Below are positions 1 through 64,000 of a DNA stretch of 64,000 nucleotides, one piece after another. Source of the stretch: an uncultured Candidatus Saccharibacteria bacterium (GTDB lineage Bacteria; Patescibacteriota; Doudnabacteria; UBA920). Positions within the stretch are counted from its first letter, which is position 1. Every line of letters starts with the position of its first letter. Made by a program: the position numbers and the translations under genes. The notes beneath the pieces were generated by a model. The model saw only the letters and a program-made list of their open reading frames with translations. It was not told where the DNA came from and did no database searches. The DNA lies in the NCBI GenBank assembly GCA_964416765.1, contig CAYQEU010000001.1, positions 1,675 through 65,674 on the forward strand, read 5' to 3'.

Positions 1-3000
1 GAAGTACTAACATTGGTAGCAGTGGCACCGGAGATATCTTATTAGGTGGTGGCAGCGGCTCTACCGGATGTACCGTGGTTAACTCTTCTGGAGCACTGGC
101 ATGTTCTGCTAGCGGCGACTTTGGTAATTACTTATCGGTTGCACAATCCGGAGCAACCACTACGGCCGGAGTGTTGCGAGTAACCACTTCTACTTCAACT
201 GATTTTGCCCCGGGTATTAAAAACCAGTACACAGAAACATCCACAGGATCACTTACCGGTGTGTATGGCATGCAAAACTTCTTGTCCTCATCCGCCACTG
301 TTACTGGAGCGAGCGTAGGACAGAATTTGTACGGCTTCTATAACAGCGTTTCCAAGAGCGGAGCTGATACCGCCACTGGCACTTACAATATTTATGGTAA
401 CTATAATGCCGTTGATAACACAGGTCGTACCAACGTTGGTACTGTTAACACTTACGCTGGATACTTCAATGCCTTTGGTGACACCGCCGGCACTTCCCAG
501 GCCATTGGTCTGTATGCCACGGCCAGCGGCGCTGACAATAACTATGCCGCTCTCTTTGACCAGGGTAGCGTTGGTATTGGCACACTTACTCCACGGCGCA
601 AGCTGGACGTGCTTGATGCCTCCAACCCCCAGCTTCGTTTAACCTACACCGACAACTCTGTTTATACAGACCTGCAAACGACCTCTTCCGGAAACCTATA
701 TATTAATCCAACGGGTGGCGGAGTCGGTATTGGCATAAGCTCACCAGGAGCGGTACTTGCCGTTGAAGATGGCACTTCTTCCGACCAATTTCGTATTGGC
801 GACCAAAGCGGTGGTAACTATTACAAAATCGGGCGCAATACCAGCACGGGCTTCTTAGATTTTACAGGTACTCAAAGCGGCTTCCGGGGTTATCTATTTA
901 ACAACCCAGACAACAATTTTTATGTGACTAATGCCACAGGAAGCAATAGGATTAAATCATCCACCGGCACAGCGGCTGCAGTAGCAGGTATTGAATTAAA
1001 TAACTCCTCTCGTGGTTACTCTTGGTATATCGATAACCGCGGGTCAATAGATAGCCCAAATGACCGTTTCGGGATCTTTAATAACGCAGGCACTGAAGTC
1101 ATCACAGCCCTAAGCGGCGGGAATATCGGTATCGGTACCAATAATCCAGGCAAGAAGCTCAGTGTAATTAAGGCCGACAACGCCACAGACGAAATTGCCC
1201 AGTTCTACGCTAATAACCTCACTCAAGGTATCGGCATAACCTACGCAACTATAAGTGCTATTGGCTCTAACACAGACCAAGGTATAAATATTGTCCCTAA
1301 GGGCGCTTTTGGAGTCGGCGTAGGAACCACCACAGTGGCTACCAATAACATGTTCTCCGTTAATGGTTCAGCCACTATTGGTGCCGGGTCATATAACGTA
1401 GCTGCTCCAACCAGCGGTTTGTTGGTCTCCGGCGGTGTCGGTATCGGCACTAACGGTCCTGACCGCAAGTTGGACGTACTTGATGCCTCCAGCCCACAAC
1501 TGCGCTTAACCACGACCGATGGTACGGTTTATGGAGATTTCCAGAATACTGCTAATGCCAATGCCATTCTTACAGGTAACACTTTAGCCTCCTCTTCTGC
1601 CATTCAATACGGTCTCCAGGTAGTTCCAACAGTCAACCAAACTTCTACGGCTGGTTATACTGCCCTGGACGTTAACGTCACTGAAACTGGGGTAACCAAC
1701 GGGCCAAACTTATTGGCTGACTTCCGCGTGGGTAACAGTGAAAAGCTGTCGGTACGCAACGATGGTTCCTTGACCTTGCATGGTAACTCCAACATTATCA
1801 CTCCTTTTGGTGGCTTCGGCAGCTTCTCTAACTACCTTGTCCGCAGCGAAGACTTTACCACTACATGGTCAGTATCAAGCGTAACTGCTCCTACGGCAGA
1901 TACTCAGGTTGCCCCTGACGGTAGCACTACCGCAGAAAGCCTTGCTACGAGCGGCTCCGGCGGTTCTGTTACCCAAGATACCTCAACTGCCATTTCCAGT
2001 ACCACTTACACCTTTAGCGTTTGGGCCCGGTCAGCCAGCGGCACCCAAAACTTTGGTTTGAGAATCGACGGCACCTCCTCCGGGACTGGTGCAGAAAAGA
2101 CTTATACTGCCACAACAAGCTGGCAAAGGTTCTACGTTACCCAGGCGGTCGGCAGCTTTACCGGAAACGTTCGGGTAAAGATCTTCCCTGGCACCTCTTC
2201 GGGTACCGGCACCATTTATGCTTGGGGCGCTCAGTTAGACAACGCATCAGTTCCTTCCCAGTATGCTAAGACCACTACGGCCGCGATTAATAACCCAAGC
2301 AACAGGGGATTGCTGGTTAACACCAACCTTACCAATACTGTTTCCAGCGGCTTCCTTTACGGTGAACGCCACATTAGCACCATTAACTCCACTACCGCCG
2401 GCACTCACGTTGGCCAGTTCATCCGAACTATAGACAATACTTCACTGGATTCGGGCCAGGTCGTGCGTGCCCTTGAAGTTCAGGCGTTCTCCGGAAGCAA
2501 CGTCAACGGCACAAATACAGGTATTGCAACCTTTGGCTACACGTTTGGTATCCAGGCCACTACTACCGCCCAAGCGGCTTCCCAAGCCGCCCCGGCAGCC
2601 ATCTTCGCTGACCTTGATAACGGTACTGACTCTACTACTAAGGCCCGTGGTAATGCCATCCGCGCTTACACCAACGATGCCACTTCGGCCACCCTGGTCC
2701 AGTTCTACCAAGAAACCTCGGCCTACACAGGCACTGGTTTACAAATGGATTTCGGCAACAACTCCGGCTCCTTCAACGGCAATTACGCGGACTTCCTCTA
2801 CCAGGGATCCAGTAAGTTCCAGATTGCCTACAGCAGTTCCACCGGCAAGCTTACTCAAACCTACGGAGCCACTGGCAGCATCATTGACTACGCCAGCGCC
2901 ACTAACGGCAACACCTTTGTCGCCAAGATCCCGCAGAAGGCAACTAGTGGTACTTGTGCATCCGCTGCAGCTGAAGGGTTCATTTACCAGAATTCCGGAG

Positions 3001-4370
3001 GTACTCAGGTTGGACACATTTGTATTGATGGCCCGTCCTCCGGCACTCCAAACAAGCTCCGCTTCTACGCCGAACAGTTCAACGCCACCTCCACTGACGT
3101 TGCAGAAAACTATTCCGATGCCACTAATTCCCTACAGCCAGGCGACTTGGTAATGCTCGACGCTTCTACTAAATATGGCGTAACTAAGGCAAATATTGGC
3201 ACCGGAAACCCGGTAATCGGTGTGGTCTCCACCTCACCTGGTATTGTCCTGACCGGTATTAGCGAGTCTGACCACAGCAGCGAATTGGTCAATCCAAAAC
3301 CAATTGCTCTGTCCGGGCGTGTCCCAGTTAAGGTATCCAATGAGAACGGCGCCATTAAGACCGGTGACTTCCTGACTGCTTCCTCAACTCCGGGTGTTGC
3401 CATGAAGGCAACCAAAGCCGGCCCCGTTATTGGCCAAGCCCTGGCAGACTTCAACGGTACTACCGGCACCATTGTGGTGTTCATTAAGGCCACTAACTAC
3501 AACGGCGCTGATATTCAGAATGAAATGCCAGGCCTGACCTTCCGCTATGCTGACCCAGTCCAGGCTGCCAACACTTCCTACGATATCCTCGGCCACCTCA
3601 TGGCCCAGCTACCGAACCTCAACCCAAATAACCTGTCCCAGGTTCATACCGATGTGGTTGTCGCGCGGGCTGAAGTAATCACCCCGACTGTTACCACCCA
3701 CACGCTGCGTACCGATTTGTTGTCCGCCGCGACTGCCCAAGGGGGATTGTCGGTCGCGTCGACAACCGTGTTCAACGGCGGGTTGAAGGTGGACTCAATT
3801 GGCTCCATCGGAACGATGCTGTCCATCCAGAGCGATGTCGAATTCTTTGGTATCCCGTACTTCACCAGCGATACCGCCGGGTTCGCCCTCATTAAGAGTG
3901 GAGTTCAAAGTGTGGACGTGGAATTTACCCACCCCTATGTGGCCCAGCCGATCATCAACGCGACTATCAGTTTCGAACAGGACATCAACCCTGACCTGAT
4001 CAATGACCCGAATGCCCAAGAGTCACTGAAGAACGCTGCCATAACTGATACCCAGGCATTCCTGCAGGCGGGGATTAGCTACGCCATTACCAACAAGAGC
4101 GCGCGTGGGTTTACGATTGTCCTCAATAAGCCAGCCCCAAGTGACATTAAGTTCAGCTGGATTTCCTTAGCCGTTCGGAACGCCATTACCTTCACTTCCA
4201 AAGATGCGCCCCAGCAAAGCCAGGCTACTCCTCCGGCTGACGGCCAGGCAGGTGGCGACACTACTACTCCGCCGGCAGGGGATGGCAGCGTTAGCGGTTC
4301 AGACCAGGGAGCAGACAGCACCACACCGCCTACCTCATCTTCTGATAATGGCAATGACTCCTCATCATAA
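1..4370 (+). CDS. Giant secreted surface protein, 5'-truncated by the window edge (at least 1431 aa). It has repeated GxGIGT..P..KL.V and 'RKLDVLDAS.PQLRL' motifs of the tail-fibre-domain kind, and a C-terminal Pro/Thr/Ser/Asp-rich low-complexity tail.
   Basis: The frame is open from nt 3 with no stop before 4370. Motifs occur at least four times (GSVGIGTLTPRRKLDVLDASNPQLRLTYTD, GGVGIGISSPGAVLAVEDG, GNIGIGTNNPGKKLSV, GGVGIGTNGPDRKLDVLDASSPQLRLTTTD). Thr/Ser/Gly/Asn content is very high. All overlapping minus-strand and frame-shifted ORFs look like low-complexity artifacts. Confidence 0.8.
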   Translation, partial: STNIGSSGTGDILLGGGSGSTGCTVVNSSGALACSASGDFGNYLSVAQSGATTTAGVLRVTTSTSTDFAPGIKNQYTETSTGSLTGVYGMQNFLSSSATVTGASVGQNLYGFYNSVSKSGADTATGTYNIYGNYNAVDNTGRTNVGTVNTYAGYFNAFGDTAGTSQAIGLYATASGADNNYAALFDQGSVGIGTLTPRRKLDVLDASNPQLRLTYTDNSVYTDLQTTSSGNLYINPTGGGVGIGISSPGAVLAVEDGTSSDQFRIGDQSGGNYYKIGRNTSTGFLDFTGTQSGFRGYLFNNPDNNFYVTNATGSNRIKSSTGTAAAVAGIELNNSSRGYSWYIDNRGSIDSPNDRFGIFNNAGTEVITALSGGNIGIGTNNPGKKLSVIKADNATDEIAQFYANNLTQGIGITYATISAIGSNTDQGINIVPKGAFGVGVGTTTVATNNMFSVNGSATIGAGSYNVAAPTSGLLVSGGVGIGTNGPDRKLDVLDASSPQLRLTTTDGTVYGDFQNTANANAILTGNTLASSSAIQYGLQVVPTVNQTSTAGYTALDVNVTETGVTNGPNLLADFRVGNSEKLSVRNDGSLTLHGNSNIITPFGGFGSFSNYLVRSEDFTTTWSVSSVTAPTADTQVAPDGSTTAESLATSGSGGSVTQDTSTAISSTTYTFSVWARSASGTQNFGLRIDGTSSGTGAEKTYTATTSWQRFYVTQAVGSFTGNVRVKIFPGTSSGTGTIYAWGAQLDNASVPSQYAKTTTAAINNPSNRGLLVNTNLTNTVSSGFLYGERHISTINSTTAGTHVGQFIRTIDNTSLDSGQVVRALEVQAFSGSNVNGTNTGIATFGYTFGIQATTTAQAASQAAPAAIFADLDNGTDSTTKARGNAIRAYTNDATSATLVQFYQETSAYTGTGLQMDFGNNSGSFNGNYADFLYQGSSKFQIAYSSSTGKLTQTYGATGSIIDYASATNGNTFVAKIPQKATSGTCASAAAEGFIYQNSGGTQVGHICIDGPSSGTPNKLRFYAEQFNATSTDVAENYSDATNSLQPGDLVMLDASTKYGVTKANIGTGNPVIGVVSTSPGIVLTGISESDHSSELVNPKPIALSGRVPVKVSNENGAIKTGDFLTASSTPGVAMKATKAGPVIGQALADFNGTTGTIVVFIKATNYNGADIQNEMPGLTFRYADPVQAANTSYDILGHLMAQLPNLNPNNLSQVHTDVVVARAEVITPTVTTHTLRTDLLSAATAQGGLSVASTTVFNGGLKVDSIGSIGTMLSIQSDVEFFGIPYFTSDTAGFALIKSGVQSVDVEFTHPYVAQPIINATISFEQDINPDLINDPNAQESLKNAAITDTQAFLQAGISYAITNKSARGFTIVLNKPAPSDIKFSWISLAVRNAITFTSKDAPQQSQATPPADGQAGGDTTTPPAGDGSVSGSDQGADSTTPPTSSSDNGNDSSS

Positions 4371-4404
4371 CTTTTATTAACTTAACAAAAGTTAACAAAA
4401 TGAC

Positions 4405-4433
4405 TTGCAAAAATTTTCCAATTGTGCTATAAT
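4405..4433 (+). promoter_or_regulatory. Sigma70-type promoter for giant gene 2: TTGCAA, 17-nt spacer, extended -10 TGcTATAAT.
   Basis: TTGCAA at 4405-4410, TATAAT at 4428-4433 with TGc immediately upstream. Inverted repeat GTTAGC-N7-GCTAAC at 4452-4470 lies in the 5' UTR, and the ATG at 4489 has an A-rich leader. Confidence 0.6.
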
Positions 4434-4488
4434 ATAAGTAATAAAGTGCTTGTTAGCCAAAATAGCTAACATCTGAAACAAAAAACAA

Positions 4489-7400
4489 ATGAATATCAGC
4501 ATAGGAAAAGTCAGGCCAGGCTTTGGTACCAGAAAAACCTTCACTTTAGTGGGCGTTTTTCTGTTTTGTGCTTTGCTGGTATTCAATGGTTTTTTCCCCT
4601 CCAGCGGTGGAATTAAAAAAGCTCATGCGGCCCCGGTAACGATCACATTTTACTCGGATGATTACTGGCAGGTTCCTGCCGGTGTGACTTCCGTAACTAT
4701 TGATGCATGGGGCGGCGGCGGCGGCGGTAATTCCATCGGCCAAGGCGGTTACGGCGGAGGCGGCGGCGGTTACGCGCATGGTACTGTTAGCGTTACCCCT
4801 GGAAATTACTATGACATTATAGTCGGCCAAGGAGGGGTGGCGGGAGAAAAAAATGGCGGCGCGGGCGGCCCCACATATTTTGGTGGTGGTGACGTGGGTG
4901 CTACTGGCGGCGATGGCGGCCAGAGTGGTATTGGACCCGGAGTGGGGGGCAATATTTTTGCCGGTGATTTTGGGTACTCAGGCGGCCAAGGCGGTTACGG
5001 CGACCAATTCTTTTCCTTGTTAGGCGGCGGCGGTGGCGGTGGTGCTGGATCTTCCGGCGCCGGCAGTACCGGTGACGATGGTATAAATGGAGGTGCTGGA
5101 GGCGCCGGCGGCCCGTCTGAAGGCGGCCAAGGCGGTCACGGCGGCGACAGCAGAAGTGATGGCGAGCCGGGCTACAGCATAGGCGGGGGCGGTGGCGGTA
5201 GCGGAGATGGCTCCTTCCCGGGAGATGGGGCAGCTGGTCAACTTTGGGTTACCTATATTCCTCCTTTAATTTGTACTTCAATCACAAGCGGCTCTGGCAA
5301 CTGGAATAGCGCCAGCACTTGGACCAATTGTGGCGGCGGCACACCCGGCTCTAATGACACCGCGGTTATTGAGGGCACCGCGCAAATCACGGTCACTGCC
5401 AGCACCACGGTAAATAACTTACAGTTTGGTGACAATTCGACACCCGCGACAAACGCGGTGCTTAAAGTTAATAGTGGCCAAACTTTAACAGTTTCCAACA
5501 CCACTACAGTTTTCAGTGCCTCTAACAATAATGTCCAAGCCACCATCCAGGATGGTACCGGTAGCGGGACGGTATCCGGTGTTTATTTGGATATAGGATC
5601 ACCCGTAATTCCTGGTACAGGATCCCACGAAACTAAATTGATATCTTCAATTTCCAATTTTTCTCTGGCGGGAAGCACAACCATGCATGGGTATTCCGGT
5701 GTTTCAAGAGACAACGACCCAACTCTGGAAATACCTTCTGGTACTATGACGACTACCAGCCTAACTACAACTTTATCTGCTTCGTGGGTGACTGCTACTA
5801 TTTCAATGAACACGGGTGCCCAGACGGGAACCCTTAAACTGACCAGTAACCCCGCATGGTCCATAAGCGGTACAGGTACCACCAATCTGAACTTAGCAGG
5901 GACGGGCAACACGGTGGAGTATTCGGGCACAAATGCTTCCATACTCAACACGACTTACAAGAACCTCAAAGTAAGCGGTGCCCTGGGTACGACGGCACAG
6001 ACCGCTACTGTTGCAGGAGCCTTCACTGTTACGGGCAGCGGTAGCATGTCTCCAAGCTCGGGAACCATGACGTTTAACAACGGGGCTTCAATAAATAATT
6101 CCGGTACCCTTAATTTCTATAATCTATCAACTTCGGTATTTTCTTCCGTTAGCTCGAGCGGTAGCTTCGGGGTAGCTTCAGGCGGCACGTTTACCATTGG
6201 GGGAGCGAGCACGTTTACCCCGGCAGCAGGCGATGTTATTACCGGTACCTCTGCTACTATTACCGGAAGCGGCACGGCCAAGGTCACCCGTACCGCGGCG
6301 ACCGCTGATTTTAATACTCAATACAATTTTGGCACTAAGACCCTGACTAACTTAACCGTGGACTACGCGGGCAGCGGGCAATCGTTGAGCAATCTCACAT
6401 ACGGTGGACTAAAAGTGAGCGGATCCATTACGGGCGCCACCGCTACTGCAACTGTGGGCACTAACTTTAATGTTACGGGCACCTTCACGCCCAGCGCCGG
6501 CACGATTACCATGAGCGGCACGAGTTCCATTACGAATTCAGGCACACTTACGTTCATTAACTTAATCATCAATACTTTGGCGTCAGTGACCGGCAACACT
6601 AGCTTTGGTGTTTCAGGCACCTTTACGGAAAATTCTGGGGCCAGTTTCGCCGCGGCTTCAGGCACGCAAACATTTAACAACGGTTCGAGCATAGTAAAAA
6701 ACAGCACCCAGCTGCTTCAGTTTAATAATCTAACGGTGGCGGCATCTGGCACCATAACCGCTAACGTGGACATGAGCATTAATAGCGCCGTAACCGTACT
6801 TTCTTCCGGCACGTGGAATGCCACGGCGGGCACGGTTACCATGATGGATGGGTCATCAATTTCAAACGCGGGAACCCTGTCCTTCCAAAACCTGACCATA
6901 GGGGCAGGGGGGACAACTAATGTCACCGCCAACGCTAGCTACACTGTTAAGGGGGGTTGGACAATAAGTTCGAACGCTACGCTATCCTCCAGCTCCGGTA
7001 CAGTAACCTTAACCGCTTCTGGAACGCCTTTTGTCATGAGTGGCTCATTTTCCCCGTCAGGAACTAATACGGTTAAGTACGCGTCCAGCACGGGCGCTAC
7101 AGTGACCAGCAACATAAGTTACCAAAATCTCGACATTTCTCCCAGCAGCGGAACTCCGACTTTTTCGGTTGGCTTCTCCAATCTTAGCGTGGGGGGTGAT
7201 CTTACTCTAACAGGAACAGTCGCGACAACCTTCAATTTGAATAATATCGCATCTTACCTGGATGTTAACGGAAACGTGAGCATCAACTCTGGGAATACCT
7301 TGGTGGCTCCGCCGAGCTCCGCGATTTTCTATATTGGCGGGAATTATACCAATTCGGGGACATTGAACAACAATGTTGGAACCATTCAGTTTGACGCCGG

Positions 7401-10400
7401 TACTACCGGTAAAACCATAACTACCAATAACCAGTTTTTCAACAATTTAGTTTTCAATAACGCCTCGGGCGGTTGGACTTATACTCCAACCCTGTACATG
7501 TCCGGGACTTTGACTGTTACCGCTGGCACACTGTCCGGTACCGGTAACGTGGAGACCGATGGGGGCAACACCACGGGGAATGGAACAATCAACATAACTG
7601 GCGGAACCTTTTCGCAGTATGCCGGGGGCAGCTTTGGTGGCAATACCAACTGGACCTTTAATGACATCCAGTTCGGGGATGATATTTCCGAAATGCATGC
7701 CACCGGAACCGGAACCATAACAGCCCGCTCTATTAGCTCGCTTTATGAGTGGCACGCCGGCAGCAAGACTTGGATTATTACGGGTACCGGCACTCCGCTT
7801 ACCAACAACGGTACGTTTTTTGGTGAGAATAGCACATTCCAGTTTACAGGCAGCACTGTTACGGTACCGGTGTTCGCATATAATAACCTAACCTTGGGGG
7901 GGAGCGGGACTTACACCATGCCGGCCTCAACCCTTACGCTCACTGGAAACCTGACCGTGACCAACGGGGCGACGGTGACAAAGGGAGCAGGAACTGTAGT
8001 GTTCGGGGGATCCACGCCTCAGACCATAACTGACAACAGTGGTACCAAACAGGACTTAGGGGCTCTTCAAGTCTCCAACACTACGCAGCCGTGGTGCAAC
8101 ATTTCTTCCACAGTATGTAATTCTTCCTGGCTGAACCGACGCAAGATTACTTTTAATAACAGCGCTTCTTCCGCGAACCTTACCAACTTCCCGGTTTTGG
8201 TTCAGCTGACTTCCGCCAACATCGACTACAACAAGACCAAAGCCAACGGCGCGGACCTTCGTTTCGTTGATGCTGATGGCACTACAGCCTTGAGTTATCA
8301 GATTGAAACCTGGAATACATCGGGAACATCCAACATATGGGTGAGGGTACCTCAGGTTAATAACACCACGACCGACTATATCTACATGTACTATAACAAC
8401 ACTGGGGCGGTAGATAGCCAGGCGGCCACCAGTGTGTGGGACTCAAACTTCAAGGGAGTGTGGCATCTCCCGGATGGTGGTACTCTTTCCACTGCGGATT
8501 CCACGAGCAACGCTAATAACGGGACTAATCAGGGAAGTACCATTGCCGCTGCAGGCAAGATTGGTGGGGGAGCGAACTTCATCAATAGCGGCAGCGACCT
8601 CGCGATTTCCAATATCTCCGTTAGCGGGGTTGCTTATACCATCAGCACCTGGTTTAATACTCCTTTTGGTAATGCCGGCAGCTACACTACCTTAACCCGT
8701 GGCGCCGCTGGTGACCACCAGGTCTTAATAGACCCGAGTAATATTCTGGGGGTATTTGATTCCAGCACCGGTTTCTATAGCTCAGGGTTTAATGTCACGT
8801 CTCTTTCCAGCGGCTGGCATCACTTAACCGCGTCAGCTACCGGCAGTACTACAACTTTCTATATCGATGGGGTAAGTGTTGGTTCTTCCTTATTTAAATC
8901 CAATACCAACATTAGTTACTTGGGTAACTGTGGCGTGTGTTCTGGCCAACGGTGGGGTTTGGCTGACGAAATGCGCGTTTCCACCGGCATTGCCCGCGAT
9001 GCTAACTGGGCCAAGGCGGACTACCTTTCCGAAAGCAACCAGATGAATACTTTTGGAAGTGAAGAATCCTCCACTGCGGTCGGGGTTGCATTGGGTTCTT
9101 CCATTAAAGCTACATCGGTAACAGTGGATGCTACTCGAGTTCTCAGCGCCAACGGCTCTAATACCCTAACTCTGGTAGGAAACGGCGCATCGGTGTTCGT
9201 GGTAAATGGCACGTTTGTCCCTTCTACCGGCACGGTTGATTTTAGCTCAGCAAGCACAACAGGAACTACTGTACCGGGCACGACTTTTTATAACCTCACC
9301 TTAAACAAAGCTTCCAATAACTTTACCTCCGGCGGTTCCATGACCGTAGGCGGTACGTTGACCATTAGTGCCGGCACCTTTACCGCACCTTCAGGCACTC
9401 TGACATTGAACGGGGACTTAGTTAATAGTGGCACCTTTACTCACAACAGCGGCACGGTAGTATTCGCCCCGACCAATGCCTCACTAAGTTCCACAATTTC
9501 AGGTAGTTCAAACATCACATTTAACAATGTCAGTGATACAACTCCCGGTTCCAGCATAATTTTCAAAAATGGGAGTACGTTCATTTTCTCCGGCACCCTA
9601 ACCGCCACGGGCACGGCGCAAAACGCGGTTTGGTTGAAGAGCGCTTCCCCAGGATCACAATGGACCGTTACTTTTAGCTCGACCCCTAGCCTTACAAACG
9701 TATCCGTGCAAGACGGTGCTTGTAATGGCGGGTTAACTTTGGCGCAAAACCCTTCCCTGCATAATGAAGGACGCAATGGTTCCTGCTGGGGCTTTATAAT
9801 CTACACTGGCGGCGGCGGTGCTTCTGACGGTGGTTCTGGCAACACCGGCGGCGAATCCGGCGGCGGCGGCGGAAGCGGCGGCGGTACAACCATTTCATTT
9901 ACTTCAAGCGGCTCTTGGACCGCGCCTGAGGGCGTAACTTCTGTTATTGTGGAAGCCTGGGGCGGCGGGGCCGGTGCCGGCAGGGGTACTACCATAGGTG
10001 GTTCTGGCGGCGGCGGCGGAGCGTATTCTAAGAAAAATTCTATCAGTGTAACCGCAGGTACTACATACACCGTAACTGTTGGCACTGGCGGAGCAGGGTC
10101 CACGGGGGGCAATGCCCAGGCGGGCGGTGACTCCTGGTTCTCTACTTCCGGTACTATACTGGCTAAGGGAGGCACGGCTGGAGCAGATAATGGCGGAGCT
10201 GTTGGAACCGGGGGCGCGGCGGGAAGCGGTATTGGTGATGTTAAATTCTCTGGAGCCAACGGAGGGACGGGTTCCAGTATCATAGGCGGAGGCGGTGGTG
10301 GAGGAGGGGGAGCTGGAACCGGCACTAATGGTAATCCAGGGGACGATGGTGTTTCTGGCGGCGGCGGCGGCAAGGGCGGCGCACTAAATGGCGGCGCTGG

Positions 10401-11244
10401 CGGTGATGGTCAATTCGGTAGCACGGGAGGTGCTGGATCAGTCCGCGCCGGCGGCGGCGGTGGTGGACAAGGCGCGGGCAGTAACGGCGGCGCAGGAGCC
10501 CGTGGTGAGATTCGGATAACCTACACAGTCAGTGGCGGCTCGGGCGGAAGCTCAACGAGTGGAAATACAACTACATTTACTTCAACTGGCTCATGGACTG
10601 CGCCAGCAGGCGTAACCTCGGTTACCGTTGAAGCCTGGGGCGCGGGCGGTTCTTCAGCCAGTGGTTCCTCGGGCGGTGCCGGACGGGGCGGTGGCGGAGG
10701 AGGAGCATATTCGTCCGCTACTATTACCGTTACTCCTGGTAACCAGTATACGGTAACGGTTGGTACTGGCGGTGCTGGACGGTCATGCTGTAGTGTTTTG
10801 GGACAAGCTGGGGGAGATTCCTGGTTCGGAACTACCGGCACATTGTTGGCAAAAGGTGGCTCCGGCGGAGACTTTTCCGGTACTGGCGCCTCAGGCGGCG
10901 CTGCGGCAGCCGGTGTAGGAACAATTAAGTTCTCTGGCGGTGCCGGCGGAAACAGCGCTGACAACACAGCGTCCTTTGGTGGCGGTGGCGGTGGCGGAGC
11001 CGGTACAACCGCCAACGGCGGTAACGGCGGCAATTCTTCCGGTGTAAATACCGTAGGAGCTGCGGGAACAGGCGGCTCCCTTAACGGCGGTAATGGCGGA
11101 ATTGGCGGAACCGGGGCCGGTTCAGTAAGAGGCGGCGGCGGCGGAGGGGCAAATGGCGCAACCGACTCTGTTGCTGGCGGTCGTGGTGAAGTTAGGATTA
11201 CCATCAATGCCACCCAAGGCGGCGGCGGTGGGGGATCCCCATAA
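4489..11244 (+). CDS. Giant secreted/surface protein (2251 aa). It has an N-terminal signal/anchor, three copies of an extremely glycine-rich domain, many PATR-like Ser/Thr/Gly beta-strand repeats, and a central DUF2341-like plus LamG/concanavalin-like module.
   Basis: N-terminal hydrophobic segment RKTFTLVGVFLFCALLVF. Gly-rich domain consensus 'W.APAGVTSV.VEAWGGGG...GGGGGAYS...ITVTPG..YTVTVGTGG' occurs at about 4650-5260, 9886-10512 and 10567-11217. The DUF2341-like signature LRFVDADGTTALSYQIETWNTSGTSNIWVRVPQV...IYMYYNN is followed by a lectin-like beta-sandwich region. There are dozens of SGT/TGT-rich roughly 20-aa beta-solenoid repeats. Confidence 0.85.
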   Translation: MNISIGKVRPGFGTRKTFTLVGVFLFCALLVFNGFFPSSGGIKKAHAAPVTITFYSDDYWQVPAGVTSVTIDAWGGGGGGNSIGQGGYGGGGGGYAHGTVSVTPGNYYDIIVGQGGVAGEKNGGAGGPTYFGGGDVGATGGDGGQSGIGPGVGGNIFAGDFGYSGGQGGYGDQFFSLLGGGGGGGAGSSGAGSTGDDGINGGAGGAGGPSEGGQGGHGGDSRSDGEPGYSIGGGGGGSGDGSFPGDGAAGQLWVTYIPPLICTSITSGSGNWNSASTWTNCGGGTPGSNDTAVIEGTAQITVTASTTVNNLQFGDNSTPATNAVLKVNSGQTLTVSNTTTVFSASNNNVQATIQDGTGSGTVSGVYLDIGSPVIPGTGSHETKLISSISNFSLAGSTTMHGYSGVSRDNDPTLEIPSGTMTTTSLTTTLSASWVTATISMNTGAQTGTLKLTSNPAWSISGTGTTNLNLAGTGNTVEYSGTNASILNTTYKNLKVSGALGTTAQTATVAGAFTVTGSGSMSPSSGTMTFNNGASINNSGTLNFYNLSTSVFSSVSSSGSFGVASGGTFTIGGASTFTPAAGDVITGTSATITGSGTAKVTRTAATADFNTQYNFGTKTLTNLTVDYAGSGQSLSNLTYGGLKVSGSITGATATATVGTNFNVTGTFTPSAGTITMSGTSSITNSGTLTFINLIINTLASVTGNTSFGVSGTFTENSGASFAAASGTQTFNNGSSIVKNSTQLLQFNNLTVAASGTITANVDMSINSAVTVLSSGTWNATAGTVTMMDGSSISNAGTLSFQNLTIGAGGTTNVTANASYTVKGGWTISSNATLSSSSGTVTLTASGTPFVMSGSFSPSGTNTVKYASSTGATVTSNISYQNLDISPSSGTPTFSVGFSNLSVGGDLTLTGTVATTFNLNNIASYLDVNGNVSINSGNTLVAPPSSAIFYIGGNYTNSGTLNNNVGTIQFDAGTTGKTITTNNQFFNNLVFNNASGGWTYTPTLYMSGTLTVTAGTLSGTGNVETDGGNTTGNGTINITGGTFSQYAGGSFGGNTNWTFNDIQFGDDISEMHATGTGTITARSISSLYEWHAGSKTWIITGTGTPLTNNGTFFGENSTFQFTGSTVTVPVFAYNNLTLGGSGTYTMPASTLTLTGNLTVTNGATVTKGAGTVVFGGSTPQTITDNSGTKQDLGALQVSNTTQPWCNISSTVCNSSWLNRRKITFNNSASSANLTNFPVLVQLTSANIDYNKTKANGADLRFVDADGTTALSYQIETWNTSGTSNIWVRVPQVNNTTTDYIYMYYNNTGAVDSQAATSVWDSNFKGVWHLPDGGTLSTADSTSNANNGTNQGSTIAAAGKIGGGANFINSGSDLAISNISVSGVAYTISTWFNTPFGNAGSYTTLTRGAAGDHQVLIDPSNILGVFDSSTGFYSSGFNVTSLSSGWHHLTASATGSTTTFYIDGVSVGSSLFKSNTNISYLGNCGVCSGQRWGLADEMRVSTGIARDANWAKADYLSESNQMNTFGSEESSTAVGVALGSSIKATSVTVDATRVLSANGSNTLTLVGNGASVFVVNGTFVPSTGTVDFSSASTTGTTVPGTTFYNLTLNKASNNFTSGGSMTVGGTLTISAGTFTAPSGTLTLNGDLVNSGTFTHNSGTVVFAPTNASLSSTISGSSNITFNNVSDTTPGSSIIFKNGSTFIFSGTLTATGTAQNAVWLKSASPGSQWTVTFSSTPSLTNVSVQDGACNGGLTLAQNPSLHNEGRNGSCWGFIIYTGGGGASDGGSGNTGGESGGGGGSGGGTTISFTSSGSWTAPEGVTSVIVEAWGGGAGAGRGTTIGGSGGGGGAYSKKNSISVTAGTTYTVTVGTGGAGSTGGNAQAGGDSWFSTSGTILAKGGTAGADNGGAVGTGGAAGSGIGDVKFSGANGGTGSSIIGGGGGGGGGAGTGTNGNPGDDGVSGGGGGKGGALNGGAGGDGQFGSTGGAGSVRAGGGGGGQGAGSNGGAGARGEIRITYTVSGGSGGSSTSGNTTTFTSTGSWTAPAGVTSVTVEAWGAGGSSASGSSGGAGRGGGGGGAYSSATITVTPGNQYTVTVGTGGAGRSCCSVLGQAGGDSWFGTTGTLLAKGGSGGDFSGTGASGGAAAAGVGTIKFSGGAGGNSADNTASFGGGGGGGAGTTANGGNGGNSSGVNTVGAAGTGGSLNGGNGGIGGTGAGSVRGGGGGGANGATDSVAGGRGEVRITINATQGGGGGGSP
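9886..11217 (+). repeat. Intragenic tandem duplication (two copies of about 630 nt, at 9886-10512 and 10567-11217) encoding the glycine-rich domain. A third, more diverged copy lies at about 4650-5260.
   Basis: DNA- and protein-level similarity is visible, e.g. TSSGSWTAPEGVTSVIVEAWGGGAG versus TSTGSWTAPAGVTSVTVEAWGAGGS, and both copies end ...RGE(I/V)RIT. Confidence 0.8.
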
Positions 11245-11260
11245 CCTGTATAATGAAAAT

Positions 11261-11803
11261 ATGCTAGACGTAAAGCACAACGTAAACAATTCCAATAATA
11301 TACCCAGTTCACCCAAGCTCAGTCACGGGCTGAAGGTGAGAACGGTACGTCCAAACCCCACTACCCCAAAGTGGGTTTGGATTGTATTAGGAGCACTTGC
11401 TCTAGCGCTCGTAATATTAGGTATCTTATTCTGGCGGTCTCAGCATCAAGTAAATGAGTTACGGGACAGTTTGGACAGCAAAGTAAACGCTACAAAGATT
11501 GCTGAAGAAAACAAGGCTTTATTGGATAGGGTAGGGGCAGTCATTATCCTGCCCGACGATGAAACCCCAACCATCGCGACGGTAAGCGATTTAGATAAGC
11601 TTAAAGGACAGCCGTTTTTCGCTAAAGCGGAGCTTGGCGATAAGGTTTTAATATACGCCAAAGCCAAAAAAGCCATTTTATACCGACCTTCCACCAACAA
11701 AATAGTGGAATTGGCGCCTTTAACCGATAGCGGCGATCCAGGCACAATTTCCAACTCCAACGCAAGCTCTAACTTGGCCCCCGCAAACCAGGCCAGCCAA
11801 TAA
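11261..11803 (+). CDS. Hypothetical membrane-anchored protein (about 180 aa, single N-terminal TM).
   Basis: ATG at 11261 is the first in-frame Met after the giant gene stop; the ORF-track start at 11153 overlaps the giant gene. TM helix WVWIVLGALALALVILGILFW. Confidence 0.55.
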   Translation: MLDVKHNVNNSNNIPSSPKLSHGLKVRTVRPNPTTPKWVWIVLGALALALVILGILFWRSQHQVNELRDSLDSKVNATKIAEENKALLDRVGAVIILPDDETPTIATVSDLDKLKGQPFFAKAELGDKVLIYAKAKKAILYRPSTNKIVELAPLTDSGDPGTISNSNASSNLAPANQASQ

Positions 11804-11804
11804 T

Positions 11805-12986
11805 ATGCTAGCCAAACAGCCCTGGACACATCACCACGCGCACCGATTGTTCCATATTTCACTGGGGCTTTGCTTCGCGTTTATACTGGTCACAATTCTC
11901 ATGGGGCTCATGGTCGTGTGGCTCGGCCACGCGGATCCGCCGCCTGTTAGCCACGACGTATCGATTACCGCTACCGTTGCCGGTATAACTCCTGGACCCA
12001 TTGATAACGGGGGAGGCCCAGCTCCGGTACCGCCAAATCAAAACCCTACCATTACGATTGTGGCCGAGCCACAAGGGGTCATACCGCAGACCGGGGGAGT
12101 GTATGTTTTTGTGGACCGCATCCCGGCTTTTTCCGGGCATACTTCGGTTCCCGGCGGATTGATATTTATTTCGATTGCCGGACCACAGGTGCTTAACAGC
12201 AGTGCTATCGCTGATGGCCAGGGAAATTGGTATTGGCAGTCGCCGGCCAAGCTGGATTTGGGAAGCTACGCCATAACTGCCACGGTTTACAATCGCAATG
12301 ATTTTTCCAAGAGCGGCCACGTCACGGCGAATTTTGCCGTGGAAACCAATTTGCAAACAAACCAGCCGAATAACGGCAACCAAGGAACCCCAGGCAATAA
12401 TGGCCAGCCGGGCAAACCTGGCACCGGCCGTCCCGGCACTGGGGGAATCACCCTTCCTCCGGCACCAGGGACCTCGCGGCTGTTCGGTGTATTTTTTAAA
12501 GTTTTGCCCGAATATGAGCGGGTGCTGGCGGGGAACAAGGTTGTAGGTCAGCTCACGTTGGTTAATAAACTGAGCAATCAGGAAACGAACCAGGAAATCA
12601 GTTACAAAATCAGCGGGCCTGACGGCAAGGTGGTCATGGAATCCCAGGACAATATCACTTACAGCAAGGTCGCCAACTTCCTAAAAACTTTTTATACCGC
12701 CCCGGCAACGGCCCCAGGACGATACACTATAGTGGTTACGACATCATACAACGGTATTATTTCCACAGCGTCCGATACTTTCAATTTAGAGCAAGTATTC
12801 CCGGCAGCCCCGACCCAAAGGGAAATTAACGGTCCGGTTATTTTGTGGGGAGGCCTGGCAGGACTGCTCATGCTGTTCCTGTTCCTAGTCCTGGTGGCCT
12901 ATTACCAGGTACGACTGGTGAGCCGGCACATTAGGGAACACAACGAAAAATACCATAAAGAAGATGAAAATACACCGCCCCAATAG
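11805..12986 (+). CDS. Hypothetical membrane protein (393 aa) with N- and C-terminal TM segments and a short collagen-like Gly-X-Y stretch.
   Basis: Start is 1 nt after the upstream stop. TM segments ISLGLCFAFILVTILMGLMVVWL and VILWGGLAGLLMLFLFLVLVAYY. GNQGTPGNNGQPGKPGTGRPGTGG at about 12375-12450. Confidence 0.55.
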   Translation: MLAKQPWTHHHAHRLFHISLGLCFAFILVTILMGLMVVWLGHADPPPVSHDVSITATVAGITPGPIDNGGGPAPVPPNQNPTITIVAEPQGVIPQTGGVYVFVDRIPAFSGHTSVPGGLIFISIAGPQVLNSSAIADGQGNWYWQSPAKLDLGSYAITATVYNRNDFSKSGHVTANFAVETNLQTNQPNNGNQGTPGNNGQPGKPGTGRPGTGGITLPPAPGTSRLFGVFFKVLPEYERVLAGNKVVGQLTLVNKLSNQETNQEISYKISGPDGKVVMESQDNITYSKVANFLKTFYTAPATAPGRYTIVVTTSYNGIISTASDTFNLEQVFPAAPTQREINGPVILWGGLAGLLMLFLFLVLVAYYQVRLVSRHIREHNEKYHKEDENTPPQ

Positions 12987-13000
12987 GCGGTGTATTTGTC
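12971..13000 (+). terminator. Intrinsic terminator hairpin (9-bp stem TACACCGCC/GGCGGTGTA) overlapping the stop codon, followed by a T-rich run.
   Basis: Perfect inverted repeat with a 6-nt loop, and TAG at 12984-12986 inside the loop/stem. Confidence 0.55.
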
Positions 13001-13015
13001 TTATATAAGCCAAAT

Positions 13016-13762
13016 TTAGGTAAAAAAGCTGTGGCGGATGGCTTCGGTGTGGCGCATGAATGCTTCTCCCTGTTCTCGTCGCGGGCGGGCTAAATCCACG
13101 GGAAAAGTTTGGATTTCTTTGCCGGCCTTCATGAGCATGATGCGGTCCGCCAGTGCCACGGCTTCTTCCACCAGGTGGGATACCATGATTATAGTAATGC
13201 CGGTTTGTTTCCAAATTTGCAGCAAGTCTTTGTGCAGTTCCTCGGTAGTCACAATATCCAAAGCGGAAAACGGCTCATCAAGAAGTAATAGTTTTGGGTT
13301 TACCGCGAGCGCGCGGGCTATACCGACGCGCTGTCTTTGCCCGCCGGACAAGTCACGGGGGTATTTTTGTTCCAGCCCCTTGAGCCCGGTCATGCTGAGC
13401 AGTTTATTCGTTGTCGAAACCACGAGTTGTTCTGGGGCGTGCCGGGCGCGCAGGCCAAACGCTGCGTTGTCGAAAACATTCAACCACGGAAGTAATGCCC
13501 CCGCTTGGAATACCATGCTGACGCTGGTGGGCTTTGTGGCCTGTCCCTGGTCCGGGGTTTCCAGCCCGGCAATAATCTTCAAGACAGTAGACTTGCCGCA
13601 GCCGGACGGTCCGACCATGGCAAAGAACTCTCCTTCGTTGACGTGGAAGCTGAGGTTACTAACGGCGACTTCGGTCCCAAAACTTTTTGATACGCCGTCA
13701 AAAGCAACTATGTTATTCGAATTTGAATTTTTCTGCATAGTGTAATAGTCTTTGCCAAACAA
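13016..13762 (-). CDS. ABC transporter ATP-binding protein, nitrate/sulfonate/taurine (NitT/TauT)-type.
   Basis: Walker A GPSGCGKST, ABC signature LSGGQRQRVGIARAL, Walker B LLLLDEPFSALD. Confidence 0.9.
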   Translation of the reverse strand: MFGKDYYTMQKNSNSNNIVAFDGVSKSFGTEVAVSNLSFHVNEGEFFAMVGPSGCGKSTVLKIIAGLETPDQGQATKPTSVSMVFQAGALLPWLNVFDNAAFGLRARHAPEQLVVSTTNKLLSMTGLKGLEQKYPRDLSGGQRQRVGIARALAVNPKLLLLDEPFSALDIVTTEELHKDLLQIWKQTGITIIMVSHLVEEAVALADRIMLMKAGKEIQTFPVDLARPRREQGEAFMRHTEAIRHSFFT

Positions 13763-14540
13763 ATAAGTTGAGTAAGCCTACAGCGGCAACCAACACGCTC
13801 AAGACCAGAACAAAATTGTGGCGCTGGCCGGCGCTGGCGGTGTAAACTAACAGGCTGCCGAGGCCGAACAGGTCGTGGGACAGGCTGCCACCGGGAATGT
13901 AAGTATGGAGCACTTCAGCCACAATAATGATGTTCCAGCCGCTGGCCCAGGCCAGGATGGAACCGGTGACCGCGTATGGGAAGGCGGCGGGCAGTACGAC
14001 CTTGGCCAGGCGCTGCCAGTGACTCAAGCGGAACACTTGGGCGACAGAAAGGATGTCTTGGGGAATTGACCCAAGTCCGGAAACCAAACTGAACACCAAG
14101 CTCCAGGTCATGGTAATGACCAAAATAAAAATTGCCGCCCAGTTGTCGAGACCGTAGTGGATGAAAGTAATAATGATGACCGGGAAAAACGCCAATACGG
14201 GAACTGATTCTAAAATATCAAACAACGGAAGTAAAAGTTTTTCCACCCACGGGCGGGAAACAATTAGCAGTGCGATGGGCAATGCCAGCATGCACGCAAT
14301 GAGGTAAGCCAAAAACAATCGGGCTGAGGTGAGTAATAGGGCTAGCGCGACCATATGAAAATTAATGTCCGGCTGTTGAGCAATGCCATTGTCTCCAAAC
14401 CAGGCTAGAGCAAAAAACGCCGCAATTATAAGCAAAATTGGCACGATGACAAAAGAATAGAACCGCTGTTGGTTGGAAGCGGCGAAGGAGTAGCTTATAT
14501 GTCCGTGGTAGCGGTGGATATGGCGAGGCTTAGCTCTCAT
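13713..14540 (-). CDS. ABC transporter permease (NitT/TauT family, SsuC/TauC-like).
   Basis: Six predicted TM segments and the family-typical loop ...SVAQVFRLSHWQRLAKVVLPAAFPYAVTG... It overlaps the ATPase gene start (translationally coupled). Confidence 0.85.
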   Translation of the reverse strand: MRAKPRHIHRYHGHISYSFAASNQQRFYSFVIVPILLIIAAFFALAWFGDNGIAQQPDINFHMVALALLLTSARLFLAYLIACMLALPIALLIVSRPWVEKLLLPLFDILESVPVLAFFPVIIITFIHYGLDNWAAIFILVITMTWSLVFSLVSGLGSIPQDILSVAQVFRLSHWQRLAKVVLPAAFPYAVTGSILAWASGWNIIIVAEVLHTYIPGGSLSHDLFGLGSLLVYTASAGQRHNFVLVLSVLVAAVGLLNLFVWQRLLHYAEKFKFE

Positions 14541-14608
14541 ATCTCAATTATACTATAATAAACCTTGCCTTCATAAATTCTTCACCTTTGGAAGACTAAA
14601 GTAAAAGC

Positions 14609-15271
14609 ATGAAAATACTTGTCGTCGAAGACGAACCAAAATTGAATAAAGGGATTAGTGACGGGTTGGTCGCCCGGGGCTTTGCCGTTGACTCCGCCTT
14701 TGACGGTGAAGAGGGAGAAAAGATGGCGCGGTGGAATGAATACGACTTAATTATTCTGGATGTAATGATGCCGAAGAAAGACGGGTTTGAAGTTTGTCGG
14801 AGCCTGCGAGAGAAAGGTACTACTACTCCAATTATTATGCTGACCGCCAAAGATGCTGTTCGCGACCGGGTCATGGGCCTGAATGACGGCGCGGACGACT
14901 ACCTGGTTAAACCGTTTGCGTTTGAAGAATTAGTGGCCCGTATCCGTTCTTTGCTGCGCCGCCCTGCTTTGTCGGAAAATGATGTTCTTGAATTGGACGA
15001 ACTAAAGTTGGACACGCGCGCGCAAAAAGTGACCGTGGAGCAGAAAGAAATTGGATTGACCATGCGCGAGTACGGGCTGTTGGAATATTTATTGCGCCGC
15101 CGCGGGGAAGTGCTAACCCGTGATGACTTGCTCGAACATGTCTGGGATAGGTTCCACAATACATTAAGCAACGTGGTGGATGTCCATTTGAAAAACTTAA
15201 GAAAGAAATTACCTGGAGATTATGCCCGAAGAATCGAAACCGTTTGGGGTAAGGGTTACCGACTCATTTAG
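14609..15271 (+). CDS. OmpR-family two-component response regulator (receiver plus winged-helix).
   Basis: MKILVVEDEP...LIILDVMMPKKDGFEV receiver motifs with the phospho-acceptor Asp, and a C-terminal VWGKGYRLI winged-helix end. Confidence 0.9.
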   Translation: MKILVVEDEPKLNKGISDGLVARGFAVDSAFDGEEGEKMARWNEYDLIILDVMMPKKDGFEVCRSLREKGTTTPIIMLTAKDAVRDRVMGLNDGADDYLVKPFAFEELVARIRSLLRRPALSENDVLELDELKLDTRAQKVTVEQKEIGLTMREYGLLEYLLRRRGEVLTRDDLLEHVWDRFHNTLSNVVDVHLKNLRKKLPGDYARRIETVWGKGYRLI

Positions 15272-16265
15272 CCGTCGGTTCCAATTTTCCCTGTGGAAGT
15301 TAACAGCGGTGTATGTTGTTATTTTGGCAATCATACTGTTTTTATCGAGCTTCATAATTTACTCCGCTTTCTCCAGCCAGCTGGTGCACCGGTTTAGGGA
15401 TGTCCACCCAATCCCCGAGGAATATCTGAATGTCATAGCGCCGGCCCCCAGCGCAGACGACGTGCGCGCCGACCTTATAAACTCACTTATTTTAGTAAAC
15501 GGCTTTCTTTTGGTAATCGCCGGCTTTTCCAGTTATTGGTTGGCCAAGTTGACTCTATCTCCCATAAACGAAGCTTACGAAAAACAGCGTGCCTTTTTAA
15601 GTGATGCGTCGCATGAATTGCGTACACCCCTGGCCATCCTGAAAACTGACCTAGAAAACGAGGTGGCTGCTCCGGACGTAAGCCCGGCTTCGAAAGCACG
15701 AGCTGAAAGCAATCTGGAAGAAGTGGACCGTATGGGACGACTGGTTTCTGACCTGCTATTACTGGCTAATTCAGACGAAGATGGCTTAAATAAGGATAAA
15801 AACGTCCAAAAGGTGGACCTGACAGTTTTAGCTCGGCAGGTTTTAGGAAGGATGGAGCGGCTTGCTGTCGAGCACCAAGTTACCCTTCGTTCTTCACCCG
15901 AAAACATCGCTCTTGAAATCATAACCAACGAGGAATTACTGCAGCGGGTATTAACGAACTTAGTAAAAAATGGGATTTTGTACAATCGGCCAAACGGCAG
16001 CGTAACCATTAACATGGCGGAATCCGGCAGTTCGGTAATCATTAATATTGTAGACACCGGAATGGGAATTAGTCCTGCGGATTTGCCCAGGATTTTTAAC
16101 CGGTTTTACCGTTCCGATAAAAGCCGTTCCCGCGCCACGGGAGGAAGTGGCCTGGGATTGGCCATTGTACGTTCCTCGGTGGAACAACTCGGCGGCAGTG
16201 TCACGGCAAAAAGTGAGCTGGAAAAGGGGAGCAGCTTTACTATTAAGCTTCCCAAAAGAATTTAA
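15222..16265 (+). CDS. Sensor histidine kinase (two TM segments, HisKA, HATPase_c).
   Basis: H-box LSDASHELRTPLAIL, G-boxes DTGMGIS and GGSGLGLAIV. It overlaps the regulator gene by 50 nt, and ATG at 15222 is the only in-frame start. Confidence 0.85.
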   Translation: MPEESKPFGVRVTDSFSRRFQFSLWKLTAVYVVILAIILFLSSFIIYSAFSSQLVHRFRDVHPIPEEYLNVIAPAPSADDVRADLINSLILVNGFLLVIAGFSSYWLAKLTLSPINEAYEKQRAFLSDASHELRTPLAILKTDLENEVAAPDVSPASKARAESNLEEVDRMGRLVSDLLLLANSDEDGLNKDKNVQKVDLTVLARQVLGRMERLAVEHQVTLRSSPENIALEIITNEELLQRVLTNLVKNGILYNRPNGSVTINMAESGSSVIINIVDTGMGISPADLPRIFNRFYRSDKSRSRATGGSGLGLAIVRSSVEQLGGSVTAKSELEKGSSFTIKLPKRI

Positions 16266-16413
16266 AATCTCTTCACTATTTCTTCATTGCCCATTTGTTA
16301 ACCTATAAACACGATCAAGGAATTCATTGGTCGGAGGGAAGAAATAAAAATTAACTGGCGCCCGCGAATCTCGCGTAAGCAATGATAACGCGGACGTAAA
16401 AGGAGAAATTTTA

Positions 16414-16920
16414 TTGAACAGACCAAGTAAATCACAAATTGTTGGGGCTATCGCCATAGCGACTGGCTTGGCGCTCGCGGGAACCGGGGTAATCCACGCG
16501 GCCAACACTAGCACAGCGCAAACCAGCAACCCGATGAGCGGCTTAGTAAACGCCATCGCCCAGAAGTTTAATCTTAACGCCGGTGACGTGCAACAAGTTT
16601 TTGACCAACAGCGCGCCCAAATGGACGCCCAACACCAACAAGACTTTGAAGCCCGCGTTGCCCAAGGCGTGAAAGATGGAAAGATAACGCAAGACCAAGC
16701 TGACCAAATTATCGCCAAGGCTAAGGAGCTACAAGCGTCCCGCCAAAGCGAACAAGCCAGCTCAGCGAAGCAAACCGAAGCGGAACGCGACGCCGCCAGG
16801 AAGGCTCAAATGGACTCGTTAAAGCAATGGGCGACCCAAAATAACATACCAAAAGAATTTATGTTATTCGGAGGGATGGGTCACGGCGGACCGGGACATC
16901 ATGCCAAACCTAACAACTAA
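16414..16920 (+). CDS. Secreted Gln/Ala-rich hypothetical protein (168 aa), possibly a periplasmic stress or chaperone-like protein.
   Basis: TTG start preceded by AAAGGAGAAA at 8-nt spacing. Signal peptide IVGAIAIATGLALAGTGVIHA, then Q/A/D-rich helical repeats. It sits immediately downstream of the two-component pair. Confidence 0.6.
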   Translation: MNRPSKSQIVGAIAIATGLALAGTGVIHAANTSTAQTSNPMSGLVNAIAQKFNLNAGDVQQVFDQQRAQMDAQHQQDFEARVAQGVKDGKITQDQADQIIAKAKELQASRQSEQASSAKQTEAERDAARKAQMDSLKQWATQNNIPKEFMLFGGMGHGGPGHHAKPNN

Positions 16921-16940
16921 ATTATCTAGCGTACAAGATC

Positions 16941-16969
16941 AAAAAAACCACCTAATCGGTGGTTTTTTT
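16941..16969. terminator. Bidirectional intrinsic terminator AAAAAAACCACC-TAATC-GGTGGTTTTTTT.
   Basis: Perfect stem flanked by an A-run and a T-run. It serves the plus-strand gene ending at 16920 and the minus-strand sodC, whose stop codon (TAG, 16952-16954) lies in the loop. Confidence 0.8.
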
Positions 16970-17467
16970 GATAATTCCGCAGGCGATGCGCGGACCTCCG
17001 CTTATGCCGGAGCCGTGTTCACCGCCTTGGTAAGGGTCGGGATTTCCGTGAATCATGAGGGAAGTACCTTCCCCGGCGAGGATGGAAGCGGCGCCATCGG
17101 AAAGGGTTACACGCGTGGTAATGGCTTCCAGGGTTCCCTTACCCTCTGAGCCGATTTCTATATTGGGTAAGTCACCAGCGTGGAAGGGATGGTTAACGTC
17201 GGGGTCGGAGTTTCCTGCCGGACCTGGATCAAAATGGCCGCCAGCGCATTTAAAGCTGTCGCCGCAATCCGCCTTTTCATGGATGTGGACGGCATGCATG
17301 CCTGGCTTCAACTTTTCCGGGTCGCCTTCCAATTGCAGGATAAGTTTAACCAGAGTTTGGGTACCGAATTGGTACTCCGTGAATACGGCATTCCCTTTGA
17401 TCCCGTCGCCTTCCAGCAATGCTTCGGCTTTCATGATTTCTTTAGGTTCGGATGAAAATAGTTCCAT
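16952..17467 (-). CDS. sodC: Cu/Zn superoxide dismutase (SodC family), apparently cytoplasmic with no signal peptide.
   Basis: HAVHIHE, GGHFDP, HPFHAGDLPN, LMIHGNPD and GGPRIACGII metal-ligand and fold motifs are present. The start is uncertain: ATGs at 17524, 17467 and 17434 are all in frame, and 17467 leaves a 17-nt gap to the upstream gene. Confidence 0.85.
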   Translation of the reverse strand: MELFSSEPKEIMKAEALLEGDGIKGNAVFTEYQFGTQTLVKLILQLEGDPEKLKPGMHAVHIHEKADCGDSFKCAGGHFDPGPAGNSDPDVNHPFHAGDLPNIEIGSEGKGTLEAITTRVTLSDGAASILAGEGTSLMIHGNPDPYQGGEHGSGISGGPRIACGIIKKTTD

Positions 17468-17484
17468 AGTTTTTGTGATGTTAA

Positions 17485-17985
17485 TTACCAGGCGCAGGAA
17501 GTGGGATCGCTGCACGCCATCCATGCCGTGGTCGGACGGACGGGATCATAAAATAGTTCAGTAGAAGAGGGGAACGTTTCCGGCCCCACGTCGCTTAAAA
17601 TCAATTTATATCTCAGGCCATCGGATTTGTAGTTATAGCCGGACCATCCTGTGGTTACGCCCAACGGGTCGGTGGGTAAGGTGCTCAAGTAAGTTGGTGT
17701 CAGGCCAGGAATGTATGCGTTGACACCGCTTGTAGTATGTCCACCACCGTTGGCGGAAGTGCCCCACCATTGGCTGCTGGTGCTTGGATATCCGTAGTTG
17801 GCGGTGTAGTAATTTTCCAACGCGGTTTTTAGTTGGGTTAAGTCTGCCTTGCGCTTAGTATCTCGTGAGGTTTTTCTTGCGCTGGCCAGTGAGGCAACCA
17901 TAATGCTGGCCAGTAACCCGATGATGCCAATTACCACCATCAACTCAATCAAACTAAAACCCTTTTGTCTCTTAAGTGTTATCAT
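17485..17985 (-). CDS. Type IV pilin-like protein (prepilin-type N-terminal cleavage/methylation domain).
   Basis: N-terminus MITLKRQKGFSLIELMVVIGIIGLLASI with a class III signal (G|FSLIE). The C-terminal region is globular and Cys-containing. Confidence 0.85.
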   Translation of the reverse strand: MITLKRQKGFSLIELMVVIGIIGLLASIMVASLASARKTSRDTKRKADLTQLKTALENYYTANYGYPSTSSQWWGTSANGGGHTTSGVNAYIPGLTPTYLSTLPTDPLGVTTGWSGYNYKSDGLRYKLILSDVGPETFPSSTELFYDPVRPTTAWMACSDPTSCAW

Positions 17986-18266
17986 GGGTTTTTCTCCAGC
18001 TTCGGGGGCTCACCGGGCGTATTGGTCATGTGGTAGCCAGCCGGGGGAGTGTAGTTAGCGGGGTTAGTCGTGGTTTTGGTGTATTCACGAATGAAATAAC
18101 CTAGTGCAGCCAGTGACGCAATGACAAATATGATAGCACCTGCCATTTTTAGGGTCGGATGCGCTGATTCAACTCGTTTAGGCGCTGGAGCTTGTTTGTT
18201 ATTTTGGTTTCCGGGGAAGAAACCACTGAAATCAACACCTTCTTCACTTTTGGGGTTTTGGGCCAT
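17982..18266 (-). CDS. Small membrane protein (94 aa) with an N-terminal EEGVDFSGFF motif. It pairs with the pilin gene (ATGA overlap) and is a paralog of 27583..27867.
   Basis: Single TM segment AGAIIFVIASLAALGYFI, and a 4-nt overlap with the downstream pilin start. Confidence 0.6.
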   Translation of the reverse strand: MAQNPKSEEGVDFSGFFPGNQNNKQAPAPKRVESAHPTLKMAGAIIFVIASLAALGYFIREYTKTTTNPANYTPPAGYHMTNTPGEPPKLEKNP

Positions 18267-18313
18267 AGTACTTTTATTTTAGCACAAAAGCCCAGCTGTT
18301 CACTAAACGCTTA

Positions 18314-18958
18314 TTACTTTTCCACCACAATCATGGCGGAATCCCGGATTTTTGCGTTTAGGTGAATGCCGGAGGAATAGTCCTGCATGGCCCGTTCAAA
18401 TATGCTCTCGCTCGCGCGCCGATAGGCACCAGTCATGGGGTCATGGAAGATTATTTCGCCATTGTCATGCCCCACGACCACCACTGTGTGGCGGGTGGTG
18501 AAGCTGTTGTACAGCCTTGTGCTGAGCACACGGGGGTTTAAGGGGGTAATGACCAGGCTTCCATTATCCAGCTGCGCCTTGATGTCCTGAACGGTGACAT
18601 TGTGCACTACTCTTAACCCATGGTATCCATAATACTGCACCATTAAATTTGCCGTATCCTGGGCCGAGGTATCCTGGTAAAATCCGTGAAAGAATTTTTC
18701 GTAATCAGACATGCCCACTATTTCATCTCGCGCTTGTTCTTTTGACATTGGGTTCCCACTTTCCCACATTACCGCCATGAGAATGCTTGCTTCTTCGCAG
18801 CCGTCGCTTTGTCGCGGATCACTCCATTGGCCCAGAGGCGCCTGGCTGGTGTAAGGAACGGCCAGAGTTGCCGCGAGCGATGGATGCGCAAAAACAAATA
18901 TTCCGGCCAACGCCAGAAATACTCCCACTCCTTGTTTTAGTGTGTTTGTTTTAATCAT
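18314..18958 (-). CDS. Secreted peptidase_C39-like (papain-fold Cys/His) domain protein.
   Basis: Signal peptide. The candidate catalytic Cys sits in SDGCEEASILMA and the His in HTVVVVGHD, in the order and spacing typical of C39-like domains. Confidence 0.55.
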   Translation of the reverse strand: MIKTNTLKQGVGVFLALAGIFVFAHPSLAATLAVPYTSQAPLGQWSDPRQSDGCEEASILMAVMWESGNPMSKEQARDEIVGMSDYEKFFHGFYQDTSAQDTANLMVQYYGYHGLRVVHNVTVQDIKAQLDNGSLVITPLNPRVLSTRLYNSFTTRHTVVVVGHDNGEIIFHDPMTGAYRRASESIFERAMQDYSSGIHLNAKIRDSAMIVVEK

Positions 18959-19000
18959 TGGGTAAAAAAATCGGGCGCTTTTTGGGCGCCCGATTGATAG

Positions 19001-19810
19001 TTATTTAATCCAGATCTTCAGGGCGGTTAATACGTGGAGTATATTGTCCCAAATCCCGAAAACCCTTACTTTAGTTCCCACAGTTACATCAGAAGTAGTG
19101 GCAGTGCCGCCATTTTGGCTGACTACCTGGGTGTTAGAGTTGGTTGCCACAGTGGCACTAGCGCCATTCTTTGCCTGGACCGTCAGGTCAGAACCGGCAA
19201 CTGCGGTGACCACACCTTTGTCAGATGCAAATGCCTTGTTTACCGGCATATCGTATACGAAGTTGGCAGTTAAAGTGGATCCAGACAATGTTCCGTTTAC
19301 AGTAACTTTGTCGCCTACCTGGATGTTTGTGTTGGTAATGGCAGTGTTGGGCACGCTTATTATAGTGGCGCCCGAATCAACAACGGTTAGGGTTCCATTA
19401 TGCTTGGTCGTGAAGGTAAAACCGGTGCTTGAGGTACCAGTAACAGTTCCGGTGTAGAACAAAGTGAACATATTGCCAAAACCGAACCCATGGTCTCCAC
19501 GATGGGAATCACCGTCGTGGTCGCCATCTTTGTTATTGTCACGGTTTGTATTCTTATTGTTATCTTGTTTAGGGTCGGTCTTGGAGTTGTCCCGCTCCCC
19601 AAAAACATGGACACCATATTGGCTGTAAGTGCTTGAATTTGCAGATACATTGCCGCGATCGGTGTTAGCTTTCGCGTTTACGTCAGTAGAGGCTTTAACC
19701 TGGAAAGAGTGCCCGGAGGTAAGTCCGTGGGCCGCCGCAACTCCTGGTACCATAACAGCCACAATACCCAGGGCCGCCACCAACATAGAAAGTTTTTGGA
19801 TAAGTTTCAT
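19001..19810 (-). CDS. Secreted hypothetical protein with an Asp/Asn/Lys-rich linker and a C-terminal Thr/Val-rich beta-strand repeat domain, possibly DUF5666-like.
   Basis: Signal peptide MKLIQKLSMLVAALGIVAVMVPGVAAA. Repeated G.V..V.G...TV... segments. Confidence 0.55.
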   Translation of the reverse strand: MKLIQKLSMLVAALGIVAVMVPGVAAAHGLTSGHSFQVKASTDVNAKANTDRGNVSANSSTYSQYGVHVFGERDNSKTDPKQDNNKNTNRDNNKDGDHDGDSHRGDHGFGFGNMFTLFYTGTVTGTSSTGFTFTTKHNGTLTVVDSGATIISVPNTAITNTNIQVGDKVTVNGTLSGSTLTANFVYDMPVNKAFASDKGVVTAVAGSDLTVQAKNGASATVATNSNTQVVSQNGGTATTSDVTVGTKVRVFGIWDNILHVLTALKIWIK

Positions 19811-19912
19811 AGAAGCCTTTCTATTTTGTTAATTATTAACCTTTCCGGGCAATATATCGCCTGCGGGTAAAAAGTGTTACAATGTAACATCTATGTTAAA
19901 GACGCGTTATAA

Positions 19913-20467
19913 ATGATGGACAAAAGCCAAGTAAATGATTTAGTGGCCAAAATCCAAAAAGGAGATGAGCAAGCATTTTCGCTTATTTATGACGAATTTG
20001 CTGACCGAATCTACAAGTTTACATGCCTAAAGGTGTCCGAGCCAGAAGTGGCGGAAGACCTCCTCCAGGAAGTTTTCGTTAAAGCCTGGCAGGGGTGCAA
20101 AACCCTGGAATTGGAAGACTTGAATTTTTCGGCCTGGCTCTACCGGGTAGCGTCGAATACGATCAACGACCATTATCGGAAAGCGTATAGGCGGCCTCAG
20201 ACCACGGAGTTGGATCCGGCGTTCAACATCGCGTCGACCGACGTTACCGAAAAGGCGACTGAGGATTCTTTTGATGCCCAAGCCATGCGTGAAGTAATAG
20301 ATGAGTTGCCCGCCAACTATAAGCAGATAATCGAACTTCGTTATTTCCAGGATTTCACGGTTGAAGAAACCGCTAAGGTCTTGAACAAAAGCAGTGTCAC
20401 AATCCGTGTGCTCCAGCACCGGGCAACTAAAAAATTAAGACAATTATATAGAGAGAATGGACGATAA
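19913..20467 (+). CDS. ECF-type RNA polymerase sigma factor (sigma-70 regions 2 and 4).
   Basis: Region 2 LLQEVFVKAWQG...FSAWLYRVASNTINDHYRK. Region 4 ELPANYKQIIELRYFQDFTVEETAKVLNKSSVTIRVLQHRATKKLRQ. Confidence 0.9.
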   Translation: MMDKSQVNDLVAKIQKGDEQAFSLIYDEFADRIYKFTCLKVSEPEVAEDLLQEVFVKAWQGCKTLELEDLNFSAWLYRVASNTINDHYRKAYRRPQTTELDPAFNIASTDVTEKATEDSFDAQAMREVIDELPANYKQIIELRYFQDFTVEETAKVLNKSSVTIRVLQHRATKKLRQLYRENGR

Positions 20468-21251
20468 GTTAAAACAATTATATAGACAATATTCCGAAAG
20501 CGGTCATTCCGCTTTGTCACCCGAGGCAAAGTCCCGGGTAAAGGATAAAGTATTCCAGCGTCTTTCCGAGCCGGCTACTGCAGTGCAACCACAGCCGGTT
20601 TCATTTTGGGAAAAATTACGCGGAAGTTTTGTAGTGCGCAGTTATGTAATTGTGCCACTGGCTTTAATTTTAATAATAATTTCCAGTACCGCTGCCTCCG
20701 CTACATCTTTGCCGGGAGACTTGTTGTACCCGCTGAAGCGCCAGGTGGAGAGCGCCAGAATCTGGCTTGCGCCTACCCCGGCAGCCCGCATGGACTTGGA
20801 AGTAAATTTCGCTGAACAACGCTTGCAGGAATTGAAGAACCTTCAGGATGATGAATTCCCGATGCTTCCGCTGCAAACAGGTAACAGCAGCACTGGGGTT
20901 TCCGCCAACGCAAGTTCAAACGCCAACATCTCTAACAGCAATTCTGATAAAAACGACGATGCCATAAAGGCTGCCAAGAAGAAACGCAAAGAACAAGCCA
21001 AAAAAGAAGCTAATGACGCTCTGGAATTTCTCAAGAAGGCGCAATCCCAGTATCAGAAAGATAGACAAAACCAAAAAGCCGACAACCTTAACAGGGTTAT
21101 CGACGATTTGAAAAACAGCATAAAGAGAGACGATGACGGCAACCAGCCGCCATCGTCTGTAAATGGGGTTCCGCCAGTCAACCTAAATGTTAACGCCAAC
21201 ATTCAGGGTAGTATCCCACCGGTGCATGTAAGCTTGCCTCACGGTCTTTAA
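20457..21251 (+). CDS. Putative anti-sigma factor (single-pass membrane protein), with a DUF5667-like extracytoplasmic LPGDLLYPLKR segment and a C-terminal Lys/Asn-rich region.
   Basis: It overlaps the sigma gene by 11 nt. A cytoplasmic N-terminus is followed by TM segment VIVPLALILIIISSTAASA. Confidence 0.6.
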   Translation: MDDKLKQLYRQYSESGHSALSPEAKSRVKDKVFQRLSEPATAVQPQPVSFWEKLRGSFVVRSYVIVPLALILIIISSTAASATSLPGDLLYPLKRQVESARIWLAPTPAARMDLEVNFAEQRLQELKNLQDDEFPMLPLQTGNSSTGVSANASSNANISNSNSDKNDDAIKAAKKKRKEQAKKEANDALEFLKKAQSQYQKDRQNQKADNLNRVIDDLKNSIKRDDDGNQPPSSVNGVPPVNLNVNANIQGSIPPVHVSLPHGL

Positions 21252-21490
21252 CAGCCAAGTACCAACGCGCGTTTTTTCTGGCGCGTCCACTTTTTAACTT
21301 CAATTTCGCGGCGAAGCGCTTCGCCGCGATTTTTGTATTTTTCGCTGTAAACTATGCGACCGCCTCCATGAGAACGCACGTAAACCGAGCCTTTTCCACT
21401 GTTATGCAAGGCTGAGCGCTTATCCAAGTCGTTGGTCACTCCGCTGTAGTAGGTTCCGTCGGCGCACTCAAGGATATAAAAATAATCCAC
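21248..21490 (-). CDS. GIY-YIG nuclease family protein (80 aa).
   Basis: YFYILECADGTYYSGVTNDLDKRSALHNSGKGSVYVR matches the GIY-YIG motif. Confidence 0.8.
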   Translation of the reverse strand: MDYFYILECADGTYYSGVTNDLDKRSALHNSGKGSVYVRSHGGGRIVYSEKYKNRGEALRREIEVKKWTRQKKRALVLGC

Positions 21491-21939
21491 TATTTTTTTG
21501 TTTGATTGAGTATTTCCAAAATGAGACGGTTCTGTTCTTCCAAATGGAGTAGGATGGCTTCGATTTCGGTTTCAGACTTGGTGTTAACTTCGAAATCGGC
21601 TTCGGCTCGTGCCTCCGAATGCCGTCCCTGCAAGTTTTGTCCGATCATAATTAAAGGCATCAGAAAGATTTGGATCATATTGGAAATGAAAAGCCAGAGG
21701 ACGAAAGCCGGGGAGGGGTCAAAACGCAATTCGCGCGGGGCGAATATATTCCATGAGAGCCAAAAACTGGTCCAGCAAAAGATAATTATAAAGAAGCCCA
21801 TGGTGCCAACGTGGTTGGTTATCCAGAGCGCCAGTTTGTCGAGAGAGCTGAGGTTTTGCCGCACCTCGACATTGGCGTTTCGCACCGGCTTATGAATTTT
21901 TCGGATTTCCTCCAGAGAGAGGATTTTTTGCTGTTCCAT
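21490..21939 (-). CDS. DUF1003-like membrane protein.
   Basis: LALWITNHVGTMGFFIIIFCWTSFWLSWN...FDPSPAFVLWLFISNMIQIFLMPLIMIGQNLQGRH resembles the DUF1003 core. Confidence 0.55.
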   Translation of the reverse strand: MEQQKILSLEEIRKIHKPVRNANVEVRQNLSSLDKLALWITNHVGTMGFFIIIFCWTSFWLSWNIFAPRELRFDPSPAFVLWLFISNMIQIFLMPLIMIGQNLQGRHSEARAEADFEVNTKSETEIEAILLHLEEQNRLILEILNQTKK

Positions 21940-21958
21940 ATATTGTTTTGTTGATTAG

Positions 21959-22690
21959 TTAAAGGCCCAAGACTGCTTTAGGGTCAATCCAGCCCGAAAG
22001 AAGGTCTTTGCTTTTGACATAGCCGAGAAGGCTGGGCGCGCTGCCGATGTGTATGCCCAAGTGCAAGTGCTTCCGTTCGCCGTCAGTTTCAGTAGAATTC
22101 CCGTTACCGAGGACGGCCAGTTCCTGGGCGGGCTTGATGTACGCGCCGACCGCCGGTTTGATGCTCGGTAATCTTAGGTGTCCGTAAATTACCGCCACGG
22201 TTTTCCCTTGTATAATGCAGCTTTGCACCGCGTAGCCACCATAACCTGAAGCGTAACCCTTAGTGAGGAGTTTCCCTTCGCACATGGCGTATATGGTTAT
22301 ATCGCTGTCTTTCTCTTCTGCGGTTGTCTCAAAGTCCAGCCCCGTGTGGTAACCGCTAAATCGCTCCGGCTTTACCGGGGAATTTTGCGGAGTCACGTAA
22401 GTGCCAAAAAGTTTTTTGGTAATTCTTGAAGCCGGCTCGCTTATGGGTGCTGCAATCCCATTGGTTACCGTGGGGGCAGGGGACTGTGTGCTGGGTTGGT
22501 CCTGGTTGATGTATTTGTTCGCAGCCGCGTTATTGGTATTAGCGGTCGAGACATCCTGATGGGAATTGCCATTTTCAAGTTTCGGCACGAATTGGTGCTC
22601 AATATACCAGCCGGCAAATGCCAGTATAACCCCAATAATAATCAATATAATAGGTCTTTTCATATTGCTATAATTATACCACTTTAACAT
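21959..22690 (-). CDS. M23 family metallopeptidase (LytM-like), membrane anchored.
   Basis: HTGLDF...GYGGYAV...YGHL...HLHLGIH are the M23 zinc-ligand motifs. The start could instead be the MKRPIIL Met at 22663. Confidence 0.8.
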   Translation of the reverse strand: MLKWYNYSNMKRPIILIIIGVILAFAGWYIEHQFVPKLENGNSHQDVSTANTNNAAANKYINQDQPSTQSPAPTVTNGIAAPISEPASRITKKLFGTYVTPQNSPVKPERFSGYHTGLDFETTAEEKDSDITIYAMCEGKLLTKGYASGYGGYAVQSCIIQGKTVAVIYGHLRLPSIKPAVGAYIKPAQELAVLGNGNSTETDGERKHLHLGIHIGSAPSLLGYVKSKDLLSGWIDPKAVLGL

Positions 22691-22834
22691 ATTGACATTT
22701 TAGATAAAATGTGGTATAATATTGAGTTACAGTTTTTTTGCGCATTTTGCGCCAATTCCGTAACCTGGCTCGTGTTATTTGCCAGCAGTACAGCAATACA
22801 AAAACCAAAACTAGATTTTAAAGGAGATCAGATA

Positions 22835-23737
22835 ATGAAAGCTAAATTCTTTTTCGTGGCGATTATCTTCGCCATCGTTTCTTTTTTGACCGTTTCGACC
22901 GCTTCGGCGCAGGGACGACCCCTTCCTGAGGGCGCGCGCATTTTGGACAAAGCGTCCCTGGACGCAGCCATTCAGACTGTGAAGAATTCGCGCTCATCTA
23001 CCAATATGGACGCGAGCAGCCTTGACCGCGACGGCGCGGGTAGATACCGCCCCATGTTCGTCATACGCGTGTATGGCGACAGCGAAATCGGCATCTCGGC
23101 AATCGCCCAGAATGTTGACCGGATTCCGGCGGGAACAACCATGATTGGCACCCGCAGGTTCAACGGCAACGCCGACTATCTTTGGGGCATTACATTTCTC
23201 CAAGATGTGGACGCCAACTCGCTCTGGTATCAGATAGAGAATGGAAAACGTGCTTCCTACGAACCCGGCGGCACCATCAGTTATGAGATGCAGGTGATTG
23301 CTCCCGAAGGCGGCGTTACAACCTATTCCGCCGAGAAGAACTATCTGGCGTTTTACACCCAGACTCCTCATCAAACCATTCTGGACGGAATATCCGCCCG
23401 GGTGAACGATGGAGTAAGGTTCTACTTATTCGGCAGGTTCGTCGGCAACGTCGGCGTTTCCATCCGGGACGCGGACAGTGGCAACGTAATTTCCATCCCC
23501 AACGCGGCGGTAAGTGCGAACTCATTCCGCGTGTCGGTGGACATGAGTCAGGTTCCCTACTGGTACTATTCGGCAGGGGATTTCGACATCACGGTCGTTG
23601 ACGGAACCCGAAGGTCGGATACTTTCCGGGTTCGCTTGGCACCGCCGGGCGGCAATGGAAGAACCGACGAAGGAAGCCAGCTCAAGCTGGACTTGCTGAA
23701 CCAGGTTTACGGTCGGCAGTCGTCCGGAAAGAAATAA
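22835..23737 (+). CDS. Secreted hypothetical protein (300 aa).
   Basis: ATG at 22835 is preceded by AAAGGAGAT. Signal peptide MKAKFFFVAIIFAIVSFLTVSTASA. The ORF-track start at 22709 lacks an RBS and is probably read-through. Confidence 0.6.
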   Translation: MKAKFFFVAIIFAIVSFLTVSTASAQGRPLPEGARILDKASLDAAIQTVKNSRSSTNMDASSLDRDGAGRYRPMFVIRVYGDSEIGISAIAQNVDRIPAGTTMIGTRRFNGNADYLWGITFLQDVDANSLWYQIENGKRASYEPGGTISYEMQVIAPEGGVTTYSAEKNYLAFYTQTPHQTILDGISARVNDGVRFYLFGRFVGNVGVSIRDADSGNVISIPNAAVSANSFRVSVDMSQVPYWYYSAGDFDITVVDGTRRSDTFRVRLAPPGGNGRTDEGSQLKLDLLNQVYGRQSSGKK

Positions 23738-23792
23738 TTTAATTTAGGCTTTAGGACTAGCGGCCCCTCGGTGAAAACCCTGGGGCTGCTTT

Positions 23793-24662
23793 TTATTTGG
23801 CTGATAAATCGGTAAAGGCGGAAACTTCGTTGCCCATGCGTTCGTTTAACGGCCCTACTGCCTGGACTAGATATTGGACCAGGGCGTAGAGCTTATTCAT
23901 ATCTTCAGTGGTATAGACAACGCCGGGTGCATATACGTATAGGTGCTGGCCGACAAACTCCAAAGTGTAATTTTTCCAACCGTCCAGGAGGTTGGCCATA
24001 AACTCAGGGTTGAATATCTGGTAAAGCTCAATCTCCAAACCTTTCTGGACGTATATTTCAAAGTGCTCATTAAAATCGCCTTCCAATTCCAGTTTTTCCC
24101 GGTTGCCGGCCAGATTAGGCAAATCGCCATCGGAGAAGAAGCCGGGCCTGACCCGCAAATATATAGAGGGAAAAACCCTAGGGAATTCCAGCCGGACTAT
24201 GGTACTTGAATAGGTGTGCTGTTGTTGTTCCTGCATGGCAGAGGCGTAATCTTTGACCGTAAAACTATAGTTAAAAAGAGCCAGAGGGAAACTTTGCAGT
24301 TGGCCCTCAACCAAGTCAAAGCCTGTCCGCCCCTCGCCTAAACTAAATAACCCGCCATCAAGTGCCGTGGGGAAGCCAGTCTTTTCGAAGCTAAACTTGT
24401 GCGCCCGCGCGAATTGTTCATAGAACCTATCGCGGATTTCCGCTTTGATGTAAGAGTATAGAATAACCCCAACCAGGACAGGGAATAGAAACAGGACCAT
24501 GCCCCAGGTGCCATAGCCGCGGAACATAAAGTACAGGACCAGCGATTCATAAATGATTAACACGGCCGCGCCAATCAGGAGCGCGGGCATGTATTCCTGC
24601 CGGATGAAATTCTCCGTTGTGGAGACAACATTTTCAATGGGTCCGATTTTTTTGGTGTCCAT
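23793..24662 (-). CDS. Hypothetical membrane protein (two N-terminal TM segments plus a soluble domain); last gene of the pilin-headed operon.
   Basis: Likely start is MDTKKIGP at 24662, 4 nt after the upstream stop. TM segments ALLIGAAVLIIYESLVLYFMF and GMVLFLFPVLVGVILYSYI. Confidence 0.55.
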   Translation of the reverse strand: MDTKKIGPIENVVSTTENFIRQEYMPALLIGAAVLIIYESLVLYFMFRGYGTWGMVLFLFPVLVGVILYSYIKAEIRDRFYEQFARAHKFSFEKTGFPTALDGGLFSLGEGRTGFDLVEGQLQSFPLALFNYSFTVKDYASAMQEQQQHTYSSTIVRLEFPRVFPSIYLRVRPGFFSDGDLPNLAGNREKLELEGDFNEHFEIYVQKGLEIELYQIFNPEFMANLLDGWKNYTLEFVGQHLYVYAPGVVYTTEDMNKLYALVQYLVQAVGPLNERMGNEVSAFTDLSAK

Positions 24663-24666
24663 AAGG

Positions 24667-25176
24667 CTAAGAAAGTTGTTCAGGTTCAGGCCGAACGGCG
24701 CTATATATTGCCCAGGCGCAGGCAATAAGGATGGCGGCGACCCCCAGAAATCGTATGGCCGCGGCGACCCCAATTGTATGATGCAGCATGCCGGCCCGGA
24801 TTAACAACCAGTTCCAATCGTGCGTCGAACTGTCGCCAAACAGCAGGGGCAGCTGCATTTTTACCGCGTCGCCCGCGTAAACGGAAACGTTTAGCAGGTT
24901 TTCGCCGACCCAAAACAGGACTAAAGCGGCGGAAAAGTACTGTTCCTGGTAAGCAAAGTAGATTACAAAAATGGCGGGAAGCAATACCTGGGTGAGGCTT
25001 CCGCCCAAGGCGTACATAAAATCACCAAACGGCATGAAAATAATGTGGCCGCCTTCGTGAATCAACAGGTTCGCGTTATCAATAAAGTGCCAGGCTCCCG
25101 GGTTTAAGCAGCAACCAATGAAATAAATGGAAGCAATTATGGCGATAGCAAGCTTGAAGTAGTTATGGTTGGTCAT
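24667..25176 (-). CDS. Polytopic membrane protein with an HExxH motif (putative membrane-embedded zinc metalloprotease, DUF3267-like).
   Basis: LIHEGGHIIFMPFG lies within or next to a TM segment. There are 4 to 5 hydrophobic helices, and a 4-nt ATGA overlap with the upstream gene. Confidence 0.5.
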   Translation of the reverse strand: MTNHNYFKLAIAIIASIYFIGCCLNPGAWHFIDNANLLIHEGGHIIFMPFGDFMYALGGSLTQVLLPAIFVIYFAYQEQYFSAALVLFWVGENLLNVSVYAGDAVKMQLPLLFGDSSTHDWNWLLIRAGMLHHTIGVAAAIRFLGVAAILIACAWAIYSAVRPEPEQLS

Positions 25177-25676
25177 AACGGGTTGTCGCGGAGCTTTAAT
25201 AGGTAACCAGCATAAGCCAGAATAGGTTGGATCAGCAAAGTAACTATTAATCCTACAGCGGCTATCGGCAACTGTTCCTTGCCCAGAGTTACAAAAACTA
25301 TTCCGGTTACAATTATGGAATCGCCGTGGTCTATGATTGGGACATACTTTCCCCGAGGAACGCCAAACCGCCTTTTGATGAAAGCTCCGCAGGCATGACC
25401 CAGGTATACCGTTAGCCCTTTAAGCGCGCCCAAAGCCGGGCTGGTTATGAATGATTCTATAAGCATGCCGGAAAGAATTGCGACCGGCAAACCAACCCAG
25501 GTAGTAGAAACTCCCAGCAGTCGGTACCCGTCTCCCAGAGTGTAGCCGAGGTCAAGCGGCGCGTCGTATTTAAGGAGTGCGGGACGGCGTAATTTGAGCA
25601 GGTACCATAAATTCAGCGCAATATTAATGCACCAACAGGGAATTGTATACAGGAGTACATGGTATAGCTCCGTCAT
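25173..25676 (-). CDS. CDP-archaeol synthase-like (CarS/DUF46 family) integral membrane cytidylyltransferase homolog.
   Basis: DLGYTLGDGYRLLGVSTTWVGLPVAILSG resembles the CarS 'D.G..L.DG.RLLGD.KTWRG' signature, and about five TM helices fit a CarS-family protein. The start codon overlaps the upstream stop by 1 nt. Confidence 0.5.
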   Translation of the reverse strand: MTELYHVLLYTIPCWCINIALNLWYLLKLRRPALLKYDAPLDLGYTLGDGYRLLGVSTTWVGLPVAILSGMLIESFITSPALGALKGLTVYLGHACGAFIKRRFGVPRGKYVPIIDHGDSIIVTGIVFVTLGKEQLPIAAVGLIVTLLIQPILAYAGYLLKLRDNPL

Positions 25677-27088
25677 TAAGACTTGATTTCCAGGTCGCTG
25701 ATGAAAAAGTTTTGCAGACCGGAACTCAGGAAATATTGTTCGACGACATTAACTTCGCGGGGCCAGCATTGCGGAAAGGCAAGCTCGACTTGGTATCGGT
25801 ACAAGCCATGGTCGGACCCGAGTTCCTTTATGGAGTTGAACATTTCCTTTACGGTTGCCGTCTGGAACTGCTCAAAGGTGGAAAGTACAAAGTTAAACCG
25901 GGTGCGGCTGCCATGGGTCATGCAAGTTTCGCCGGGTACGGTGACCGGTTGGAAGTTATCAAGCAAACCCTGCTCATTCAGAATTTGTCCCACAGTAGTG
26001 GGCTGACCAGGAAGGTAGGAATATATGGTCATGTTGCCAATTATTTTAACAGGTTTGTAAGCTGGGTCGTGCGGGTCATGGAACATTCCGACCAGTGCGC
26101 CTTCATCACCAATTGCCTGATGACGGTAGCTGGCCAGCGATAAATCAGCTGAGAGGGGATAATAAAACATCAAGGCGATGAAAATTCCACACAATAGGGC
26201 CGGCCGGTTTACAGCCTTGCCCCAGCTTACGTAGACCAAAGCCATCATGGCAAAAGCGTAGAGGCAGATTAGGTAAAGCTGGAAGGAAAAATCGGAAAAG
26301 CCGGAATACATTCCAAGCCAGTAGCAAACTACAACAAGCGCGGCGTAAAACAAGGCCCAGAGTAGGATAGCGTTCTTGAGCCAGGGTTTGCCACGAAAAA
26401 TCAGGTAAACGAATAGCGGTATACTGACTGCCGCTTCGTGGGTAAATGGCCCGCCATCAACTATGTTTTTTACAATACTGAAAGTAACAATAGCGAAAAT
26501 GAGCCCGTAAAGACGTGGGAATTTTTCCTGCTGCCACGTCGCGAGGAACTGCCAGGCTAGCAGATAGAGGATTGCTATTATTAAGATAATTCCAACCCAG
26601 GCCACCCAGTCGGGGACCAGCCCTACGAAAGCGTAACCAGTATCAATATTTTCCTGGCTGGCTTTGTGAGTGAAAGAAAGAATTGTGCCGGAAACAACTT
26701 TGAAAGTGTGATTATGGAGCAACTTGGTGCTTGAAAGCTCCCCGTGGTTTTCAGCAATTACGTAGTCCTGGTAGCTAAAACCGTAGTGGTGATAGAACCA
26801 GACAAAACTCCCAATATTGAGCAGAAAAGACAACAACACGGCCCCGACTAAGACGTTTTTCCAGCGGGCCTTAATTTTGGGCAGCGCTATTTTAAGATTT
26901 ACCGCCAGCAGAATAAGTAAAAGGTAGGCGAGGAATAGCACTACCTTGGTGAAGCTTCGCCCACCGGCGAAAATATTTATGAGTGAATGGAGGAAAAGGA
27001 AAACGTAGTCTGACCAGACGATAAGTCCGGCTAGTATTATGACGGCGGCAATGCCGCCCCAGCGCTTAAAGAGAGAGCCCAAAGCCAT
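25676..27088 (-). CDS. Large polytopic membrane protein (470 aa, about 10 TM segments plus a C-terminal soluble domain of about 140 aa), possibly a GT-C-like or ligase-like enzyme; function unknown.
   Basis: Hydrophobicity pattern. Translationally coupled to the pilin gene (23-nt overlap). Confidence 0.6.
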   Translation of the reverse strand: MALGSLFKRWGGIAAVIILAGLIVWSDYVFLFLHSLINIFAGGRSFTKVVLFLAYLLLILLAVNLKIALPKIKARWKNVLVGAVLLSFLLNIGSFVWFYHHYGFSYQDYVIAENHGELSSTKLLHNHTFKVVSGTILSFTHKASQENIDTGYAFVGLVPDWVAWVGIILIIAILYLLAWQFLATWQQEKFPRLYGLIFAIVTFSIVKNIVDGGPFTHEAAVSIPLFVYLIFRGKPWLKNAILLWALFYAALVVVCYWLGMYSGFSDFSFQLYLICLYAFAMMALVYVSWGKAVNRPALLCGIFIALMFYYPLSADLSLASYRHQAIGDEGALVGMFHDPHDPAYKPVKIIGNMTIYSYLPGQPTTVGQILNEQGLLDNFQPVTVPGETCMTHGSRTRFNFVLSTFEQFQTATVKEMFNSIKELGSDHGLYRYQVELAFPQCWPREVNVVEQYFLSSGLQNFFISDLEIKS

Positions 27089-27596
27089 GATTTTCTCCCC
27101 ATTTGGCTTGGCCAGACTCCAGATGCTCTGCCCAAAGTTGGTACATGTAGTTTAGTTCGGTAGTTCCCAAGCCGCACCCTATTCTGTTGCACCAATCGGA
27201 CATAGCACTTGGGGGTACGTATCCATATACATAGTAGTAATTGTCGTCGCCAGCGCAATTGATGCCACAAGGGTCCTTAGAGATATTTTTGGCATATGGC
27301 GATAGGTCAGTGGCCAAAAATTTCCACTGGTCAGAATAATCATAAATAGTCGAACAAGTGCCCGGGTTTTCTGCCTTACAGTCGTACTTTCCGGCATACG
27401 GAGCATGGTCTTTATCTATAGTGTATGCCTGGATGGCGGTGTCAATTTGTTTAATATCTGCTTTACGTTTGGCGTCACGAGCCAGTTTCCTTGCGGTACT
27501 GACTGATGTCAACACGATGCTGGCCAACAGTCCAATAATGGCAATCACAACGAGCAGTTCGATTAAAGTAAAACCAGCTTGTCTATTTTTGCGCAT
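27066..27596 (-). CDS. Type IV pilin-like protein (prepilin-type N-terminal domain), Cys-rich C-terminal domain.
   Basis: MRKNRQAGFTLIELLVVIAIIGLLASI N-terminus, then several Cys residues. Confidence 0.85.
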   Translation of the reverse strand: MRKNRQAGFTLIELLVVIAIIGLLASIVLTSVSTARKLARDAKRKADIKQIDTAIQAYTIDKDHAPYAGKYDCKAENPGTCSTIYDYSDQWKFLATDLSPYAKNISKDPCGINCAGDDNYYYVYGYVPPSAMSDWCNRIGCGLGTTELNYMYQLWAEHLESGQAKWGENHGFGLSL

Positions 27597-27867
27597 TGGT
27601 ATTTAGGTTTACATTTTTTACTACCCCATGAATGTTTATCTTAGTGGTGGTTTTTTTGGGGGCAGGAGGGGTAGGACGACTCACATACAAAATTATAATC
27701 TGGACGATAGTCAAAACCGCCAGGACGATGGCAAGAATCAGGATTCTTCGGGGAATGCGCTTGATTCGCGATGGCGGTGTCATAGGGATTTGGGGTGTGG
27801 TTGGTTGCTCTACTTGGAAGTGGCTAAAGTCTAAGCCCTCTTCTTCTTGAGGTTGTTCCAAAGGCAT
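27583..27867 (-). CDS. Small membrane protein (94 aa) with an EEGLDFSHF motif; paralog of 17982..18266, overlapping the pilin start by 14 nt.
   Basis: MPLEQPQEEEGLDFSHFQ... and TM segment ILILAIVLAVLTIVQIIILYV. Confidence 0.6.
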   Translation of the reverse strand: MPLEQPQEEEGLDFSHFQVEQPTTPQIPMTPPSRIKRIPRRILILAIVLAVLTIVQIIILYVSRPTPPAPKKTTTKINIHGVVKNVNLNTNAQK

Positions 27868-27968
27868 GTGCTTATTTTACCATAGTTTAATGCCTTTTGC
27901 CTGTAATTTGGCCAATATAGTGCTATTATTATGTTATGGAAATAGGAACCCCCACAACTAAGAGAAGA

Positions 27969-28553
27969 ATGTCTGAGAGAGGGTTTACCCTTATTGAATT
28001 GCTAATGGTCATAGCCATCATAGGCTTGCTGGCTTCCATTACTTTAACCAGCGTGACCGCGGTACGGGACAAAGCCCGAGACACCAGACGAGTGACCGAC
28101 GTGAAGCAGCTAGCGGGTGCCGTAGAACTTTATCGACTGGCCAATGGCACGTATCCAGTGGCCGCTGTTCCGACACTATCCATACCGGGAGTTTCCCCGA
28201 CGTACGTTAGTTCTATTCCCGCGGCTCCAGTGCCGCCGGCCCGGAACTGTACCTCTTCCCAAAACCAATATTTGTACCAATCTGACGGAACCAATTATGG
28301 AATCCAGTTTTGCATCGGGGGAAATGTGGGAAGTATCGGATCGGGTGTGGGGGTTATGTCAGACAAAGGAGCAGGTTTGCGTTATGACGTAAACGGCGAT
28401 GGGGTTGTAGACAATAATGACCCAAATTATATTGCACAATACGTTGTGCTTTTAGTAAACAGTTGCCCGCTATACCTATGTGATATCAGCGGCGATGGCG
28501 TAGTTACCGCACAGGACGCCGCGCTCTTGGCACAGATTATTGCGGGATCCTAA
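27969..28553 (+). CDS. Type IV pilin-like protein with two C-terminal dockerin-like calcium-binding repeats.
   Basis: MSERG|FTLIELLMVIAIIGLLASI, where the in-frame ATG at 27936 is an alternative start. C-terminal DVNGDGVVDNNDPNYIAQYV and DISGDGVVTAQDAALLAQII match the dockerin repeat pattern D.NGDG.V...D. Confidence 0.8.
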   Translation: MSERGFTLIELLMVIAIIGLLASITLTSVTAVRDKARDTRRVTDVKQLAGAVELYRLANGTYPVAAVPTLSIPGVSPTYVSSIPAAPVPPARNCTSSQNQYLYQSDGTNYGIQFCIGGNVGSIGSGVGVMSDKGAGLRYDVNGDGVVDNNDPNYIAQYVVLLVNSCPLYLCDISGDGVVTAQDAALLAQIIAGS

Positions 28554-28573
28554 TGATATTGAGACGTAATTTT

Positions 28574-28597
28574 AAACCGGCCAAGGGGCCGGTTTTA
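28574..28597. terminator. Bidirectional intrinsic terminator AAACCGGCC-AAGG-GGCCGGTTTT.
   Basis: Perfect 9-bp stem with flanking A- and T-runs, lying between the pilin gene (plus) and tRNA-Glu (minus). Confidence 0.75.
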
Positions 28598-28601
28598 TAG
28601 T

Positions 28602-28676
28602 TGGTAGCGCTACGGGGAATCGAACCCCGATTTGATGGATGAAAACCATCTGTCCTAACCATTAGACGATAGCGCC
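28602..28676 (-). tRNA. tRNA-Glu (anticodon UUC), CCA encoded.
   Basis: Hand-folded cloverleaf: acceptor GGCGCTA/TAGCGCT with a G-U at 1:72, D-arm GTCT-AATGGTTA-GGAC, anticodon stem GATGG/CCATC with loop TTTTCAT, T-arm CGGGG-TTCGATT-CCCCG. Confidence 0.85.
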
Positions 28677-28704
28677 ATAGATATTTAAGGTTTGCAGTTT
28701 CACT

Positions 28705-28733
28705 ATTATAGCGAAATTCGTGGATTTAATCAA
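28705..28733 (-). promoter_or_regulatory. Promoter for tRNA-Glu: TTGATT, 17-nt spacer, TATAAT (read on the minus strand).
   Basis: Minus-strand sequence reads TTGATTaaatccacgaatttcgcTATAAT, ending about 25 nt upstream of the tRNA 5' end. Confidence 0.6.
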
Positions 28734-28740
28734 GCCCTGG

Positions 28741-29229
28741 CTAGCGAACTCGCTTAATATATAGAGAATAAAAAAGCGCAGCACCGGGAGGGGGTGCCGC
28801 GCCAGAAGAAACACACGGTGGGAGGTCTTGGTAAAAGTCATTGACCATGAACCCCTGGTTGAACCGGACCCGGACTTTTTTGTCCAGGTACTGGGCTGCT
28901 ATCCCGGCGGCGCGCTTGGCATCGCCCAAAATTTGGCAGTCCGGTGTTCCGGCGGGATAGGACACGGAAATCCCCGTTGGCTTCATTCCCTGGACGGGAA
29001 TGTTGGCGTCGGCTAGTTCCGCCCGCAGTTTCTTACTGTCCCATTTTTTGCCCAGCTCCATTTCCCAAACGAACACCCTTTTGCCGTCGGCGGGGGAATT
29101 TTCCACCACCGTGTAATCCCAAAACGGAATTGGCTGAGGGGTCGGGTTGGGAGAAGCGGTTGGCTTCTGCGCCGCGAGAGGCAGGGACAACATTACGATA
29201 AAGAATAATGAGCCTAAAATAGATCTCAT
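28741..29229 (-). CDS. Secreted hypothetical protein (about 162 aa).
   Basis: ATG at 29229 has a GAGGTG RBS and signal peptide MRSILGSLFFIVMLSLPLAA. A promoter TTGACA-17-TCTAAT lies upstream within a GGCATT...AATGCC palindrome. The last 20 codons overlap a terminator-like hairpin. Confidence 0.6.
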   Translation of the reverse strand: MRSILGSLFFIVMLSLPLAAQKPTASPNPTPQPIPFWDYTVVENSPADGKRVFVWEMELGKKWDSKKLRAELADANIPVQGMKPTGISVSYPAGTPDCQILGDAKRAAGIAAQYLDKKVRVRFNQGFMVNDFYQDLPPCVSSGAAPPPGAALFYSLYIKRVR

Positions 29230-29403
29230 ATTCACCTCATCCTCTTTAGATTTGCCCGGCAGGCCAGGCATAGAGTACGGGAATTAGACCATGAAATGGC
29301 ATTTTTGTCAATGCCGAAATGAAAGACCGGGCAACTATATAAATATAGTTACACCGGTCTTCTGAGATGGAGCATGCCTTATGCAAAGCGGAAGAAGTAA
29401 GTA

Positions 29404-29685
29404 TTATTGCATACGGTATTTCGCTTCTGCTCCTGATCTCATTACCATCGCGCCAGCAATTCCGGCGGCGAACGCTGCGGCGAACAGCGTAACGATGGAC
29501 AAAGGGTCCTGGCGGTGTGCAACCTCTCCGGCTTGCATACCAAGGACCAATATTCCCATTAATTTGGGAACCCGTGACTTGTCAGTCACGGCTTTGACCA
29601 GCTTGGGCGGGTGCGGGGTCATTTTGACCGCGGCTCTCAGCGAGAACATACCCGCAGCTCCAAGGATCAGGAGCGCCATAGGCAT
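29404..29685 (-). CDS. Small two-TM membrane protein (93 aa), hypothetical.
   Basis: ATG at 29685 is preceded by AAAGGAG. The ORF-track GTG start at 29703 would include the RBS itself. TM helices MALLILGAAGMFSLRAAV and LSIVTLFAAAFAAGIAGAMV. Confidence 0.4.
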   Translation of the reverse strand: MPMALLILGAAGMFSLRAAVKMTPHPPKLVKAVTDKSRVPKLMGILVLGMQAGEVAHRQDPLSIVTLFAAAFAAGIAGAMVMRSGAEAKYRMQ

Positions 29686-29839
29686 AAGCTCCTTTCTGCC
29701 CACTTAAGCGTGGGCGCCCTCCATTAATATTTACTACCCGGCCCTAGTCTTCGTAACCCTTGTGACTAGGCCACCCCATGCGGCAACGGCCGGGTAGCCG
29801 GTCAGTGTACACCCGGGGAAAAGGCCTGTCAACCGCGGC

Positions 29840-29868
29840 TTGACGCACTCCCAAGAGGGGAGTAATCT
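29840..29868 (+). promoter_or_regulatory. Sigma70-type promoter TTGACG, 17-nt spacer, TAATCT for the csoR-like/trxB operon.
   Basis: TTGACG at 29840-29845, TAATCT at 29863-29868. The spacer contains inverted repeat CTCCC-AAGA-GGGAG. Confidence 0.6.
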
Positions 29869-29878
29869 GAAATAGTAA

Positions 29879-29895
29879 ACCCCCCATAGGGGGGT
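29879..29895 (+). promoter_or_regulatory. Candidate CsoR/RcnR-family operator: perfect palindrome ACCCCCC-ATA-GGGGGGT at or just downstream of the predicted transcription start.
   Basis: C6 at 29880-29885 and G6 at 29889-29894, flanked by A/T. CsoR/RcnR-family repressors are known to bind G/C-tract inverted repeats. It sits 23 nt upstream of the csoR-like ATG. Confidence 0.55.
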
Positions 29896-29917
29896 ATGAA
29901 AGGACCAGGCAATAACG

Positions 29918-30193
29918 ATGCCCGAAACCGACACCCAAAAGGACAACATCATTAAACGGCTGCACTACGCCGAGGGCCATTTGCGAGCCGTGGCTACCAT
30001 GGTGGAGAATAAAGCGTACTGCATGGATATCATCAACCAGAACCACGCCGTCATTGAAGCGCTGAAGAAAATCAACGGCATGATTTTGGAAGGCTACCTT
30101 GGTGAGTGCGCCTTTGACGCCGTAAACAGCAAGAACGCCCAAAAACGAAAAAAAGCAGTCATGGAATTAGTAAATTTATACAGCAAGAAATAA
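29918..30193 (+). CDS. CsoR/RcnR/FrmR-family (DUF156) metal- or stress-sensing transcriptional repressor.
   Basis: IIKRLHYAEGHLRAVATMVENKAYCMDIINQNHAVIEALKKINGMILEGYLGEC is the family helical-bundle signature, with Cys in AYCMD and a second Cys in GEC. RBS AAAGGA. Confidence 0.8.
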   Translation: MPETDTQKDNIIKRLHYAEGHLRAVATMVENKAYCMDIINQNHAVIEALKKINGMILEGYLGECAFDAVNSKNAQKRKKAVMELVNLYSKK

Positions 30194-30194
30194 C

Positions 30195-31178
30195 ATGGAA
30201 AACGAAATTTACAAAACTATCATCATTGGTTCCGGCCCAGCCGGACTTACCGCCGCCCTTTATGCTTCCCGCGCCGACTTGAAACCGTTGCTCATATCCG
30301 GCTTTGAACCAGGCGGCCAGCTTATGCAAACCACCGATGTCGAAAACTTCCCGGGTTTTCCGGAAGGGATCCAGGGTCCCGAGTTAATGCAGAAAATGAT
30401 TGAACAGGCTAAGCGCTTTGGTACGGAGTGGGTGCAGGAAAACGTGACCGCGGTGGACTTTTCCGGGGTGCCGCTAAAAGTTTCGACGGAAGGTAAGACT
30501 TATTTGGGCGAAACAGTAATAATTGCCACGGGTGCCGAGGCTAACTGGCTTGGTTTGCCCAACGAGCAAAGATTGCGCGGCAAGGGCGTTTCCGCCTGCG
30601 CCACCTGTGACGGATTTTTCTTCCGCGACAAGGAGGTTGTGGTAATTGGCGGGGGAGACAGCGCCATGGAGGAAGCTAATTTCCTGACTAAGTTTGCCTC
30701 CAAAGTTACCATACTTCACCGCAGCGACAACTTTCGGGCTTCCCGTATCATGTTAAAGCGCGCCCAGGACAATCCTAAGATTTCCTTTATCACCAACATC
30801 ACCGTTACGGATGTTTTGGGAGAAGAAAATGTTACCGGGGTCCGGTACAAGGACAATGCCACCGGCGAAGAAAAGGAATTGGCGTGTAATGGTTATTTTG
30901 CCGCCATTGGACACACCCCGTCTACCAAAGTATTTGCCAACAGCGGTGTTAACACTGACATCAAGGGTTATGTAATAACCACCGATCACACACGCACTAG
31001 CATCCCTCGGGTGTTCACCGCGGGCGACGTGCATGACCCGCGTTACCGCCAGGCCGTAACAGCCGCCGGCATGGGCTGCATGGCCGCTCTCGACGTGGAG
31101 AAGTTTTTGGCTGAGATGGAGCACCAAATGGGGGACATGCAAGATATGGAACAAATGAAAGCTCAGACCAATGCTTGA
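30195..31178 (+). CDS. trxB: Thioredoxin-disulfide reductase (TrxB) with an unusual Met-rich C-terminal extension.
   Basis: FAD motif IIIGSGPAGLTAALYASRA, redox-active CATCDG, NADPH motif VIGGGDSAMEEA. C-terminal tail EMEHQMGDMQDMEQMK. Confidence 0.9.
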   Translation: MENEIYKTIIIGSGPAGLTAALYASRADLKPLLISGFEPGGQLMQTTDVENFPGFPEGIQGPELMQKMIEQAKRFGTEWVQENVTAVDFSGVPLKVSTEGKTYLGETVIIATGAEANWLGLPNEQRLRGKGVSACATCDGFFFRDKEVVVIGGGDSAMEEANFLTKFASKVTILHRSDNFRASRIMLKRAQDNPKISFITNITVTDVLGEENVTGVRYKDNATGEEKELACNGYFAAIGHTPSTKVFANSGVNTDIKGYVITTDHTRTSIPRVFTAGDVHDPRYRQAVTAAGMGCMAALDVEKFLAEMEHQMGDMQDMEQMKAQTNA

Positions 31179-31545
31179 GTATAGCGGCCGGGTCATTCAT
31201 GGACAGCACCTGGCCAATACGCTGGGTTTCCCGACGGCTAACCTGGATCGACGGCAGTGGCAGCGCCAAAAGCTAAACTGGAAACTGGGAGTGTATATTG
31301 GGACCGTCACCGGAAGCGGCGGGAGGAAGTATCGAGCCGCGTTCGGACTTGGCCCCAAAGAGAGAAACCAGCTGCCCAAGATTGAAGCGCACTTACTGGA
31401 TTATAAAGGGCCGCCCTTGTACGGTAAACCGCTGACGTTTCAGCTAACAAAGTACCTGCGCCCTTATAAAAAATTTCCTAACCTAGAAGCGCTCAAACGG
31501 CAAATCGCCGCTGACGTAAAACAAGCAAGCAAAATACAGCTATGA
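31171..31545 (+). CDS. Monofunctional riboflavin kinase (flavokinase domain).
   Basis: GRVIHGQHLANTLGFPTANL...EAHLLDYKGPPLYGKPLTFQLTKYLRPYKKFPNLEALKRQIAADV matches the RFK fold motifs. It overlaps the trxB end by 8 nt. Confidence 0.8.
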   Translation: MLEYSGRVIHGQHLANTLGFPTANLDRRQWQRQKLNWKLGVYIGTVTGSGGRKYRAAFGLGPKERNQLPKIEAHLLDYKGPPLYGKPLTFQLTKYLRPYKKFPNLEALKRQIAADVKQASKIQL

Positions 31546-32468
31546 AAAAATACATAAAATATGCCCCCTATCTGGTGTTTGTCGCGGCAATGCTTTGGGC
31601 AACTGATGCCCCTTTCCGCGTTTATTTAACCAGCCAGCTCTCCAGTAATTTTATTGTCTTGGCGGAGCATCTGGTTGATGTGTTAGTGGCACTTCCCATA
31701 CTAATTAGCGTGTGGCCGGAACTCAAACAACTTAATGGCAAAGCCTGGATTTCTGTTTTAATAATTGCCATTGGCGGTTCTGCCCTGGCTTCCGTTGCTT
31801 TTACCGAAGCGTTCCGTTACATGAACCCCTCCGTCGCCATCCTTCTGCAAAAACTCCAGCCGCTAATCGCGATTTCGCTCGCTGCCGGCCTGCTCCGGGA
31901 GCGGCTTCGCGAGCGGTTCTGGATTTGGGCCGTGTTGGCTTTGGCCGGCGCGTACATAATTTCCTTCCCTCACTTGCGACCTGAACTTTATGCCGGAGAG
32001 CAGTTTAATCCCAACATGATCGGCGTAGGCCTGGCCCTGCTGGCCGCGGTATTGTGGGCTACTTCCACTGTCCTGGGACGATATGTCTTAAGCAAGGTTA
32101 GTTTTACCGCCATGACCAGCTTGCGTTTCGTGTTCGCGTTTCTGTTCCTTATCCTCCTGAACGCTTACCAGGGCTCATTTTCCCAGGTTCAACTGCTGAC
32201 TCCGAAGGATCTACTGTTCATTGCCATAATTGCCGTGGCATCCGGAATAGTCTCGCTCTATATCTATTACGCCGGTTTGCAGAATACCAAAGCTTCCATT
32301 GCTACTATCGCTGAGTTAGGGTTCCCCCTGGCTGCCGTGGTGGTAAACTATTTCTTTCTGCATGCGGCTTTGGCGCCCATGCAGCTCGTTGGAATTGCGG
32401 TATTGCTCTTGGCCGTGTGGCAGCTGGGCAAGGTAAACCGGGAAGAAGTATCGGTTTCCACTGTTTAA
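31542..32468 (+). CDS. EamA/DMT-family transporter (10 TM segments), candidate riboflavin or metabolite transporter.
   Basis: Two EamA-like halves. 4-nt ATGA overlap with the riboflavin kinase gene. Confidence 0.75.
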   Translation: MKKYIKYAPYLVFVAAMLWATDAPFRVYLTSQLSSNFIVLAEHLVDVLVALPILISVWPELKQLNGKAWISVLIIAIGGSALASVAFTEAFRYMNPSVAILLQKLQPLIAISLAAGLLRERLRERFWIWAVLALAGAYIISFPHLRPELYAGEQFNPNMIGVGLALLAAVLWATSTVLGRYVLSKVSFTAMTSLRFVFAFLFLILLNAYQGSFSQVQLLTPKDLLFIAIIAVASGIVSLYIYYAGLQNTKASIATIAELGFPLAAVVVNYFFLHAALAPMQLVGIAVLLLAVWQLGKVNREEVSVSTV

Positions 32469-32488
32469 TAATTTAAAGCTTAACTAAC

Positions 32489-33715
32489 ATGAATAACAAC
32501 CCATTTGAATCAGCCCAGGCCCAGCTCCGCGCGGCCGCGGAAATCGCCAACTTTGACCCGGACAAAATAGCCCGGCTCATGGAACCTGACCGCTACACCG
32601 AAGTTTCCATTCCCGTGCGCATGGACGACGGTTCCCAAAAAATCTATACCGGTTTCCGCAGCCAGCACAATAACGCGCGCGGCCCGTACAAAGGAGGTAT
32701 CCGCTATCATCAGCAGGTCAACCTGGATGAAGTAAAAGCCTTAAGCTTTTGGATGTCCTTTAAGAACGCGGTAGTTAACGTACCGTTTGGCGGCGGCAAG
32801 GGCGGTATTATAGTAAACCCAAAAGAATTGTCAGAAGGGGAATTGGAACGGTTATCCCGCGGGTACATACAAAAGATGTACCGTTTGTTTGGCCCTGAGT
32901 TTGATGTTCCCGCTCCGGATGTAAACACCAACGGTCAGATCATGGGCTGGTTCCTCGACGAGTATGAAAAGTTAACCGGCACCAAAGCGCCAGCCACTTT
33001 TACCGGTAAGAACATCGAAGATGGAGGGAGTGAAGGACGTACTGAGGCCACCGGTTACGGCGGTGGATATGTAATCCGCGAAGCCGTGAAGGCTGGAATC
33101 ATCCCGGAAGGCAAGCAAACCATCGCCATCCAGGGTTTTGGTAACGTCGCTACTTACCTGGCGGAAAGCGTCGCCAGTCTTGGCTTCACTATTGTTGCCT
33201 TGTCAGACAGCAAAGGCGGAGTATATAACGCTGAAGGGATCGATGTCGCCGCTGCCGAAAAGCATAAAAAGGAAACCGGCGCGTTAAAAGACTTACCCGG
33301 CACCCAGAATATTACCAATGAAGAACTACTAGAGCTGGATGTCGCGGTTTTGGTACCGGCCGCCTTGGAAAATGTTTTGACCGCCGACAATGCTAACAAC
33401 ATTAAAGCGCATTTAATTCTGGAAATGGCCAACGGTCCTACCACACCGGAAGCAGACCAAATTTTCCATGACAAAAATATCGCGGTAATACCGGACATTC
33501 TGGCCAACAGCGGGGGAGTGGGAACTTCCTACTTCGAATGGTACCAAAATATGCACAACGAGAAATGGTCCAAGGAAGATGTGCTGAAGAAACTGGACGA
33601 GTACATGGTGAAGGCTTTCGCGGACGTTGTGGCAAAGAAGAATGACCATAATACTACCTACCGGAACGCGGCGTACATAGTGGCTGCCAACCGGATTATT
33701 GAAGCCATGGAGTAG
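32489..33715 (+). CDS. gdhA: Glutamate dehydrogenase (Glu/Leu/Phe/Val dehydrogenase family).
   Basis: YKGGIRYH...VPFGGGKGGI catalytic Lys/Gly-rich motif, and a C-terminal Rossmann domain. Confidence 0.9.
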   Translation: MNNNPFESAQAQLRAAAEIANFDPDKIARLMEPDRYTEVSIPVRMDDGSQKIYTGFRSQHNNARGPYKGGIRYHQQVNLDEVKALSFWMSFKNAVVNVPFGGGKGGIIVNPKELSEGELERLSRGYIQKMYRLFGPEFDVPAPDVNTNGQIMGWFLDEYEKLTGTKAPATFTGKNIEDGGSEGRTEATGYGGGYVIREAVKAGIIPEGKQTIAIQGFGNVATYLAESVASLGFTIVALSDSKGGVYNAEGIDVAAAEKHKKETGALKDLPGTQNITNEELLELDVAVLVPAALENVLTADNANNIKAHLILEMANGPTTPEADQIFHDKNIAVIPDILANSGGVGTSYFEWYQNMHNEKWSKEDVLKKLDEYMVKAFADVVAKKNDHNTTYRNAAYIVAANRIIEAME

Positions 33716-33738
33716 GTAAACAAAATATGAAGAAAATT

Positions 33739-33763
33739 AAGGGCTTGTCAAAGCCCTTTTTTT
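33739..33763 (+). terminator. Intrinsic terminator AAGGGCTT-GTCA-AAGCCCTTTTTTT after gdh.
   Basis: 8-bp stem plus a T7 run. It overlaps the -35 of the downstream promoter. Confidence 0.75.
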
Positions 33764-33773
33764 GTGCTATAAT
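33745..33773 (+). promoter_or_regulatory. Promoter TTGTCA, 17-nt spacer, TGcTATAAT for the propeller-protein gene.
   Basis: TTGTCA at 33745-33750, TATAAT at 33768-33773 with TGc upstream. Confidence 0.6.
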
Positions 33774-33814
33774 TAAGGCATAATAAAGGTTAAACCTTAA
33801 AAATTAGAAACAAA

Positions 33815-36382
33815 ATGACAAGTAAATACTTCAAGCACGTCAGCCGTGTCCTGCTGGTTGCAGCGGTTGTTTTTTCGTGTTCAGGGGTTGTTGCCCCGCA
33901 GAGCAGCCATGCTGAGGACTTATTGCCGCGCGTTGTGGTGCGCGACCAGGCTATCCCAACACCACAGTACTACAACACTCCCAACGTGCCTCCGGGACAG
34001 AACGGGGGATCGGTTTATAAAACCCTGATCGCCGCTGACGGCACTATTTACTTGGCTGGAAATTTCGCGTTCGTCTCCGGACAAGACCGCCACAACCTGG
34101 CTGCCTTGTCGGCTGACGGCACTCTTTTGAGCTGGAACCCCAACGCGGATGGCGGAGTGTACACCATGGCCATGGACGGTAGTACTATATATATCGGCGG
34201 CGACTTTTCTCATATCGGCACCACAGCCAAAAACATGATCGCCGCTATCTCTACCAATGGGCAGTTAACTTCCTGGGCTCCGGCCCTCCCGGAAGGATAC
34301 GCTGTCGCTGGTATAGTGGTGGGAGCCAACTCGGTTTATGTCATGACTTCGCCGGGGCCGGATTATTACGGCGACCCAAATTCAGCGGTTGAGTCAGTAT
34401 TTGCTTTCGATAAAACATCGGGGGCCAAACAGTGGTCGGTAACTACCGACGGCTTTGCCATTAACGGAGCGTTAAAGGACAGCACGCTGTATGTGTCCGG
34501 AATATTCACCAAACTTGGCGGACAAGACCGCTCCGGTTTGGGGGCGATTAACGTCAGTAGTGGTCAGGTGACCTCCTGGAACCCAAACCCCAGCAACGCC
34601 CACCCAGAGTATTCGTATAATCTCGTGCAGGCGCTGACTCTTTCGGGAAACACTTTGTACGTGGGAGGAAGCTTCTCTTCCATTGCCAACCAATCCCGTT
34701 CTTACATTGCCTCGTTCGACGCCAGTACCGGCAACCTTACAAACTGGAACCCACAAGTGAGCTTTGGTTACGTTAATGAATCACCATCCATAATGTCTAT
34801 GGCCGTTGATGCTAACGGCAAGCTATATGTTGGCGGCAGCTTTGGTGATGACAACCATTCTTCTTTCTATAACTTATTTATTCTTGACCAGAACGGCATG
34901 GAATATTACTGGCCTATCGACATGGAAGCGAACGCGGATAACGGCTATTACGCCCCAGCGCTCGCCAACGTCGCGATTAGCGGCCATTACATGTATGCCA
35001 GTTCATATAATGACTTCGCCCGCTATGACCTGAACAGCCCCGTGCCTATGACCACAGTTAAGCCGGTATATCCTGGGCCTATTCCGCCTCCTGTCGTGCT
35101 GCCTCCGAACGTCCACGCGGGACAATTGCTAAAATTCAAGAGCAACAACGCGGTTTATCTAGTAGAACCGGAAGGGCTGTACCCGTTCCGCAACTACTAC
35201 TCCTTCCAGCTATACCAAGGCGCCAGCAATGAAAAAATCACCAACATAAATAATGTTATTGACCCATACACGGTTACTACGGCATATGGTTACTCTTCTG
35301 CCGATGAATATTTGGGCCAGTATATTCCCGCGGGACAGCCTTATGTGCCCGGCACTTTGGTTAATTCCAAAGGCACGGTATTCCTCATAATGGTAGGGGA
35401 GCAGATCCCGTTCCGGAACAAGGAATCCTTCCTGGGCCTTGGTTATTCCTTTGCCGATGTCATCAACGCCGACTTAACCAACTCAGGACTTACCCAGACT
35501 CCTGGCATATATACGGATAAAGTTCCACACACATGGGGCACATGGTTAAACTATAACGGCACGATTTACTATTCGGATGAAACCGGCATGATCGGTGTTC
35601 CTGACTGGAGCACTTTCCTTTCTAACCACGGTTTGCCGCAAATGATCAAACAAATGAACCAGTACGACCTCGATGTCTACTTCCAGGACCCGAACCAGCC
35701 AGTACTGCGCTACGCTGACCCGCGGGTAGCTTTGTCTCCAAACGACCCGCCGTATGACCCGGCCACTTACCGCGACCAGACCCGGGTTTATGACATCTAC
35801 AATATTCAGTATGCGCTTGAAGATTATTACTATGCGAATAACAGCCAGTACCCAGCCACCCTCAATGATTTAGTACCGGGCTACATTGGCGAACTGCCGG
35901 TGGCTCCAACCCCGGCTGACGGTTCCTGTACCGCCGACCAGAATACCTATAAGTACGTGCGTACGGACTCTTCCAACGTCGCGTTGACATTCTGTCTTGG
36001 TGCCGCGGTTGATAAGTATGTGGCGGGAGTAAATACTGACCACAGCCCTACCGCGGCCGACCACCGCGACATTACCCGCATAAATGATATTTACCAGCTG
36101 GATTCCGCCATTGAAAACTATCGCTATGACCACAGCAATAAGTACCCGAGCGCGTTATCTGACCTGACCCCTGCCTACATAGGGCAACTTCCAGTGGCGC
36201 CAACTCCGGCTGACGGCACTTGCAGCGCGCAACAAAATACCTACGCCTACCAAAAGCTAACCGATACTACCTTTAAGATGACTTTTTGTTTAGGCGGTAG
36301 TTACACTGGATACAGTGCGGGGTTCCGTACCATTGACCAGACGGGCCAAATTGATGGCGGCCCCGTTGGTCCCACTTATTAA
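33815..36382 (+). CDS. Secreted 855-aa protein: an N-terminal delta-60-repeat-type beta-propeller, then middle domains, then two tandem C-terminal pilin-headgroup-like domains.
   Basis: Signal peptide. Propeller repeats GNFAFVSGQDRHNLAALSADGTLLSWNPN, GDFSHIGTTAKNMIAAISTNGQLTSWAP, GIFTKLGGQDRSGLGAINVSSGQVTSWNPN, GSFSSIANQSRSYIASFDASTGNLTNWNPQ. The two C-terminal repeats of about 85 aa (R..D.Y.I..A.E.Y...N..YP..L.DL.P.YIG.LPVAPTPADG.C...QNTY.Y......FCLG) align with the globular domain of the dockerin-pilin at 27969..28553. Confidence 0.8.
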   Translation: MTSKYFKHVSRVLLVAAVVFSCSGVVAPQSSHAEDLLPRVVVRDQAIPTPQYYNTPNVPPGQNGGSVYKTLIAADGTIYLAGNFAFVSGQDRHNLAALSADGTLLSWNPNADGGVYTMAMDGSTIYIGGDFSHIGTTAKNMIAAISTNGQLTSWAPALPEGYAVAGIVVGANSVYVMTSPGPDYYGDPNSAVESVFAFDKTSGAKQWSVTTDGFAINGALKDSTLYVSGIFTKLGGQDRSGLGAINVSSGQVTSWNPNPSNAHPEYSYNLVQALTLSGNTLYVGGSFSSIANQSRSYIASFDASTGNLTNWNPQVSFGYVNESPSIMSMAVDANGKLYVGGSFGDDNHSSFYNLFILDQNGMEYYWPIDMEANADNGYYAPALANVAISGHYMYASSYNDFARYDLNSPVPMTTVKPVYPGPIPPPVVLPPNVHAGQLLKFKSNNAVYLVEPEGLYPFRNYYSFQLYQGASNEKITNINNVIDPYTVTTAYGYSSADEYLGQYIPAGQPYVPGTLVNSKGTVFLIMVGEQIPFRNKESFLGLGYSFADVINADLTNSGLTQTPGIYTDKVPHTWGTWLNYNGTIYYSDETGMIGVPDWSTFLSNHGLPQMIKQMNQYDLDVYFQDPNQPVLRYADPRVALSPNDPPYDPATYRDQTRVYDIYNIQYALEDYYYANNSQYPATLNDLVPGYIGELPVAPTPADGSCTADQNTYKYVRTDSSNVALTFCLGAAVDKYVAGVNTDHSPTAADHRDITRINDIYQLDSAIENYRYDHSNKYPSALSDLTPAYIGQLPVAPTPADGTCSAQQNTYAYQKLTDTTFKMTFCLGGSYTGYSAGFRTIDQTGQIDGGPVGPTY

Positions 36383-36447
36383 TTTAGTCATATAAAAGTA
36401 GATAAGATAAAACCCTCCGGAAATCCGGAGGGTTTTTAAATTTAGAA

Positions 36448-37005
36448 CTAGTTGGCGCGTTCCACGTATTCGCCGCTGCGGGTATCAATTCGGAGCATGT
36501 CGCCTTCTTTGATGAACATGGGAGCCTGGACTACGAGTCCGGTTTCCATGGTCACCGGCTTGGTAACGTTGCCGCCGGAGTTCCCAACCACGTTTGGCGG
36601 AGCTTCGGTAACTTTCAGGTCAATCTTAATTGGAAGTTCAATGGATACCGGCTTGCCGTTGAAGCGGAGGATCTGGACTTCCAACCCTTCCTTAAGGAAT
36701 CCCAACTGGGACTCGACTTCGCTAGTGGCCATATCCACTGTTTCAAAAGTTTCGTTGTTCATAAAGTGAACGCCCTCACCGTCAGTGTAAAGGTAGTTGG
36801 CCTTTTCGCGGGAAACATCTGCTTCTTCAACCTTTTCGCCAAACTTGAATGAGTATTCCATAACCTTGCCGGAGATAAGATTTTCCAGCTTGGCCTGCAT
36901 GACAGGCTTTCTCTGGGCGGTACGCATGCGGTTGGACCAAATAACCTTAAAAGGCTGGTTGTTCATGAGCACGATAGCCCCTAATTTTACGTCGTTTAAA
37001 TCCAT
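36448..37005 (-). CDS. efp: Translation elongation factor P.
   Basis: Three-domain EF-P pattern with C-terminal KPVTMETGLVVQAPMFIKEGDMLRIDTRSGEYVER. Confidence 0.9.
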   Translation of the reverse strand: MDLNDVKLGAIVLMNNQPFKVIWSNRMRTAQRKPVMQAKLENLISGKVMEYSFKFGEKVEEADVSREKANYLYTDGEGVHFMNNETFETVDMATSEVESQLGFLKEGLEVQILRFNGKPVSIELPIKIDLKVTEAPPNVVGNSGGNVTKPVTMETGLVVQAPMFIKEGDMLRIDTRSGEYVERAN

Positions 37006-37022
37006 GGGGGTTGGGTTTTAGT

Positions 37023-37253
37023 TTAAGGAGCAACGAATGGAAGCAGTGCCATGTGGCGGGCGCGCTTCAACGCGATGGTAACCATGCGCTGGTGCTTCGG
37101 GCAGGAGCCATTCTTTACCCGGGAAAGGATCTTGGCGTGAGGAGACATGAAGCGGCGCAAGGTTTGGGTGTCTTTGTAGTCCACTGTTGTGATCTTGTTA
37201 GAACAGAAGTAGCAGACTTTTTTAGCCACCGGTGCATTTTGCTGTGGTTTCAT
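37023..37253 (-). CDS. rpsR: 30S ribosomal protein S18.
   Basis: YKDTQTLRRFMSPHAKILSRVKNGSCPKHQRMVTIALKRARHMALLPF. Confidence 0.9.
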   Translation of the reverse strand: MKPQQNAPVAKKVCYFCSNKITTVDYKDTQTLRRFMSPHAKILSRVKNGSCPKHQRMVTIALKRARHMALLPFVAP

Positions 37254-37272
37254 ATTTGAGGGGGATTAAGGT

Positions 37273-37740
37273 TTAAAAGGGGATATCTTCAACATTCAGG
37301 TCTTCGCCCTGGATGATGGTTGGTAGTTCTTCGGACGGCGCTTCCTGATTCATGCTATCGCTAGGAGCGGAATTGCCGCGGCTCGGAGCGGACATGTCGG
37401 AACTTCCGGCGCCGCCATCGAGCATGATCATGTTATCAGCCACAATTTCGGTGCGGTAGTTCTTCTTGCCGTCCTGGCCATCCCACGAACGGGTTTGCAA
37501 ACGGCCTTCAATGTAAACGCGACGGCCTTTCTTGAGGTACTGGTTGGCGATTTCGGCCAGTTTGCGCCACAACACAACGTTGTGGTATTCAACCTGCTCG
37601 ACGCGCTGGCCACTCTGCTGGTTTGTGTAAACGTAATTGGTGGCAAGGCCGAGTTGGCAGACACTAGCCCCGTTGGGGGTGGTTTTTAGTTCTGGATCAC
37701 GGGTCAGGCGGCCAATGATCATTACTTTATTTAAGTCCAT
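37273..37740 (-). CDS. ssb: Single-stranded DNA-binding protein.
   Basis: OB-fold MDLNKVMIIGRLTRDPEL..., W/F aromatic positions, and an acidic C-terminal tail ending DIPF. Confidence 0.9.
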   Translation of the reverse strand: MDLNKVMIIGRLTRDPELKTTPNGASVCQLGLATNYVYTNQQSGQRVEQVEYHNVVLWRKLAEIANQYLKKGRRVYIEGRLQTRSWDGQDGKKNYRTEIVADNMIMLDGGAGSSDMSAPSRGNSAPSDSMNQEAPSEELPTIIQGEDLNVEDIPF

Positions 37741-37751
37741 GGTTTTTGAGA

Positions 37752-38240
37752 TTACTTGCTAACGTCCTCGTTAAGGGCGGCTTCAATTTGCTCGTCCAAA
37801 TCAACAACCTCACCCGTGCTTTCGGCAGAGGCCTTAGGGGCGGCCGGAGCGGAAGGGGCTTCTGCCGGGGCACCGGTTTCGCTTTGGGCTTCAACCGGGC
37901 GGTTGCGGTTCATCTTAGCCTGGACTTCACGGTCGCGTGAAAGACGCTCCAAGTGTTCGTCTTGGTTTACTAAGATGTAACGGATGATTATGTTTTGGGT
38001 GCGGATTTTAGCGTCCAGGTCATTGATTTTTGGCCCTTCCAAACTAAAATCGATTAACCCATAAAAACCGTTGCGGGTTTTCTTGATAGGGTAGGCGAGC
38101 TTTTTCTTGCCTAACTGAGTCTCCTGGATGTCGGTACCGCCAAAGTCGGAAACGAATTGGGCGATTTGTCCGGTAACATCAGGGATCTGATCGTCAGAAA
38201 CTGACGAAGCCAATATGTACATGAGTTCATATCTTGGCAT
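37752..38240 (-). CDS. rpsF: 30S ribosomal protein S6, with a C-terminal Ala/Pro/Glu-rich extension.
   Basis: MPRYELMYILASS...LGKKKLAYPIKKTRNGFYGLIDF. Order rpsF-ssb-rpsR. Confidence 0.9.
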   Translation of the reverse strand: MPRYELMYILASSVSDDQIPDVTGQIAQFVSDFGGTDIQETQLGKKKLAYPIKKTRNGFYGLIDFSLEGPKINDLDAKIRTQNIIIRYILVNQDEHLERLSRDREVQAKMNRNRPVEAQSETGAPAEAPSAPAAPKASAESTGEVVDLDEQIEAALNEDVSK

Positions 38241-38443
38241 GAAGGATGGTCTCCTTATTCCTATAATCCGGTCGTGGAGAAGAACGCTTGCGGCAAAGTA
38301 CAGGCGGTCCTCTCCAACCGTTCGTTACCTTGCTTCCTCGCCCCTCTTCAAGGAAGCTGCAGGAAAGGCTTTTTCAGGGCCTGTCCCTTAGCTCCATGTT
38401 ATAGGAGATATGTTAATGATTTATTAAAGAAATAGTAAAAACT
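38241..38443 (-). promoter_or_regulatory. Long (about 200 nt) structured 5' leader of rpsF, a candidate S6:S18-binding autoregulatory leader.
   Basis: Multiple stable hairpins, e.g. GCTTCCT-N12-AGGAAGC and AGGG-ACAGG-CCCT, between the predicted transcription start and the AAGGAG RBS. Confidence 0.4.
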
Positions 38444-38449
38444 TGCTAA

Positions 38450-38478
38450 ATTATAGCCCATTTATCCACTTTTGTCCA
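38450..38478 (-). promoter_or_regulatory. Promoter for the rpsF operon: TGGACA, 17-nt spacer, TATAAT (minus strand).
   Basis: Minus-strand sequence reads TGGACAaaagtggataaatgggcTATAAT; the plus-strand complement lies at 38450-38455 and 38473-38478. Confidence 0.6.
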
Positions 38479-38576
38479 GCATATAATAAGGCTAAATAAT
38501 GCAACTTTTGGTATGCTTATATCGTGCTAATACTGCCAGTTGCCCAATTACTGGCACTTTATTAATAAGAACCACA

Positions 38577-39569
38577 ATGAATAAGTTAAAGGTTTTTTTG
38601 ACTGGAGTATTAACTCTGGCGTCGATTGCGGGAACTGCAGTGGCCCCCATGGTCGTTAAAGCAGCTTCATGCGCTGATGCCTCTATTCCTTTGTATGGAA
38701 TGCTTAAACCAGATGGCAGGCATTTTTATACCACCAATTACCAGGAAGTTCAGCAAGTTGCCCAATATAACTATCAGTTTATGGGTATTGTAACCAGGAT
38801 TTTCGCCCAGCGTGTTTCAGGCACCGTCGCCATCAAACGGTACTATAACTCAGCAACTGGCGCGCATCGCTATTTCGCCTCTGACTCCATTGATACTTCC
38901 AAGGGCTCCTATGAAGGGGAGTTAGGTTATATCTCAACTTCTCCTTCCAATAACCTGAACAATATATTTTTCCAAGTCAGTGACAGTAAACAAGATGTAA
39001 TTTTGAGCATCGACGATAACAATATTTGGGGTTATGGTTTGGTGGGGCCTGACGCGTCATATAATCGTTCCGGAACTTTAGGGTGGTCATGTGGTGCTCA
39101 AAGCGCTATTACGGCTCAGGTATCCCTACTGCGCTACTATAATCCAAAGACCAAACACCACTTCATGACTACCAGCAAGACAGAAGGAAATGCCTTGGTA
39201 AAAAATTCAGGATATAAATATGAAGGAATAAGCGGATATATCTTTGCCATGGAAGAAGGCTTGAATTTCGCCGCTAACCATCCTGTATACAGAATGTACA
39301 AAAGGAGTTCCGATGACCACTTGTATACAACAAACGAATCTGAAAAGGCATTCTTGATGACCCAGGGGTACACATTTGAAGGAACCATGGGTTGGACAGC
39401 CTCTGATCAAGGCGATCAAGGAATTCCCATGCACCGGTTGTTCAACCACACAACCAATGACCGATTATATACTATTGATAACTTGGAAACCCAGCGCGCC
39501 ATAGCCGCTGGTTACACGGAAGAGTCGCCGTTGGGTTACGCTAATCCACGGTTCCAATACGGCTACTAA
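38577..39569 (+). CDS. Secreted protein with four repeats of about 45 aa, similar to DUF5648-like (R.YNP.T.DH.YTT...E) repeats.
   Basis: ATG at 38577 gives signal peptide MNKLKVFLTGVLTLASIAGTAVAPMVVKAAS. Repeats KRYYNSATGAHRYFAS.., LRYYNPKTKHHFMTTSKTE.., YRMYKRSSDDHLYTTNESE.., HRLFNHTTNDRLYTIDNLE.. Confidence 0.65.
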   Translation: MNKLKVFLTGVLTLASIAGTAVAPMVVKAASCADASIPLYGMLKPDGRHFYTTNYQEVQQVAQYNYQFMGIVTRIFAQRVSGTVAIKRYYNSATGAHRYFASDSIDTSKGSYEGELGYISTSPSNNLNNIFFQVSDSKQDVILSIDDNNIWGYGLVGPDASYNRSGTLGWSCGAQSAITAQVSLLRYYNPKTKHHFMTTSKTEGNALVKNSGYKYEGISGYIFAMEEGLNFAANHPVYRMYKRSSDDHLYTTNESEKAFLMTQGYTFEGTMGWTASDQGDQGIPMHRLFNHTTNDRLYTIDNLETQRAIAAGYTEESPLGYANPRFQYGY

Positions 39570-39580
39570 AGCATCTAACT

Positions 39581-39605
39581 AAAACCGCCCTCCGGGGCGG
39601 TTTTT
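39581..39605. terminator. Bidirectional intrinsic terminator AAAACCGCCC-TCCG-GGGCGGTTTTT between convergent genes.
   Basis: Perfect 6-bp GC stem with flanking A4 and T5 runs. Confidence 0.8.
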
Positions 39606-40882
39606 CAATTGAAGTATTTTACGATACCGTGGGACAAGGCAAAGGTAATGGGCTTCCGTATAAGCGCCTGCAATGTTTTGCCAATAGGGTATTTGCGCTG
39701 GAATTTGAACTCCTCGTCAAAGTCGTTGCGTCCCGTCATGGATTTATCGGCGATATACGATCCAATTGCCGCAGCCCAGGGGAGACCCGTAGGGGCTGCC
39801 ATGTAGTATAGGTTTTTTTGCTCGGGGTCTTGGGCTGCCAGCGGTACCAAGTCCTTGCTCACGCCAATCATGCCTGGCCAGAAATATTCCAGTTCCACTT
39901 CAAGCCAGGGGAACTTTTGGCTTAGGTATCCTTTCATCTTCCGCATAATGGCGGCCGAGTGTTTGATTTCAAAAGGCACATAGGTATAGAACATAGACGC
40001 TGCTCCAATGAGAAGGCGGTTTTCGGCAACTATCCGGTAGTATTGGTAGATGAGGTCAGTATCCCAAACCATAGTTTTTGCGTCGGGGAACATCTTTTTG
40101 GTGGCAGCTTCAGGAAGGGGTTTGCTAATGGCCAGGAAAGTTTGGGCTTGGTAGACTTGCGGCTTCATAACGCCCAGAGAAGGGCTGAATCGGTCCGCAC
40201 ATACTAATATGCTTTTGGCGGTCACTTTGTATTTGCCCACCTTTACTCCGTCTTTTTGTATCTCCGTAACGCGCGACTGCTCATAGATTTGGACACCCTT
40301 CGTCTCTAATATTTCTTTAAGGCCCTGGCAGTAGAGATAGGCATTAATCCCAAATGTGTCGGGATAACGAACCGCTCCGTAGTACTCATTACTTCCTATA
40401 ACTTGGTCAATTTCATTCCCGTGGTAGAGCCGGCTTTCGTAACCCAAGCTTGTGCGCGCATCATGTTCTTTTTTGATCCGCTTCGTCTTGCCGGAAGCGT
40501 TGGCCACGAACAGGGAATCCTGCACTTCATAGTCACATACAATGTTATGCTGCTCGATGTTTTGGCGGATTTTGTCTACTCCGGATACCACAAAGTCCCA
40601 GAGCTTCTTAGCTTTGTCTTTGCCGTATGTTTCAATCAAGTTTGAGAGTTCAAGCTCGGAATCGGGAGTAATAAACCCGGAAGATTTGCCTGACGCACCG
40701 CCCCCGCAAAAATCTTGTTCGAGCAAAATTACTTTCTGGCCATGCTCTTGAAGCGTTTGGGCTGCGGACAAGCCGGCCATGCCCCCACCCACTACAACCG
40801 TGTCGCATTCCAGATTTTCGCTGAGTGGTTTAATTTGGGGTTTCTTCTGGGTATACCAGAAAACTTTGTCTCTTATCTCCAT
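39605..40882 (-). CDS. FAD-dependent oxidoreductase (amine oxidase/phytoene desaturase-like).
   Basis: N-terminal dinucleotide-binding motif DTVVVGGGMAGLSAAQTL...LLEQ. A -10 TATAAT lies 6 nt upstream of the ATG, suggesting a leaderless mRNA. Confidence 0.75.
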   Translation of the reverse strand: MEIRDKVFWYTQKKPQIKPLSENLECDTVVVGGGMAGLSAAQTLQEHGQKVILLEQDFCGGGASGKSSGFITPDSELELSNLIETYGKDKAKKLWDFVVSGVDKIRQNIEQHNIVCDYEVQDSLFVANASGKTKRIKKEHDARTSLGYESRLYHGNEIDQVIGSNEYYGAVRYPDTFGINAYLYCQGLKEILETKGVQIYEQSRVTEIQKDGVKVGKYKVTAKSILVCADRFSPSLGVMKPQVYQAQTFLAISKPLPEAATKKMFPDAKTMVWDTDLIYQYYRIVAENRLLIGAASMFYTYVPFEIKHSAAIMRKMKGYLSQKFPWLEVELEYFWPGMIGVSKDLVPLAAQDPEQKNLYYMAAPTGLPWAAAIGSYIADKSMTGRNDFDEEFKFQRKYPIGKTLQALIRKPITFALSHGIVKYFN

Positions 40883-40901
40883 ATAGTCATTATATACCCA
40901 T

Positions 40902-40931
40902 AAACAAAAACCGCCCTATGTGGAGCGGTTA
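40902..40931 (-). terminator. Intrinsic terminator for ychF (stem AACCGC/GCGGTT, 10-nt loop, U-tract).
   Basis: The minus-strand RNA reads AACCGC-UCCACAUAGG-GCGGUU-UUUGUUU, and the stop codon is inside the stem. Confidence 0.6.
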
Positions 40932-42038
40932 GTTGGCAAATCGGAAGTGGACGACGTCGCCGTCTTGTACAACGTATTCTTTTCCTTCCACGCGCAGCCA
41001 GCCCTTTTCTTTGGCCCCGTTGTAGGAACCAGCTTCCAGGAGTTTGTCCCACTGAATCACTTCCGCGCGGATGAAGCCGTGTTCGAAGTCGGTGTGGATG
41101 ACTCCCGCGGCTTGTGGAGCTTTGGTACCTGCAGGGCATGTCCAGGCTTTGCTTTCCATCGGACCCGCTGTGATGAAAGTAACTAACCCCAGGGTTCGGT
41201 ATGCAGCTTTTATGATTTTGTCCAAACCGCTTTCGTTCAGCCCTAAATCTTTTAAGTATTGGGCGCGGTCTTCATCTTCGAAATCCGCCAGTTCGGTTTC
41301 CAACTTGGCATCTATGACTATGACGTCGCCAAAATTGAATTTATATTCATCCGTGTTGATCGGGGACCCGTCGGAGTTTTCATACTGCTTGGAAGAAATA
41401 TTGTATGTAGAGTTTATGGCCAAGAGGAAAGGTTTGGTGGTGAGCAGTTGGACGTCTTTGCTGGCTGCTTTTTCTTCTTCATTCAACACAACAGTATTGG
41501 CCATTTGGCCGTTTTCAACGGCAGCCCGGTACTTTTCCAATGCCTGCTTTTTAAGTATCATCTCGCGGTCGTTACCCCGCGCCTGGCGTGCCACGGTTTC
41601 CAAACGCTTATCGATATTCTGTAAGTCAGCCAGCTGTAGCTCAATCGCAATAGTTTCAATGTCGCGTTTCGCGTCCACTGACCCTTGCACGTGGATGATA
41701 TCATCGTCATGGAACAAACGGGAAACTTCGAGGATAGCGTCTACTTCGCGGATATGGGAAAGGAACTGGTTCCCCAACCCTTCTCCCTTATGCGCGCCGC
41801 TAACTAGCCCGGCGATGTCCACAAATTCAATAGTGGTAGGGACAATCTTTTCGCTCTTTTCCTGGGCGGCTAATTTAGCAAGGCGGTCATCCGGCACGGC
41901 AACAACACCGACATTCGGGTCGATGGTGGCAAAAGGGTAATTAGCAGCTTCAACGTTGCTCTTGGTGATGGCGTTAAACAGGGTGGACTTGCCCACGTTG
42001 GGCAGTCCGACAATTCCAATCTTAAATGACATAGCCAT
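40929..42038 (-). CDS. ychF: Ribosome-binding ATPase YchF (Obg-like GTPase family, TGS domain).
   Basis: MSFKIGIVGLPNVGKSTLFNAIT G1 motif, and a C-terminal TGS domain VVQDGDVVHFRFAN. The ORF-track start at 42143 is an upstream extension; Met codons at 42038 and 42032 fit homologs. Confidence 0.9.
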   Translation of the reverse strand: MAMSFKIGIVGLPNVGKSTLFNAITKSNVEAANYPFATIDPNVGVVAVPDDRLAKLAAQEKSEKIVPTTIEFVDIAGLVSGAHKGEGLGNQFLSHIREVDAILEVSRLFHDDDIIHVQGSVDAKRDIETIAIELQLADLQNIDKRLETVARQARGNDREMILKKQALEKYRAAVENGQMANTVVLNEEEKAASKDVQLLTTKPFLLAINSTYNISSKQYENSDGSPINTDEYKFNFGDVIVIDAKLETELADFEDEDRAQYLKDLGLNESGLDKIIKAAYRTLGLVTFITAGPMESKAWTCPAGTKAPQAAGVIHTDFEHGFIRAEVIQWDKLLEAGSYNGAKEKGWLRVEGKEYVVQDGDVVHFRFAN

Positions 42039-42176
42039 AATTTTACTTGGGTTTTCCACATATTGCAATATTCGGCGTTTTGTTTTATTATTGGCGGTAT
42101 GTCCGATAGGGTTCCCCCTTGGCTGACATACAAAAACAAACACAAACGAAAACTTAATAGGAGAAACTACAAATTA

Positions 42177-42515
42177 ATGAAAAGAAACACACGTAACGCC
42201 CCGCAGAACAATTCGGCTGACCGCGTCCCTTCGAGAAAGGGCACACCCAAGTTTTTCAGGAACCTACCTGAGACAGTCGTCGAAACGCTCTGCATCGAGT
42301 TTGATGCATTCCCCAGCCGAGCCAACGTCAGGAATATTCGCACATTCCTCGACACGAACAAAAAGGCGGTTAATGGACTTACCTTCCACGCGCTCAAAGG
42401 AGACCGCTTCAAACTCGTTCATCCTGTGGCGGGCAATCATATTTGCACGCCCAGCACCTTCCTTGACGCTATAGCTCGCGTCAACACTGTTCGCTACGAC
42501 CGCGCATCCGCGTAA
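42177..42515 (+). CDS. Hypothetical basic protein (113 aa).
   Basis: ATG at 42177 has a TAGGAGAAA RBS. A perfect 15-bp terminator follows on the same strand, supporting plus-strand transcription. Confidence 0.45.
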   Translation: MKRNTRNAPQNNSADRVPSRKGTPKFFRNLPETVVETLCIEFDAFPSRANVRNIRTFLDTNKKAVNGLTFHALKGDRFKLVHPVAGNHICTPSTFLDAIARVNTVRYDRASA

Positions 42516-42530
42516 CCCACGTTTCTATCC

Positions 42531-42570
42531 GAAGACCCGAAACTTGCTGTTTAAGTTTCGGGTCTTCTTT
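42531..42570 (+). terminator. Strong intrinsic terminator GAAGACCCGAAACTT-GCTGTTT-AAGTTTCGGGTCTTC-TTT.
   Basis: Perfect 15-bp stem. Confidence 0.8.
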
Positions 42571-42643
42571 ATGCCCGAAACAGGCGTTTCTGTGCCTGGT
42601 TATTTTCTGGTAAAATGTAAATACAAACTCATTAACATATCCG

Positions 42644-43447
42644 ATGAAAATTTCTAAACTCAGCGGCATAAAATTTAAGAAATTAGTGGTATTCGATTTA
42701 GATGGAACCCTGGCTCGTTCAAAAAGCGTAATGGATAAGGAGATGGTAAACTTGATAATCCAGCTACTGGAGCAAAAGCAGGTTGCGGTTATCGGCGGGG
42801 GGAAGCATGCCCTTTTCAAACAACAGCTCCTCGCCCCGTTAAAAGGAGTTCCCGGAAAGCTTTTGAAGAACCTATATCTCTTTCCCACAACAGCCACCGC
42901 GTTTTACCGCTACCAAAGCGGCTGGAAAAATGTTTATCTGCATCAGCTTTCCAAGGAAGAACGCGCCCTCATCAAAAAGACTTTCCAGCGAGTGTTTGAT
43001 GAAATTGGCTATAAGCACCCAAAGAAAACTTACGGCCCAGTTATTGAAGACCGCGGCACTCAGGTAACCTTCTCGGCGCTTGGCCAGGAAGTTGTGGCCA
43101 TGCTGGGCAAAAAGGGATTGAAGATGAAAGACGAGTGGCGCGACAAGTATACGCCAGTAAAGCTGCAAATCGCCAAGCTAATGTCCAAGTATCTGCCCAA
43201 CATGCACGTAAAGGCCGCGGGGCATACTTCGGTCGATGTCACCCAAAAGGGGATCGACAAAGCTTATGGCCTCAAACAAATTGAGAAATACCTGCACGTA
43301 AAGATTAAGGACATGTTGTTTGTGGGCGACGCGATTTTCCCCGGAGGTAATGATTACGCGGTGACCAAAACCAAGGTTGACTACTTCCCGGTAAAAGACC
43401 CGGAAGATACTAAAAAAGTCATTAAACAAGTTCTAAGCACTAAGTAA
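42644..43447 (+). CDS. Eukaryotic-type phosphomannomutase (HAD-IIB PMM family).
   Basis: LVVFDLDGTLARSKSVMDKEMVNLIIQLLEQKQVAVIGGGKHALFKQQL and VGDAIFPGGNDYAV match PMM motifs (DVDGTL, GGSD-like, GD...GGND). Extended -10 TGgTAAAAT lies upstream. Confidence 0.75.
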   Translation: MKISKLSGIKFKKLVVFDLDGTLARSKSVMDKEMVNLIIQLLEQKQVAVIGGGKHALFKQQLLAPLKGVPGKLLKNLYLFPTTATAFYRYQSGWKNVYLHQLSKEERALIKKTFQRVFDEIGYKHPKKTYGPVIEDRGTQVTFSALGQEVVAMLGKKGLKMKDEWRDKYTPVKLQIAKLMSKYLPNMHVKAAGHTSVDVTQKGIDKAYGLKQIEKYLHVKIKDMLFVGDAIFPGGNDYAVTKTKVDYFPVKDPEDTKKVIKQVLSTK

Positions 43448-43453
43448 GATTTT

Positions 43454-43897
43454 ATGAAAATAATACATGAGTTTCGCGAATTCGCGATAAAAGGGAACGT
43501 GGTGGATTTGGCCATTGGTTTGATTATTGGCGCCGCGTTCAATAAAATAGTGACATCCCTGGTCAATGACATAATCATGCCGCCCATTGGCGTATTGCTC
43601 GGCAAAGTCGACTTTTCTAATTTATTTGTCTCGGTGTCCCGCCAGCACTTCGCAACCTTGGCTGAGGCCAAAGCCGCTAATGTCGCTACCATAAACTATG
43701 GCACATTCATCAATACAATAATTGAGTTCCTGATAGTCGGTTTTACGGTGTTTATGATTATTCGTACCATGAACCGCCTGCGCCATGAACCGGAAAAGCC
43801 GCCTACACATAAAAAATGCCCGTACTGTAAGTCGGACATTGATATCGAAGCCACTAAGTGCGCGTTTTGTACCGCGGACGTACCAGCAACTGCTTAG
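43454..43897 (+). CDS. mscL: Large-conductance mechanosensitive channel MscL with a C-terminal CxxC-N11-CxxC zinc-ribbon extension.
   Basis: [32 protein letters not shown] is the MscL TM1 signature. C-terminus [21 protein letters not shown]. Confidence 0.85.
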
Positions 43898-43906
43898 GTT
43901 AATCCG

Positions 43907-44881
43907 TTAGATTAAGCCTATCTTTTCTTTTACTTCAGCCAGGGTCTGGCTCGCCACGACTTTGGCTTTTTTTGCGCCTTCAGCCAAAATTTCTTCGAGC
44001 TGTTTCGGTTTCGCCAAAATCTGCTTCTTCTTGTCGCGGAAATCTTTGAATTCTTCGTTAATGCTAGCGGCCAAAGACATTTTCAGATCGCTATAGCGAA
44101 TGGAACCATCTTTAATGGCTTTTTCAAATTGCTTCACTTCTGTTTCCGGCGCGAAGAAAGACATCATTTGCATGAGGTTATCGACGCCAGGGGAGGACTC
44201 GCCTTCGCTGGCAGTAACGGCCTTTTTTAACTTGCGTTCAATTTCACTAGGTTCATCAGAAATCAGAAGGGCTTCATCTCCCGTCTTGCTCATTTTCTTG
44301 TCAGGGTGAGTTAAGCTTTTAATGCGCAACGGTTTTCTTTCGTATGGTTTCGGTTCCGGGAAAGTCTCGCCAAACCGATTGTTGAATTTTCGGGCAATCG
44401 TCCTTGTCAGCTCGACGTGCTGGACCTGGTCTTCACCCACGGGAACGCCGGTAGGCTTGTAAAGAAGAATATCAGCGGCCATGAGGGCTGGGTAGGTAAG
44501 CAAGCCAGCGTTTACGTTTTCGCGGTGCTGTTGTGACTTGTCCTTAAACTGGGTCATTCGCTCAAGCTCGCCCAGGGGGGTTATGCAGTTAAAAATCCAT
44601 GCCAATTCAGAGTGTTCAGAGACCTGGCTTTGTAGAAACAAAGTCGATTTGTTAGGGTCAATTCCGGCCGCGATGTATTCGGCCGCAACCTCCAAAGTAT
44701 TTTTGGTCAGCTCCTTTGGATCAAATGGGGTTGTTAAGGCGTGAAGGTCAACCAGGAAGTAGAAGCAATCATACTTGCCGGTATTCTGGAGTTCAACGAA
44801 TTGTTTGAGGGCACCGAGGTAATTTCCGATATGTAGTTTACTCGTCGGTCTTATTCCTGAGGTAATTGCTTCTTTTTTCAT
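43907..44881 (-). CDS. trpS: Tryptophan--tRNA ligase.
   Basis: HIGN (HIGH motif), GEDQVQHVELTRTIARKFN, KMSKT. Confidence 0.9.
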   Translation of the reverse strand: MKKEAITSGIRPTSKLHIGNYLGALKQFVELQNTGKYDCFYFLVDLHALTTPFDPKELTKNTLEVAAEYIAAGIDPNKSTLFLQSQVSEHSELAWIFNCITPLGELERMTQFKDKSQQHRENVNAGLLTYPALMAADILLYKPTGVPVGEDQVQHVELTRTIARKFNNRFGETFPEPKPYERKPLRIKSLTHPDKKMSKTGDEALLISDEPSEIERKLKKAVTASEGESSPGVDNLMQMMSFFAPETEVKQFEKAIKDGSIRYSDLKMSLAASINEEFKDFRDKKKQILAKPKQLEEILAEGAKKAKVVASQTLAEVKEKIGLI

Positions 44882-44939
44882 GGATTAAGTATAGCAAAAC
44901 AAAACCCGCCCAAAAAGGGCGGGTTTATGGATAGAAAGG

Positions 44940-46958
44940 TTAAACTTCTATAACGACCGGGAGAATCATGGGGCGGCGTTCTGTCTTTTGGAACAGGTAT
45001 TCGCCGACTTCATCGCGGACTGCCTGGCGCAGGTAGGCGAAGTTCGGTTCGCCGCTGGCTTTGCCATTGGCGCCTTCCGCGAGCTTGCGCACTTCGTGCT
45101 TCACTTCTCGGATCAAGTCATCATTGTTTTTCATGAAGATAAAACCACGGGACAAAATATCGGGCTGGCCGATTAGTTTGCCGTTGTGACGGTCGAGCGT
45201 GATAATAATCACGAACATACCATCCTGGGCCATGAGCTGGCGGTCGCGAATAACGACTTCGCCAACATCGCCCACGCCGAGTCCGTCTACGAACACGTAG
45301 CCACCTGGCATTTTAGTGCCGAGCTTGGCTTCGCCGCGGTTATTGATTTCCAGCGGCTGGTTGTTTTCCATGACGAAGATATCTTCGGGCCGCATGCCAA
45401 CGCTTTGGGCCAGTTTGCTGTGGCCCACAAGCATGTGGTGCTCGCCGTGGATCGGCATTAAATACTTCGGCTTAACCATGTTAAGCAAAAGTTTCAATTC
45501 TTCCTGGCGGGCGTGACCGGAAGTGTGAATATCATAGATTTTGTCGTAGATAACGTCAGCGCCCATGCGGGTAAGGTTATCAAGCACTGCAACAATGGAG
45601 CGTTCGTTACCAGGAATCTGGGAAGCGGATACTACCACGGTGTCACCTTTTTTGATTTTGACGATCTTGTGTTCGCCTCGGCTCATGCGGGCCAAAGCGG
45701 AGAATTCTTCGCCTTGCGCGCCTGTGGTCAGAATTACAACTTGGTTGTCCGGGTATTTCTTGGCTTGCTCTGATTTTACAATTAGTTTGGGAGCAATTTT
45801 CAAGTATCCCATAGACAACGCGATTTCCACATTCTGCACCATGGAGCGGCCGGTAACAATGACTTTGCGGTTGTATTTGGCCGCGATTTCAAAGACCTGC
45901 TGCATACGGGGGATCAGGGAGGAGAAGCTGGAGAAGACAATGCGTCCGTGGGCATCCTGGAATATACGGTCAATTTGGGTTCCAATAATGCGCTCAGAAG
46001 GACAGTAGCCCGGGTGGATAGCGCTGGTGGACTCACCACAAAGCAGTAAGACACCTTCGCTAGCGTAACGGGCCAGTTTGGTGAATTCCATGGTTGGCTC
46101 GTTAACCGGGGTATGGTCAATTTTCCAGTCCCCGGTGTGGATGATCTGGCCGACAGGGGTCAGGATAGACAAACCGACGGAGTCCGGGATGTTGTGGTTA
46201 ACGCGGAAGAAGCGAACCTTGAAGTTTCCCAGAGGGATAACGTCGTCAGGCCCAACTGAATTAACCGGTACGCGGTTCTGTAAGTTGAACTCTTCCAACC
46301 GCTTCTTGATGAACCCGGCTGTCAAAGGCAGGGTGTAGAGCGGTGGGTTGCCGAGTTTGGGCATGATGTAGGGGATAGCCCCGGTATGGTCCAAGTGACC
46401 GTGGGTGATAAACACGCCGCGGATCTTGGACTTGTTTTGCTCAAGCCATTGGGTGTCCGGGATAATGTAATCCACCCCAGGAGTGGTTTCATCAGGGAAG
46501 GCAAAGCCCATGTCCACGATGATCATGTCGTTGCCGTATTCGAATACGGTCATGTTGGCACCAACTTCTTCCACGCCAGCTAGCGGGATAACCCGCAGGG
46601 TGTCGCGTGAAAGGGTATGGCTGCTTGCGAGCCCGGCAACGGTTTGTCCACCGCGGGTATCTGTGTCACCAAGCTGCGGAGCAACTTTTGCTGCTGCCCC
46701 GGTACGTCCATAAGATGGAGCACGGCGCATTCCCGATGAACGGGAGCTGCTGCTTCGTCCACCGCGGCTGCTGCCTGAACGGGAATGCCCACCTTTGGTA
46801 GGGGACGAATGCCCGGAGTTTCCAGCACTGCTGGAAACTCCGCCTTGGCGATTATTCTTTTGTTGAATCATTCGATTCCTTTTCAGAGTTGCGTTCGCGT
46901 GGCGCTCAAGGGTACTTGCAGTACTTCCGGAAGATCCCATAAGGGAAGAGCCGCACAC
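44940..46958 (-). CDS. rnj: Ribonuclease J (metallo-beta-lactamase/beta-CASP) with an N-terminal Ser/Arg/Gly-rich low-complexity extension of about 120 aa.
   Basis: VFITHGHLDHTGAIPYI and the beta-CASP region. Start is uncertain: GTG at 46958 with no RBS, while the core begins at about LRVIPLAGVEEVG. Confidence 0.85.
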   Translation of the reverse strand: MCGSSLMGSSGSTASTLERHANATLKRNRMIQQKNNRQGGVSSSAGNSGHSSPTKGGHSRSGSSRGGRSSSSRSSGMRRAPSYGRTGAAAKVAPQLGDTDTRGGQTVAGLASSHTLSRDTLRVIPLAGVEEVGANMTVFEYGNDMIIVDMGFAFPDETTPGVDYIIPDTQWLEQNKSKIRGVFITHGHLDHTGAIPYIMPKLGNPPLYTLPLTAGFIKKRLEEFNLQNRVPVNSVGPDDVIPLGNFKVRFFRVNHNIPDSVGLSILTPVGQIIHTGDWKIDHTPVNEPTMEFTKLARYASEGVLLLCGESTSAIHPGYCPSERIIGTQIDRIFQDAHGRIVFSSFSSLIPRMQQVFEIAAKYNRKVIVTGRSMVQNVEIALSMGYLKIAPKLIVKSEQAKKYPDNQVVILTTGAQGEEFSALARMSRGEHKIVKIKKGDTVVVSASQIPGNERSIVAVLDNLTRMGADVIYDKIYDIHTSGHARQEELKLLLNMVKPKYLMPIHGEHHMLVGHSKLAQSVGMRPEDIFVMENNQPLEINNRGEAKLGTKMPGGYVFVDGLGVGDVGEVVIRDRQLMAQDGMFVIIITLDRHNGKLIGQPDILSRGFIFMKNNDDLIREVKHEVRKLAEGANGKASGEPNFAYLRQAVRDEVGEYLFQKTERRPMILPVVIEV

Positions 46959-47249
46959 AAAAAAGCAGTCTGTATTAGTTTTATATCTAATTGTTTTGCA
47001 GGCTCAAGTGGCTTCCGGGGCCGCCTTGGCTCGTGCAATTAACAAATAAAAGGTAATTTAGCTAAACTAGTCTTTTATTCACTAACTGCCGCTTATTTAA
47101 GCTTTATACGTTAATTATATCACACCGGGATGGGGTTGTCAAACACTTTTTGATTGATTTAACCTATTTTTGATCACATATTAGTCTTGTTTATGCCGAA
47201 TTTGAAGAAGGTCTGGTATAATATTTATAGACAATTAAACATAAAAAAC

Positions 47250-47540
47250 ATGGGTAATAAAAAGCTTGTCATGGGCTTGATAGCAGTTATTGTAGCCTTT
47301 GCTGCATTTGTTGCTGGCCAAGCCTACGGCATTCGCGGGGGAACTCTCCCTTTTGAGAATTCCGGATCGCAGTCCAAAGCTAGCGGTGTACCGACGATGA
47401 AAAGGACATTGACGGAATCGGAACTTTTGCAGGTTTGTGGAGTGCCGGGTAAACCACCTTGCCATGGCCAAACTCATTGTGCCTGGTTCTATAACGTTCA
47501 GTATGGCGAATGGTATCAAGTGTGTAATATTCCAGACTAA
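47250..47540 (+). CDS. Small secreted Cys-rich protein (96 aa).
   Basis: MGNKKLVMGLIAVIVAFAAFVAGQAYG signal peptide. There are 4 Cys in the C-terminal 40 aa. Extended -10 TGgTATAAT at about 47213-47222. Confidence 0.55.
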   Translation: MGNKKLVMGLIAVIVAFAAFVAGQAYGIRGGTLPFENSGSQSKASGVPTMKRTLTESELLQVCGVPGKPPCHGQTHCAWFYNVQYGEWYQVCNIPD

Positions 47541-47546
47541 TTAGTT

Positions 47547-47577
47547 AAAAAACACCCGACCTCGGGTGTTTTTTATT
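47547..47577. terminator. Bidirectional intrinsic terminator AAAAAACACCCG-ACCT-CGGGTGTTTTTT.
   Basis: Stem CACCCG/CGGGTG with an A-run and a T-run, lying between the plus-strand gene and the minus-strand tRNA-Leu. Confidence 0.8.
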
Positions 47578-47665
47578 TGGTGGGCATGGAGGGAGTTGAA
47601 CCCTCATGAGATTGCTCTCACACGCACCTGAAGCGTGCGCGTATGCCAGTTCCGCCACATGCCCA
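47578..47665 (-). tRNA. tRNA-Leu (anticodon CAG), class II with a long variable arm, CCA encoded.
   Basis: Acceptor GGGCATG/CATGCCC, D-arm TGGCGGAACTGGCATACGC, anticodon stem CACGC/GCGTG with loop TTCAGGT, variable arm TGAGA-GCAA-TCTCA, T-arm GAGGG-TTCAACT-CCCTC. Confidence 0.85.
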
Positions 47666-47700
47666 TAATCAGGTTGCTCTAGTATAGCCGAAGCACAGCT

Positions 47701-49461
47701 CTATTTCAATACTCGGCGCTCGTCCCGGTACCAGTTTTGCAGATCATAGAACCGGTAGGATGGGTCAAACAAAGTTTTTACGCTCATGCCCTTCATGGAT
47801 TTATCGACGGTATAGATATACACGCTTTGGTCCAGGAAAATAGCGGGGGACTCGGAAATAATCAAGCTCTGAAATTGCTTGTATTTGTCCGCGCGGGCAT
47901 TTTGGTCAGTAGTGGAGCGTGCGTCGTTAATGAGCTTATCCGCCGTAGCGTTGTTAAAGCCAGTTAGGTTAAGCCCAGGATTTTTGGTTTGGCTGGAATG
48001 CCAGAACACGAAAGGGTCGGGGTCGGCGCCAATATTCTGGGCGAACACCAGGGCGTCGAACTTGCGGGGCCGGATTTGGCTTTCAGTTAGGTCTTTTGTA
48101 GGTACTGTGGTTAGGTGAACGTTCACGTTCAAGGCTTCCCACTGGGTTTTTAAGACTTCAGCCGCCTTTACATTTAGTGCAAAATCATTAGTGGCTATAG
48201 TGAATTCCAGAGGGATTTTGTTTTTCGAGCGGATGCCGGTGCTTTGGTCCACTTTCCATCCTGAATCATCCAATAGCTTCTTGGCTTCATCTGGCTTATA
48301 GTAGCTGGCATTGTCCACGTCCGCGACTTGCTCAGGCAGGATTGGTCCTGCAATGGCACGTGCGTCACCGTTGTAAACCTGCTTAATCAACTCATCTTTA
48401 TTGGTTCCGTAAAGCAGGGCTACCCGCACATTTCGGTCGCTCAAAACGCGGTTACTGAGGTTAAAGAAAACGGCCTGGTATTGCGGCAAAGGCAAGTCAA
48501 CCGTGGTTAGGGCCTTGTTGTTTTTGTCGAGGTAAAAACTTTGGTCGAACGGTACATAGCCAAATCCCTGGATTTGTTTGCCGTGCAAGGCCTGGAGCAC
48601 GTCATCATAGTTGGTGTAGAACATCAGGCGCACGGTATCAACGTAAGCCTGATGGGTATAGTAATTTGAGTATGATTCCAGCTTGATGCTTTGCACCGAA
48701 CCGTCCGGCAGTTTGTTGATTTCGCGGATGGTATAAGGGCCGCTTCCTACCGCCTTGAGGTTATCAGGGCTGGTGGCAAACTGGGAGGCGCTAACGTTTT
48801 CCCAAATTGCTTTGGAAATCAGCGGCAAAGTCAGGTTATGGATAAAAGGAGCGGAAACGTCTTTGGTGGTGAAGGTGACGGTAAAATCATCCTGTTTTTG
48901 GGCTACCGTGCTTTGGAGCTGGTTCCTCAGGGGGCTATTGAAAGTGGTATCCTGGAGGGTTTTGAAAGTAAAGACTACATCGTCGGCCGTGACTGGTTTG
49001 TCATTCTGCCATTTGGCGTTTTTGCGCAGGTGGATGGTGTAGATTTTTTGGGTTTCATCTATTTCCGGCATGCTTTCTGCCAGGTCAGGAACCACCTGCC
49101 CGTTGGCGTCATATTTATAGAGTCCGGAAAACACCAAACGAACCAATGCTTTGTCGGTATCACTGGTGGCGAGGAGGGGGTTGATGTAGCGCGGCTGTCC
49201 AATAATACCTTCGCGGTATTCGCCGCCCACGGTAGGAACGGGTTTGGTCAGGTTTAAGTAAACATTGTCCCCGGACCAGACCAAGCTGGTTGCCGCAATG
49301 GCCAGAAGGCTGACGAAGGCAATTTTTTCATTTTGCCCCATTAAAGAAAAAACTTTCCGAAAAGTGGAAAGGCGAAAGGCGGGAACAGCTTTGATTCCGG
49401 CCGTCAGTTCTCGCCTAAGCGAATTTAGCGAAGCCAGAAAAGTTTTTAGATTTGCGGGCAC
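47701..49461 (-). CDS. ABC transporter substrate-binding protein, family 5 (oligopeptide/dipeptide OppA/DppA-like), with an N-terminal TM anchor.
   Basis: Length and overall SBP_bac_5-like sequence pattern; an N-terminal hydrophobic anchor rather than a lipobox. Confidence 0.75.
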   Translation of the reverse strand: MPANLKTFLASLNSLRRELTAGIKAVPAFRLSTFRKVFSLMGQNEKIAFVSLLAIAATSLVWSGDNVYLNLTKPVPTVGGEYREGIIGQPRYINPLLATSDTDKALVRLVFSGLYKYDANGQVVPDLAESMPEIDETQKIYTIHLRKNAKWQNDKPVTADDVVFTFKTLQDTTFNSPLRNQLQSTVAQKQDDFTVTFTTKDVSAPFIHNLTLPLISKAIWENVSASQFATSPDNLKAVGSGPYTIREINKLPDGSVQSIKLESYSNYYTHQAYVDTVRLMFYTNYDDVLQALHGKQIQGFGYVPFDQSFYLDKNNKALTTVDLPLPQYQAVFFNLSNRVLSDRNVRVALLYGTNKDELIKQVYNGDARAIAGPILPEQVADVDNASYYKPDEAKKLLDDSGWKVDQSTGIRSKNKIPLEFTIATNDFALNVKAAEVLKTQWEALNVNVHLTTVPTKDLTESQIRPRKFDALVFAQNIGADPDPFVFWHSSQTKNPGLNLTGFNNATADKLINDARSTTDQNARADKYKQFQSLIISESPAIFLDQSVYIYTVDKSMKGMSVKTLFDPSYRFYDLQNWYRDERRVLK

Positions 49462-49466
49462 AAAGG

Positions 49467-49697
49467 TTATTTACTGAGGATGAGCGAAGTTACGCTTAGG
49501 CCTACAAATAAAACGCCCAAAACGATGGTGGCGTAAAATAGCCACTTGTCGACTCCGCGGCGGGTCTGGATAACGTTACCGGCACCGCCGAAAACATTGG
49601 ATAATCCGCTGGATTTGTTCTGCATGGCAATAACGATGATCAAAACCACCATTACCACCATATTTGCTACTGTTACGATTTGGTTCCAATTTTTCAT
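49467..49697 (-). CDS. secG: Preprotein translocase subunit SecG.
   Basis: Two TM helices flanking a Gly-rich loop SSGLSNVFGGAGNVIQTRRG. Confidence 0.75.
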   Translation of the reverse strand: MKNWNQIVTVANMVVMVVLIIVIAMQNKSSGLSNVFGGAGNVIQTRRGVDKWLFYATIVLGVLFVGLSVTSLILSK

Positions 49698-49742
49698 ACT
49701 CGATAATTATACGGAAAGTCGGGGGTAGTGTCAATCAGGCGG

Positions 49743-51563
49743 CTAACCGGCCAGGTGCTTCACTATTAATTCGGCTTTGTGCGGTCCGGTAACGGCGGCA
49801 ATGTCTTCCACGTTTGCCCGGCGGATTTGCGCGACAGTACCGAATTTTTGCTTGAGGAGTTTTTTGGTTTTGGGGCCGATTCCCGGAATTGTATCCAGCG
49901 CGGACTTGGTAGCAGCCTTGCTCCTAAGGGACCGGTGGAAAGTTATGCCGAACCGGTGCGCTTCGTCGCGTAATCGCTGAAGGAGCTGCAGTACCGGGCT
50001 GGAATGGTCCAGAATAATTGGAGTGCTGTTGTGCGGCAGGAAAATTTCCTCAATTCGTTTGGCCAAACCAATCACCGGAATGTTTAAGCTCTTTTCCTCC
50101 AACACTTCCACGGCTACGCTCAGTTGGCCTTTGCCACCGTCTATTACCAACAGGTCGGGGAGTGGCCAGGCGTCTTTGGGGTTTTCTGGGTTCACCCGGG
50201 ACAACCGCCTGCTAAGCATTTCCCGCATCATGGTAAAGTCGTCCGGGGTTTGCTTGGAGGTAATTTTAAACTTGCGGTATTCGTTTTTGGCTGCCTGTCC
50301 GTCTTTTGCCACCACCATACTGCCAACCGGATTGGTACCTTGGATGTTGCTGATGTCGTAACCCTCAATGCGCTTCGGTAATGTGGGCAAATTTAAAATA
50401 TCCTTGAGTTGTTCCAGGGTTTCCCTAACAGCGTCCAGGTTGGTGGCCTGGGTACGTTTCCATTTTGCTAAATATTCTTCAGCGTTAACCATACCTAGGG
50501 TAATGAGCTTCAGTTTTTGCCCGCGGGTAGGCGTGCACAGTTTGATTTTCCTGCCCGAACGCTGGCGGGTAACCATGCCCACTAAGTTTCCCGTTGGCAA
50601 ATCAACCTGAGTGTAAATTTCTTTTGGCAGGGAACTGGCCGTGGAGTAGTAGTCCTCGGCGAATTGCTGGAGAATTAAACTGGCGCGTTCGTTTTCCGGT
50701 AGGTGCAAAATATTTTCATAGATAAAATTTTCCTTATCGATGAGTTTGCCCTCGCGCACCTTAAACAGGTTAACGCAGGCCGCGAGGCCGTCCACGTATA
50801 GGGAGACAAAGTCCCAGGAGACTTTTTGGGGGAACATGGTGACCTGTCGTTCATCCAGGACTTCGATGGCCTGGAGTTGGTCACGCAACCTTCCGGCCAA
50901 TTCAAATTTGCGCCCGCGGGCTGCTTGCTTCATGGAACTCTTCAGTTCTCGTTTGATGGTGGAGGTCTGGCCCGACAGGAACAAAATTATCCGTTCCAGT
51001 TGTTTCTTATATTCCTCCATGGTTATAGAGCCGATGCAAATACCAGGGCAGCGGTGCAAATAGTAGTAGAAGCATGGGCGCTTCCCGATTTCTTTGTTGG
51101 CGCAGTAGGGGAAGATGCGTCTGACAAAATCCAGGGTTTGGCGGATTTTTTTAGTCGAAGAATAAGGACCAAAATATTTTGAGGTTTTGTCGCCTTCTAT
51201 TTTACGCGCGTAACCAATGGATGGAATCTCGGTGGAGTAATCAATTTTTATGAAAGCATAGTTTTTGTCGTCCCGAAGCATGATGTTATATTCGGGCATG
51301 TACTGTTTGATGAGCGTGTTTTCCAAAAACAGCGCTTCGAGTTCGGAGCTGACCACGACAAAATCCAGATCAACCGCGTCAGCCATAAGGAAGGGGATTT
51401 GCTCCCGGTTGTCATGCCCAAAATATTGCATGACACGGTTCCGCAGATCCTTGGCTTTGCCAACGTAAATAACCTCGCCGTCTTTATTCAGGTACTTGTA
51501 GACGCCGGGTTGGTGGGGAATATCTTTGAGCTTGTTTTTCAAGGTCTTCATGAGCTCAGTCAT
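49743..51563 (-). CDS. uvrC: Excinuclease ABC subunit C.
   Basis: N-terminal GIY-YIG (PGVYKYLNKDGEVIYVGKAKDLRNRV), UvrBC-interaction and RNase H-like domains, and C-terminal (HhH)2 IPGIGPKTKKLL. Confidence 0.9.
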   Translation of the reverse strand: MTELMKTLKNKLKDIPHQPGVYKYLNKDGEVIYVGKAKDLRNRVMQYFGHDNREQIPFLMADAVDLDFVVVSSELEALFLENTLIKQYMPEYNIMLRDDKNYAFIKIDYSTEIPSIGYARKIEGDKTSKYFGPYSSTKKIRQTLDFVRRIFPYCANKEIGKRPCFYYYLHRCPGICIGSITMEEYKKQLERIILFLSGQTSTIKRELKSSMKQAARGRKFELAGRLRDQLQAIEVLDERQVTMFPQKVSWDFVSLYVDGLAACVNLFKVREGKLIDKENFIYENILHLPENERASLILQQFAEDYYSTASSLPKEIYTQVDLPTGNLVGMVTRQRSGRKIKLCTPTRGQKLKLITLGMVNAEEYLAKWKRTQATNLDAVRETLEQLKDILNLPTLPKRIEGYDISNIQGTNPVGSMVVAKDGQAAKNEYRKFKITSKQTPDDFTMMREMLSRRLSRVNPENPKDAWPLPDLLVIDGGKGQLSVAVEVLEEKSLNIPVIGLAKRIEEIFLPHNSTPIILDHSSPVLQLLQRLRDEAHRFGITFHRSLRSKAATKSALDTIPGIGPKTKKLLKQKFGTVAQIRRANVEDIAAVTGPHKAELIVKHLAG

Positions 51564-51939
51564 ATATCTATTATAAAGTGCGGGTAGGTTTTAGCCAATA
51601 AAAGAAATTGTTTGGATTTAACCAGTGGCTAAGGTAAAATTTTATATGTGAGGAAGTGATGAAAAGAACAAAAACTATAAGGCGGGTGCTTACGTCGTTT
51701 TCGTTTATTTGGCTGAGCGGGCATATTTTGTCCGCGTACGATCACCAACTGACTCAAATGGCTTTACGCATTATTGGGTGGCTTATGGGAACGCAATTGG
51801 TTCCCGTTGTTATCCTGGGGCTGGCTGTCTTCGGCTGGCCCTCTTGTTTTTTTGGTCTTAAAAATGTAACTTTATCTAGTGTTAAAAGGGGGACTTAAAG
51901 CAGTTCCAGGTTTTATCAAATGGGAGAATAAAAGGGAGA

Positions 51940-52224
51940 ATGTACAGCGTCCACAGCTACGCCATCGAATACATAATCAAACGCCCAGGCGGTTGTTATG
52001 GAAAGCTCGACCCACTGGTCGGGAAAACCGTCCGAACCAAGGACTTAGCGCCGTTACTCGGCTTGCCCAACTACACCAGTAGCGAAGCAGTGGAGCGACG
52101 CATGATCGAGGAAGGAATCAACTTCCGAATGGTCGAGAGAACTTTTTTCGGCAAACTCAGGCACGGCGGATTTTTTTTCAATCGAAGCAAGTCCGACAAG
52201 ACCCAAGAGGAATCTGCAACTTAA
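51940..52224 (+). CDS. Hypothetical small protein (94 aa), weak call.
   Basis: The ORF is followed immediately by hairpin GCCCGGCA-N14-TGCCGGGC. No recognisable motif. Confidence 0.3.
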   Translation: MYSVHSYAIEYIIKRPGGCYGKLDPLVGKTVRTKDLAPLLGLPNYTSSEAVERRMIEEGINFRMVERTFFGKLRHGGFFFNRSKSDKTQEESAT

Positions 52225-52348
52225 GCTGGGGCCCGGCAAATCTTAACAGATATGCCGGGCTCTTGATTCATCCTGAAAAATGTGATACTCTTGCACCTAG
52301 TTTGCGTCATATTTAGACACGCTATTTTCTGAAATTAAACAACAATAC

Positions 52349-55189
52349 ATGGCAAATTCCGACAAAATAATTATCCGCGGCGCGCGCCAGCATAACCTGA
52401 AAAATGTTGATTTGGATTTGCCGCGAAATAAGCTGATTGTGATGACCGGCCTTTCGGGATCCGGTAAATCATCTCTGGCTTTTGACACTATTTACGCCGA
52501 AGGTCAGCGTCGTTATGTGGAATCTCTTTCCGCTTACGCCCGCCAGTTCATCGGCCTCATGGACAAGCCGGACGTGGACAAGATTGAAGGTTTGTCCCCG
52601 GCAATTTCGATTGACCAAAAAAGCGCGTCCCATAACCCCCGTTCCACCGTGGGTACCGTAACCGAAATTTACGATTACCTCCGCTTGCTTTACGCGCGCA
52701 TAGGCATCCCGCACTGTCCGGTTTGCGGACGTAAGATTTCGGGCCAAACCCTCCAGTCCATGGTTGACCATTTACTCGGCCTGCCCAAAGATACTCGTGT
52801 CATTTTGCTGGCCCCTTTCGTACGGGACCAGAAAGGCGAGCATAAATTAGTGTTTGACCAAGCCAAAAAAGCCGGCTTCTCGCGCGTTCGCGTGGACGGC
52901 GCCATTATGGATTTGAACGAAGCTCAGCGCCTGAATTTGGATAAACAGAAGAAGCACAGTATCGACGTTGTAGTAGACCGCGTGACCATAGACAAAGAAG
53001 AAAAGGGGCGCATTTCCGAAAGTTTGGAAAAGGCTTTAGACCTGGGTGACCAGTTGGCCATTGCTCTGATAGGGGACAAGAATCCCAAAGAAATGATGTT
53101 ATCCCAGAAATTTGCCTGTCCGCAGGGCCATGATGTTTCCTTAACCGAGCTGGACCCCCGTGACTTTTCCTTTAACAGCCCGCATGGCGCCTGCCCGGAT
53201 TGTAAGGGGCTTGGCACCAAGCTTACTATTGAGCCTGACCTTGTAATTCCAAACCCACGGCTGACCCTGGCCGAGGGAGCGGTACGCCCGTGGAGCAAAA
53301 CCACGTCGCGCTTGTCGTGGTATATGCGGGTGTTAAACGCGGTAGCCAAGGAATACGGTTTCTCCACCGATGTCCCCGTGCAGGAACTTCCCAAGAAATA
53401 TATTGATGTCGTCCTGTATGGTACCGGAGACCGTCGCGTTCGCGTACCTGGCGAAAACGCATTTAGCTCTGGCTATGACGCCAAATTTGAAGGGGTGATC
53501 CCTAACCTGGAGCGCCGCTATAAAGAAACCGATTCGGACTACATGCGTGGTGAAATTGAAAATTACATGCGCATCCGCACCTGCCAAACCTGCCAAGGCA
53601 AGCGTTTGAAGCCGGAAGTGGTCGCGGTTACCGTCAATGACGCCAGTATTGTGGATGTATCGCAAATGACCATTGAAGCGGCTGCTGAGTTTTTCAACCA
53701 GCTGCCTAAAAAGCTTTCGGCCAAAGAAACCACAATCGCGCGTTTGATTTTGAAGGAAATCGTGGCGCGACTGTCGTTCCTTTTGAACGTGGGGTTGTCC
53801 TACCTGTCCCTGGACCGGGGAGCCGACACTTTGTCCGGCGGGGAAGCCCAGCGCATCCGTTTGGCCACGCAGATCGGTTCGGGCCTCACCGGCGTGCTCT
53901 ATATATTAGATGAACCGTCCATTGGTTTGCACCAGCGCGACAATGGCCGCCTGTTAAAGACCCTTAAAGAATTGCGGGACCTCGGCAATACTGTCATTGT
54001 GGTTGAACATGATGAAGAAACCATTCGGGAATCGGATTGGGTAGTTGATATCGGTCCTGGTGCCGGAAACAATGGGGGACACGTTGTGGCGGAAGGCACT
54101 CCGGCACAGATAGTGAAGAGTAAAGATTCCATAACCGGCCAGTTTCTATCGGGTAAAGAAACCATTGAAGTACCGAAGCGCCGCCGCAGCGGCAACGGCA
54201 AGAAGCTGTCCATTGTGGGCGCTTCAGAGTTCAACCTAAAAGACATAACCGTTGATATCCCGCTCGGCAAGTTTGTTTGCCTTACCGGCATGTCCGGCTC
54301 GGGGAAGTCCACGCTGCTAAATGACATTTTGGCAAAATCATTGTCACAGTATTTCTATAACAGCAAGGACCAACCGGGAGCCCACAAAAAAATCTTGGGT
54401 ATTGACCACATCGATAAGATTATCGACATTGACCAGTCGCCGATTGGCCGCACGCCCCGTTCCAACCCAGCCACTTACACAGGCGTTTTTACCTTTATTC
54501 GTGATCTGTTTGCCGAAACCAAGGAAGCGAAGATGAAAGGATACAAATCAGGACGGTTCAGCTTTAACGTTAAGGGCGGGCGGTGTGAAAAATGTTCCGG
54601 TGATGGCGTGTTACGCGTGGAAATGAACTTCTTGCCGGACGTCTATATCACTTGTGAAGAATGCCACGGCAAACGCTACAACCGGGAAGCTTTGGAAATC
54701 CATTACAAAGACAAGACTATCGCCGACGTGTTGGAAATGACGGTAGACGAAGCCCGCATTTTCTTTGCTCACATCCCGAGCATAAAGCGCAAGTTGGATA
54801 CCTTGTCGGAAGTAGGGTTGGGCTACATGCATTTGGGACAAAACGCCACGACTTTGTCGGGTGGTGAAGCCCAGCGCATTAAGCTGGCCAGCGAATTATC
54901 ACGCGCTTCCACCGGCCGCACCCTTTACATACTTGATGAACCCACGACGGGCTTGCACTTTGCCGACGTTAAACGTTTGATCGCGGTATTAAACCGTTTG
55001 GTGGAAAAGGGTAATACCGTGGTGGTAATTGAACATAACCTCGACATGATTAAAACCTCAGACTGGATAGTCGACATGGGTCCGGAAGGCGGGGATAAGG
55101 GTGGCGAAATAGTGGCCGCCGGTACCCCGGAAGACGTGGCCAAAGTAAAACGCAGTTATACTGGTCAGTACCTAAAAAACATACTGTAG
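52349..55189 (+). CDS. uvrA: Excinuclease ABC subunit A.
   Basis: Two ABC ATPase modules ([12 protein letters not shown]; [13 protein letters not shown]), zinc-finger CxxC pairs, and signature LSGGEAQRI twice. Confidence 0.95.
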
Positions 55190-55190
55190 A

Positions 55191-55214
55191 AAAACCCGCC
55201 ACCCGGCGGGTTTT
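55191..55214 (+). terminator. Intrinsic terminator AAAACCCGCC-ACCC-GGCGGGTTTT after uvrA.
   Basis: Perfect GC-rich stem plus a T-run, 2 nt after the stop. Confidence 0.8.
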
Positions 55215-55290
55215 AAAATGCAACATAATCAGTATAAATGCGATATATTAGTAGAAGGTTTTAGCAAGCTTTTTTGTTATCTGCTTATTT

Positions 55291-57516
55291 ATGATTACTG
55301 ATTCAGCTAAGGCTTCAATTGTATTTATTTCAACCTACCCTTCACGTAAGTGTGGCATAGCCACTTTTACTCAGGACCTGGCCAATGCATTTGACTCCTT
55401 ATTTATGCCGGGGATAGAGTCAAAAGTTGTGGCCATGTCTGACAATCCCACCGAGCCCTATATCTATGATGACAGGGTGCTTTTTGAGATTGAACAAGAC
55501 AATGAATATTCCTACAAACAGGCTGCCGAAAAATTGAATGCCATGCCGGAGGTACAGCTCGTCTCCGTGCAGCATGAATTTGGGATTTACGGCGGTGAAT
55601 TGGGCCAGCACTTGCTGGTGTTTTTGGAGAATCTCACCAAACCCGCAGTTCTTACTCTTCATACGGTCCTGCCAAGCCCTACTCTCGCAATGAAAAAAAT
55701 AGTGGAGCAGTTGGCAGCGCAAGTTCGTGAGCTGGTTGTCATGACCCATTCTTCCTACCAGGTGCTTCGTCATGATTATAATCTGCCACATACTCCGATT
55801 AGAATAATTCCCCATGGTCTGCACGCAACGGAATATACTGTACCGGAAGAGCATAAACACGCAATTGGTCTGGAAGGGAAGAAAGTCTTGGCGACATTCG
55901 GTTTTGTAAGTCGGAGCAAAGGTTTGGAATATGTTCTCCAGGCCATGCCCAAAGTTATCGATAGCCATCCCGAAGCTATTTACGCCATAATTGGCGCGAC
56001 CCATCCTCACGTATTGCGCCAGGAGGGCGAAGCTTACCGCGAGTTTTTGGAACAAACAGTCAATGACTTAGGTCTCCAAAATAATGTCCGCTTTTACAAT
56101 GAGTATATGCCCACCAGCGATCTGTTGAATTTTTTTAAGGGTATGGATATATATATTGGCACTTCCACCAACCCTGACCAGGCGGTTTCTGGCACTTTGA
56201 CCTATGCGCTGGGTTCTGGTCGCCCCGTTGTATCCACCTCCTTCTCTCAATCCCGGGAACTTATTACCGATGAGGTGGGTCGCATAGTTCCCATTGGCTC
56301 CCCTGAAAGTTACGCCAAGGCATTATGTGAACTACTGGAGGATGAAAACCTGACCAAGGAAATGGGGAAAGAAGCATATGTAAAAACTCGTTCCATGACA
56401 TGGCCTAACGTAGCCATGGCGTATATGCAAATGTTTGGTTCCCAAGTCCCGGATTTGAGGGCGACTAACCGCACTTTGCCAGCGGTTAAGCTTGATCATC
56501 TCAGACGCATGACCGACGAGTTTGGCATGTTTCAATTTGCAGTTCATACAACACCGGATCCTGATTCAGGCTACACTGTAGATGACAACGCTCGGGCCTT
56601 GGTTGCCGCATGTCTGTATGGCCAAACTCCAAATGCTTCTGGGGAAGCGGAGCAACTGGCCAGGGTTTACCTGAACTTTATCGAACACGTGAAGATGGAA
56701 AACGGCCAGTATCATAATTATGTAAACAGCGACCATAGCGTTAACGTGGAACGGGATACAAAGGAAGGAGTACAAGATCCTACCGGACGGGCCCTCTGGG
56801 GTTTGGCAACTGCCGCTACCAGCCCATTTTTAAGCGAGGAGCTCCGAGAAAAAGCAAGAGCTATGTTCCGCCATAGCTTGGAACAAAAAGTTAGATTTAC
56901 TGATTTAAAAACTTTGGGCTTTTTTTGCAAAGCCTTAGGTTTATGGCTGCTGGATAACCCCGATGACCAACTCGCGACCCAAGCCCTAAAGGAATCGGTG
57001 CAAATTATTACCGATGCATATCTTCAACACGCTCAGCCTGACTGGCCATGGTTTGGGGATCAGCTAAATTATTCCAACGCGTTGCTCCCCGAGGCTTTGC
57101 TTTGGGCATACCAGATTTTGGGTGATCAGCAGCTTTATGATATTGCAGAAACAACTGTGGAATTTTTAATTTCCCAAACATTTCTGGGGCACATATACGT
57201 ACCGATTGGGCAGAATGGGTGGTATACGAAAGGCAAGGCAAGAGCCTTATATGACCAACAGCCAGAAGACCCGTGTGCCATGGTTCAAGCATTGCGAAAA
57301 ATGTACGACTTAACAAAAAATCCCCGCTACCGCATGTTGATGCGCCGGGCATTCTTTTGGTTCCTCGGGAACAATTTACCCGACCAGATTATTTATGATG
57401 AAGGCAGCGGCGGTTGTTATGATGGATTGCATGAGCATTCCATTAACCTAAACCAAGGGGCGGAGTCTACAGTATCTTATCTAATCGCCCGCCTGTTAGT
57501 CGGCCAACCAGACTAG
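55291..57516 (+). CDS. Fusion protein: an N-terminal GT4-family (group 1) glycosyltransferase plus a C-terminal domain of about 350 aa that is uncharacterized and possibly alpha/alpha-barrel glycoside-hydrolase-like.
   Basis: GT-B fold motifs over about the first 390 aa, with the E-x7-E-like region ...GTSTNPDQAVSGTLTYALGSGRPVV. The C-terminal half is helix-rich with W/Y/D-rich motifs (PDWPWFGDQLNYSNALLPEALLWAY). Confidence 0.7.
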   Translation: MITDSAKASIVFISTYPSRKCGIATFTQDLANAFDSLFMPGIESKVVAMSDNPTEPYIYDDRVLFEIEQDNEYSYKQAAEKLNAMPEVQLVSVQHEFGIYGGELGQHLLVFLENLTKPAVLTLHTVLPSPTLAMKKIVEQLAAQVRELVVMTHSSYQVLRHDYNLPHTPIRIIPHGLHATEYTVPEEHKHAIGLEGKKVLATFGFVSRSKGLEYVLQAMPKVIDSHPEAIYAIIGATHPHVLRQEGEAYREFLEQTVNDLGLQNNVRFYNEYMPTSDLLNFFKGMDIYIGTSTNPDQAVSGTLTYALGSGRPVVSTSFSQSRELITDEVGRIVPIGSPESYAKALCELLEDENLTKEMGKEAYVKTRSMTWPNVAMAYMQMFGSQVPDLRATNRTLPAVKLDHLRRMTDEFGMFQFAVHTTPDPDSGYTVDDNARALVAACLYGQTPNASGEAEQLARVYLNFIEHVKMENGQYHNYVNSDHSVNVERDTKEGVQDPTGRALWGLATAATSPFLSEELREKARAMFRHSLEQKVRFTDLKTLGFFCKALGLWLLDNPDDQLATQALKESVQIITDAYLQHAQPDWPWFGDQLNYSNALLPEALLWAYQILGDQQLYDIAETTVEFLISQTFLGHIYVPIGQNGWYTKGKARALYDQQPEDPCAMVQALRKMYDLTKNPRYRMLMRRAFFWFLGNNLPDQIIYDEGSGGCYDGLHEHSINLNQGAESTVSYLIARLLVGQPD

Positions 57517-58540
57517 TTCCGTTTCGGTACTGGGCGAAAAATGGGTTTGGACACCGCAGCACTCCCGTGGTGGTGTCGCTTAAACCGCCATAGAGCCATG
57601 CGCGTGCGCGGTTCAGCCTGTTTATGACAATGCGGGAAGGGAACAAAACTTCCTTGAGGTCATCTTCGCTTTCGCAATCGGGGAGGATTTTAACGGGACT
57701 TTCGGGGAAAGCCTGGCGGGTAGCCAATACCTTTTTGTCCGTAATATTCCCATTTTCAGGATCATAAATAAAAGTTGCTGCGTTGTAGAAACGTTTGGTT
57801 CCTTCAGCTCGGGCAATGTGGTACAACACCCCAACCTTGCCATTCGGAAGCAGGTAAAGGTCGTTTACCCCCGCCCATTCTCCATCGGCACACAGAGTTC
57901 CCAGTATGGGGGCGTTGTTGATGCTGTCGGGGTTGAGGTCCTCGAGCGCGTCTAAAATAGTAACCGCCACTTTACCGCGTCCCGCTTCACCTCCCTGGGG
58001 ACGGGTGAATACCAGGATTTTTTTCGGTTTGTCCCCGCGAGCAGGCAAACCAATCAGGCGAATATCCTTCATTCCCACTGGTCCGTGCCGAAACTCCTGC
58101 AGATTGTAAATGTTGGTTCCCCGGTAAAAGACAGTAAGGTAGCTGTAAATAAAACCGGTTTCGTCACGGAGGGTTTTAACCCCACCTATTATAAGCTGAT
58201 CGTCAACCCATGACTGGAACGGATCCTCGAGTTCGAATACCGGCGCGATAGGGTCAAGCTCCCACGTTTTGGGAGCAACCTTTCGGAAAAACATGGTTAG
58301 AGCATCTTGGTGACCACGCGATTCTACCCGTGCCGCAATGTACTCTTGGTCTCCGACCGAAAATGGTCCTGAAGTGTTGTAAACATCCTTGGACCCAGAT
58401 CCAATAAATTTTACGAATTCTCCCTTAGGCAAACCAAAAGTACCGCGAACGTGGCTGAGTGCCGAATTGTATATAGTTTCCGGCATGTGAGGGGTGCTTT
58501 TTATTCCCCTAACTAGTTTGTCAGTAAGTTTTTTAGGCAC
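57467..58540 (-). CDS. Hypothetical protein (357 aa), possibly a beta-propeller glycosidase/phosphorylase-like fold. It is convergent with the GT fusion gene, with 50-nt overlapping 3' ends.
   Basis: Long ORF with protein-like composition; the fold assignment is only an inference from beta-rich sequence and genomic context. Confidence 0.5.
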   Translation of the reverse strand: MPKKLTDKLVRGIKSTPHMPETIYNSALSHVRGTFGLPKGEFVKFIGSGSKDVYNTSGPFSVGDQEYIAARVESRGHQDALTMFFRKVAPKTWELDPIAPVFELEDPFQSWVDDQLIIGGVKTLRDETGFIYSYLTVFYRGTNIYNLQEFRHGPVGMKDIRLIGLPARGDKPKKILVFTRPQGGEAGRGKVAVTILDALEDLNPDSINNAPILGTLCADGEWAGVNDLYLLPNGKVGVLYHIARAEGTKRFYNAATFIYDPENGNITDKKVLATRQAFPESPVKILPDCESEDDLKEVLFPSRIVINRLNRARAWLYGGLSDTTTGVLRCPNPFFAQYRNGTSLVGRLTGGRLDKIL

Positions 58541-58616
58541 GGGAGAATTGAGGAATAATATTCCATATTATTTCCAACGTCATTAACAGGTTGGAATTAC
58601 ACTAGAAACGTTCCCG

Positions 58617-59675
58617 TTATCCGAAACTGAATTGGTCGATCTCAAACGGCCAGGTCTGGACTTCAATTTCAATGACATGTTCGCCGTAATCACCGGAATC
58701 AAACAGGGTATAGTTATCAAGTCCTTCCACGGTGACCGGAAGCTGGGTTTTACCATCCACGGTGATTTTTAGGTTGGTCGCGGCTTTGCTATTGGCGCGC
58801 ATGTAAACCTTGGCGGCATCAAATTTCAGCATGATCTTCCCGATGCCGGCCGTTAGGGTTGCCTTTTCATTGTCGAGTTTCCACGTGCCTTCTAAGGCGT
58901 AAGTATTCGTAGATAGATTGGGGGGCAGTTTGTATTTTTTGGGTTTGTTGTCTGGCAGGGTTTCATTGGCAAAATAATCCAAATGTTTTAAGCCAACGGC
59001 AAGGGTGGGTGACCTGACCTGGTTGGGGTCCGAAATCGGCGAAAGCGGCGAAAGCGGGTCTGTTTCCAGCCCGAGCAAAAGCCGGATCGCTTTCTCAGTT
59101 GTTTTAATGCCCCCGTCGCCATAGTGGGTATAGATTATTTTTCCGTCCTGGTTGATGAGGTACATAGCCGGCCAAAACTGGTTTTTGTACGCATTCCAAG
59201 TCGCGTATGCGTTGTCCAGGGCGACCGGGTAATTTATTTGAAACCGGCTAATTACACCTTGGACATTGTCCGCGTTCTTTTCGAACACGTATTCAGGGGT
59301 GTGGACTCCCACTACCGCAAAGCCGTTCTCCTTGTATTTGTCATTCCATTGGTTGAGGGTGGGGAGGTTGTTGATGCAGGAAAAGCAGGAGTAGGTCCAG
59401 AAATTTACCAAAATAACCTTGCCCTGCAAACCGGCAATGGTCTGGGGATCCCCATTTAGCCACTTATCGATTTTTTTGAATTCCGGTGCCGGTCCTAAAT
59501 TTTTGAAAGTTACCCGACCGGGGCGGTCGCCGTTTAGATCCTGGTTTTCGTCGGTACCGGAAGACTGCCCTTGTTTAAGCGGATAGGGGAGTTGGTTATG
59601 AGCGCGCAAATAAAAATAAGTCCCGGCGATCCCAAGCAATACGACAACTATAATAATGTAGATCCATTTCATCAT
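58617..59675 (-). CDS. Membrane-anchored thioredoxin-fold thiol:disulfide oxidoreductase (TlpA/redoxin-like) with a C-terminal beta-rich domain.
   Basis: N-terminal TM segment, redoxin motif VNFWTYSCFSCINNLPTL (CxxC), and a following domain of about 150 aa. Confidence 0.75.
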   Translation of the reverse strand: MMKWIYIIIVVVLLGIAGTYFYLRAHNQLPYPLKQGQSSGTDENQDLNGDRPGRVTFKNLGPAPEFKKIDKWLNGDPQTIAGLQGKVILVNFWTYSCFSCINNLPTLNQWNDKYKENGFAVVGVHTPEYVFEKNADNVQGVISRFQINYPVALDNAYATWNAYKNQFWPAMYLINQDGKIIYTHYGDGGIKTTEKAIRLLLGLETDPLSPLSPISDPNQVRSPTLAVGLKHLDYFANETLPDNKPKKYKLPPNLSTNTYALEGTWKLDNEKATLTAGIGKIMLKFDAAKVYMRANSKAATNLKITVDGKTQLPVTVEGLDNYTLFDSGDYGEHVIEIEVQTWPFEIDQFSFG

Positions 59676-59702
59676 TTCGCTTTATTATACCACTTATTTT
59701 GG

Positions 59703-59729
59703 TTAGCACTCTCCTTGACAGAGTGCTAA
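59703..59729 (+). promoter_or_regulatory. CIRCE element (HrcA operator): TTAGCACTC-N9-GAGTGCTAA.
   Basis: Perfect match to the canonical CIRCE inverted repeat, immediately upstream of hrcA-grpE-dnaK. Confidence 0.9.
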
Positions 59730-59743
59730 TTTTTGTTTATCAT
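59715..59743 (+). promoter_or_regulatory. Promoter TTGACA, 17-nt spacer, TATCAT embedded in CIRCE. The -10 ends 6 nt before the hrcA ATG, so the mRNA is probably leaderless.
   Basis: TTGACA at 59715-59720 inside the CIRCE spacer, TATCAT at 59738-59743, ATG at 59750. Confidence 0.6.
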
Positions 59744-59749
59744 CCAAAT

Positions 59750-60505
59750 ATGCAAAAAGCATCTGCCCCAAGCTCCCGCCAAGCGAAAATCTTGGCTGCT
59801 ATCGTGAAGTTGAACTGCGAAACCGGCCAACCGGTTGCCAGCCGCGACTTGGTGGAGAAATATAATTTTGATATTAGCTCCGCCACGATCCGCAACGAAA
59901 TGGCAGCACTGGAAAAAGCCGGTTACATTATGCAGCCCCACACTTCCGCCGGGCGAGTCCCGACTGACGAAGGGTTCCGCTATTTTGTGAACCAGCTTAT
60001 GCACCAGGTAAAGCTTACCGTCCGGGAGCAGGAGAACCTGCGCCGGGAAATAGTAAAGCTTCAAGTGGTTAACGCTGAAATCGGACGACGTTTGGCCAAA
60101 ATGCTGGCCAGCAACAGCGGCCAGGCTTCATTTGCTATCCTTCCTGAGGATGTTTCCGCGGTTGGCATGTCTAATCTGCTCAGCCAGGAAAACATTCCGG
60201 CGGAAGATGCCCGGGAAATAGCCAAATTCTTTGATCAGCTCGATGAATACGCCGACATGCTTGTCGACCAGTACGGTGACAAAGAGCCAGAAGCGTTTAT
60301 CGGCAAGGAGCTGAAACTTTCCAAGACTTCAGACTACTCCATGATTGTTTCCGGGCTAAAGCTTCCATCCGGCAAAAAGGGGGTTATCGGCCTCATCGGC
60401 CCCAAGAGCATGGAATATCCCAAAAATATTTCCCTGCTGGAATATATTTCCAAATTGATGGGCGGAGGAATGGCCGTGATTATAATGATTCACTTAATTA
60501 AATAA
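59750..60505 (+). CDS. hrcA: Heat-inducible transcription repressor HrcA.
   Basis: N-terminal winged-helix region, and the HTSAGRVPTDEGFRYFVNQL signature. Confidence 0.9.
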   Translation: MQKASAPSSRQAKILAAIVKLNCETGQPVASRDLVEKYNFDISSATIRNEMAALEKAGYIMQPHTSAGRVPTDEGFRYFVNQLMHQVKLTVREQENLRREIVKLQVVNAEIGRRLAKMLASNSGQASFAILPEDVSAVGMSNLLSQENIPAEDAREIAKFFDQLDEYADMLVDQYGDKEPEAFIGKELKLSKTSDYSMIVSGLKLPSGKKGVIGLIGPKSMEYPKNISLLEYISKLMGGGMAVIIMIHLIK

Positions 60506-60510
60506 TATAG

Positions 60511-61032
60511 ATGGACAAAAACGACGAGATTGAGGACATGGAAATGTCTGCCGGGGACGCGGAACACTCTTTGGAAGAGTTAGCCCAGCGCTTGGCCGAG
60601 GTCCAGGAAGAAGCCCAGACCAATTTGTCGGGTTGGCAGAGAAGCCAGGCAGACTTTGAGAACTATAAGCGGCGCAAAGAGAACGAGAACCAGGAATTAG
60701 TTGAATTCGCCCGCGAAGTTACCGTGGCAAAGCTGTTACCAACGCTAGACAGCTTAGAACAAGCCCTCCGCCACATGCCCGAAGGCATTGATGAAAAGTG
60801 GAAGAATGGCGTGCTCGGCACGCTCCAGCAGTTGGATAAAGCTTTAGCCGAACTGGGCGTAAAGAAAATTGAAGCCCTGGGAAAAAAGTTCGACCCGAAT
60901 TTCCATGAAGCAGTCCAGGAAGTGCCAGGCGAAGAGGATGGGGTGGTCACCCAAGAATTCATGACCGGTTATGAGATTAACGGCAAGGTTATAAGGCCAA
61001 GCCAAGTAGCAATAAGTAAGAAAGGAAATTAA
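60511..61032 (+). CDS. grpE: Nucleotide exchange factor GrpE.
   Basis: [38 protein letters not shown] plus a C-terminal beta-domain. Confidence 0.9.
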
Positions 61033-61037
61033 TATAT

Positions 61038-62939
61038 ATGCCAAAAATCATAGGAATTGACTTAGGAACCTCCAACTCAGCAGCGAGCGTCATGGAAGCC
61101 GGCAAGCCGGTTATCATCCCCGCGGCTGAAGGAGCTTCTGTCGGCGGGAAGGCTTTCCCGTCGTATGTAGCCTTCACTAAAGAAGGTGAATTATTAGTAG
61201 GCGAACCAGCTCGCCGCCAGGCAGTAACCAACCCGGAAGGAACCATCTTCGAAGCGAAACGCAAGATGGGAACCACTTTCCGTTACAACATCAACGGAAA
61301 GGAATACTCTCCGGAACAAATCAGCGCTTTCATTTTGCAAAAGATTAAGCGCGATGCCGAAAGTTTCATTGGCGACAAAGTAGAAAAAGCAGTTATTACC
61401 GTACCGGCTTACTTTGACGACGCCCAGCGCCAAGCCACTAAGCAGGCAGGGGAAATTGCCGGACTCGAAGTAGTCCGCGTAATTAATGAACCGACCGCCG
61501 CCGCTTTCGCTTACGGCCTCGACAAGACCGGTGCCTCCGACCAGAAAATTTTAGTGTTCGACCTTGGCGGCGGTACTTTGGACGTAACCATAATGGAATT
61601 CTCCGAAGTAGACGGCCAGGCTACCTTTGAAGTAAAGTCCACTTCCGGTGACACCGCTCTCGGTGGTAAGGACATGGACTCAGCCTTGATTGACTACATC
61701 ACCAATACCTTTAAAGCTGAAAACGGCGTCGATATTACCGCTGACAAGATGGCCATGAACCGTGTCCGTGAAGCCGCTGAAAAGGCCAAGATCGAACTTT
61801 CGACCACTTTGGAAACTGAGATTAACCTGCCGTTCATTACCGCGGACGCCAACGGTCCGAAACACTTGCAGATGAAGATTACCCGCGCAAAGTTGGAAGA
61901 ATTAGTGAAACCTATTTTGGAAAGAATGCGCCACCCGCTGGAACAGGCTTTAAATGACGCCAAGCTGACCCCGCAGAATATTGATAAGATCATTTTGATT
62001 GGTGGTCCGACCCGCATGCCTTCCGTGCAGAAGTTTGTTGAAGACTATATTGGCAAGCAGGTAGAGCGCGGGGTTGACCCAATGGAAGCTGTTGCCAAGG
62101 GCGCTGCCGTGCAGGCTGGCGTACTCGGCGGTGATGTTCAGGGCAAAGAAATCTTGCTGCTCGACGTTACCCCGCTGACCGTTGGTTTGGAAACTTTGGG
62201 TGGAGTAAGAACCCCGATTATCGACCGCAACACAACCATACCGACTTCCAAGTCCCAGACTTTCTCCACCGCGGCTGACAACCAGACGTCCGTGGAAATC
62301 CATGTCCTGCAAGGTGAGCGTGAATTCGCCGCAGACAATAAGTCTCTCGGCCGGTTCATTCTGGATGGCATCCCGCCGGCTCCTCGCGGCATCCCCCAGG
62401 TTGAAGTTACATTTGATATTGACGCTTCCGGTATCTTGACCGTACGCGCCAAAGATAAAGCCACGGGCAAGGAACAGCACATCACCATTCAGGGTTCTTC
62501 CAACCTTTCCAAGGATGAAGTAGAACGCATGAAGAAGGAAGCTGAAGCGCACGCGGAAGAGGACAAACAGCGCAAGGAGACTGTTGAAGTACGTAACCAG
62601 GCAGACACTTTGCTTTCAGTATCAGAAAAGACTTTGAAGGATGCCGGTGACAAAGCCAAGCCAGAAGATAAGACCGCGGTTGAAACCGCGATGGCTGAAT
62701 TGAAGGAAGTTAAGGATAAAGACGACATGGAAGCTATCCGCACGAAAATGCAGGCATTGTCTGACGCTATCCAGAAAGTTGGCGCGGCTATGTATGAAGG
62801 CCAGGAAGGCCAGCAGACTGAAGGCGCCGCTCCAGGAACGGAACAGTCCGCTGGGGATGGTTCCGCAAACGCCGGCTCATCCAATGGAACTGACGGTAAC
62901 CCGGTAGACGCCGAATATAAAGAAGTACCTAAAGAATAA
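61038..62939 (+). CDS. dnaK: Molecular chaperone DnaK (Hsp70).
   Basis: [26 protein letters not shown], a substrate-binding domain and a C-terminal lid. Confidence 0.95.
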
Positions 62940-62946
62940 GAAAAGG

Positions 62947-62984
62947 CGAGAACTGTATATGATACAGCTCTCGTCTTCGGTTTT
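62947..62984 (+). terminator. Probable intrinsic terminator after dnaK (12-bp stem with one mismatch, then TCTTCGGTTTT).
   Basis: CGAGAACTGTAT-ATG-ATACAGCTCTCG. Confidence 0.5.
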
Positions 62985-63268
62985 GCGGAAATTACTTTCC
63001 TGAAAAAATTTCCTGAACCGCCTCCGTTAAATTTCTGCCGTTACAACAGTATTTCCAGTAGATTCTTGCTACATGAACTACTGTGATTACAAGCAGAAAG
63101 ATAGAGAAGCAGAGCAGGCCGACCGCCGACCCTGGTCCTAAGACAGGGTCCGTGTAAACGCTAACGCGTGCCAGCCATTCTGACATAATCCTGCCTCCCG
63201 CCGAAACATATAAAACAAGCCCATTATAGAAGATCGTCTAAATAATTACAATACTTAAATAAACTCAT

Positions 63269-63592
63269 ATGGCCCAAGAACAACAGGCTCCCAACGGAGC
63301 GCAACAGCAAATCCAGCTAAAAATTAGTGACGAAGTCATGCAGGGAGTTTACTCCAACATGGCCCAAATCAGCCACACCCAGGAAGAATTCTTCCTGGAT
63401 TTCATGAATATTTTCTTTGGGCAACAGCCGCCGACCGGGAGTATTGCCAGCCGCGTTATCATCAGCCCCGCGCACATGAAGCGGTTGGTTGGAGCAATGC
63501 AGGAGAACATCAAGCGGTATGAAACCCAGTTTGGCGAGATTCCAGACAATACAGGCCCCCAAAACAGTAATTTCGGCTTCAGGACAGAATAG
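63269..63592 (+). CDS. DUF3467-like protein (107 aa) sitting between dnaK and dnaJ.
   Basis: VYSNMAQISHTQEEFFLDFMNIF....ASRVIISPAHMKRLVGAMQENIKRYETQFGEI matches the DUF3467 core pattern. Confidence 0.6.
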   Translation: MAQEQQAPNGAQQQIQLKISDEVMQGVYSNMAQISHTQEEFFLDFMNIFFGQQPPTGSIASRVIISPAHMKRLVGAMQENIKRYETQFGEIPDNTGPQNSNFGFRTE

Positions 63593-63595
63593 TTA

Positions 63596-64000
63596 ATGGC
63601 AAAAAATTTCTACGAAATATTGGGCGTGGCGAAAACCGCCAGCGCCGATGAAATAAAAAAAGCTTACCGCAAGCTGGCCCACAAATATCATCCCGACAAA
63701 GGAAAAGGGAACGAAGAAAAGTTTAAGGAAGTTAACGAAGCCTACCAGGTTTTGTCTGACAGCAAGAAACGTTCCCAGTACGATGCGTTTGGTGAAAACT
63801 ACCAGCAGGCCGGCGGGTACAACCCGGGCGCGGGCTATGGAGCCGGCGGCTTTGGCGGTTTTGATTTTGGCGGCTTTGGCCAGGGCGGTTACCAGGGCAA
63901 CGTTGATTTTGATTTTGGCGAAATATTCAGTGATATTTTTGGCAACAGTTCAACCCGGGCTGACCGTCGGGCTCGCGGCATAGATTTGGAAATGCCTGTC
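63596..64000 (+). CDS. dnaJ: Chaperone DnaJ, 3'-truncated by the window edge (J domain and Gly/Phe-rich region present).
   Basis: [55 protein letters not shown] contains the HPD motif, followed by a [14 protein letters not shown] region. The frame is open to the end of the window. Confidence 0.85.

Follow-up and report, generated by a model that had tools for sequence, protein, structure and literature searches.

A conserved Patescibacterial cassette joins a dedicated type IV prepilin gene to genes for a polytopic membrane protein and a CarS-like protein

Patescibacteria, a group of ultra-small bacteria, carry a conserved unit of four genes, which encode a small membrane protein with an acidic-xDFS motif (g1), a dedicated prepilin (g2), a polytopic membrane protein (g3) and a CarS-like protein (g4). 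The dedicated pilus-subunit gene usually adjoins g3 and g4. A limited literature search returned no description of this cassette, in keeping with the first-pass annotation of this DNA, which did not recognise the combination as a described system. From gene context and structure prediction, our best reading, which we offer tentatively, is that g3 and g4 modify the pilin at the outer face of the membrane from a lipid-linked donor.

In the window (the whole 64-kb stretch of DNA that was analysed), the cassette heads a chain of six genes on one strand (Table 1). The junctions from g1 to g6 are, in order, overlaps of 14, 23, 1 and 4 nt and a 4-nt gap; the ORF listing reproduced the six genes and their junctions as first described, and an independent gene caller returned the same six genes on identical public contigs. 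The g6 protein is counted from its ATG, and the mechanical ORF extends back to a TTG at 24773. The chain is almost certainly one transcript in the window's organism. A promoter-like site lies upstream of g1, in a divergent intergenic region of 68 nt, and is a weak candidate, as the number of such sites in this region is not above shuffled expectation. Genes for PilB, PilC, PilD, PilT or PilM were not found in the 64-kb window, a result that covers the window rather than the whole genome and agrees with the earlier statement that no PilB, PilC or PilD genes lie nearby. Tightly packed chains of genes on the same strand are commonplace in bacteria. What goes beyond chance is the g2-g3-g4 order, which is kept across dozens of divergent genomes.

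Table 1. Coordinates of the cassette genes and associated features in the window
Feature	Position	Strand	Description	Source
g1	27583-27867	minus	94 aa, EEGLDFS	ORF listing
g2	27066-27596	minus	176-aa type IV prepilin	ORF listing, PF07963, TIGR02532
g3	25676-27088	minus	470-aa polytopic protein, uncurated family	ORF listing
g4	25173-25676	minus	167-aa CarS-like membrane protein	PF01864
g5	24667-25176	minus	169-aa membrane protein, HEGGH	ORF listing
g6	23793-24662	minus	289 aa counted from ATG	ORF listing and gene call
Promoter-like site	27914-27942	minus	TTTCCA-17-TATATT, 9/12 match	
Paralogous two-gene module	17485-18266	minus	94-aa small protein and 166-aa prepilin	

Conservation was followed in 24 independent loci seeded with g3 (20 GTDB species loci, L003, L008, L060 and the window) and in metagenome loci seeded with g4. 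The order small protein, prepilin, g3 and CarS-like gene recurs in relatives down to ~24% g3 identity, and all taxon-labelled cassette loci belong to Patescibacteria. A CarS-like gene adjoins g3 in 24 of the 24 g3-seeded loci, and only in L028 is it not directly downstream, a second pilin gene lying between the two. Directly upstream of g3 is a g2-type prepilin gene in 22 of these 24 loci, so that g3 adjoins and is co-inherited with a dedicated pilin as a pilin accessory gene would be; the pilin is absent from several of the g4-seeded loci. Among informative g4-seeded loci, g3 adjoins g4 in 19 of 22, and the prepilin gene is directly upstream of g3 in about three-quarters of informative loci. 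Pairs of g3 and g4 with no adjacent prepilin occur in L030, L033, L037, L038 and L052-L055, and g4 stands by itself, with neither g3 nor pilins, in L043/L044, suggesting that the pair, and g4 itself, may serve more than the pilin. The tightest linkage is that of g3 with g4 rather than with the pilin. The proposal of a machinery dedicated to the pilin holds in that membrane proteins are tied to a pilin gene in an order kept in relatives.

The two remaining genes of the chain, g5 and g6, are lineage-specific passengers on the cassette's transcript in the window. No other g3 or g4 locus examined contains g5, and g6 was seen, among all loci examined, only in contigs identical to the window; both are missing from L060, a locus from a closed genome with a g4 of 66% identity. 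The HExxH motif reported for g5 (H40, E41, G43 and H44) is indeed invariant across 30 homologues, as are D103 and H119-D120-W121, of which D103, H119 and D120 are candidate third ligands. No match was found for g5 to a protease family, Pfam or a PDB structure. Its family is widespread (353 homologues with 50–68% identity, including Acidobacteriota and Chloroflexota). The g6 protein has two N-terminal hydrophobic helices, consistent with its description as a two-TM protein, followed by a soluble domain of ~215 aa, with a weak match to DUF3137 (E 0.0033) that falls below the cut-off. That all six genes build one dedicated pilin-processing machine is barely tenable. The overlapping chain and its almost certain single transcript agree with such a machine, and the HExxH membrane protein could in principle process the pilin; however, gene neighbourhoods largely refute it, since no other cassette contains g5 or g6, and the homologues of g5, which come from several phyla, have unrelated gene contexts.

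The small protein g1 has an acidic N-terminus containing E-E-G-L-D-F-S, one TM helix and a Pro-rich tail, and it has no family in Pfam or NCBIfam. Homologues with an (acidic)-x-D-F-S motif and a TM helix are encoded directly upstream of the pilin in L003, L008, L014, L015 and L060. The window's second pilin is also preceded by a g1 paralogue (17982-18266; SEEGVDFS and a TM helix), and this paralogous module carries no g3 or g4, showing that the partner of g1, the first gene of the cassette, is the pilin and not the g3-g4 pair.

As the first-pass annotation had proposed, g2 is a prepilin, matching PF07963 (E 2.6e-10; 39.8 bits with a cut-off of 21.2) and TIGR02532 (34.3 bits with a cut-off of 16.3). 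Its N-terminal class III signal, MRKNRQAG/FTLIELLVV, has a short basic leader, Gly at −1, a hydrophobic helix and Glu at +5. Conserved features in the alignment of the g2 family are a globular domain, pairs of Cys residues, a DPCG motif and the extreme C-terminus, which is -SF in 20 of 22 relatives and GLSL in the window's g2. Pilins adjacent to g3 elsewhere match g2 at E values of 1e-22 to 1e-49, while the window's other two pilins match at 1e-16 to 1e-18. Judged by sequence comparison, g2-type pilins are one dedicated family. The prepilin gene and g3 are often translationally coupled, the overlap in the window being 23 nt.

The CarS-like assignment of g4, whose start overlaps the g3 stop by 1 nt, was upheld by a score of 57.8 bits against PF01864 (cut-off 22). 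Against NF003114, a curated equivalog for archaeal CarS function, g4 scored 71.5 bits, below the cut-off of 148. Residues 30-165 align to residues 29-172 of the Aeropyrum pernix structure 5GUF (ApCarS; E 3.4e-9), and the segments FIKRRFG...PIIDHGD of g4, placed at the catalytic core by this alignment, correspond to FVKRRLG...PLLDQLD. Additionally, K101, R102, R103, D116 and H117 do not vary among 22 relatives. Dolichol and phytol kinases are grouped with CdsA and CarS in the CTP-transferase superfamily, and a weak co-hit to PF01148 was seen. By homology g4 is a relative of CTP:lipid-phosphate cytidylyltransferases. Genes for GGGPS, DGGGPS and other ether-lipid functions were not found in the annotated flanks of L001, L003 and L060.

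For g3, no sequence match was found in Pfam, NCBIfam or the PDB. The AF2 model is of high confidence (pLDDT 95.8, pTM 0.93) and contains nine TM helices and a C-terminal alpha/beta domain (~331-470), so that the C-terminal domain of the earlier description was recovered and its estimate of about ten TM segments was lowered to nine. This model has no fold match in the PDB, and for its C-terminal domain, which folds as a small alpha/beta unit of the ferredoxin-like kind, structural matches were marginal only. The family has 381 representatives, and conservation was computed over 110 sequences (21% mean column identity). The conserved motifs are FAGGRS (40-45), H125-x-H127-x-x-K130, D149-x-G151 and D211-G-G, and two cysteines of the C-terminal domain, C389 and C441, are 99% conserved. 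By the positive-inside count, loops 2, 4, 6 and 8 carry 4.5, 1.6, 2.0 and 2.4 K+R, the short loops 1, 5 and 7 carry 0.9, 0.2 and 0.3, and loop 3 (57 residues) carries 2.9 K+R versus 4.2 D+E. Based on this distribution, all of the conserved polar motifs and the two-cysteine C-terminal domain are predicted to face outward.

Known transferase types did not account for g3. The GT-C type (TfpW, PglB, ArnT, PMT) was rejected on both fold and sequence family, and the Wzy_C/WaaL-like type (TfpO/PilO, PglL, WaaL) on Pfam family and structural match; the GT-C or Wzy_C-like topology raised earlier for the 470-aa protein thus failed against a high-confidence model. An alkaline-phosphatase-superfamily phosphotransferase of the LtaS/EptA/PptA type was also rejected, as the window's g3 has no sulfatase/phosphodiesterase domain. 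Because it resembles no known transferase, g3 might be a transporter or scaffold. It could also be a non-enzymatic partner of the pilin, either a membrane chaperone or a docking or assembly factor comparable to TfpY-type accessory proteins, with g4 merely supplying the local lipid environment. The missing match to a known catalytic fold is consistent with such a role, g1 also looks like an assembly accessory, and some known accessory proteins help assembly but leave pilins unmodified (PMC11841053). However, the near-invariant His, Lys, Asp and Arg residues, placed on the outer face by the predicted topology of the 110 sequences, point to chemistry over docking, while the obligate pairing with g4, the pilin-less pairs and a phosphodiesterase fusion (below) speak against a pure chaperone. 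We consider a non-enzymatic g3 very unlikely.

Three distant members of the g3 family (P0229, P0246 and P0248) are fused at the C-terminus to a PF01663 phosphodiesterase of the alkaline-phosphatase superfamily that carries LESAR, PTFS and GDHG motifs. A CarS-like gene of the g4 type immediately precedes two of these fusion genes, and those two lie among GT2, GT4, PMT_2, STT3-like and ABC-2 exporter genes. This setting would suit a general envelope or lipid-carrier module. There, g4 would either phosphorylate a polyprenol with CTP or activate a carrier lipid, and g3 would work at the outer face as a transferase or recycler, on a carrier lipid or on a glycopolymer of the cell surface. The pilin would be a neighbour through shared regulation of surface structures and not the substrate. 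The superfamily shared with dolichol and phytol kinases and the g3-g4 pairs without a pilin also agree with such a module, as does a VTT/DedA gene (PF09335), of a carrier-lipid flippase family (PMC9876793), that directly follows g4 in one Paceibacteria-like clade (L020, L022, L024-L026, L028 and L039-L041). DedA proteins flip undecaprenyl phosphate (PMC9876793, PMC10127716), and their subfamilies differ in function (PMC10127716); no DedA gene was found in the window or in its closer relatives. Nonetheless, no glycosyltransferase or exporter is conserved in the CPR cassette, and the pilin gene is immediately adjacent, often translationally coupled and of one dedicated family. A general module of this kind therefore appears unlikely.

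The main rival to pilin modification is lipid salvage. Here Patescibacteria, which are unable to synthesise lipids de novo, would use g3 at the outer face to receive, trim or translocate archaeal lipid or phospholipid from the host, g4 would turn the phosphatidic or archaetidic acid so produced into CDP-lipid so that the cell attaches its own head groups, and the pilin would be linked only through pilus-host contact. In its favour, lipid synthesis is incomplete in CPR bacteria, which probably take lipids from their neighbours (10.1101/465690), and for a soil Saccharibacterium a route is predicted by which imported phosphatidate receives new head groups via a cytidylyltransferase (PMC6031116). 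By homology g4 would perform the universal CDP-lipid-forming step, and the lone g4 genes and pilin-less pairs fit this role. Additionally, a CDP-alcohol phosphatidyltransferase gene adjoins the cassette in L003/L035, the only loci with one nearby, and the fused extracellular phosphodiesterase could strip head groups. However, salvage leaves unexplained a dedicated, co-evolving pilin family in about three-quarters of loci. The fused g3 relatives lie in glycan-synthesis and export clusters and not in lipid clusters, and the cassette has no acyltransferase or other lipid gene as a conserved neighbour. Moreover, lipid auxotrophy is general in Patescibacteria, of which only some carry the cassette (138 g4 clusters, 381 g3 representatives). 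On balance we judge salvage somewhat unlikely.

Modification of the pilin, the reading that we favour, could proceed in three steps. First, g4, as a CarS/CdsA-type protein, would use CTP to activate a lipid phosphate, yielding a CDP-lipid or, as in the related dolichol and phytol kinases, a phosphorylated polyprenol. The active site of CarS is cytoplasmic in the solved archaeal homologue (PMC9385802). The lipid-linked donor would then reach the outer leaflet, and the DedA-type flippase gene found after g4 in one clade fits a lipid that must cross the membrane. Lastly, g3, a nine-TM protein of apparently new fold, would transfer the donor's group onto the mature domain of the co-encoded pilin by means of its conserved His/Lys/Asp/Arg residues and two-cysteine C-terminal domain, all predicted to face outward. 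The group transferred is more likely a phospho-linked head group or lipid than a conventional glycan. Counting against this reading, the cassette has no conserved enzyme to charge the lipid with a head group or sugar. An attractive site for the transfer would be the conserved -SF with which pilins of this family end.

Among known proteins, CarS is matched by g4 over nearly its full length, with the same size and ~5 TM helices, and the PxDxG, LLGxxT, KRR and DHxD elements of g4 align with those of ApCarS. In contrast to archaeal CarS, g4 is bacterial, falls below the NCBIfam equivalog cut-off and has no ether-lipid genes listed in its annotated flanks. Furthermore, g4 rarely occurs apart from g3, a pairing not known for archaeal carS. 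The PF09335 gene that follows g4 in the Paceibacteria-like clade, and not in the window, resembles DedA/VTT flippases, the UptA-type undecaprenyl-phosphate recyclers. LtaS, EptA and PptA, the Neisseria pilin phosphoform transferase, combine a multi-TM anchor with an extracytoplasmic catalytic domain that takes a phospho-head group off a membrane lipid and passes it to an acceptor outside the cell, a pilin in the case of PptA. The three distant g3 relatives carry a domain of the same superfamily at an outward-facing C-terminus, whereas the window's g3 has no such domain and its nine-helix TM part has a different, unmatched fold.

A close parallel in gene arrangement is found in Pseudomonas aeruginosa, where tfpO (pilO) follows group I pilA and tfpW follows group IV pilA, so that, as in the cassette, a polytopic protein is encoded directly downstream of a dedicated pilin allele. 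TfpO acts on the C-terminal serine of the pilin, a site that can be likened to the conserved -SF of the cassette pilins. Like g3 in its predicted topology, TfpO and TfpW have an outward first loop and a large outward C-terminal domain. Such polytopic pilin-modifying enzymes, encoded right after pilA, draw on donors that are assembled in the cytoplasm on a lipid carrier before being flipped, and have small flippases as partners (10.1101/2020.04.19.049825). Unlike TfpO and TfpW, g3 lacks a GT-C or Wzy_C fold or sequence signal, and it is paired with a CarS-like cytidylyltransferase instead of enzymes of a sugar pathway. The cassette also has no conserved glycosyltransferases and belongs to Patescibacteria. 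By analogy, the logic of the cassette appears to match that of the pilin accessory genes tfpO, tfpW and pptA, with a different enzyme fold and a CarS-like partner.

The first-pass annotation described six chained minus-strand genes (g1 to g6) as one operon, suggesting that it modifies, processes or anchors the pilin, and the ORF listing bore out the chain, with junctions of 14-, 23-, 1- and 4-nt overlap and a 4-nt gap. The same six genes were called on Logan contigs from SRR11845619 and SRR11845633 that encode identical proteins. As proposed, g2 encodes a type IV prepilin (PF07963, E 2.6e-10) and g4 a CarS-like protein (PF01864, 57.8 bits; cut-off 22). The remaining genes, g1, g3, g5 and g6, matched no curated Pfam or NCBIfam family above threshold. 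In agreement with the annotation, pilus motor, platform and peptidase genes are absent from the entire 64-kb window. A promoter and terminator scan returned nothing exceeding chance.

Features in the window and in related loci (L numbers), each in the numbering of its own sequence
Feature	Sequence	Positions	Strand	Length	Description
g1	window	27583-27867	-	94 aa	ORF, small protein
g2	window	27066-27596	-	176 aa	ORF, prepilin
g3	window	25676-27088	-	470 aa	ORF, polytopic
g4	window	25173-25676	-	167 aa	ORF, CarS-like
g5	window	24667-25176	-	169 aa	ORF
g6	window	23793-24662	-	289 aa, counted from ATG	ORF
Second small protein and prepilin	window	17485-18266	-		pair of genes
Superoxide dismutase	window	~16952-17524			Cu/Zn type
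Divergent prepilin	window	27936-28553	+	205 aa	dockerin-bearing
tRNA-Glu	window	28602-28676			after the dockerin-bearing prepilin
Dockerin-prepilin match	window	33815-36382		855 aa
Giant ORF	window	75-4370	+	1431 aa	no Pfam match
Giant ORF	window	4489-11244	+	2251 aa	DUF2341 and glycine-rich domain
Solitary g4	L043	4980-5483			between trmD and rpoB
Solitary g4	L044	3412-3915			between trmD and rpoB
g3-g4 without pilin	L030	6466-10015
g3-g4 without pilin	L033	6436-10038
g3-g4 without pilin	L037	2529-3610
g3-g4 without pilin	L054	3762-4919
Fused g3 relative	L059	2571-5873			preceded by CarS-like gene
Fused g3 relative	L062	5131-8285			preceded by CarS-like gene
bAvd-like gene and neighbor	L058	3249-4728		351 aa (neighbor)	5' of g3-phosphodiesterase fusion gene

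Neighborhood comparison resolves this operon into a conserved core and passengers. A word-indexed search found only three homologues of g3 (91%, 43% and 33% identity), and 3/3 share the order small ORF, prepilin, g3 homologue, CarS-like gene. The full HMMER profile search expanded the g3 family to 381 representatives, with 102 at E<=1e-30, nearly all full length. When the g3 profile was scanned against one genome per GTDB species, 20 loci were returned. Most carry Patescibacteria/CPR MAG labels (Saccharibacteria, CPR3, Paceibacteria, Nomurabacteria), a few have a generic label only and one is labeled Gammaproteobacteria. All 20 have a CarS-like gene just 3' of g3, and so do L008, L003 and L060 (the closed genome CP064996.1); the two genes are separated by a second pilin gene in L028. 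Directly 5' of g3, every g3-seeded locus except L030 and L033 has a prepilin matching g2, frequently as part of a tandem of two or three copies. These pilins match g2 at E 1e-22 to 1e-49, compared with 1e-16 to 1e-18 for the two other pilins of the window.

As a reverse test, we seeded a metagenome scan with g4. Among 22 informative loci, g3 adjoins g4 in 19 (convergently in two of them) and its adjacency is uncertain in L050. About half of the g4-seeded loci have no prepilin beside g3. Additionally, g4 is solitary at the trmD/rpoB site of L043 and L044, which in L031 holds three pilins, g3 and g4; by comparison with L031, it looks like the pilins and g3 were lost and g4 was retained. The g3-g4 pair is the tightest unit, and a dedicated pilin is its frequent, non-obligatory partner. 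The earlier interpretation holds in part, being right on a membrane module dedicated to a pilin; the pilin usually lies 5' of g3. A module of general envelope or carrier-lipid function, in which the pilin is only co-regulated, would suit the pilin-less pairs better than the dedicated pilins, and we consider it rather unlikely. Flanking the pilin-less pairs are a ~140-aa N-anchored protein that recurs among them and ends in ...D(I/V)xxxY, and a ~226-aa Cys-rich secreted protein; these may be alternative partners or clients of g3-g4.

The last two genes do not belong to the cassette. Among the loci examined, g5 and g6 are confined to contigs that are identical to the window, and in L060, where g4 is 66% identical to that of the window, a tRNA synthetase follows straight after the CarS-like gene. 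Membership of g5 and g6 was ruled out by this comparison and both are passengers. The view of all six genes as one unit fails in favor of a four-gene core, and a literal six-gene machine, true to the chaining in the window and at odds with the other cassettes, is highly improbable. The g5 family has 353 detected members (50–68% identity), including Acidobacteriota and Chloroflexota, and outside the lineage of the window the neighbors of its genes bear no relation to pilins or lipids. Its ~170-aa membrane proteins (homologues P0004–P0123), well conserved between phyla, have an invariant H-E-x-G-H motif, D103 and H119-D120-W121, and no entry or match in Pfam, NCBIfam or the PDB; they may be an undescribed family of intramembrane metalloenzymes. 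Two giant ORFs of the window probably encode surface proteins, and a giant DUF2341 protein is also encoded close to the cassette in L060.

The g2-type pilins form a recognizable family, sharing a GFTLIELL signal, an AR..RDA.R helix, conserved Cys pairs and a W..L...L.PY...P.DPCG..C block. Their extreme C-terminus is also conserved, ending in -SF in 20/22 and in GLSL in the window. A small protein like g1, with one TM segment and an acidic-x-D-F-S motif, is encoded ahead of the pilin in the window and in L003, L008, L014, L015 and L060; a second such protein is paired with a prepilin elsewhere in the window, with no g3 or g4. Within one subclade, g1 accompanies pilins. A Cu/Zn superoxide dismutase gene comes after the second pair, and its start region overlaps the pilin end. 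The divergent prepilin bears a type I dockerin domain (PF00404, E 4.7e-8) at its C-terminus, which is unusual for a pilin, and an 855-aa protein of the window has a phmmer match to this prepilin (E 1.6e-21). A minimal cellulosome has been reported for a soil Saccharibacterium (PMC6031116).

To analyze g3, we combined an AlphaFold2 model built from a 110-sequence alignment (pLDDT 95.8, pTM 0.93) with residue conservation over 110 sequences of 21% mean column identity. The polytopic topology and C-terminal domain described previously were retained, with nine TM helices in the model in place of about 10. The long loop 103–159 is modeled with a β-hairpin and a helix, and residues 331–470 as an α/β domain. 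Many family members lack TM1 and start at the FAGGRS motif. The conserved residues are F40, A41, G43, R44 and S45; H125, H127 and K130; D149 and G151; F203 and K207; D211, G212 and G213; and P381, C389, C441 and P443. Family K+R counts place loops 2, 4, 6 and 8 inside, and thus put the odd-numbered loops 1, 3, 5 and 7 outside, along with the C-terminal domain, so that all conserved polar motifs are predicted to face outward. Two conserved cysteines, also predicted outward, may pair as a disulfide. The suggested GT-C or Wzy_C nature of g3 failed both fold and sequence tests, and exosortase/archaeosortase, Lgt/Lnt-type and PAP2-type assignments were rejected for want of any Pfam or PDB fold signal and of an invariant membrane cysteine in the family. 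The model has no fold match in the PDB, and g3 has no solved relative and no Pfam entry; the family is uncurated, with a confidently modeled, unmatched fold. A non-enzymatic g3 that partners the pilin would agree with its lack of resemblance to any known transferase, and is quite improbable given the conserved g3-g4 pairing.

The g4 protein keeps the CarS catalytic core by alignment, matching Aeropyrum pernix CarS (5GUF) over residues 30–165 (E 3.4e-9), and its K101-R-R and D116-H do not vary among 22 relatives. The polar site of CarS is cytoplasmic and binds CTP and Mg2+ (PMC9385802). The g4 subfamily comprises 138 detected clusters; all 120 hits listed for them are single-domain, mostly ~167 aa, with no CarS-like domain fusion. 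Some members are named 'CDP-archaeol synthase' in Patescibacteria records. Because g4 misses the NCBIfam CarS equivalog cut-off (71.5 versus 148) and has no ether-lipid pathway context in the annotated flanks, this name is not justified, and as used in bacteria it omits a near-obligate partner.

Three distant members of the g3 family (~880–909 aa) have a C-terminal phosphodiesterase domain of the alkaline-phosphatase superfamily (PF01663, E 1e-11 to 1e-21). They share LESAR, PTFS and GDHG motifs, which would correspond to the superfamily's metal-ligand, Thr-nucleophile and DH-ligand motifs. A CarS-like gene of the g4 subfamily directly precedes two of the three (hmm E 9e-46; 7-nt overlap in L062), in clusters for glycan synthesis and export that include GT2, GT4, PMT_2, STT3-like, LPG_synthase_TM, ABC-2 exporter and GH57 genes. 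The third lacks both a CarS-like gene and a pilin in its vicinity. Among the neighbors, proteins of ~820, 518 and 478 aa have no Pfam family, and the ~820-aa protein recurs in L062 and L058 (26% identity). In L058 a bAvd-like gene and its neighbor lie 5' of the fusion gene; bAvd is the accessory variability determinant of diversity-generating retroelements.

We tentatively favor pilin modification by g3 from a lipid-linked donor activated via g4, at less than even confidence. Dolichol and phytol kinases, which phosphorylate polyprenol, are related to g4-type enzymes. Inside the cell, g4 would activate a lipid phosphate with CTP, or phosphorylate polyprenol; the lipid-linked donor would cross the membrane; and g3 would move a group from the donor onto the pilin outside. 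The adjacency of g3 and g4 is conserved and often translationally coupled. Pilin modification accounts for the dedicated pilin family, the orientation of g3 and g4 and the fusion to a phosphodiesterase domain of extracytoplasmic type, as well as for the glycan-cluster setting of the fused relatives and the link to DedA, a DedA/VTT gene following g4 in one Paceibacteria-like clade. DedA proteins are flippases for undecaprenyl phosphate, with differences between subfamilies (PMC9876793, PMC10127716). Against it are the pilin-less pairs, the lone g4 of L043 and L044, the lack of a head-group-loading enzyme in the cassette and the dissimilarity of g3 to known transferases.

Alternatively, in lipid salvage, g3 would handle lipid from the host on the outer side of the membrane, and g4 would re-activate phosphatidate. 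This fits the lipid auxotrophy of CPR (10.1101/465690; PMC6031116) and a CDP-alcohol phosphatidyltransferase gene convergent to the cassette in L003 and L035, but is a poor match for a dedicated pilin family and for the glycan clusters around the fused relatives; we judge it unlikely, with an appreciable chance. There is a small chance of a hitherto unknown pair of enzymes that carry out covalent phospho-lipid chemistry extracellularly: g4 would make a CDP-activated lipid that the new-fold g3 exposes or uses outside, phosphatidylating (lipid-anchoring) or phospho-modifying the dedicated pilin. If so, these ultra-small episymbionts would have a lipidated pilus that inserts into host membranes or extracts lipid from them. 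Protein lipidation would then gain a new class, and a lipid-activating enzyme of archaeal type a use in bacteria. It is likewise a minority prospect that the cassette represents a system of protein lipidation or lipid handling that is categorically new.

Patescibacteria account for much of the diversity of bacteria and live attached to their hosts. Their host attachment depends on type IV pili (PMC11623550), and they are unable to make their own lipids (10.1101/465690). By joining a dedicated pilin, an uncurated protein family and a homologue of archaeal CDP-archaeol synthase, the cassette suggests surface chemistry, as yet unexplored, where these cells meet the host, whether pilin modification or lipid acquisition. 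The g3 family numbers 381 representatives and lacks both a Pfam entry and a solved relative, so it is a clear target for structural and functional work. Saccharibacteria are now genetically manipulable (PMC10633639, PMC11623550), so the role of g3-g4 is directly testable.

A limited literature search found no description of the cassette, the g3 family or the g3-CarS-like pairing, and nothing specific on CarS or DUF46 in CPR or on lipid genes in a Patescibacteria genetics paper; a study of TM7x pili describes pilin glycosylation in Saccharibacteria as unexplored (PMC11623550). The closest functional likeness is to Pseudomonas tfpO/tfpW, in which a polytopic enzyme gene lies right after a dedicated pilin and the enzyme uses a lipid-carrier-linked donor of cytoplasmic origin (10.1101/2020.04.19.049825; PMC11841053). 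Those enzymes have outward-facing loops and a large outward C-terminal domain, as predicted for g3, yet g3 is no member of their families, since it fails on both fold and sequence. The g4 protein belongs to the Pfam CarS-like family yet differs from CarS in equivalog score and pathway context. The functional analogy of g3 to the Neisseria PptA/EptA/LtaS type rests only on the domain fusion of distant relatives. We rate the cassette as of the pilin accessory/modification type, combining a membrane protein of new fold with a CarS-like partner.

Follow-up and report, generated by a model that had tools for sequence, protein, structure and literature searches.

The pilin-dockerin gene and its surroundings

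The gene described here lies on the forward strand of a 64,000-nucleotide stretch of DNA, which is referred to as a whole as the window, and encodes a protein that begins like a type IV prepilin and ends in a dockerin-like module. The coding sequence, its immediate flanks and two further pilin genes of the window are placed as follows.

27936..27968, plus strand: possible leader extension or 5' UTR, 11 codons (MEIGTPTTKRR) from an in-frame ATG at 27936
27969..28553, plus strand: pilin-dockerin coding sequence, 194 aa, from the ATG at 27969 to a TAA stop (28551-28553)
28574..28597, no strand assigned: GC-rich hairpin CCGGCC-AAGG-GGCCGG with an A run and a T run on its flanks, read from the sequence
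17485..17985, minus strand: other pilin gene, a window ORF
27066..27596, minus strand: other pilin gene, a window ORF

Exactly the same 194-aa product is also called on Logan assemblies, and the identical protein is on record from both NCBI and Logan, the longest contig carrying it being 681,337 bp. A purine-rich stretch, TAAGAGAAGA, stands immediately 5' of the ATG at 27969. The ORF is also open from the in-frame ATG at 27936, with which the leader would be 16 aa long; this second ATG is kept in two related contigs (L089 and L142), and in L142 the codon ATA replaces the ATG at 27969. In the 33 nt that separate these ATGs not one third codon position has changed, compared with 57% in the gene body. 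This segment may be a leader extension or, alternatively, a conserved 5' untranslated region, and the mature pilin is identical whichever of the two starts is used. On the other side of the gene, the hairpin at 28574..28597 sits between the pilin stop codon and a convergent tRNA-Glu gene (28602..28676, minus strand) and is a probable terminator; it was not flagged by a consensus terminator scanner.

The window is an ordinary chromosomal stretch, which encodes UvrA, UvrC, DnaK, EF-P, ribosomal protein S6, SSB, TrpRS and RNase J, as well as an ECF sigma factor with DUF5667 and DUF5666 neighbours. The best named relatives of its UvrA belong to Candidatus Doudnabacteria and the "Patescibacteria group", at 79-83% identity.

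The N-terminal pilin

Three features make up the first part of the protein.

27969..27983, plus strand: class III leader peptide MSERG, which ends in Gly(-1) and is followed by FTLIE; N_methyl and TIGR02532 above cut-offs
27984..28046, plus strand: N-terminal, hydrophobic half of the pilin helix, which includes Glu5: FTLIELLMVIAIIGLLASITL; supported by the profile matches and by helix 8-59 of the model
28047..28379, plus strand: pilin globular head, aa 27-137, with the rest of the long helix, a beta-sheet and a conserved Cys94/Cys115 pair

The prepilin signal reads MSERG followed directly by FTLIELLMVIAIIGLLASITL, which gives Gly(-1), Phe(+1), Glu(+5) and then about 21 hydrophobic residues. 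An earlier note on this DNA had described the N-terminus as canonical for a prepilin, and this is borne out by two profiles, N_methyl (PF07963, Pfam) with 29.4 bits against a cut-off of 21.2, and TIGR02532 (NCBIfam) with 34.2 bits against a cut-off of 16.3. Cleavage by a prepilin peptidase would fall after the Gly(-1) of MSERG, and the segment at 27984..28046 is predicted to form both the membrane anchor and the filament core. The match to the NCBIfam GspG equivalog covers the N-terminal 60 residues only and is below its cut-off. At the sequence level, the N-terminal part aligns with the solved structures of GspG, geopilin, PilA4 and PilE.

The C-terminal dockerin module

The head is followed directly by the second module, within which two EF-hand-like calcium loops and the linker between the repeats can be distinguished.

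28380..28550, plus strand: dockerin module, aa 138-194 (57 residues), from Pfam Dockerin_1, PDB sequence matches and the predicted fold
28386..28421, plus strand: calcium loop 1, DVNGDGVVDNND, aa 140-151; ligands invariant in 7 full-length relatives
28464..28481, plus strand: inter-repeat linker CPLYLC with the Cys pair C166...C171, which is invariant in 7- and 8-sequence alignments
28482..28517, plus strand: calcium loop 2, DISGDGVVTAQD, aa 172-183; D172, G177 and D183 invariant

The two C-terminal segments of 22 residues that had been pointed out earlier are present exactly, as DVNGDGVVDNNDPNYIAQYVVL (aa 140-161) and DISGDGVVTAQDAALLAQIIAG (aa 172-193), and their likeness to the dockerin type I repeat is confirmed by the Pfam profile Dockerin_1 (PF00404). 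The match spans aa 139-190 and profile positions 2-55 of 57, and scores 33.7 bits, above the gathering score of 22.9 (E=4.2e-08). When the C-terminal 63 aa were compared with PDB sequences, the dockerins 4fl4_A, 4dh2_B and 2y3n_B were returned at E ~1e-4 with both repeats aligned.

In loop 1, residues D140, N142, D144, G145, D148, N150 and D151 are invariant in all seven full-length relatives, down to 48% identity, and the calcium-ligand positions among these are D140, N142, D144, D148 and D151. In loop 2, D1, G6 and D12 are invariant, position 3 stays S/N/T and position 5 stays D/N. From the sequence of the linker, we infer a C166-C171 disulfide. Ala17-Gln18 is kept in both dockerin helices, and at the same positions in close relatives. 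Helix positions 17-18 are those that contact cohesin in cellulosomal dockerins, and the presence of the A-Q pair in both helices hints at, and is not evidence of, a symmetric binding interface.

Structure prediction

The AlphaFold2 model, which was made from an 81-sequence alignment, has a mean pLDDT of 92.3 and a pTM of 0.81 with no segment below 50, the head lying at pLDDT 93-98 and the dockerin at ~81-91. Helices are placed at residues 8-59 (pilin) and at 150-159, 168-171 and 181-193 (dockerin), and the strands of the head at 65-69, 102-105, 110-116, 126-131 and 134-137. In a Foldseek search against the PDB, the top matches were type I dockerins out of cohesin-dockerin complexes (4dh2_B, 4uyq_B, 3ul4_B, 5nrk_B and 1ohz_B). 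The C-terminal module superposes on these with an rmsd of 1.5-2.2 A over 54-62 columns, a target-normalised TM of 0.65-0.77 and a probability of 0.99-1.00; the Foldseek E-values are modest (~0.02) because the dockerin module is short. The non-dockerin remainder matched the major pseudopilins EpsG and PulG, together with PilA4 and PilE/gonococcal pilin.

The first part of the protein therefore joins a class III signal with N_methyl and TIGR02532 matches to the predicted lollipop fold of a pilin, in which a long helix lies on an antiparallel beta-sheet. The second part joins a profile score above threshold to two loop-helix segments of ~22 residues and to the predicted two-F-hand, three-helix fold of a dockerin.

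Distribution, conservation and selection

A word-index search returned 577 homologues, nearly all of which are Patescibacteria pilins of 130-220 aa annotated as "type II secretion system protein G" or as "prepilin-type N-terminal cleavage/methylation domain" proteins. The full query is covered in the top six only (P0001-P0006, 92-48% identity), and P0001-P0003 and P0006 have a precomputed Dockerin_1 match. Hundreds of Patescibacteria pilins of ~140 aa share the head and stop 2-3 residues short of the RYD motif that opens the dockerin, which means that the dockerin has been grafted onto a complete pilin, essentially without a linker. Many relatives of 340-740 aa have the same pilin head with a different C-terminal module attached, which makes this pilin family a habitual carrier of grafted modules. 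Within the window, the head domain is also reused by an 855-aa protein in a non-pilin context. The 63-aa dockerin module alone, when used in the word-index search, returned only the fragment P0121.

An exhaustive profile search, which covered 1.84 billion cluster representatives, found approximately nine clusters at 50% identity with the full layout of pilin and dockerin-like module (P0005, P0006, P0122-P0126, P0130 and P0152). Among the distant members P0123 and P0124 pass the Dockerin_1 threshold and P0125 is sub-threshold, and P0122, P0126, P0130 and P0152 have drifted below Dockerin_1 detection, mainly in the second loop. In P0122 a long Ser/Gly linker separates the head from the module.

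Among the best 80 loci listed for species-representative genomes, the full-length profile gave no match past residue 141, and all of these loci are ordinary pilins. When metagenome contigs were searched with a profile of the dockerin end, one pilin-dockerin locus of this type was detected, L089, which is near-identical to the window gene. A second candidate, L090, was rejected after its ORF had been read, as it has no pilin N-terminus. The other metagenome loci were unrelated dockerins, or belong to a family of small single-loop membrane proteins. Giant proteins with tandem arrays of 8-22 Dockerin_1 copies, and without any cohesin, also came from the search that had returned the distant members. 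The pilin-dockerin architecture is real but rare.

L089 shares 92% amino-acid identity with the window gene, and 57% of third codon positions differ between the two. For the dockerin part pN is 0.038 and pS is 0.86 (pN/pS ~0.04), and for the pilin part pN is 0.063 and pS is 0.82, which shows that purifying selection on the module is at least as strong as on the pilin.

Neighbouring genes and the search for a partner

No pilus assembly genes (prepilin peptidase, ATPase/platform) were found among the ORFs of at least 150 aa in the 64-kb window, and for this reason the assembly of the protein into a fibre is a prediction. In L004, the gene beside a close dockerin-less homologue looks like one for a prepilin peptidase, as judged by eye from its translated ORF.

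The earlier note had also suggested that the module would let the organism dock cohesin-bearing proteins or host-derived structures onto its pili, and this part is neither supported nor refuted by what the window and the related contigs show. The Pfam Cohesin profile (PF00963) had no match at E<=0.01 in the window ORFs of at least 150 aa, and no match at E<=10 in ten further window ORFs, most of them unannotated, which include putative surface proteins of 1,431 aa and 2,251 aa. Look-ups of the window-end proteins, which extend the view a few kb past the window ends, revealed no cohesin and no pilus machinery. Nor is there a shared partner gene: the contigs of P0002-P0006 (L001, L084-L086 and L142/L143) have no neighbour gene in common with the window locus except pilins, apart from the close relative L142, which shares a 94-aa upstream gene. 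Plant-cell-wall-degrading enzymes were not noted among the Pfam annotations of the window.

Comparison with known systems

We take IPR002105 to be the InterPro entry for the dockerin type I repeat. Modular pilins, in which effector modules are presented on pili, are an established class (Raynaud et al. 2021, PMC8179133). The InterPro survey in that work lists the architecture "IPR012902 - IPR002105 - IPR002105" for two proteins and "IPR012902 - IPR002105" for one, of 1,219, and these three are tabulated without discussion; many of the modular-pilin examples in the survey come from candidate phyla (PMC8179133). The protein described here has likewise an N-terminal pilin motif and an extra domain that is not pilus-specific. 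Full-text literature searches for dockerin together with pilin returned no paper describing such a fusion. The pilin-dockerin follows the known modular-pilin design, of which it is a rare and uncharacterised case, and its earlier description as unusual therefore holds for its rarity (6/577 homologues; ~9 clusters in 1.84 billion) but not in the sense of being without precedent, given the three of 1,219 proteins in Raynaud et al. 2021.

The layout resembles that of Streptococcus sanguinis PilB (pilin and vWA) and PilC (pilin and lectin), in which a small N-terminal pilin is followed, after a very short join, by a C-terminal functional module; unlike in PilB and PilC, what has been grafted on here is a dockerin of 57 residues and not a bulky adhesin domain. 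By analogy, it would fit the "carrier + effector" logic of S. sanguinis PilB (PMC8179133). A second parallel is offered by CofB-CofJ of ETEC, where a minor pilin at the pilus tip recruits another protein to the fibre (PMC8179133). Such recruitment is the function proposed here, although the recruiting domains of CofB-CofJ are a beta-repeat and a beta-sandwich and not calcium-binding dockerins.

With the type I dockerins of cellulosomes (Clostridium thermocellum Xyn10B, 1OHZ_B, and Cel48S, 2MTE; Acetivibrio cellulolyticus ScaB, 4UYP_B) the module shares the duplicated 22-residue segment, the 12-residue calcium loop (D/N at 1, 3, 5, 9 and 12) followed by a helix, and the C-terminal position on an exported protein. 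It differs from them in that the carrier is a pilin and not an enzyme or scaffoldin, that no cohesin was found nearby, that the linker Cys pair is conserved and that the organism is a Patescibacterium. The contact positions are also distinct, being N-N and A-Q here and S-T and K-R in the cellulosomal dockerins.

Dockerins outside cellulosomes form a third group for comparison, under which we also place a dockerin survey that Peer et al. reportedly published in 2009. In Omnitrophota, the non-cellulosomal dockerins of giant ORFs have been proposed to be adhesins (PMC10066038; bioRxiv 10.1101/2023.11.21.568195), and SEML1_0315, an essential envelope protein of the Saccharibacterium Southlakia epibionticum, has a dockerin domain (PMC10633639). 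As in the present case, these are surface proteins of host-dependent bacteria without a cellulosome, and an adhesion role was proposed by the authors. Their carriers are however large and multi-domain or poly-dockerin, whereas a single dockerin is carried here on a fibre subunit.

Interpretation and alternatives

The explanation that accounts best for these observations, and which is held here with roughly even confidence, is that a dockerin displayed on a pilus acts as a calcium-dependent module for protein docking or adhesion. A prepilin peptidase would cut after Gly(-1), and the N-terminal helix would then polymerise the subunit into a type IV pilus, or the subunit would take its place as a minor pilin at the pilus tip. 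[quoted passage not shown] Displayed in this manner, the dockerin could mediate calcium-dependent protein-protein docking or adhesion, either by holding a cohesin-like partner on the pilus or by fastening the pilus to a host-cell surface protein. Either would serve the attachment role of pili in episymbiotic Patescibacteria. In Saccharibacteria, type IV pili are reported to mediate association with the host (PMC9894109), and by analogy a docking or adhesion role would fit both that report and the proposals of non-cellulosomal dockerins as adhesins (PMC10066038, PMC10633639).

The partner of the dockerin may be something other than a canonical cohesin. Since the second loop is degenerate in the distant members P0122, P0125, P0126, P0130 and P0152, the classical two-site binding of cohesin may not be a conserved trait, and since tandem arrays of 8-22 copies exist without cohesin, the dockerin fold may be a general calcium-binding building block in such organisms.

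[quoted passage not shown] Calcium occupies an essential site in GspG pseudopilins and an EF-hand-like site in PilY1, and a calcium role of this kind would resemble both. As in GspG and PilY1, a type IV filament component would bind calcium at its surface-exposed C-terminal part, and the head here is GspG-like; their calcium sites are single loops inside a domain, whereas here a two-loop module is appended. This reading is favoured by the pattern of conservation, in which loop 1 and the Cys pair rank highest and loop 2 and the helix surfaces have drifted among distant members, by the lack of a cohesin in the window ORFs of at least 150 aa, and by the poly-dockerin giant proteins, which suggest the use of dockerins as calcium-binding bricks. 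Hundreds of homologous pilins nevertheless work without the module, so the head does not depend on it for stability. Furthermore, a full dockerin of 57 residues and two helices exceeds the needs of a calcium site, and in close relatives both helices retain the A-Q pair in the same places.

A further reading, which is unlikely, is that the protein is no pilus subunit at all, and that the class III signal only exports or anchors a surface dockerin protein, or that the protein is a pseudopilin of a secretion system. A parallel for such an export or anchoring role is offered by the sugar-binding proteins with a class III signal in the "bindosome" of Sulfolobus. This reading draws on the window being without pilus assembly genes (ORFs of at least 150 aa), on the best NCBIfam match being to the N-terminal part of GspG and below cut-off, and on the 855-aa protein, in which the head domain recurs in a setting other than a pilin. 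The head family is however the usual small pilin among Patescibacteria, the dockerin-less homologue in L004 lies beside what was judged by eye to be a prepilin peptidase gene, and Glu5 and the full hydrophobic helix are kept, as filament packing needs.

An artefact, whether an assembly chimera, a read-through or a chance EF-hand-like motif, is effectively refuted and has no point found in its favour, as the same architecture is present in independent assemblies (SRR11845619, SRR11845633, SRR14234124, SRR25436014, WBZR01, GCA_034680565.1, ERZ27275549 and others), the reading frame is maintained despite near-saturated synonymous sites, the Pfam score exceeds its gathering threshold and the fold prediction is confident.

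Profile, sequence, predicted fold and conservation all agree with the reading of the earlier note that a type IV pilin is fused to a dockerin. The protein is best explained as a genuine bimodular type IV pilin, and the bacterium that encodes it is a member of the ultra-small Patescibacteria related closely to Candidatus Doudnabacteria.

Implications of a proposed display of the dockerin on a pilus

If the dockerin is indeed displayed on the pilus as a docking or adhesion module, and if this pilin is among the major or frequent subunits of the fibre, the pilus could be a scaffold with a polyvalent array of dockerins, an "inverted cellulosome", which is a speculative extension and considered quite improbable. 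Were it true, cohesin-like proteins could be caught by such an array, whether they are the symbiont's own secreted enzymes or surface proteins of the host, and this would amount to a previously undescribed means of assembling extracellular complexes or of latching onto a host, with a retractable filament as its basis.

For Patescibacteria, which are dependent on other cells, experiments have tied only a few structures to host attachment, type IV pili among them. Where the binding specificity of these pili originates is largely a puzzle in Patescibacteria, and the pilin-dockerin is a concrete and testable candidate. The module is small, confidently predicted and expected to be easily expressed, and pull-downs or cohesin arrays could therefore reveal its partner. 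Should a partner exist, the chemistry of cohesin and dockerin would reach beyond cellulosomes to retractable fibres; without one, the protein would add a further case to the diversity already documented among modular pilins.

The upstream region and neighbours of the pilin genes

The 5' region of the pilin-dockerin gene (27969-28553, forward strand) was compared with that of its close relatives on contigs L089 and L142. Positions 27868-27968, which comprise the intergenic region and the 33 nt separating the two candidate start codons, share approximately 90% nucleotide identity across the window, L089 and L142. In this nucleotide comparison no third-position changes were found in the codons between the candidate starts, as opposed to 57% in the gene body, and the second candidate ATG is ATA in L142. 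A regulatory or 5' leader element may have been conserved here, overlapping with what may be an extension of the coding sequence.

The two further pilin genes of the window, 27066-27596 and 17485-17985 (both reverse strand), lie among the following genes:

27583-27867, reverse strand: 94-aa single-pass membrane protein, directly upstream of and overlapping pilin 27066-27596
About 17982-18266, reverse strand: 94-aa single-pass membrane protein, directly upstream of and overlapping pilin 17485-17985
25676-27088, reverse strand: 470-aa polytopic membrane protein, its start overlapping the end of upstream pilin gene 27066-27596
25173-25676, reverse strand: CarS-like protein (CDP-archaeol synthase family, PF01864), downstream in an operon with the pilin and the 470-aa protein

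The 94-aa proteins are paralogues with a common acidic N-terminal motif, EEGxDFSxF, and neither has a Pfam match. The same gene adjoins pilin-dockerin in divergent orientation in L142, and these proteins could be pilin-associated accessory proteins. The 470-aa protein is likewise without a Pfam match. In other bacteria, pilin-modifying glycosyltransferases are encoded downstream of pilins, and its gene position recalls theirs. The CarS-like gene is here found in a bacterial genome.

Reuse of the pilin head and of dockerin repeats

The globular head of the pilin also occurs in a larger protein:

33815-36382, forward strand: 855-aa secreted protein, beta-propeller (DUF5122/PQQ_2) with C-terminal pilin head copies

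Here the head is present twice in tandem (aa about 660-746 and 758-851), and the N-terminal helix of pilins is missing. The representative search brought up many relatives, 600-740 aa long, that are laid out in this way.

Two giant ORFs adjoin each other in the window, and a small dockerin protein is encoded on scanned contig L097:

75-4370, forward strand: 1,431 aa, no Pfam matches
4489-11244, forward strand: 2,251 aa, Gly_rich_2 and DUF2341
L097 559-1305: small secreted protein, beta-rich domain then dockerin

The giant ORFs are probably surface proteins, and may carry cohesin-like domains invisible to sequence profiles. The L097 dockerin also has Cys in the linker (…GASCTPLLDVNGDGVCN…), and its protein may be a cohesin and dockerin protein from an unrelated organism.

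A membrane-protein family of approximately 150-175 aa (stop-to-stop ORFs 164-198 aa) was present in metagenome contigs L100, L105, L107, L110, L114, L117, L120, L127, L135 and L141. Every member has, at its C-terminal end, a Pro/Glu-rich segment, a poly-Asp tract and just one loop, RYD[VI]NGDGVVD[EQ]NDFPDWR, almost identical to dockerin loop 1 of the pilin; the second dockerin repeat is absent from this family. The representative search also returned three giant proteins (P0128, P0131 and P0161; 2,175-2,796 aa) with 8-22 tandem Dockerin_1 domains, one with an N-terminal peptidoglycan-binding domain and none with a cohesin. Dockerins serve as repeated building blocks in these proteins.

Follow-up and report, generated by a model that had tools for sequence, protein, structure and literature searches.

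The CsoR family serves as a model of the evolution of inducer specificity in a single small fold, its members responding to Cu, Ni/Co, formaldehyde or persulfide. Its Cu(I)-sensing members, represented by the proteins of G. thermodenitrificans (4M1P), M. tuberculosis (2HH7), B. subtilis and S. lividans, use a Cys-His-Cys (C-H-C) ligand set with a second-shell pair made up of the Tyr before Cys X and a Glu in helix 3, and are encoded next to copA and/or copZ. CstR (S. aureus, E. faecalis, S. pneumoniae 7MQ1) has two conserved Cys without a His at position Y (x-C-x-C), the place being taken by a non-ligand residue (the 'wedge' Asn55 in SpCstR), and works by thiol crosslinking. CstR binds Cu(I) yet, lacking the allosteric His, is not released from DNA by it, and what sets a copper or an oxidant response of the dithiol site in a CsoR fold has been stated to be an open question (PMC8643695). 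The published operators of both CsoR and CstR are G/C-tract pseudopalindromes with TAC/GTA flanks (PMC3902906, PMC8643695, PMC10318464). The core of the S. mitis cst operator, ATACCCTTATGGGGTAT, is of the same class as the operator described below.

We describe here a CsoR-family regulator that directly precedes a thioredoxin reductase gene (trxB), in a window of 64,000 nucleotides (the whole stretch of DNA that was analysed). Elsewhere, trxB is controlled by the thiol-based regulators Spx (Bacillus), sigmaR-RsrA (Streptomyces) and OxyR (Escherichia coli and related bacteria). As in the circuit that we propose, oxidised thiols there induce the thioredoxin system, which in turn resets the sensor; however, Spx is an RNA-polymerase-binding activator, RsrA an anti-sigma factor and OxyR a LysR-type activator, whereas the protein at this locus is a CsoR-fold repressor. 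A literature search, which was not exhaustive, returned no earlier case of trxB under a CsoR-family regulator, and none of a CsoR from Patescibacteria.

A predicted operon of five genes

The locus was compared with 31 related genome loci from Doudnabacteria-like bacteria of the candidate phyla radiation (CPR), giving 32 sequences including the window. Whereas the first-pass annotation had described two genes, the operon is predicted from the sequence to comprise five, in the order csoR-like regulator, trxB, ribK, eamA and gdh, with intergenic distances of +1, -8, -4 and +20 nt (Table 1). Wherever the related loci are long enough to tell, trxB directly follows the regulator (30/30); gdh lies downstream of trxB in 25 of these 30, ribK follows trxB in 15, and eamA occurs together with ribK in 13. 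One locus, L032, also carries the whole downstream set (trxB, gdh, ribK, eamA), and its gdh ortholog has the ELFV_dehydrog domains.

Table 1. Features of the regulator-trxB locus (positions in the window)
Feature	Position	Strand	Evidence or remark
Divergent structured leader (about 29690-29800) and small membrane protein of 93 aa (CDS 29404-29685)	29404-29800	-	Folding, ORF
Divergent promoter TTGACA-17-TACACT	29804-29832	-	Promoter scan
-35 box TTGACG of the operon promoter	29840-29845	+	Aligned to the TTGACA boxes of 31 homologous promoters
-10 box TAATCT	29863-29868	+	17-nt spacer from -35; weak
Operator ACCCCCCATAGGGGGGT, A-C6-ATA-G6-T, 17 bp	29879-29895	.	Predicted binding site of the CsoR-family repressor
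Shine-Dalgarno-like AAAGGA	29900-29905	+	12 nt ahead of the regulator ATG
CsoR-family repressor, 91 aa, fingerprint x-C35-Y60-C64, Y34 and E83 conserved	29918-30193	+	PF02583, structure alignments
Thioredoxin-disulfide reductase TrxB, 327 aa	30195-31178	+	TIGR01292; starts 1 nt past the regulator stop codon
C-terminal TrxB tail of 22 aa, AEMEHQMGDMQDMEQMKAQTNA, with Met-rich stretch	31110-31175	+	Read from the ORF translation
Monofunctional riboflavin kinase ribK, flavokinase domain only	31171-31545	+	PF01687, 99.9 bits; 8-nt overlap with the end of trxB
EamA/DMT-family transporter eamA	31542-32468	+	PF00892, 130.6 bits; 4-nt overlap with ribK
Glutamate dehydrogenase gdh, last predicted operon gene	32489-33715	+	ORF; 20 nt past eamA
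Terminator-like hairpin, 8 pairs, then TTTTTTT; predicted operon end	33739-33758	+	Terminator scan

The second gene had been taken for a thioredoxin reductase, and it is a genuine one: the protein scores 403.6 bits against the TIGR01292 equivalog model (cutoff 343.45) and carries its CxxC redox motif as CATC at about position 30597, within SACATCDGFF. RibN and ImpX are riboflavin transporters of the DMT family, and together with the overlap between ribK and eamA this suggests that EamA may be a flavin importer. Going by gene linkage, ribK, eamA and gdh could all have supply roles for TrxB.

Copper-handling genes are not part of this neighbourhood. The motifs DKTGT (P-type ATPase), MxCxxC and WCGPC are absent from the whole window and from 5 kb on either side at the 31 loci; by these motifs, the copA and/or copZ gene that adjoins Cu(I)-sensing CsoRs is missing over this range. 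The neighbours of the regulator are trxB, ribK, eamA, gdh and a small membrane protein; genes for sulfide or persulfide detoxification (sqr, cstA/B, rhodanese, coaP) are not among them.

Ancestry and residue fingerprint of the regulator

The first gene had been read as a CsoR/RcnR-family repressor with Cys residues in AYCMD and GEC, an assignment confirmed by the match to PF02583 (DUF156), which covers residues 7-87 with 70.7 bits at a gathering score of 22.8. The protein aligns end to end with the solved three-helix CsoR-fold proteins, a class of about 90-100 aa; ten solved family members were matched, and residues 2-90 align to residues 16-104 of 4M1P.

In these alignments, which took in solved structures of CsoR, InrS, CstR and FrmR, C35, Y60 and C64 fall on the Cys, His and Cys ligands of solved CsoRs, with Tyr60 opposite His61 of MtCsoR, so that the window protein keeps both Cys ligands and lacks the complete Cys-His-Cys set. 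Across 30 aligned homologs C35, C64, Y34, E83 and Q41 are invariant; Y34 and E83 correspond to the second-shell pair of the Cu(I) sensors and Q41 to their DNA-contacting Gln. The His position itself is occupied by Tyr in 89 of 120 homologs (87 of them with Glu63) and by His in 30. His60 is kept in one subclade, comprising 31 of the 121 clade sequences, which has the same operator and also targets trxB. A further departure from the Cu(I) sensors is Tyr17, which stands in place of the second Arg of their RLXR DNA-binding motif. The signature of the Ni/Co sensors RcnR and InrS (H-C-H-H or H-C-H-C) was not found, since an N-terminal His is not conserved in the protein and Tyr occupies position Y.

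Pairwise identity to every solved relative lies between 31 and 37% and gives no subfamily assignment; profile scores and nearest representatives are more informative in this respect. The best solved-structure matches of the clade profile are Cu(I)-sensing CsoRs, with 58.6 and 57.5 bits (4.9e-15 and 1e-14), compared with 43.6 bits for CstR (SpCstR of cluster 10, the only one compared from CstR clusters 3, 4 and 10 of a published network of sequence similarity) and 27.6 bits for FrmR, the most distant. The representatives nearest to the clade are C-H-C proteins in 138 of 149 cases. Directly ahead of the first Cys stands a Tyr, as in copper sensors and unlike in CstR, and no gene for a sulfide:quinone reductase, persulfide dioxygenase, rhodanese or CoA-persulfide reductase adjoins the regulator, as one does in CstR systems. 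Judged by these sequence comparisons, the regulator is by descent a Cu-type CsoR and not a CstR or FrmR. The alignment with CsoR, CstR and FrmR that had been suggested for it thus supports the copper-sensor ancestry, but not the complete copper site, and Tyr60, standing where a Cu(I) sensor has its ligand His, speaks against classical Cu(I) allostery.

A conserved operator at the transcription start

The promoter TTGACG-17-TAATCT had been reported to be followed at the predicted start by the perfect palindrome ACCCCCCATAGGGGGGT, and every one of these sequence statements is correct. The -10 box matches the consensus at 3 of 6 positions and the promoter scanner did not list the promoter in the window; the box nevertheless aligns with the -10 boxes of the homologous promoters at other loci. 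The 17-nt palindrome lies 10 nt past the -10 box and 22 nt ahead of the regulator gene, spanning transcript positions of about +4 to +20, and hence overlaps the transcription start. GAAAGGA, in the place of the Shine-Dalgarno-like element, is also present in loci L001, L002 and L005.

Within the 64-kb window this is the sole C5+-N1-5-G5+ site. A single palindrome with 8-bp arms in 64 kb could arise by chance; the significance of this one follows from its being unique in the window and conserved in 32/32 related promoters. The 17-nt form A-C6-N3-G6-T occurs in 30 of the 32 and variants of 18-20 nt in the other two, with one site per 10-kb locus, and in 30 of the 32 sequences the site follows a TTGACA-N16-18-TAnnnT promoter at a gap of 6-11 nt. 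A G/C-tract pseudopalindrome at the regulator's own promoter (32/32, at or after the -10 box) is a trait of the CsoR/RcnR superfamily, and the earlier reading of the palindrome as a CsoR-type operator is borne out by its presence at every related locus. As in the Cu(I) sensors, the regulator stands first in its own operon and the tracts are flanked by AC...GT(A); they are longer here, however, with AC-X13-GT against the published TAC-X9-GTA.

A proposed thiol switch for the thioredoxin system

The first-pass annotation had named copper, thiols or persulfides as possible inducers. We lean, by a little, towards the view that the five genes form an autoregulated operon whose copper-sensor-derived repressor is released by thiol modification of C35/C64', inducing trxB. 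In its reduced resting state the CsoR-family protein would bind the 17-bp operator A-C6-N3-G6-T, presumably as a tetramer by analogy with solved relatives, and, as the operator overlaps the transcription start, would block RNA polymerase; in the superfamily, such tetramers are dimers of dimers, two of which occupy one operator. It descends from the Cu(I)-sensing CsoRs of CPR bacteria, keeping their operator, the sensing residues C35 and C64' and the second-shell Tyr34 and Glu83, while the Cu(I)-ligand His has given way to Tyr60, paired with Glu63. Because this His is now Tyr60 and both Cys are kept, we infer that the most likely trigger is a covalent change of the C35/C64' pair, in which the two thiols form a disulfide, are bridged by a per- or polysulfide, or take up an electrophile. 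CstR works in this way, and its thiol crosslinking offers the best functional analogy for the regulator. The modified repressor would leave the DNA and thioredoxin reductase would be turned on; the co-induced genes could supply the enzyme with FAD (riboflavin kinase and the possible flavin importer) and reductant (glutamate dehydrogenase), and reduced thioredoxin would re-reduce the repressor, closing a feedback loop.

How such a switch may have arisen is indicated by the CsoRs of the CPR sister group (Microgenomates/Shapirobacteria-type; e.g. P0242, P0419 and P0494), which are 40-45% identical to the window regulator and share an identical operator (ACCCCCCCATGGGGGGT or ACCCCCCTATGGGGGGT) and the promoter layout, for instance TTGACA-17-TAATCT-11-operator at locus L038. 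They differ in keeping the C-H-C ligands and in preceding genes for HMA-type P-type ATPases, DsbD_2/cupredoxin or ArsP_1 proteins. We tentatively suggest, rating it slightly below an even chance, that this CPR clade turned a Cu(I)-sensing CsoR into a dedicated redox switch of the thioredoxin system, retaining operator and dithiol, exchanging copA for trxB and genes of cofactor and NADPH supply, and mostly replacing His by the Tyr-Glu pair. Copper-type sisters in front of CopA, the His-retaining trxB subclade and the Tyr-substituted trxB majority, all with the same operator, form a natural evolutionary series, one small and clonable enough for direct tests in vitro. At two sister loci, L035 and L036, trxA and a TrxR-like gene lie further downstream on the same strand. 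An origin of the csoR-trxB adjacency by deletion of copA from a csoR-copA...trxA-trxB cluster of this kind was considered and set aside, the TrxR-like genes there being only 37-40% identical to the window TrxB, too little to establish orthology.

If the proposal is right, thioredoxin reductase would for the first time be found under the control of a CsoR-family regulator, and the family would gain a new output (compared with copZ/copA of the Cu(I) sensors) in which genes for flavin and possibly NADPH supply share the operon. The His and Tyr orthologs, with the same operator and target, would form a natural pair for a test of copper against oxidant response. In the very small genomes of Doudnabacteria-like bacteria, the regulator may be one of few stress regulators.

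Alternative explanations

Several of the observations that place the regulator among copper sensors weigh against a thiol switch, and they do so in favour of a reading that we regard as unlikely but serious, namely that the protein still senses Cu(I), through a C35/C64' bis-thiolate here and an S2N site in the His60 subclade. TrxB, derepressed by copper, would then be a defence against copper-catalysed thiol oxidation in an operon that has lost its CopA exporter. Such a sensor would agree with the C-H-C nature of the nearest relatives and outgroups, which lie beside HMA-type P-type ATPases under the same operator, with the clade-profile scores, and with the thioredoxin-type genes at L035 and L036. 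Tyr34 and Glu83, whose counterparts mediate Cu(I) allostery in MtCsoR, are still invariant, and in the His60 subclade at least a Cu(I) response is possible; sulfide-oxidation genes, moreover, are absent nearby, unlike in true CstR operons. Two observations speak against a copper sensor: Tyr fills the place of the ligand and allosteric His in the window protein and some 75% of the clade, and the 31 loci have no copper exporter or chaperone gene within 5 kb on either side. Were the inducer plain Cu(I), the finding would reduce to an unusual CsoR regulon.

A second link to copper had been seen in the C-terminus of the window TrxB, ...KFLAEMEHQMGDMQDMEQMKAQTNA, whose Met-rich tail was likened to copper-binding motifs. 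That this tail binds Cu(I) in a functional way and ties the enzyme to copper handling we consider very improbable. Its MxxxM/MxxM spacing, with His, Asp and Glu nearby, does resemble the Met-motif Cu(I) sites known from Ctr1, CopC/PcoC and CusF, the regulator is of copper-sensor ancestry, and a cluster of at least 5 Met per 16 residues occurs in this one of the 53 window ORFs only; within-protein shuffles, however, yield one or more clusters of this kind in 11.5% of trials (p about 0.1 for the 64-kb window), making it mildly unusual only. When TrxB orthologs were searched for such tails, a single relative among 120 homologs (P0121, 95% identical, one Met already Thr) shared it with the window protein, and neither the other 118 homologs nor the 30 locus-encoded orthologs had it; in an 83%-identical relative the homologous tail, AELEHQIDSVAEAQAETNA, has Leu and Ile at two of the window's Met positions. 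Furthermore, TrxB is cytosolic, and copper sites in this compartment are usually Cys rather than Met. The idea of a conserved copper-binding feature is hence not upheld, and on these alignments the Met-rich stretch is one lineage's version of a hydrophilic tail that varies between relatives, and lies outside the mechanism.

The palindrome could in principle act as an RNA hairpin of the 5' leader (in stability, attenuation or processing) instead of as an operator, given that it lies downstream of the -10 box, and would hence be transcribed, in the window and at most loci, and that the scanner lists it as a minus-strand stem-loop. We hold this to be highly improbable. The arms are invariant and conserved as sequence, always a C-run followed by a G-run, with 0/30 covarying to other base pairs, while the central 3 nt are free to vary (0.06-0.35 bits over the 32 promoters). 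No U-tract follows the palindrome on the plus strand, and the palindrome fits the published class of CsoR-type operators. In L012, L033 and L034 the site sits between the -35 and -10 boxes, where it is not transcribed, and this position identifies it as a DNA operator.

It is scarcely credible that the regulator is an FrmR-like aldehyde sensor (fingerprint P-C-H-x in FrmR) acting through the Pro2 amine and Cys35: although the window protein begins with MP, has Cys35 as in FrmR and gives a weak match to the NCBIfam FrmR model (32 bits, cutoff 133), no more than 14 of 120 homologs share Pro2, the N-termini vary in length, FrmR is the most distant solved relative, and no formaldehyde dehydrogenase gene was found nearby.

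The divergent side of the promoter region

On the minus strand, a divergent promoter precedes a structured leader (fold energy -49.2 kcal/mol, z = -3.56) and the gene for the small membrane protein. Searches against Rfam, of the whole window at the gathering threshold and of positions 29350-29950 at E<=10, returned two tRNAs and chance-level microRNA and snoRNA matches only, so that neither the operator nor the divergent leader belongs to any Rfam family matched. MAFFT/RNAalifold on nine divergent leaders gave no consensus structure, the alignment being too poor. The small membrane protein matches nothing in Pfam at E<=0.01, and at E<=1 a set of 13 homologs gives chance-level matches only. Homologs of it are encoded at about 14 loci, also at L032, and 15 of the 31 related loci share the divergent promoter, its -35 box mostly overlapping that of the operon promoter as TTGACAnnTGTCAA.

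A CsoR-family regulator heads a thioredoxin reductase operon

Reading of positions 29500-31500 together with the ORF list bore out every sequence statement of the first-pass annotation. Its call of the first gene as a CsoR-like repressor is confirmed by its score of 70.7 bits with PF02583 (Trns_repr_metal, CsoR/RcnR family; threshold 22.8), which makes the window regulator a member of the CsoR/RcnR superfamily; the second gene, called as thioredoxin reductase, matches the thioredoxin-disulfide reductase equivalog TIGR01292 at 403.6 bits (cutoff 343.45) and has the redox motif CATC. Only three of six positions in the -10 box agree with the consensus, and because of this weakness the promoter is absent from the consensus scanner's list. 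The annotation had stopped at this gene pair; the operon extends through ribK, eamA and gdh.

Features of the trxB operon and its surroundings in the window
Feature	Position	Strand	Remarks
Type IV pilin-like ORF	27066-27596	-	N-terminal GFTLIELLVVIAIIGLLASI
Type IV pilin-like ORF	27936-28553	+	N-terminal GFTLIELLVVIAIIGLLASI
tRNA	28605-28676	-	near pilin-like ORFs
Divergent promoter, leader and 93-aa membrane protein	29404-29832	-	promoter TTGACA-17-TACACT
-35 box, divergent promoter	29827-29832		TGTCAA; 7 nt from TTGACG
-35 box	29840-29845	+	TTGACG; direct reading
-10 box	29863-29868	+	TAATCT; 17-nt spacer; direct reading
Perfect palindrome	29879-29895		ACCCCCCATAGGGGGGT; direct reading
Ribosome-binding site	29900-29905	+	AAAGGA; direct reading
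Regulator ORF	29918-30193	+	91 aa; AYCMD and GEC; ORF list
trxB	30195-31178	+	327 aa, ending ...KFLAEMEHQMGDMQDMEQMKAQTNA; 1 nt past regulator stop codon
ribK (riboflavin kinase)	31171-31545	+	flavokinase-only; 8-nt overlap with trxB
eamA (EamA-family transporter)	31542-32468	+	4-nt overlap with ribK
gdh (glutamate dehydrogenase)	32489-33715	+	20-nt gap after eamA
Terminator-like hairpin	33739-33758	+	past gdh; best of the region
tRNA	47581-47664	-	

We consider it very probable that trxB, ribK, eamA and gdh form an operon with the regulator gene, and that this CsoR-family protein represses its own transcription by occluding the start site. Judging by linkage, it is plausible that ribK with the tightly coupled transporter, and gdh, provide the reductase with FAD precursor and reducing power. 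RibN and ImpX are DMT-family transporters that import riboflavin, and by analogy the EamA/DMT transporter of the window may do the same. The overlapping ribK/eamA pair occurs together in 13 related loci.

The gene pair is conserved across related genomes

Metagenomes hold about 150 close homologs of the regulator (60-99% identity), the few named organisms among them being Candidatus Doudnabacteria. Scanning one genome per species yielded 31 related loci, all from metagenome-assembled genomes of Patescibacteria/CPR. A TrxB ortholog (63-80% identity) directly follows the regulator in all 30 loci that reach past it, with gdh further downstream in 25, ribK in 15 and eamA in 13 of these; the gene order was matched on a 785-kb JGI contig.

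Past gdh, the same strand often encodes a further TrxR-like protein, a paralog with 32-39% identity and the motif CATCDAPLY (loci L003, L005, L008, L010, L012, L016, L022, L024-L026 and L028-L030); it is missing from the window, which holds a single CATC motif. In L002 (5267-6363) and L007 (5455-6413), tblastn recovers the TrxB ortholog in two parts, suggestive of a frameshift, insertion or assembly error in those genomes. Long leaders of up to 315 nt, full of short AT-rich tandem repeats such as CCTAATTCCTAATTCC and GATTTAAGATTGAGGATTTAAG, separate operator and regulator start codon in L004, L009, L015, L018 and L023; the window leader has no such repeats.

The palindrome resembles CsoR-type operators

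An element of the same type lies upstream of the regulator in every locus (32 sequences including the window). In 30 of them it is A-C6-N3-G6-T with a fixed length of 17 nt, and two have a variant of 18-20 nt. There is no variation at positions ±3 to ±8, while the central three bases hold 0.06-0.35 bits. The element follows a TTGACA-N16-18-TAnnnT promoter by 6-11 nt (mode 8), and each 10-kb locus has exactly one such site; the window palindrome is the sole C5+-N1-5-G5+ site in 64 kb. Published CsoR-family operators are G/C-tract pseudopalindromes with TAC/GTA flanks, among them the streptomycete consensus ATATACCCCTNAGGGGTATAT, the S. mitis cst core ATACCCTTATGGGGTAT and that of TtCsoR, CCCCACCCCACCTGGGGTGGGG (PMC3902906, PMC8643695, PMC10318464). 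Both this class and all 32 sequences are in accord with the annotated G/C-tract operator of CsoR/RcnR type, although the tracts are longer in this clade (AC-X13-GT as opposed to TAC-X9-GTA). An RNA hairpin is very unlikely compared with an operator, as the arms are kept as sequence, C-run then G-run with zero covariation to other pairs, and as the site lies within the -35/-10 spacer, hence untranscribed, in L012 and the sister-group loci L033 and L034.

Sensing residues and descent of the regulator

Alignment to solved family structures, a check proposed by the annotation, places C35 and C64 at the first and second Cu(I) cysteines and Y60 at the position of the ligand His (His61 of MtCsoR), giving the fingerprint x-C-Y-C at the sensing positions W-X-Y-Z. 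C35, C64, Y34, E83 and Q41 are invariant in 30 aligned homologs; Y34 and E83 correspond to the Tyr and Glu in the second shell of Cu sensors, and Q41 to the Gln that contacts DNA. The window protein has the Pro2 on which formaldehyde sensing of the FrmR type depends, but only 14 of 120 homologs share it. Among these 120, position 60 is Tyr in 89, nearly always together with Glu63, and His in 30, mostly with Val, Ile, Ser or Ala at position 63. The His60 regulators form one subclade, and both forms share an identical operator type and trxB target. The main interest lies in this natural His/Tyr series with operator and target held constant.

In a profile search over 1.84 billion representative proteins the clade is tight and isolated, with scores of 163 and 153 bits for two representatives and a drop to 96.8 for the one that follows. 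The canonical Y-C...H...C signature occurs in 138 of the 149 next representatives, which makes His the ancestral residue at position 60 and Tyr60/Glu63 derived. Against solved proteins the clade profile scores best with Cu-CsoRs (58.6 and 57.5 bits), compared with 43.6 for CstR and 27.6 for FrmR. The nearest outgroup (40-45% identity) belongs to Microgenomates-type CPR bacteria. Across six genomic places in this outgroup, csoR is followed by an HMA-domain P-type ATPase in three and, in one, by DsbD_2/cupredoxin and then a P-type ATPase for which an HMA domain is not recorded; the remaining two places have an ArsP_1 permease. Two of the six also have trxA and a TrxR-like gene further downstream. 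The outgroup loci share the operator of this clade, as ACCCCCCCATGGGGGGT or ACCCCCCTATGGGGGGT, and L038 resembles the window in promoter layout (TTGACA-17-TAATCT-11-operator).

Sister-group loci L033, L035, L036 and L038 encode a conserved protein of 163-212 aa with zero Pfam matches. Its gene separates the Cu-type csoR from the P-type ATPase or ArsP_1 gene, and the protein may have a so far unrecognised part in copper handling by CPR bacteria.

A thiol switch and Cu(I) as candidate inducing signals

We lean towards a CstR-like covalent thiol switch as the inducer response, since the window protein is without the allosteric His and the operon's output is the cell's disulfide reductase rather than a copper exporter. 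A disulfide or polysulfide bridge would form between C35 and C64', and TrxB/thioredoxin would reset the bridged regulator. According to published work, CstR still binds Cu(I) but stays on its DNA because the allosteric His is missing (PMC8643695). The window regulator carries the CstR fingerprint but differs from CstR in gene neighbourhood and closest sequence affinity. A response to Cu(I) is a serious if rather unlikely rival, because the clade descends from Cu sensors, its second shell is invariant and one subclade retains His; the missing His and the reductase output speak against it. Of the two features that define the Cu(I)-CsoR class, C-H-C and cop genes, the window regulator shows neither, and it falls outside that class. 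P-type ATPase, CopZ-like and thioredoxin motifs are absent within ±5 kb in the 31 Doudnabacteria-type loci and anywhere in the window. A non-exhaustive literature search turned up neither a trxB regulator of the CsoR family nor work on CsoR in Patescibacteria.

The methionine-rich tail of TrxB is not conserved

The TIGR01292 match stops at residue 305, leaving a 22-residue tail, which the annotation had taken for a Met-rich, copper-binding-like extension. The copper-binding reading was not borne out: in 120 TrxB homologs the tail past the ...EK[FYW]L motif is highly variable and mostly 4-7 residues long, and the Met-rich form is common only to the window and the homolog P0121 (95% identical, one Met being Thr). 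In the homologous tail of P0127 (83% identical), AELEHQIDSVAEAQAETNA, Leu and Ile stand where the window has two of its Met, and none of the 30 locus-encoded orthologs has a Met-rich tail. Across the 53 window ORFs this is the only cluster with 5 or more Met in 16 residues, and 11.5% of shuffling trials produced one or more such clusters. Lineage-specific drift of a variable, hydrophilic tail is the best reading; the tail is not a conserved Cu(I) site. A subset of the TrxB orthologs in this clade (P0130, P0142, P0144, P0150, P0179, P0192, P0199, P0206 and others) ends in another recurrent extension, about 20 aa long, in which an acidic ...P.PEEHW... motif is conserved.

Divergent promoter and upstream neighbourhood

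Transcripts from the divergent promoter would begin with a stably folding leader of roughly 100 nt (-49.2 kcal/mol, z = -3.56), which is closed by a 10-bp stem (CUACCCGGCC/GGCCGGGUAG) and contains the conserved element ...AUUAAUGGAGGG..., and a 93-aa membrane protein is encoded downstream; neither leader nor protein has a Pfam or Rfam match. Of the 31 related loci, 15 have the same promoter and about 14 a homolog of the small protein, which L032 encodes as well. In most loci with the divergent promoter (L003, L005, L006, L008, L011, L013-L015, L017, L021 and others) the two -35 boxes share bases in opposite orientation and form the palindrome TTGACAnnTGTCAA, 45-60 nt or so upstream of the operator, so that competition between the promoters for RNA polymerase is possible. 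The two pilin-like ORFs just upstream of the locus, together with the tRNA, are typical CPR gene content.
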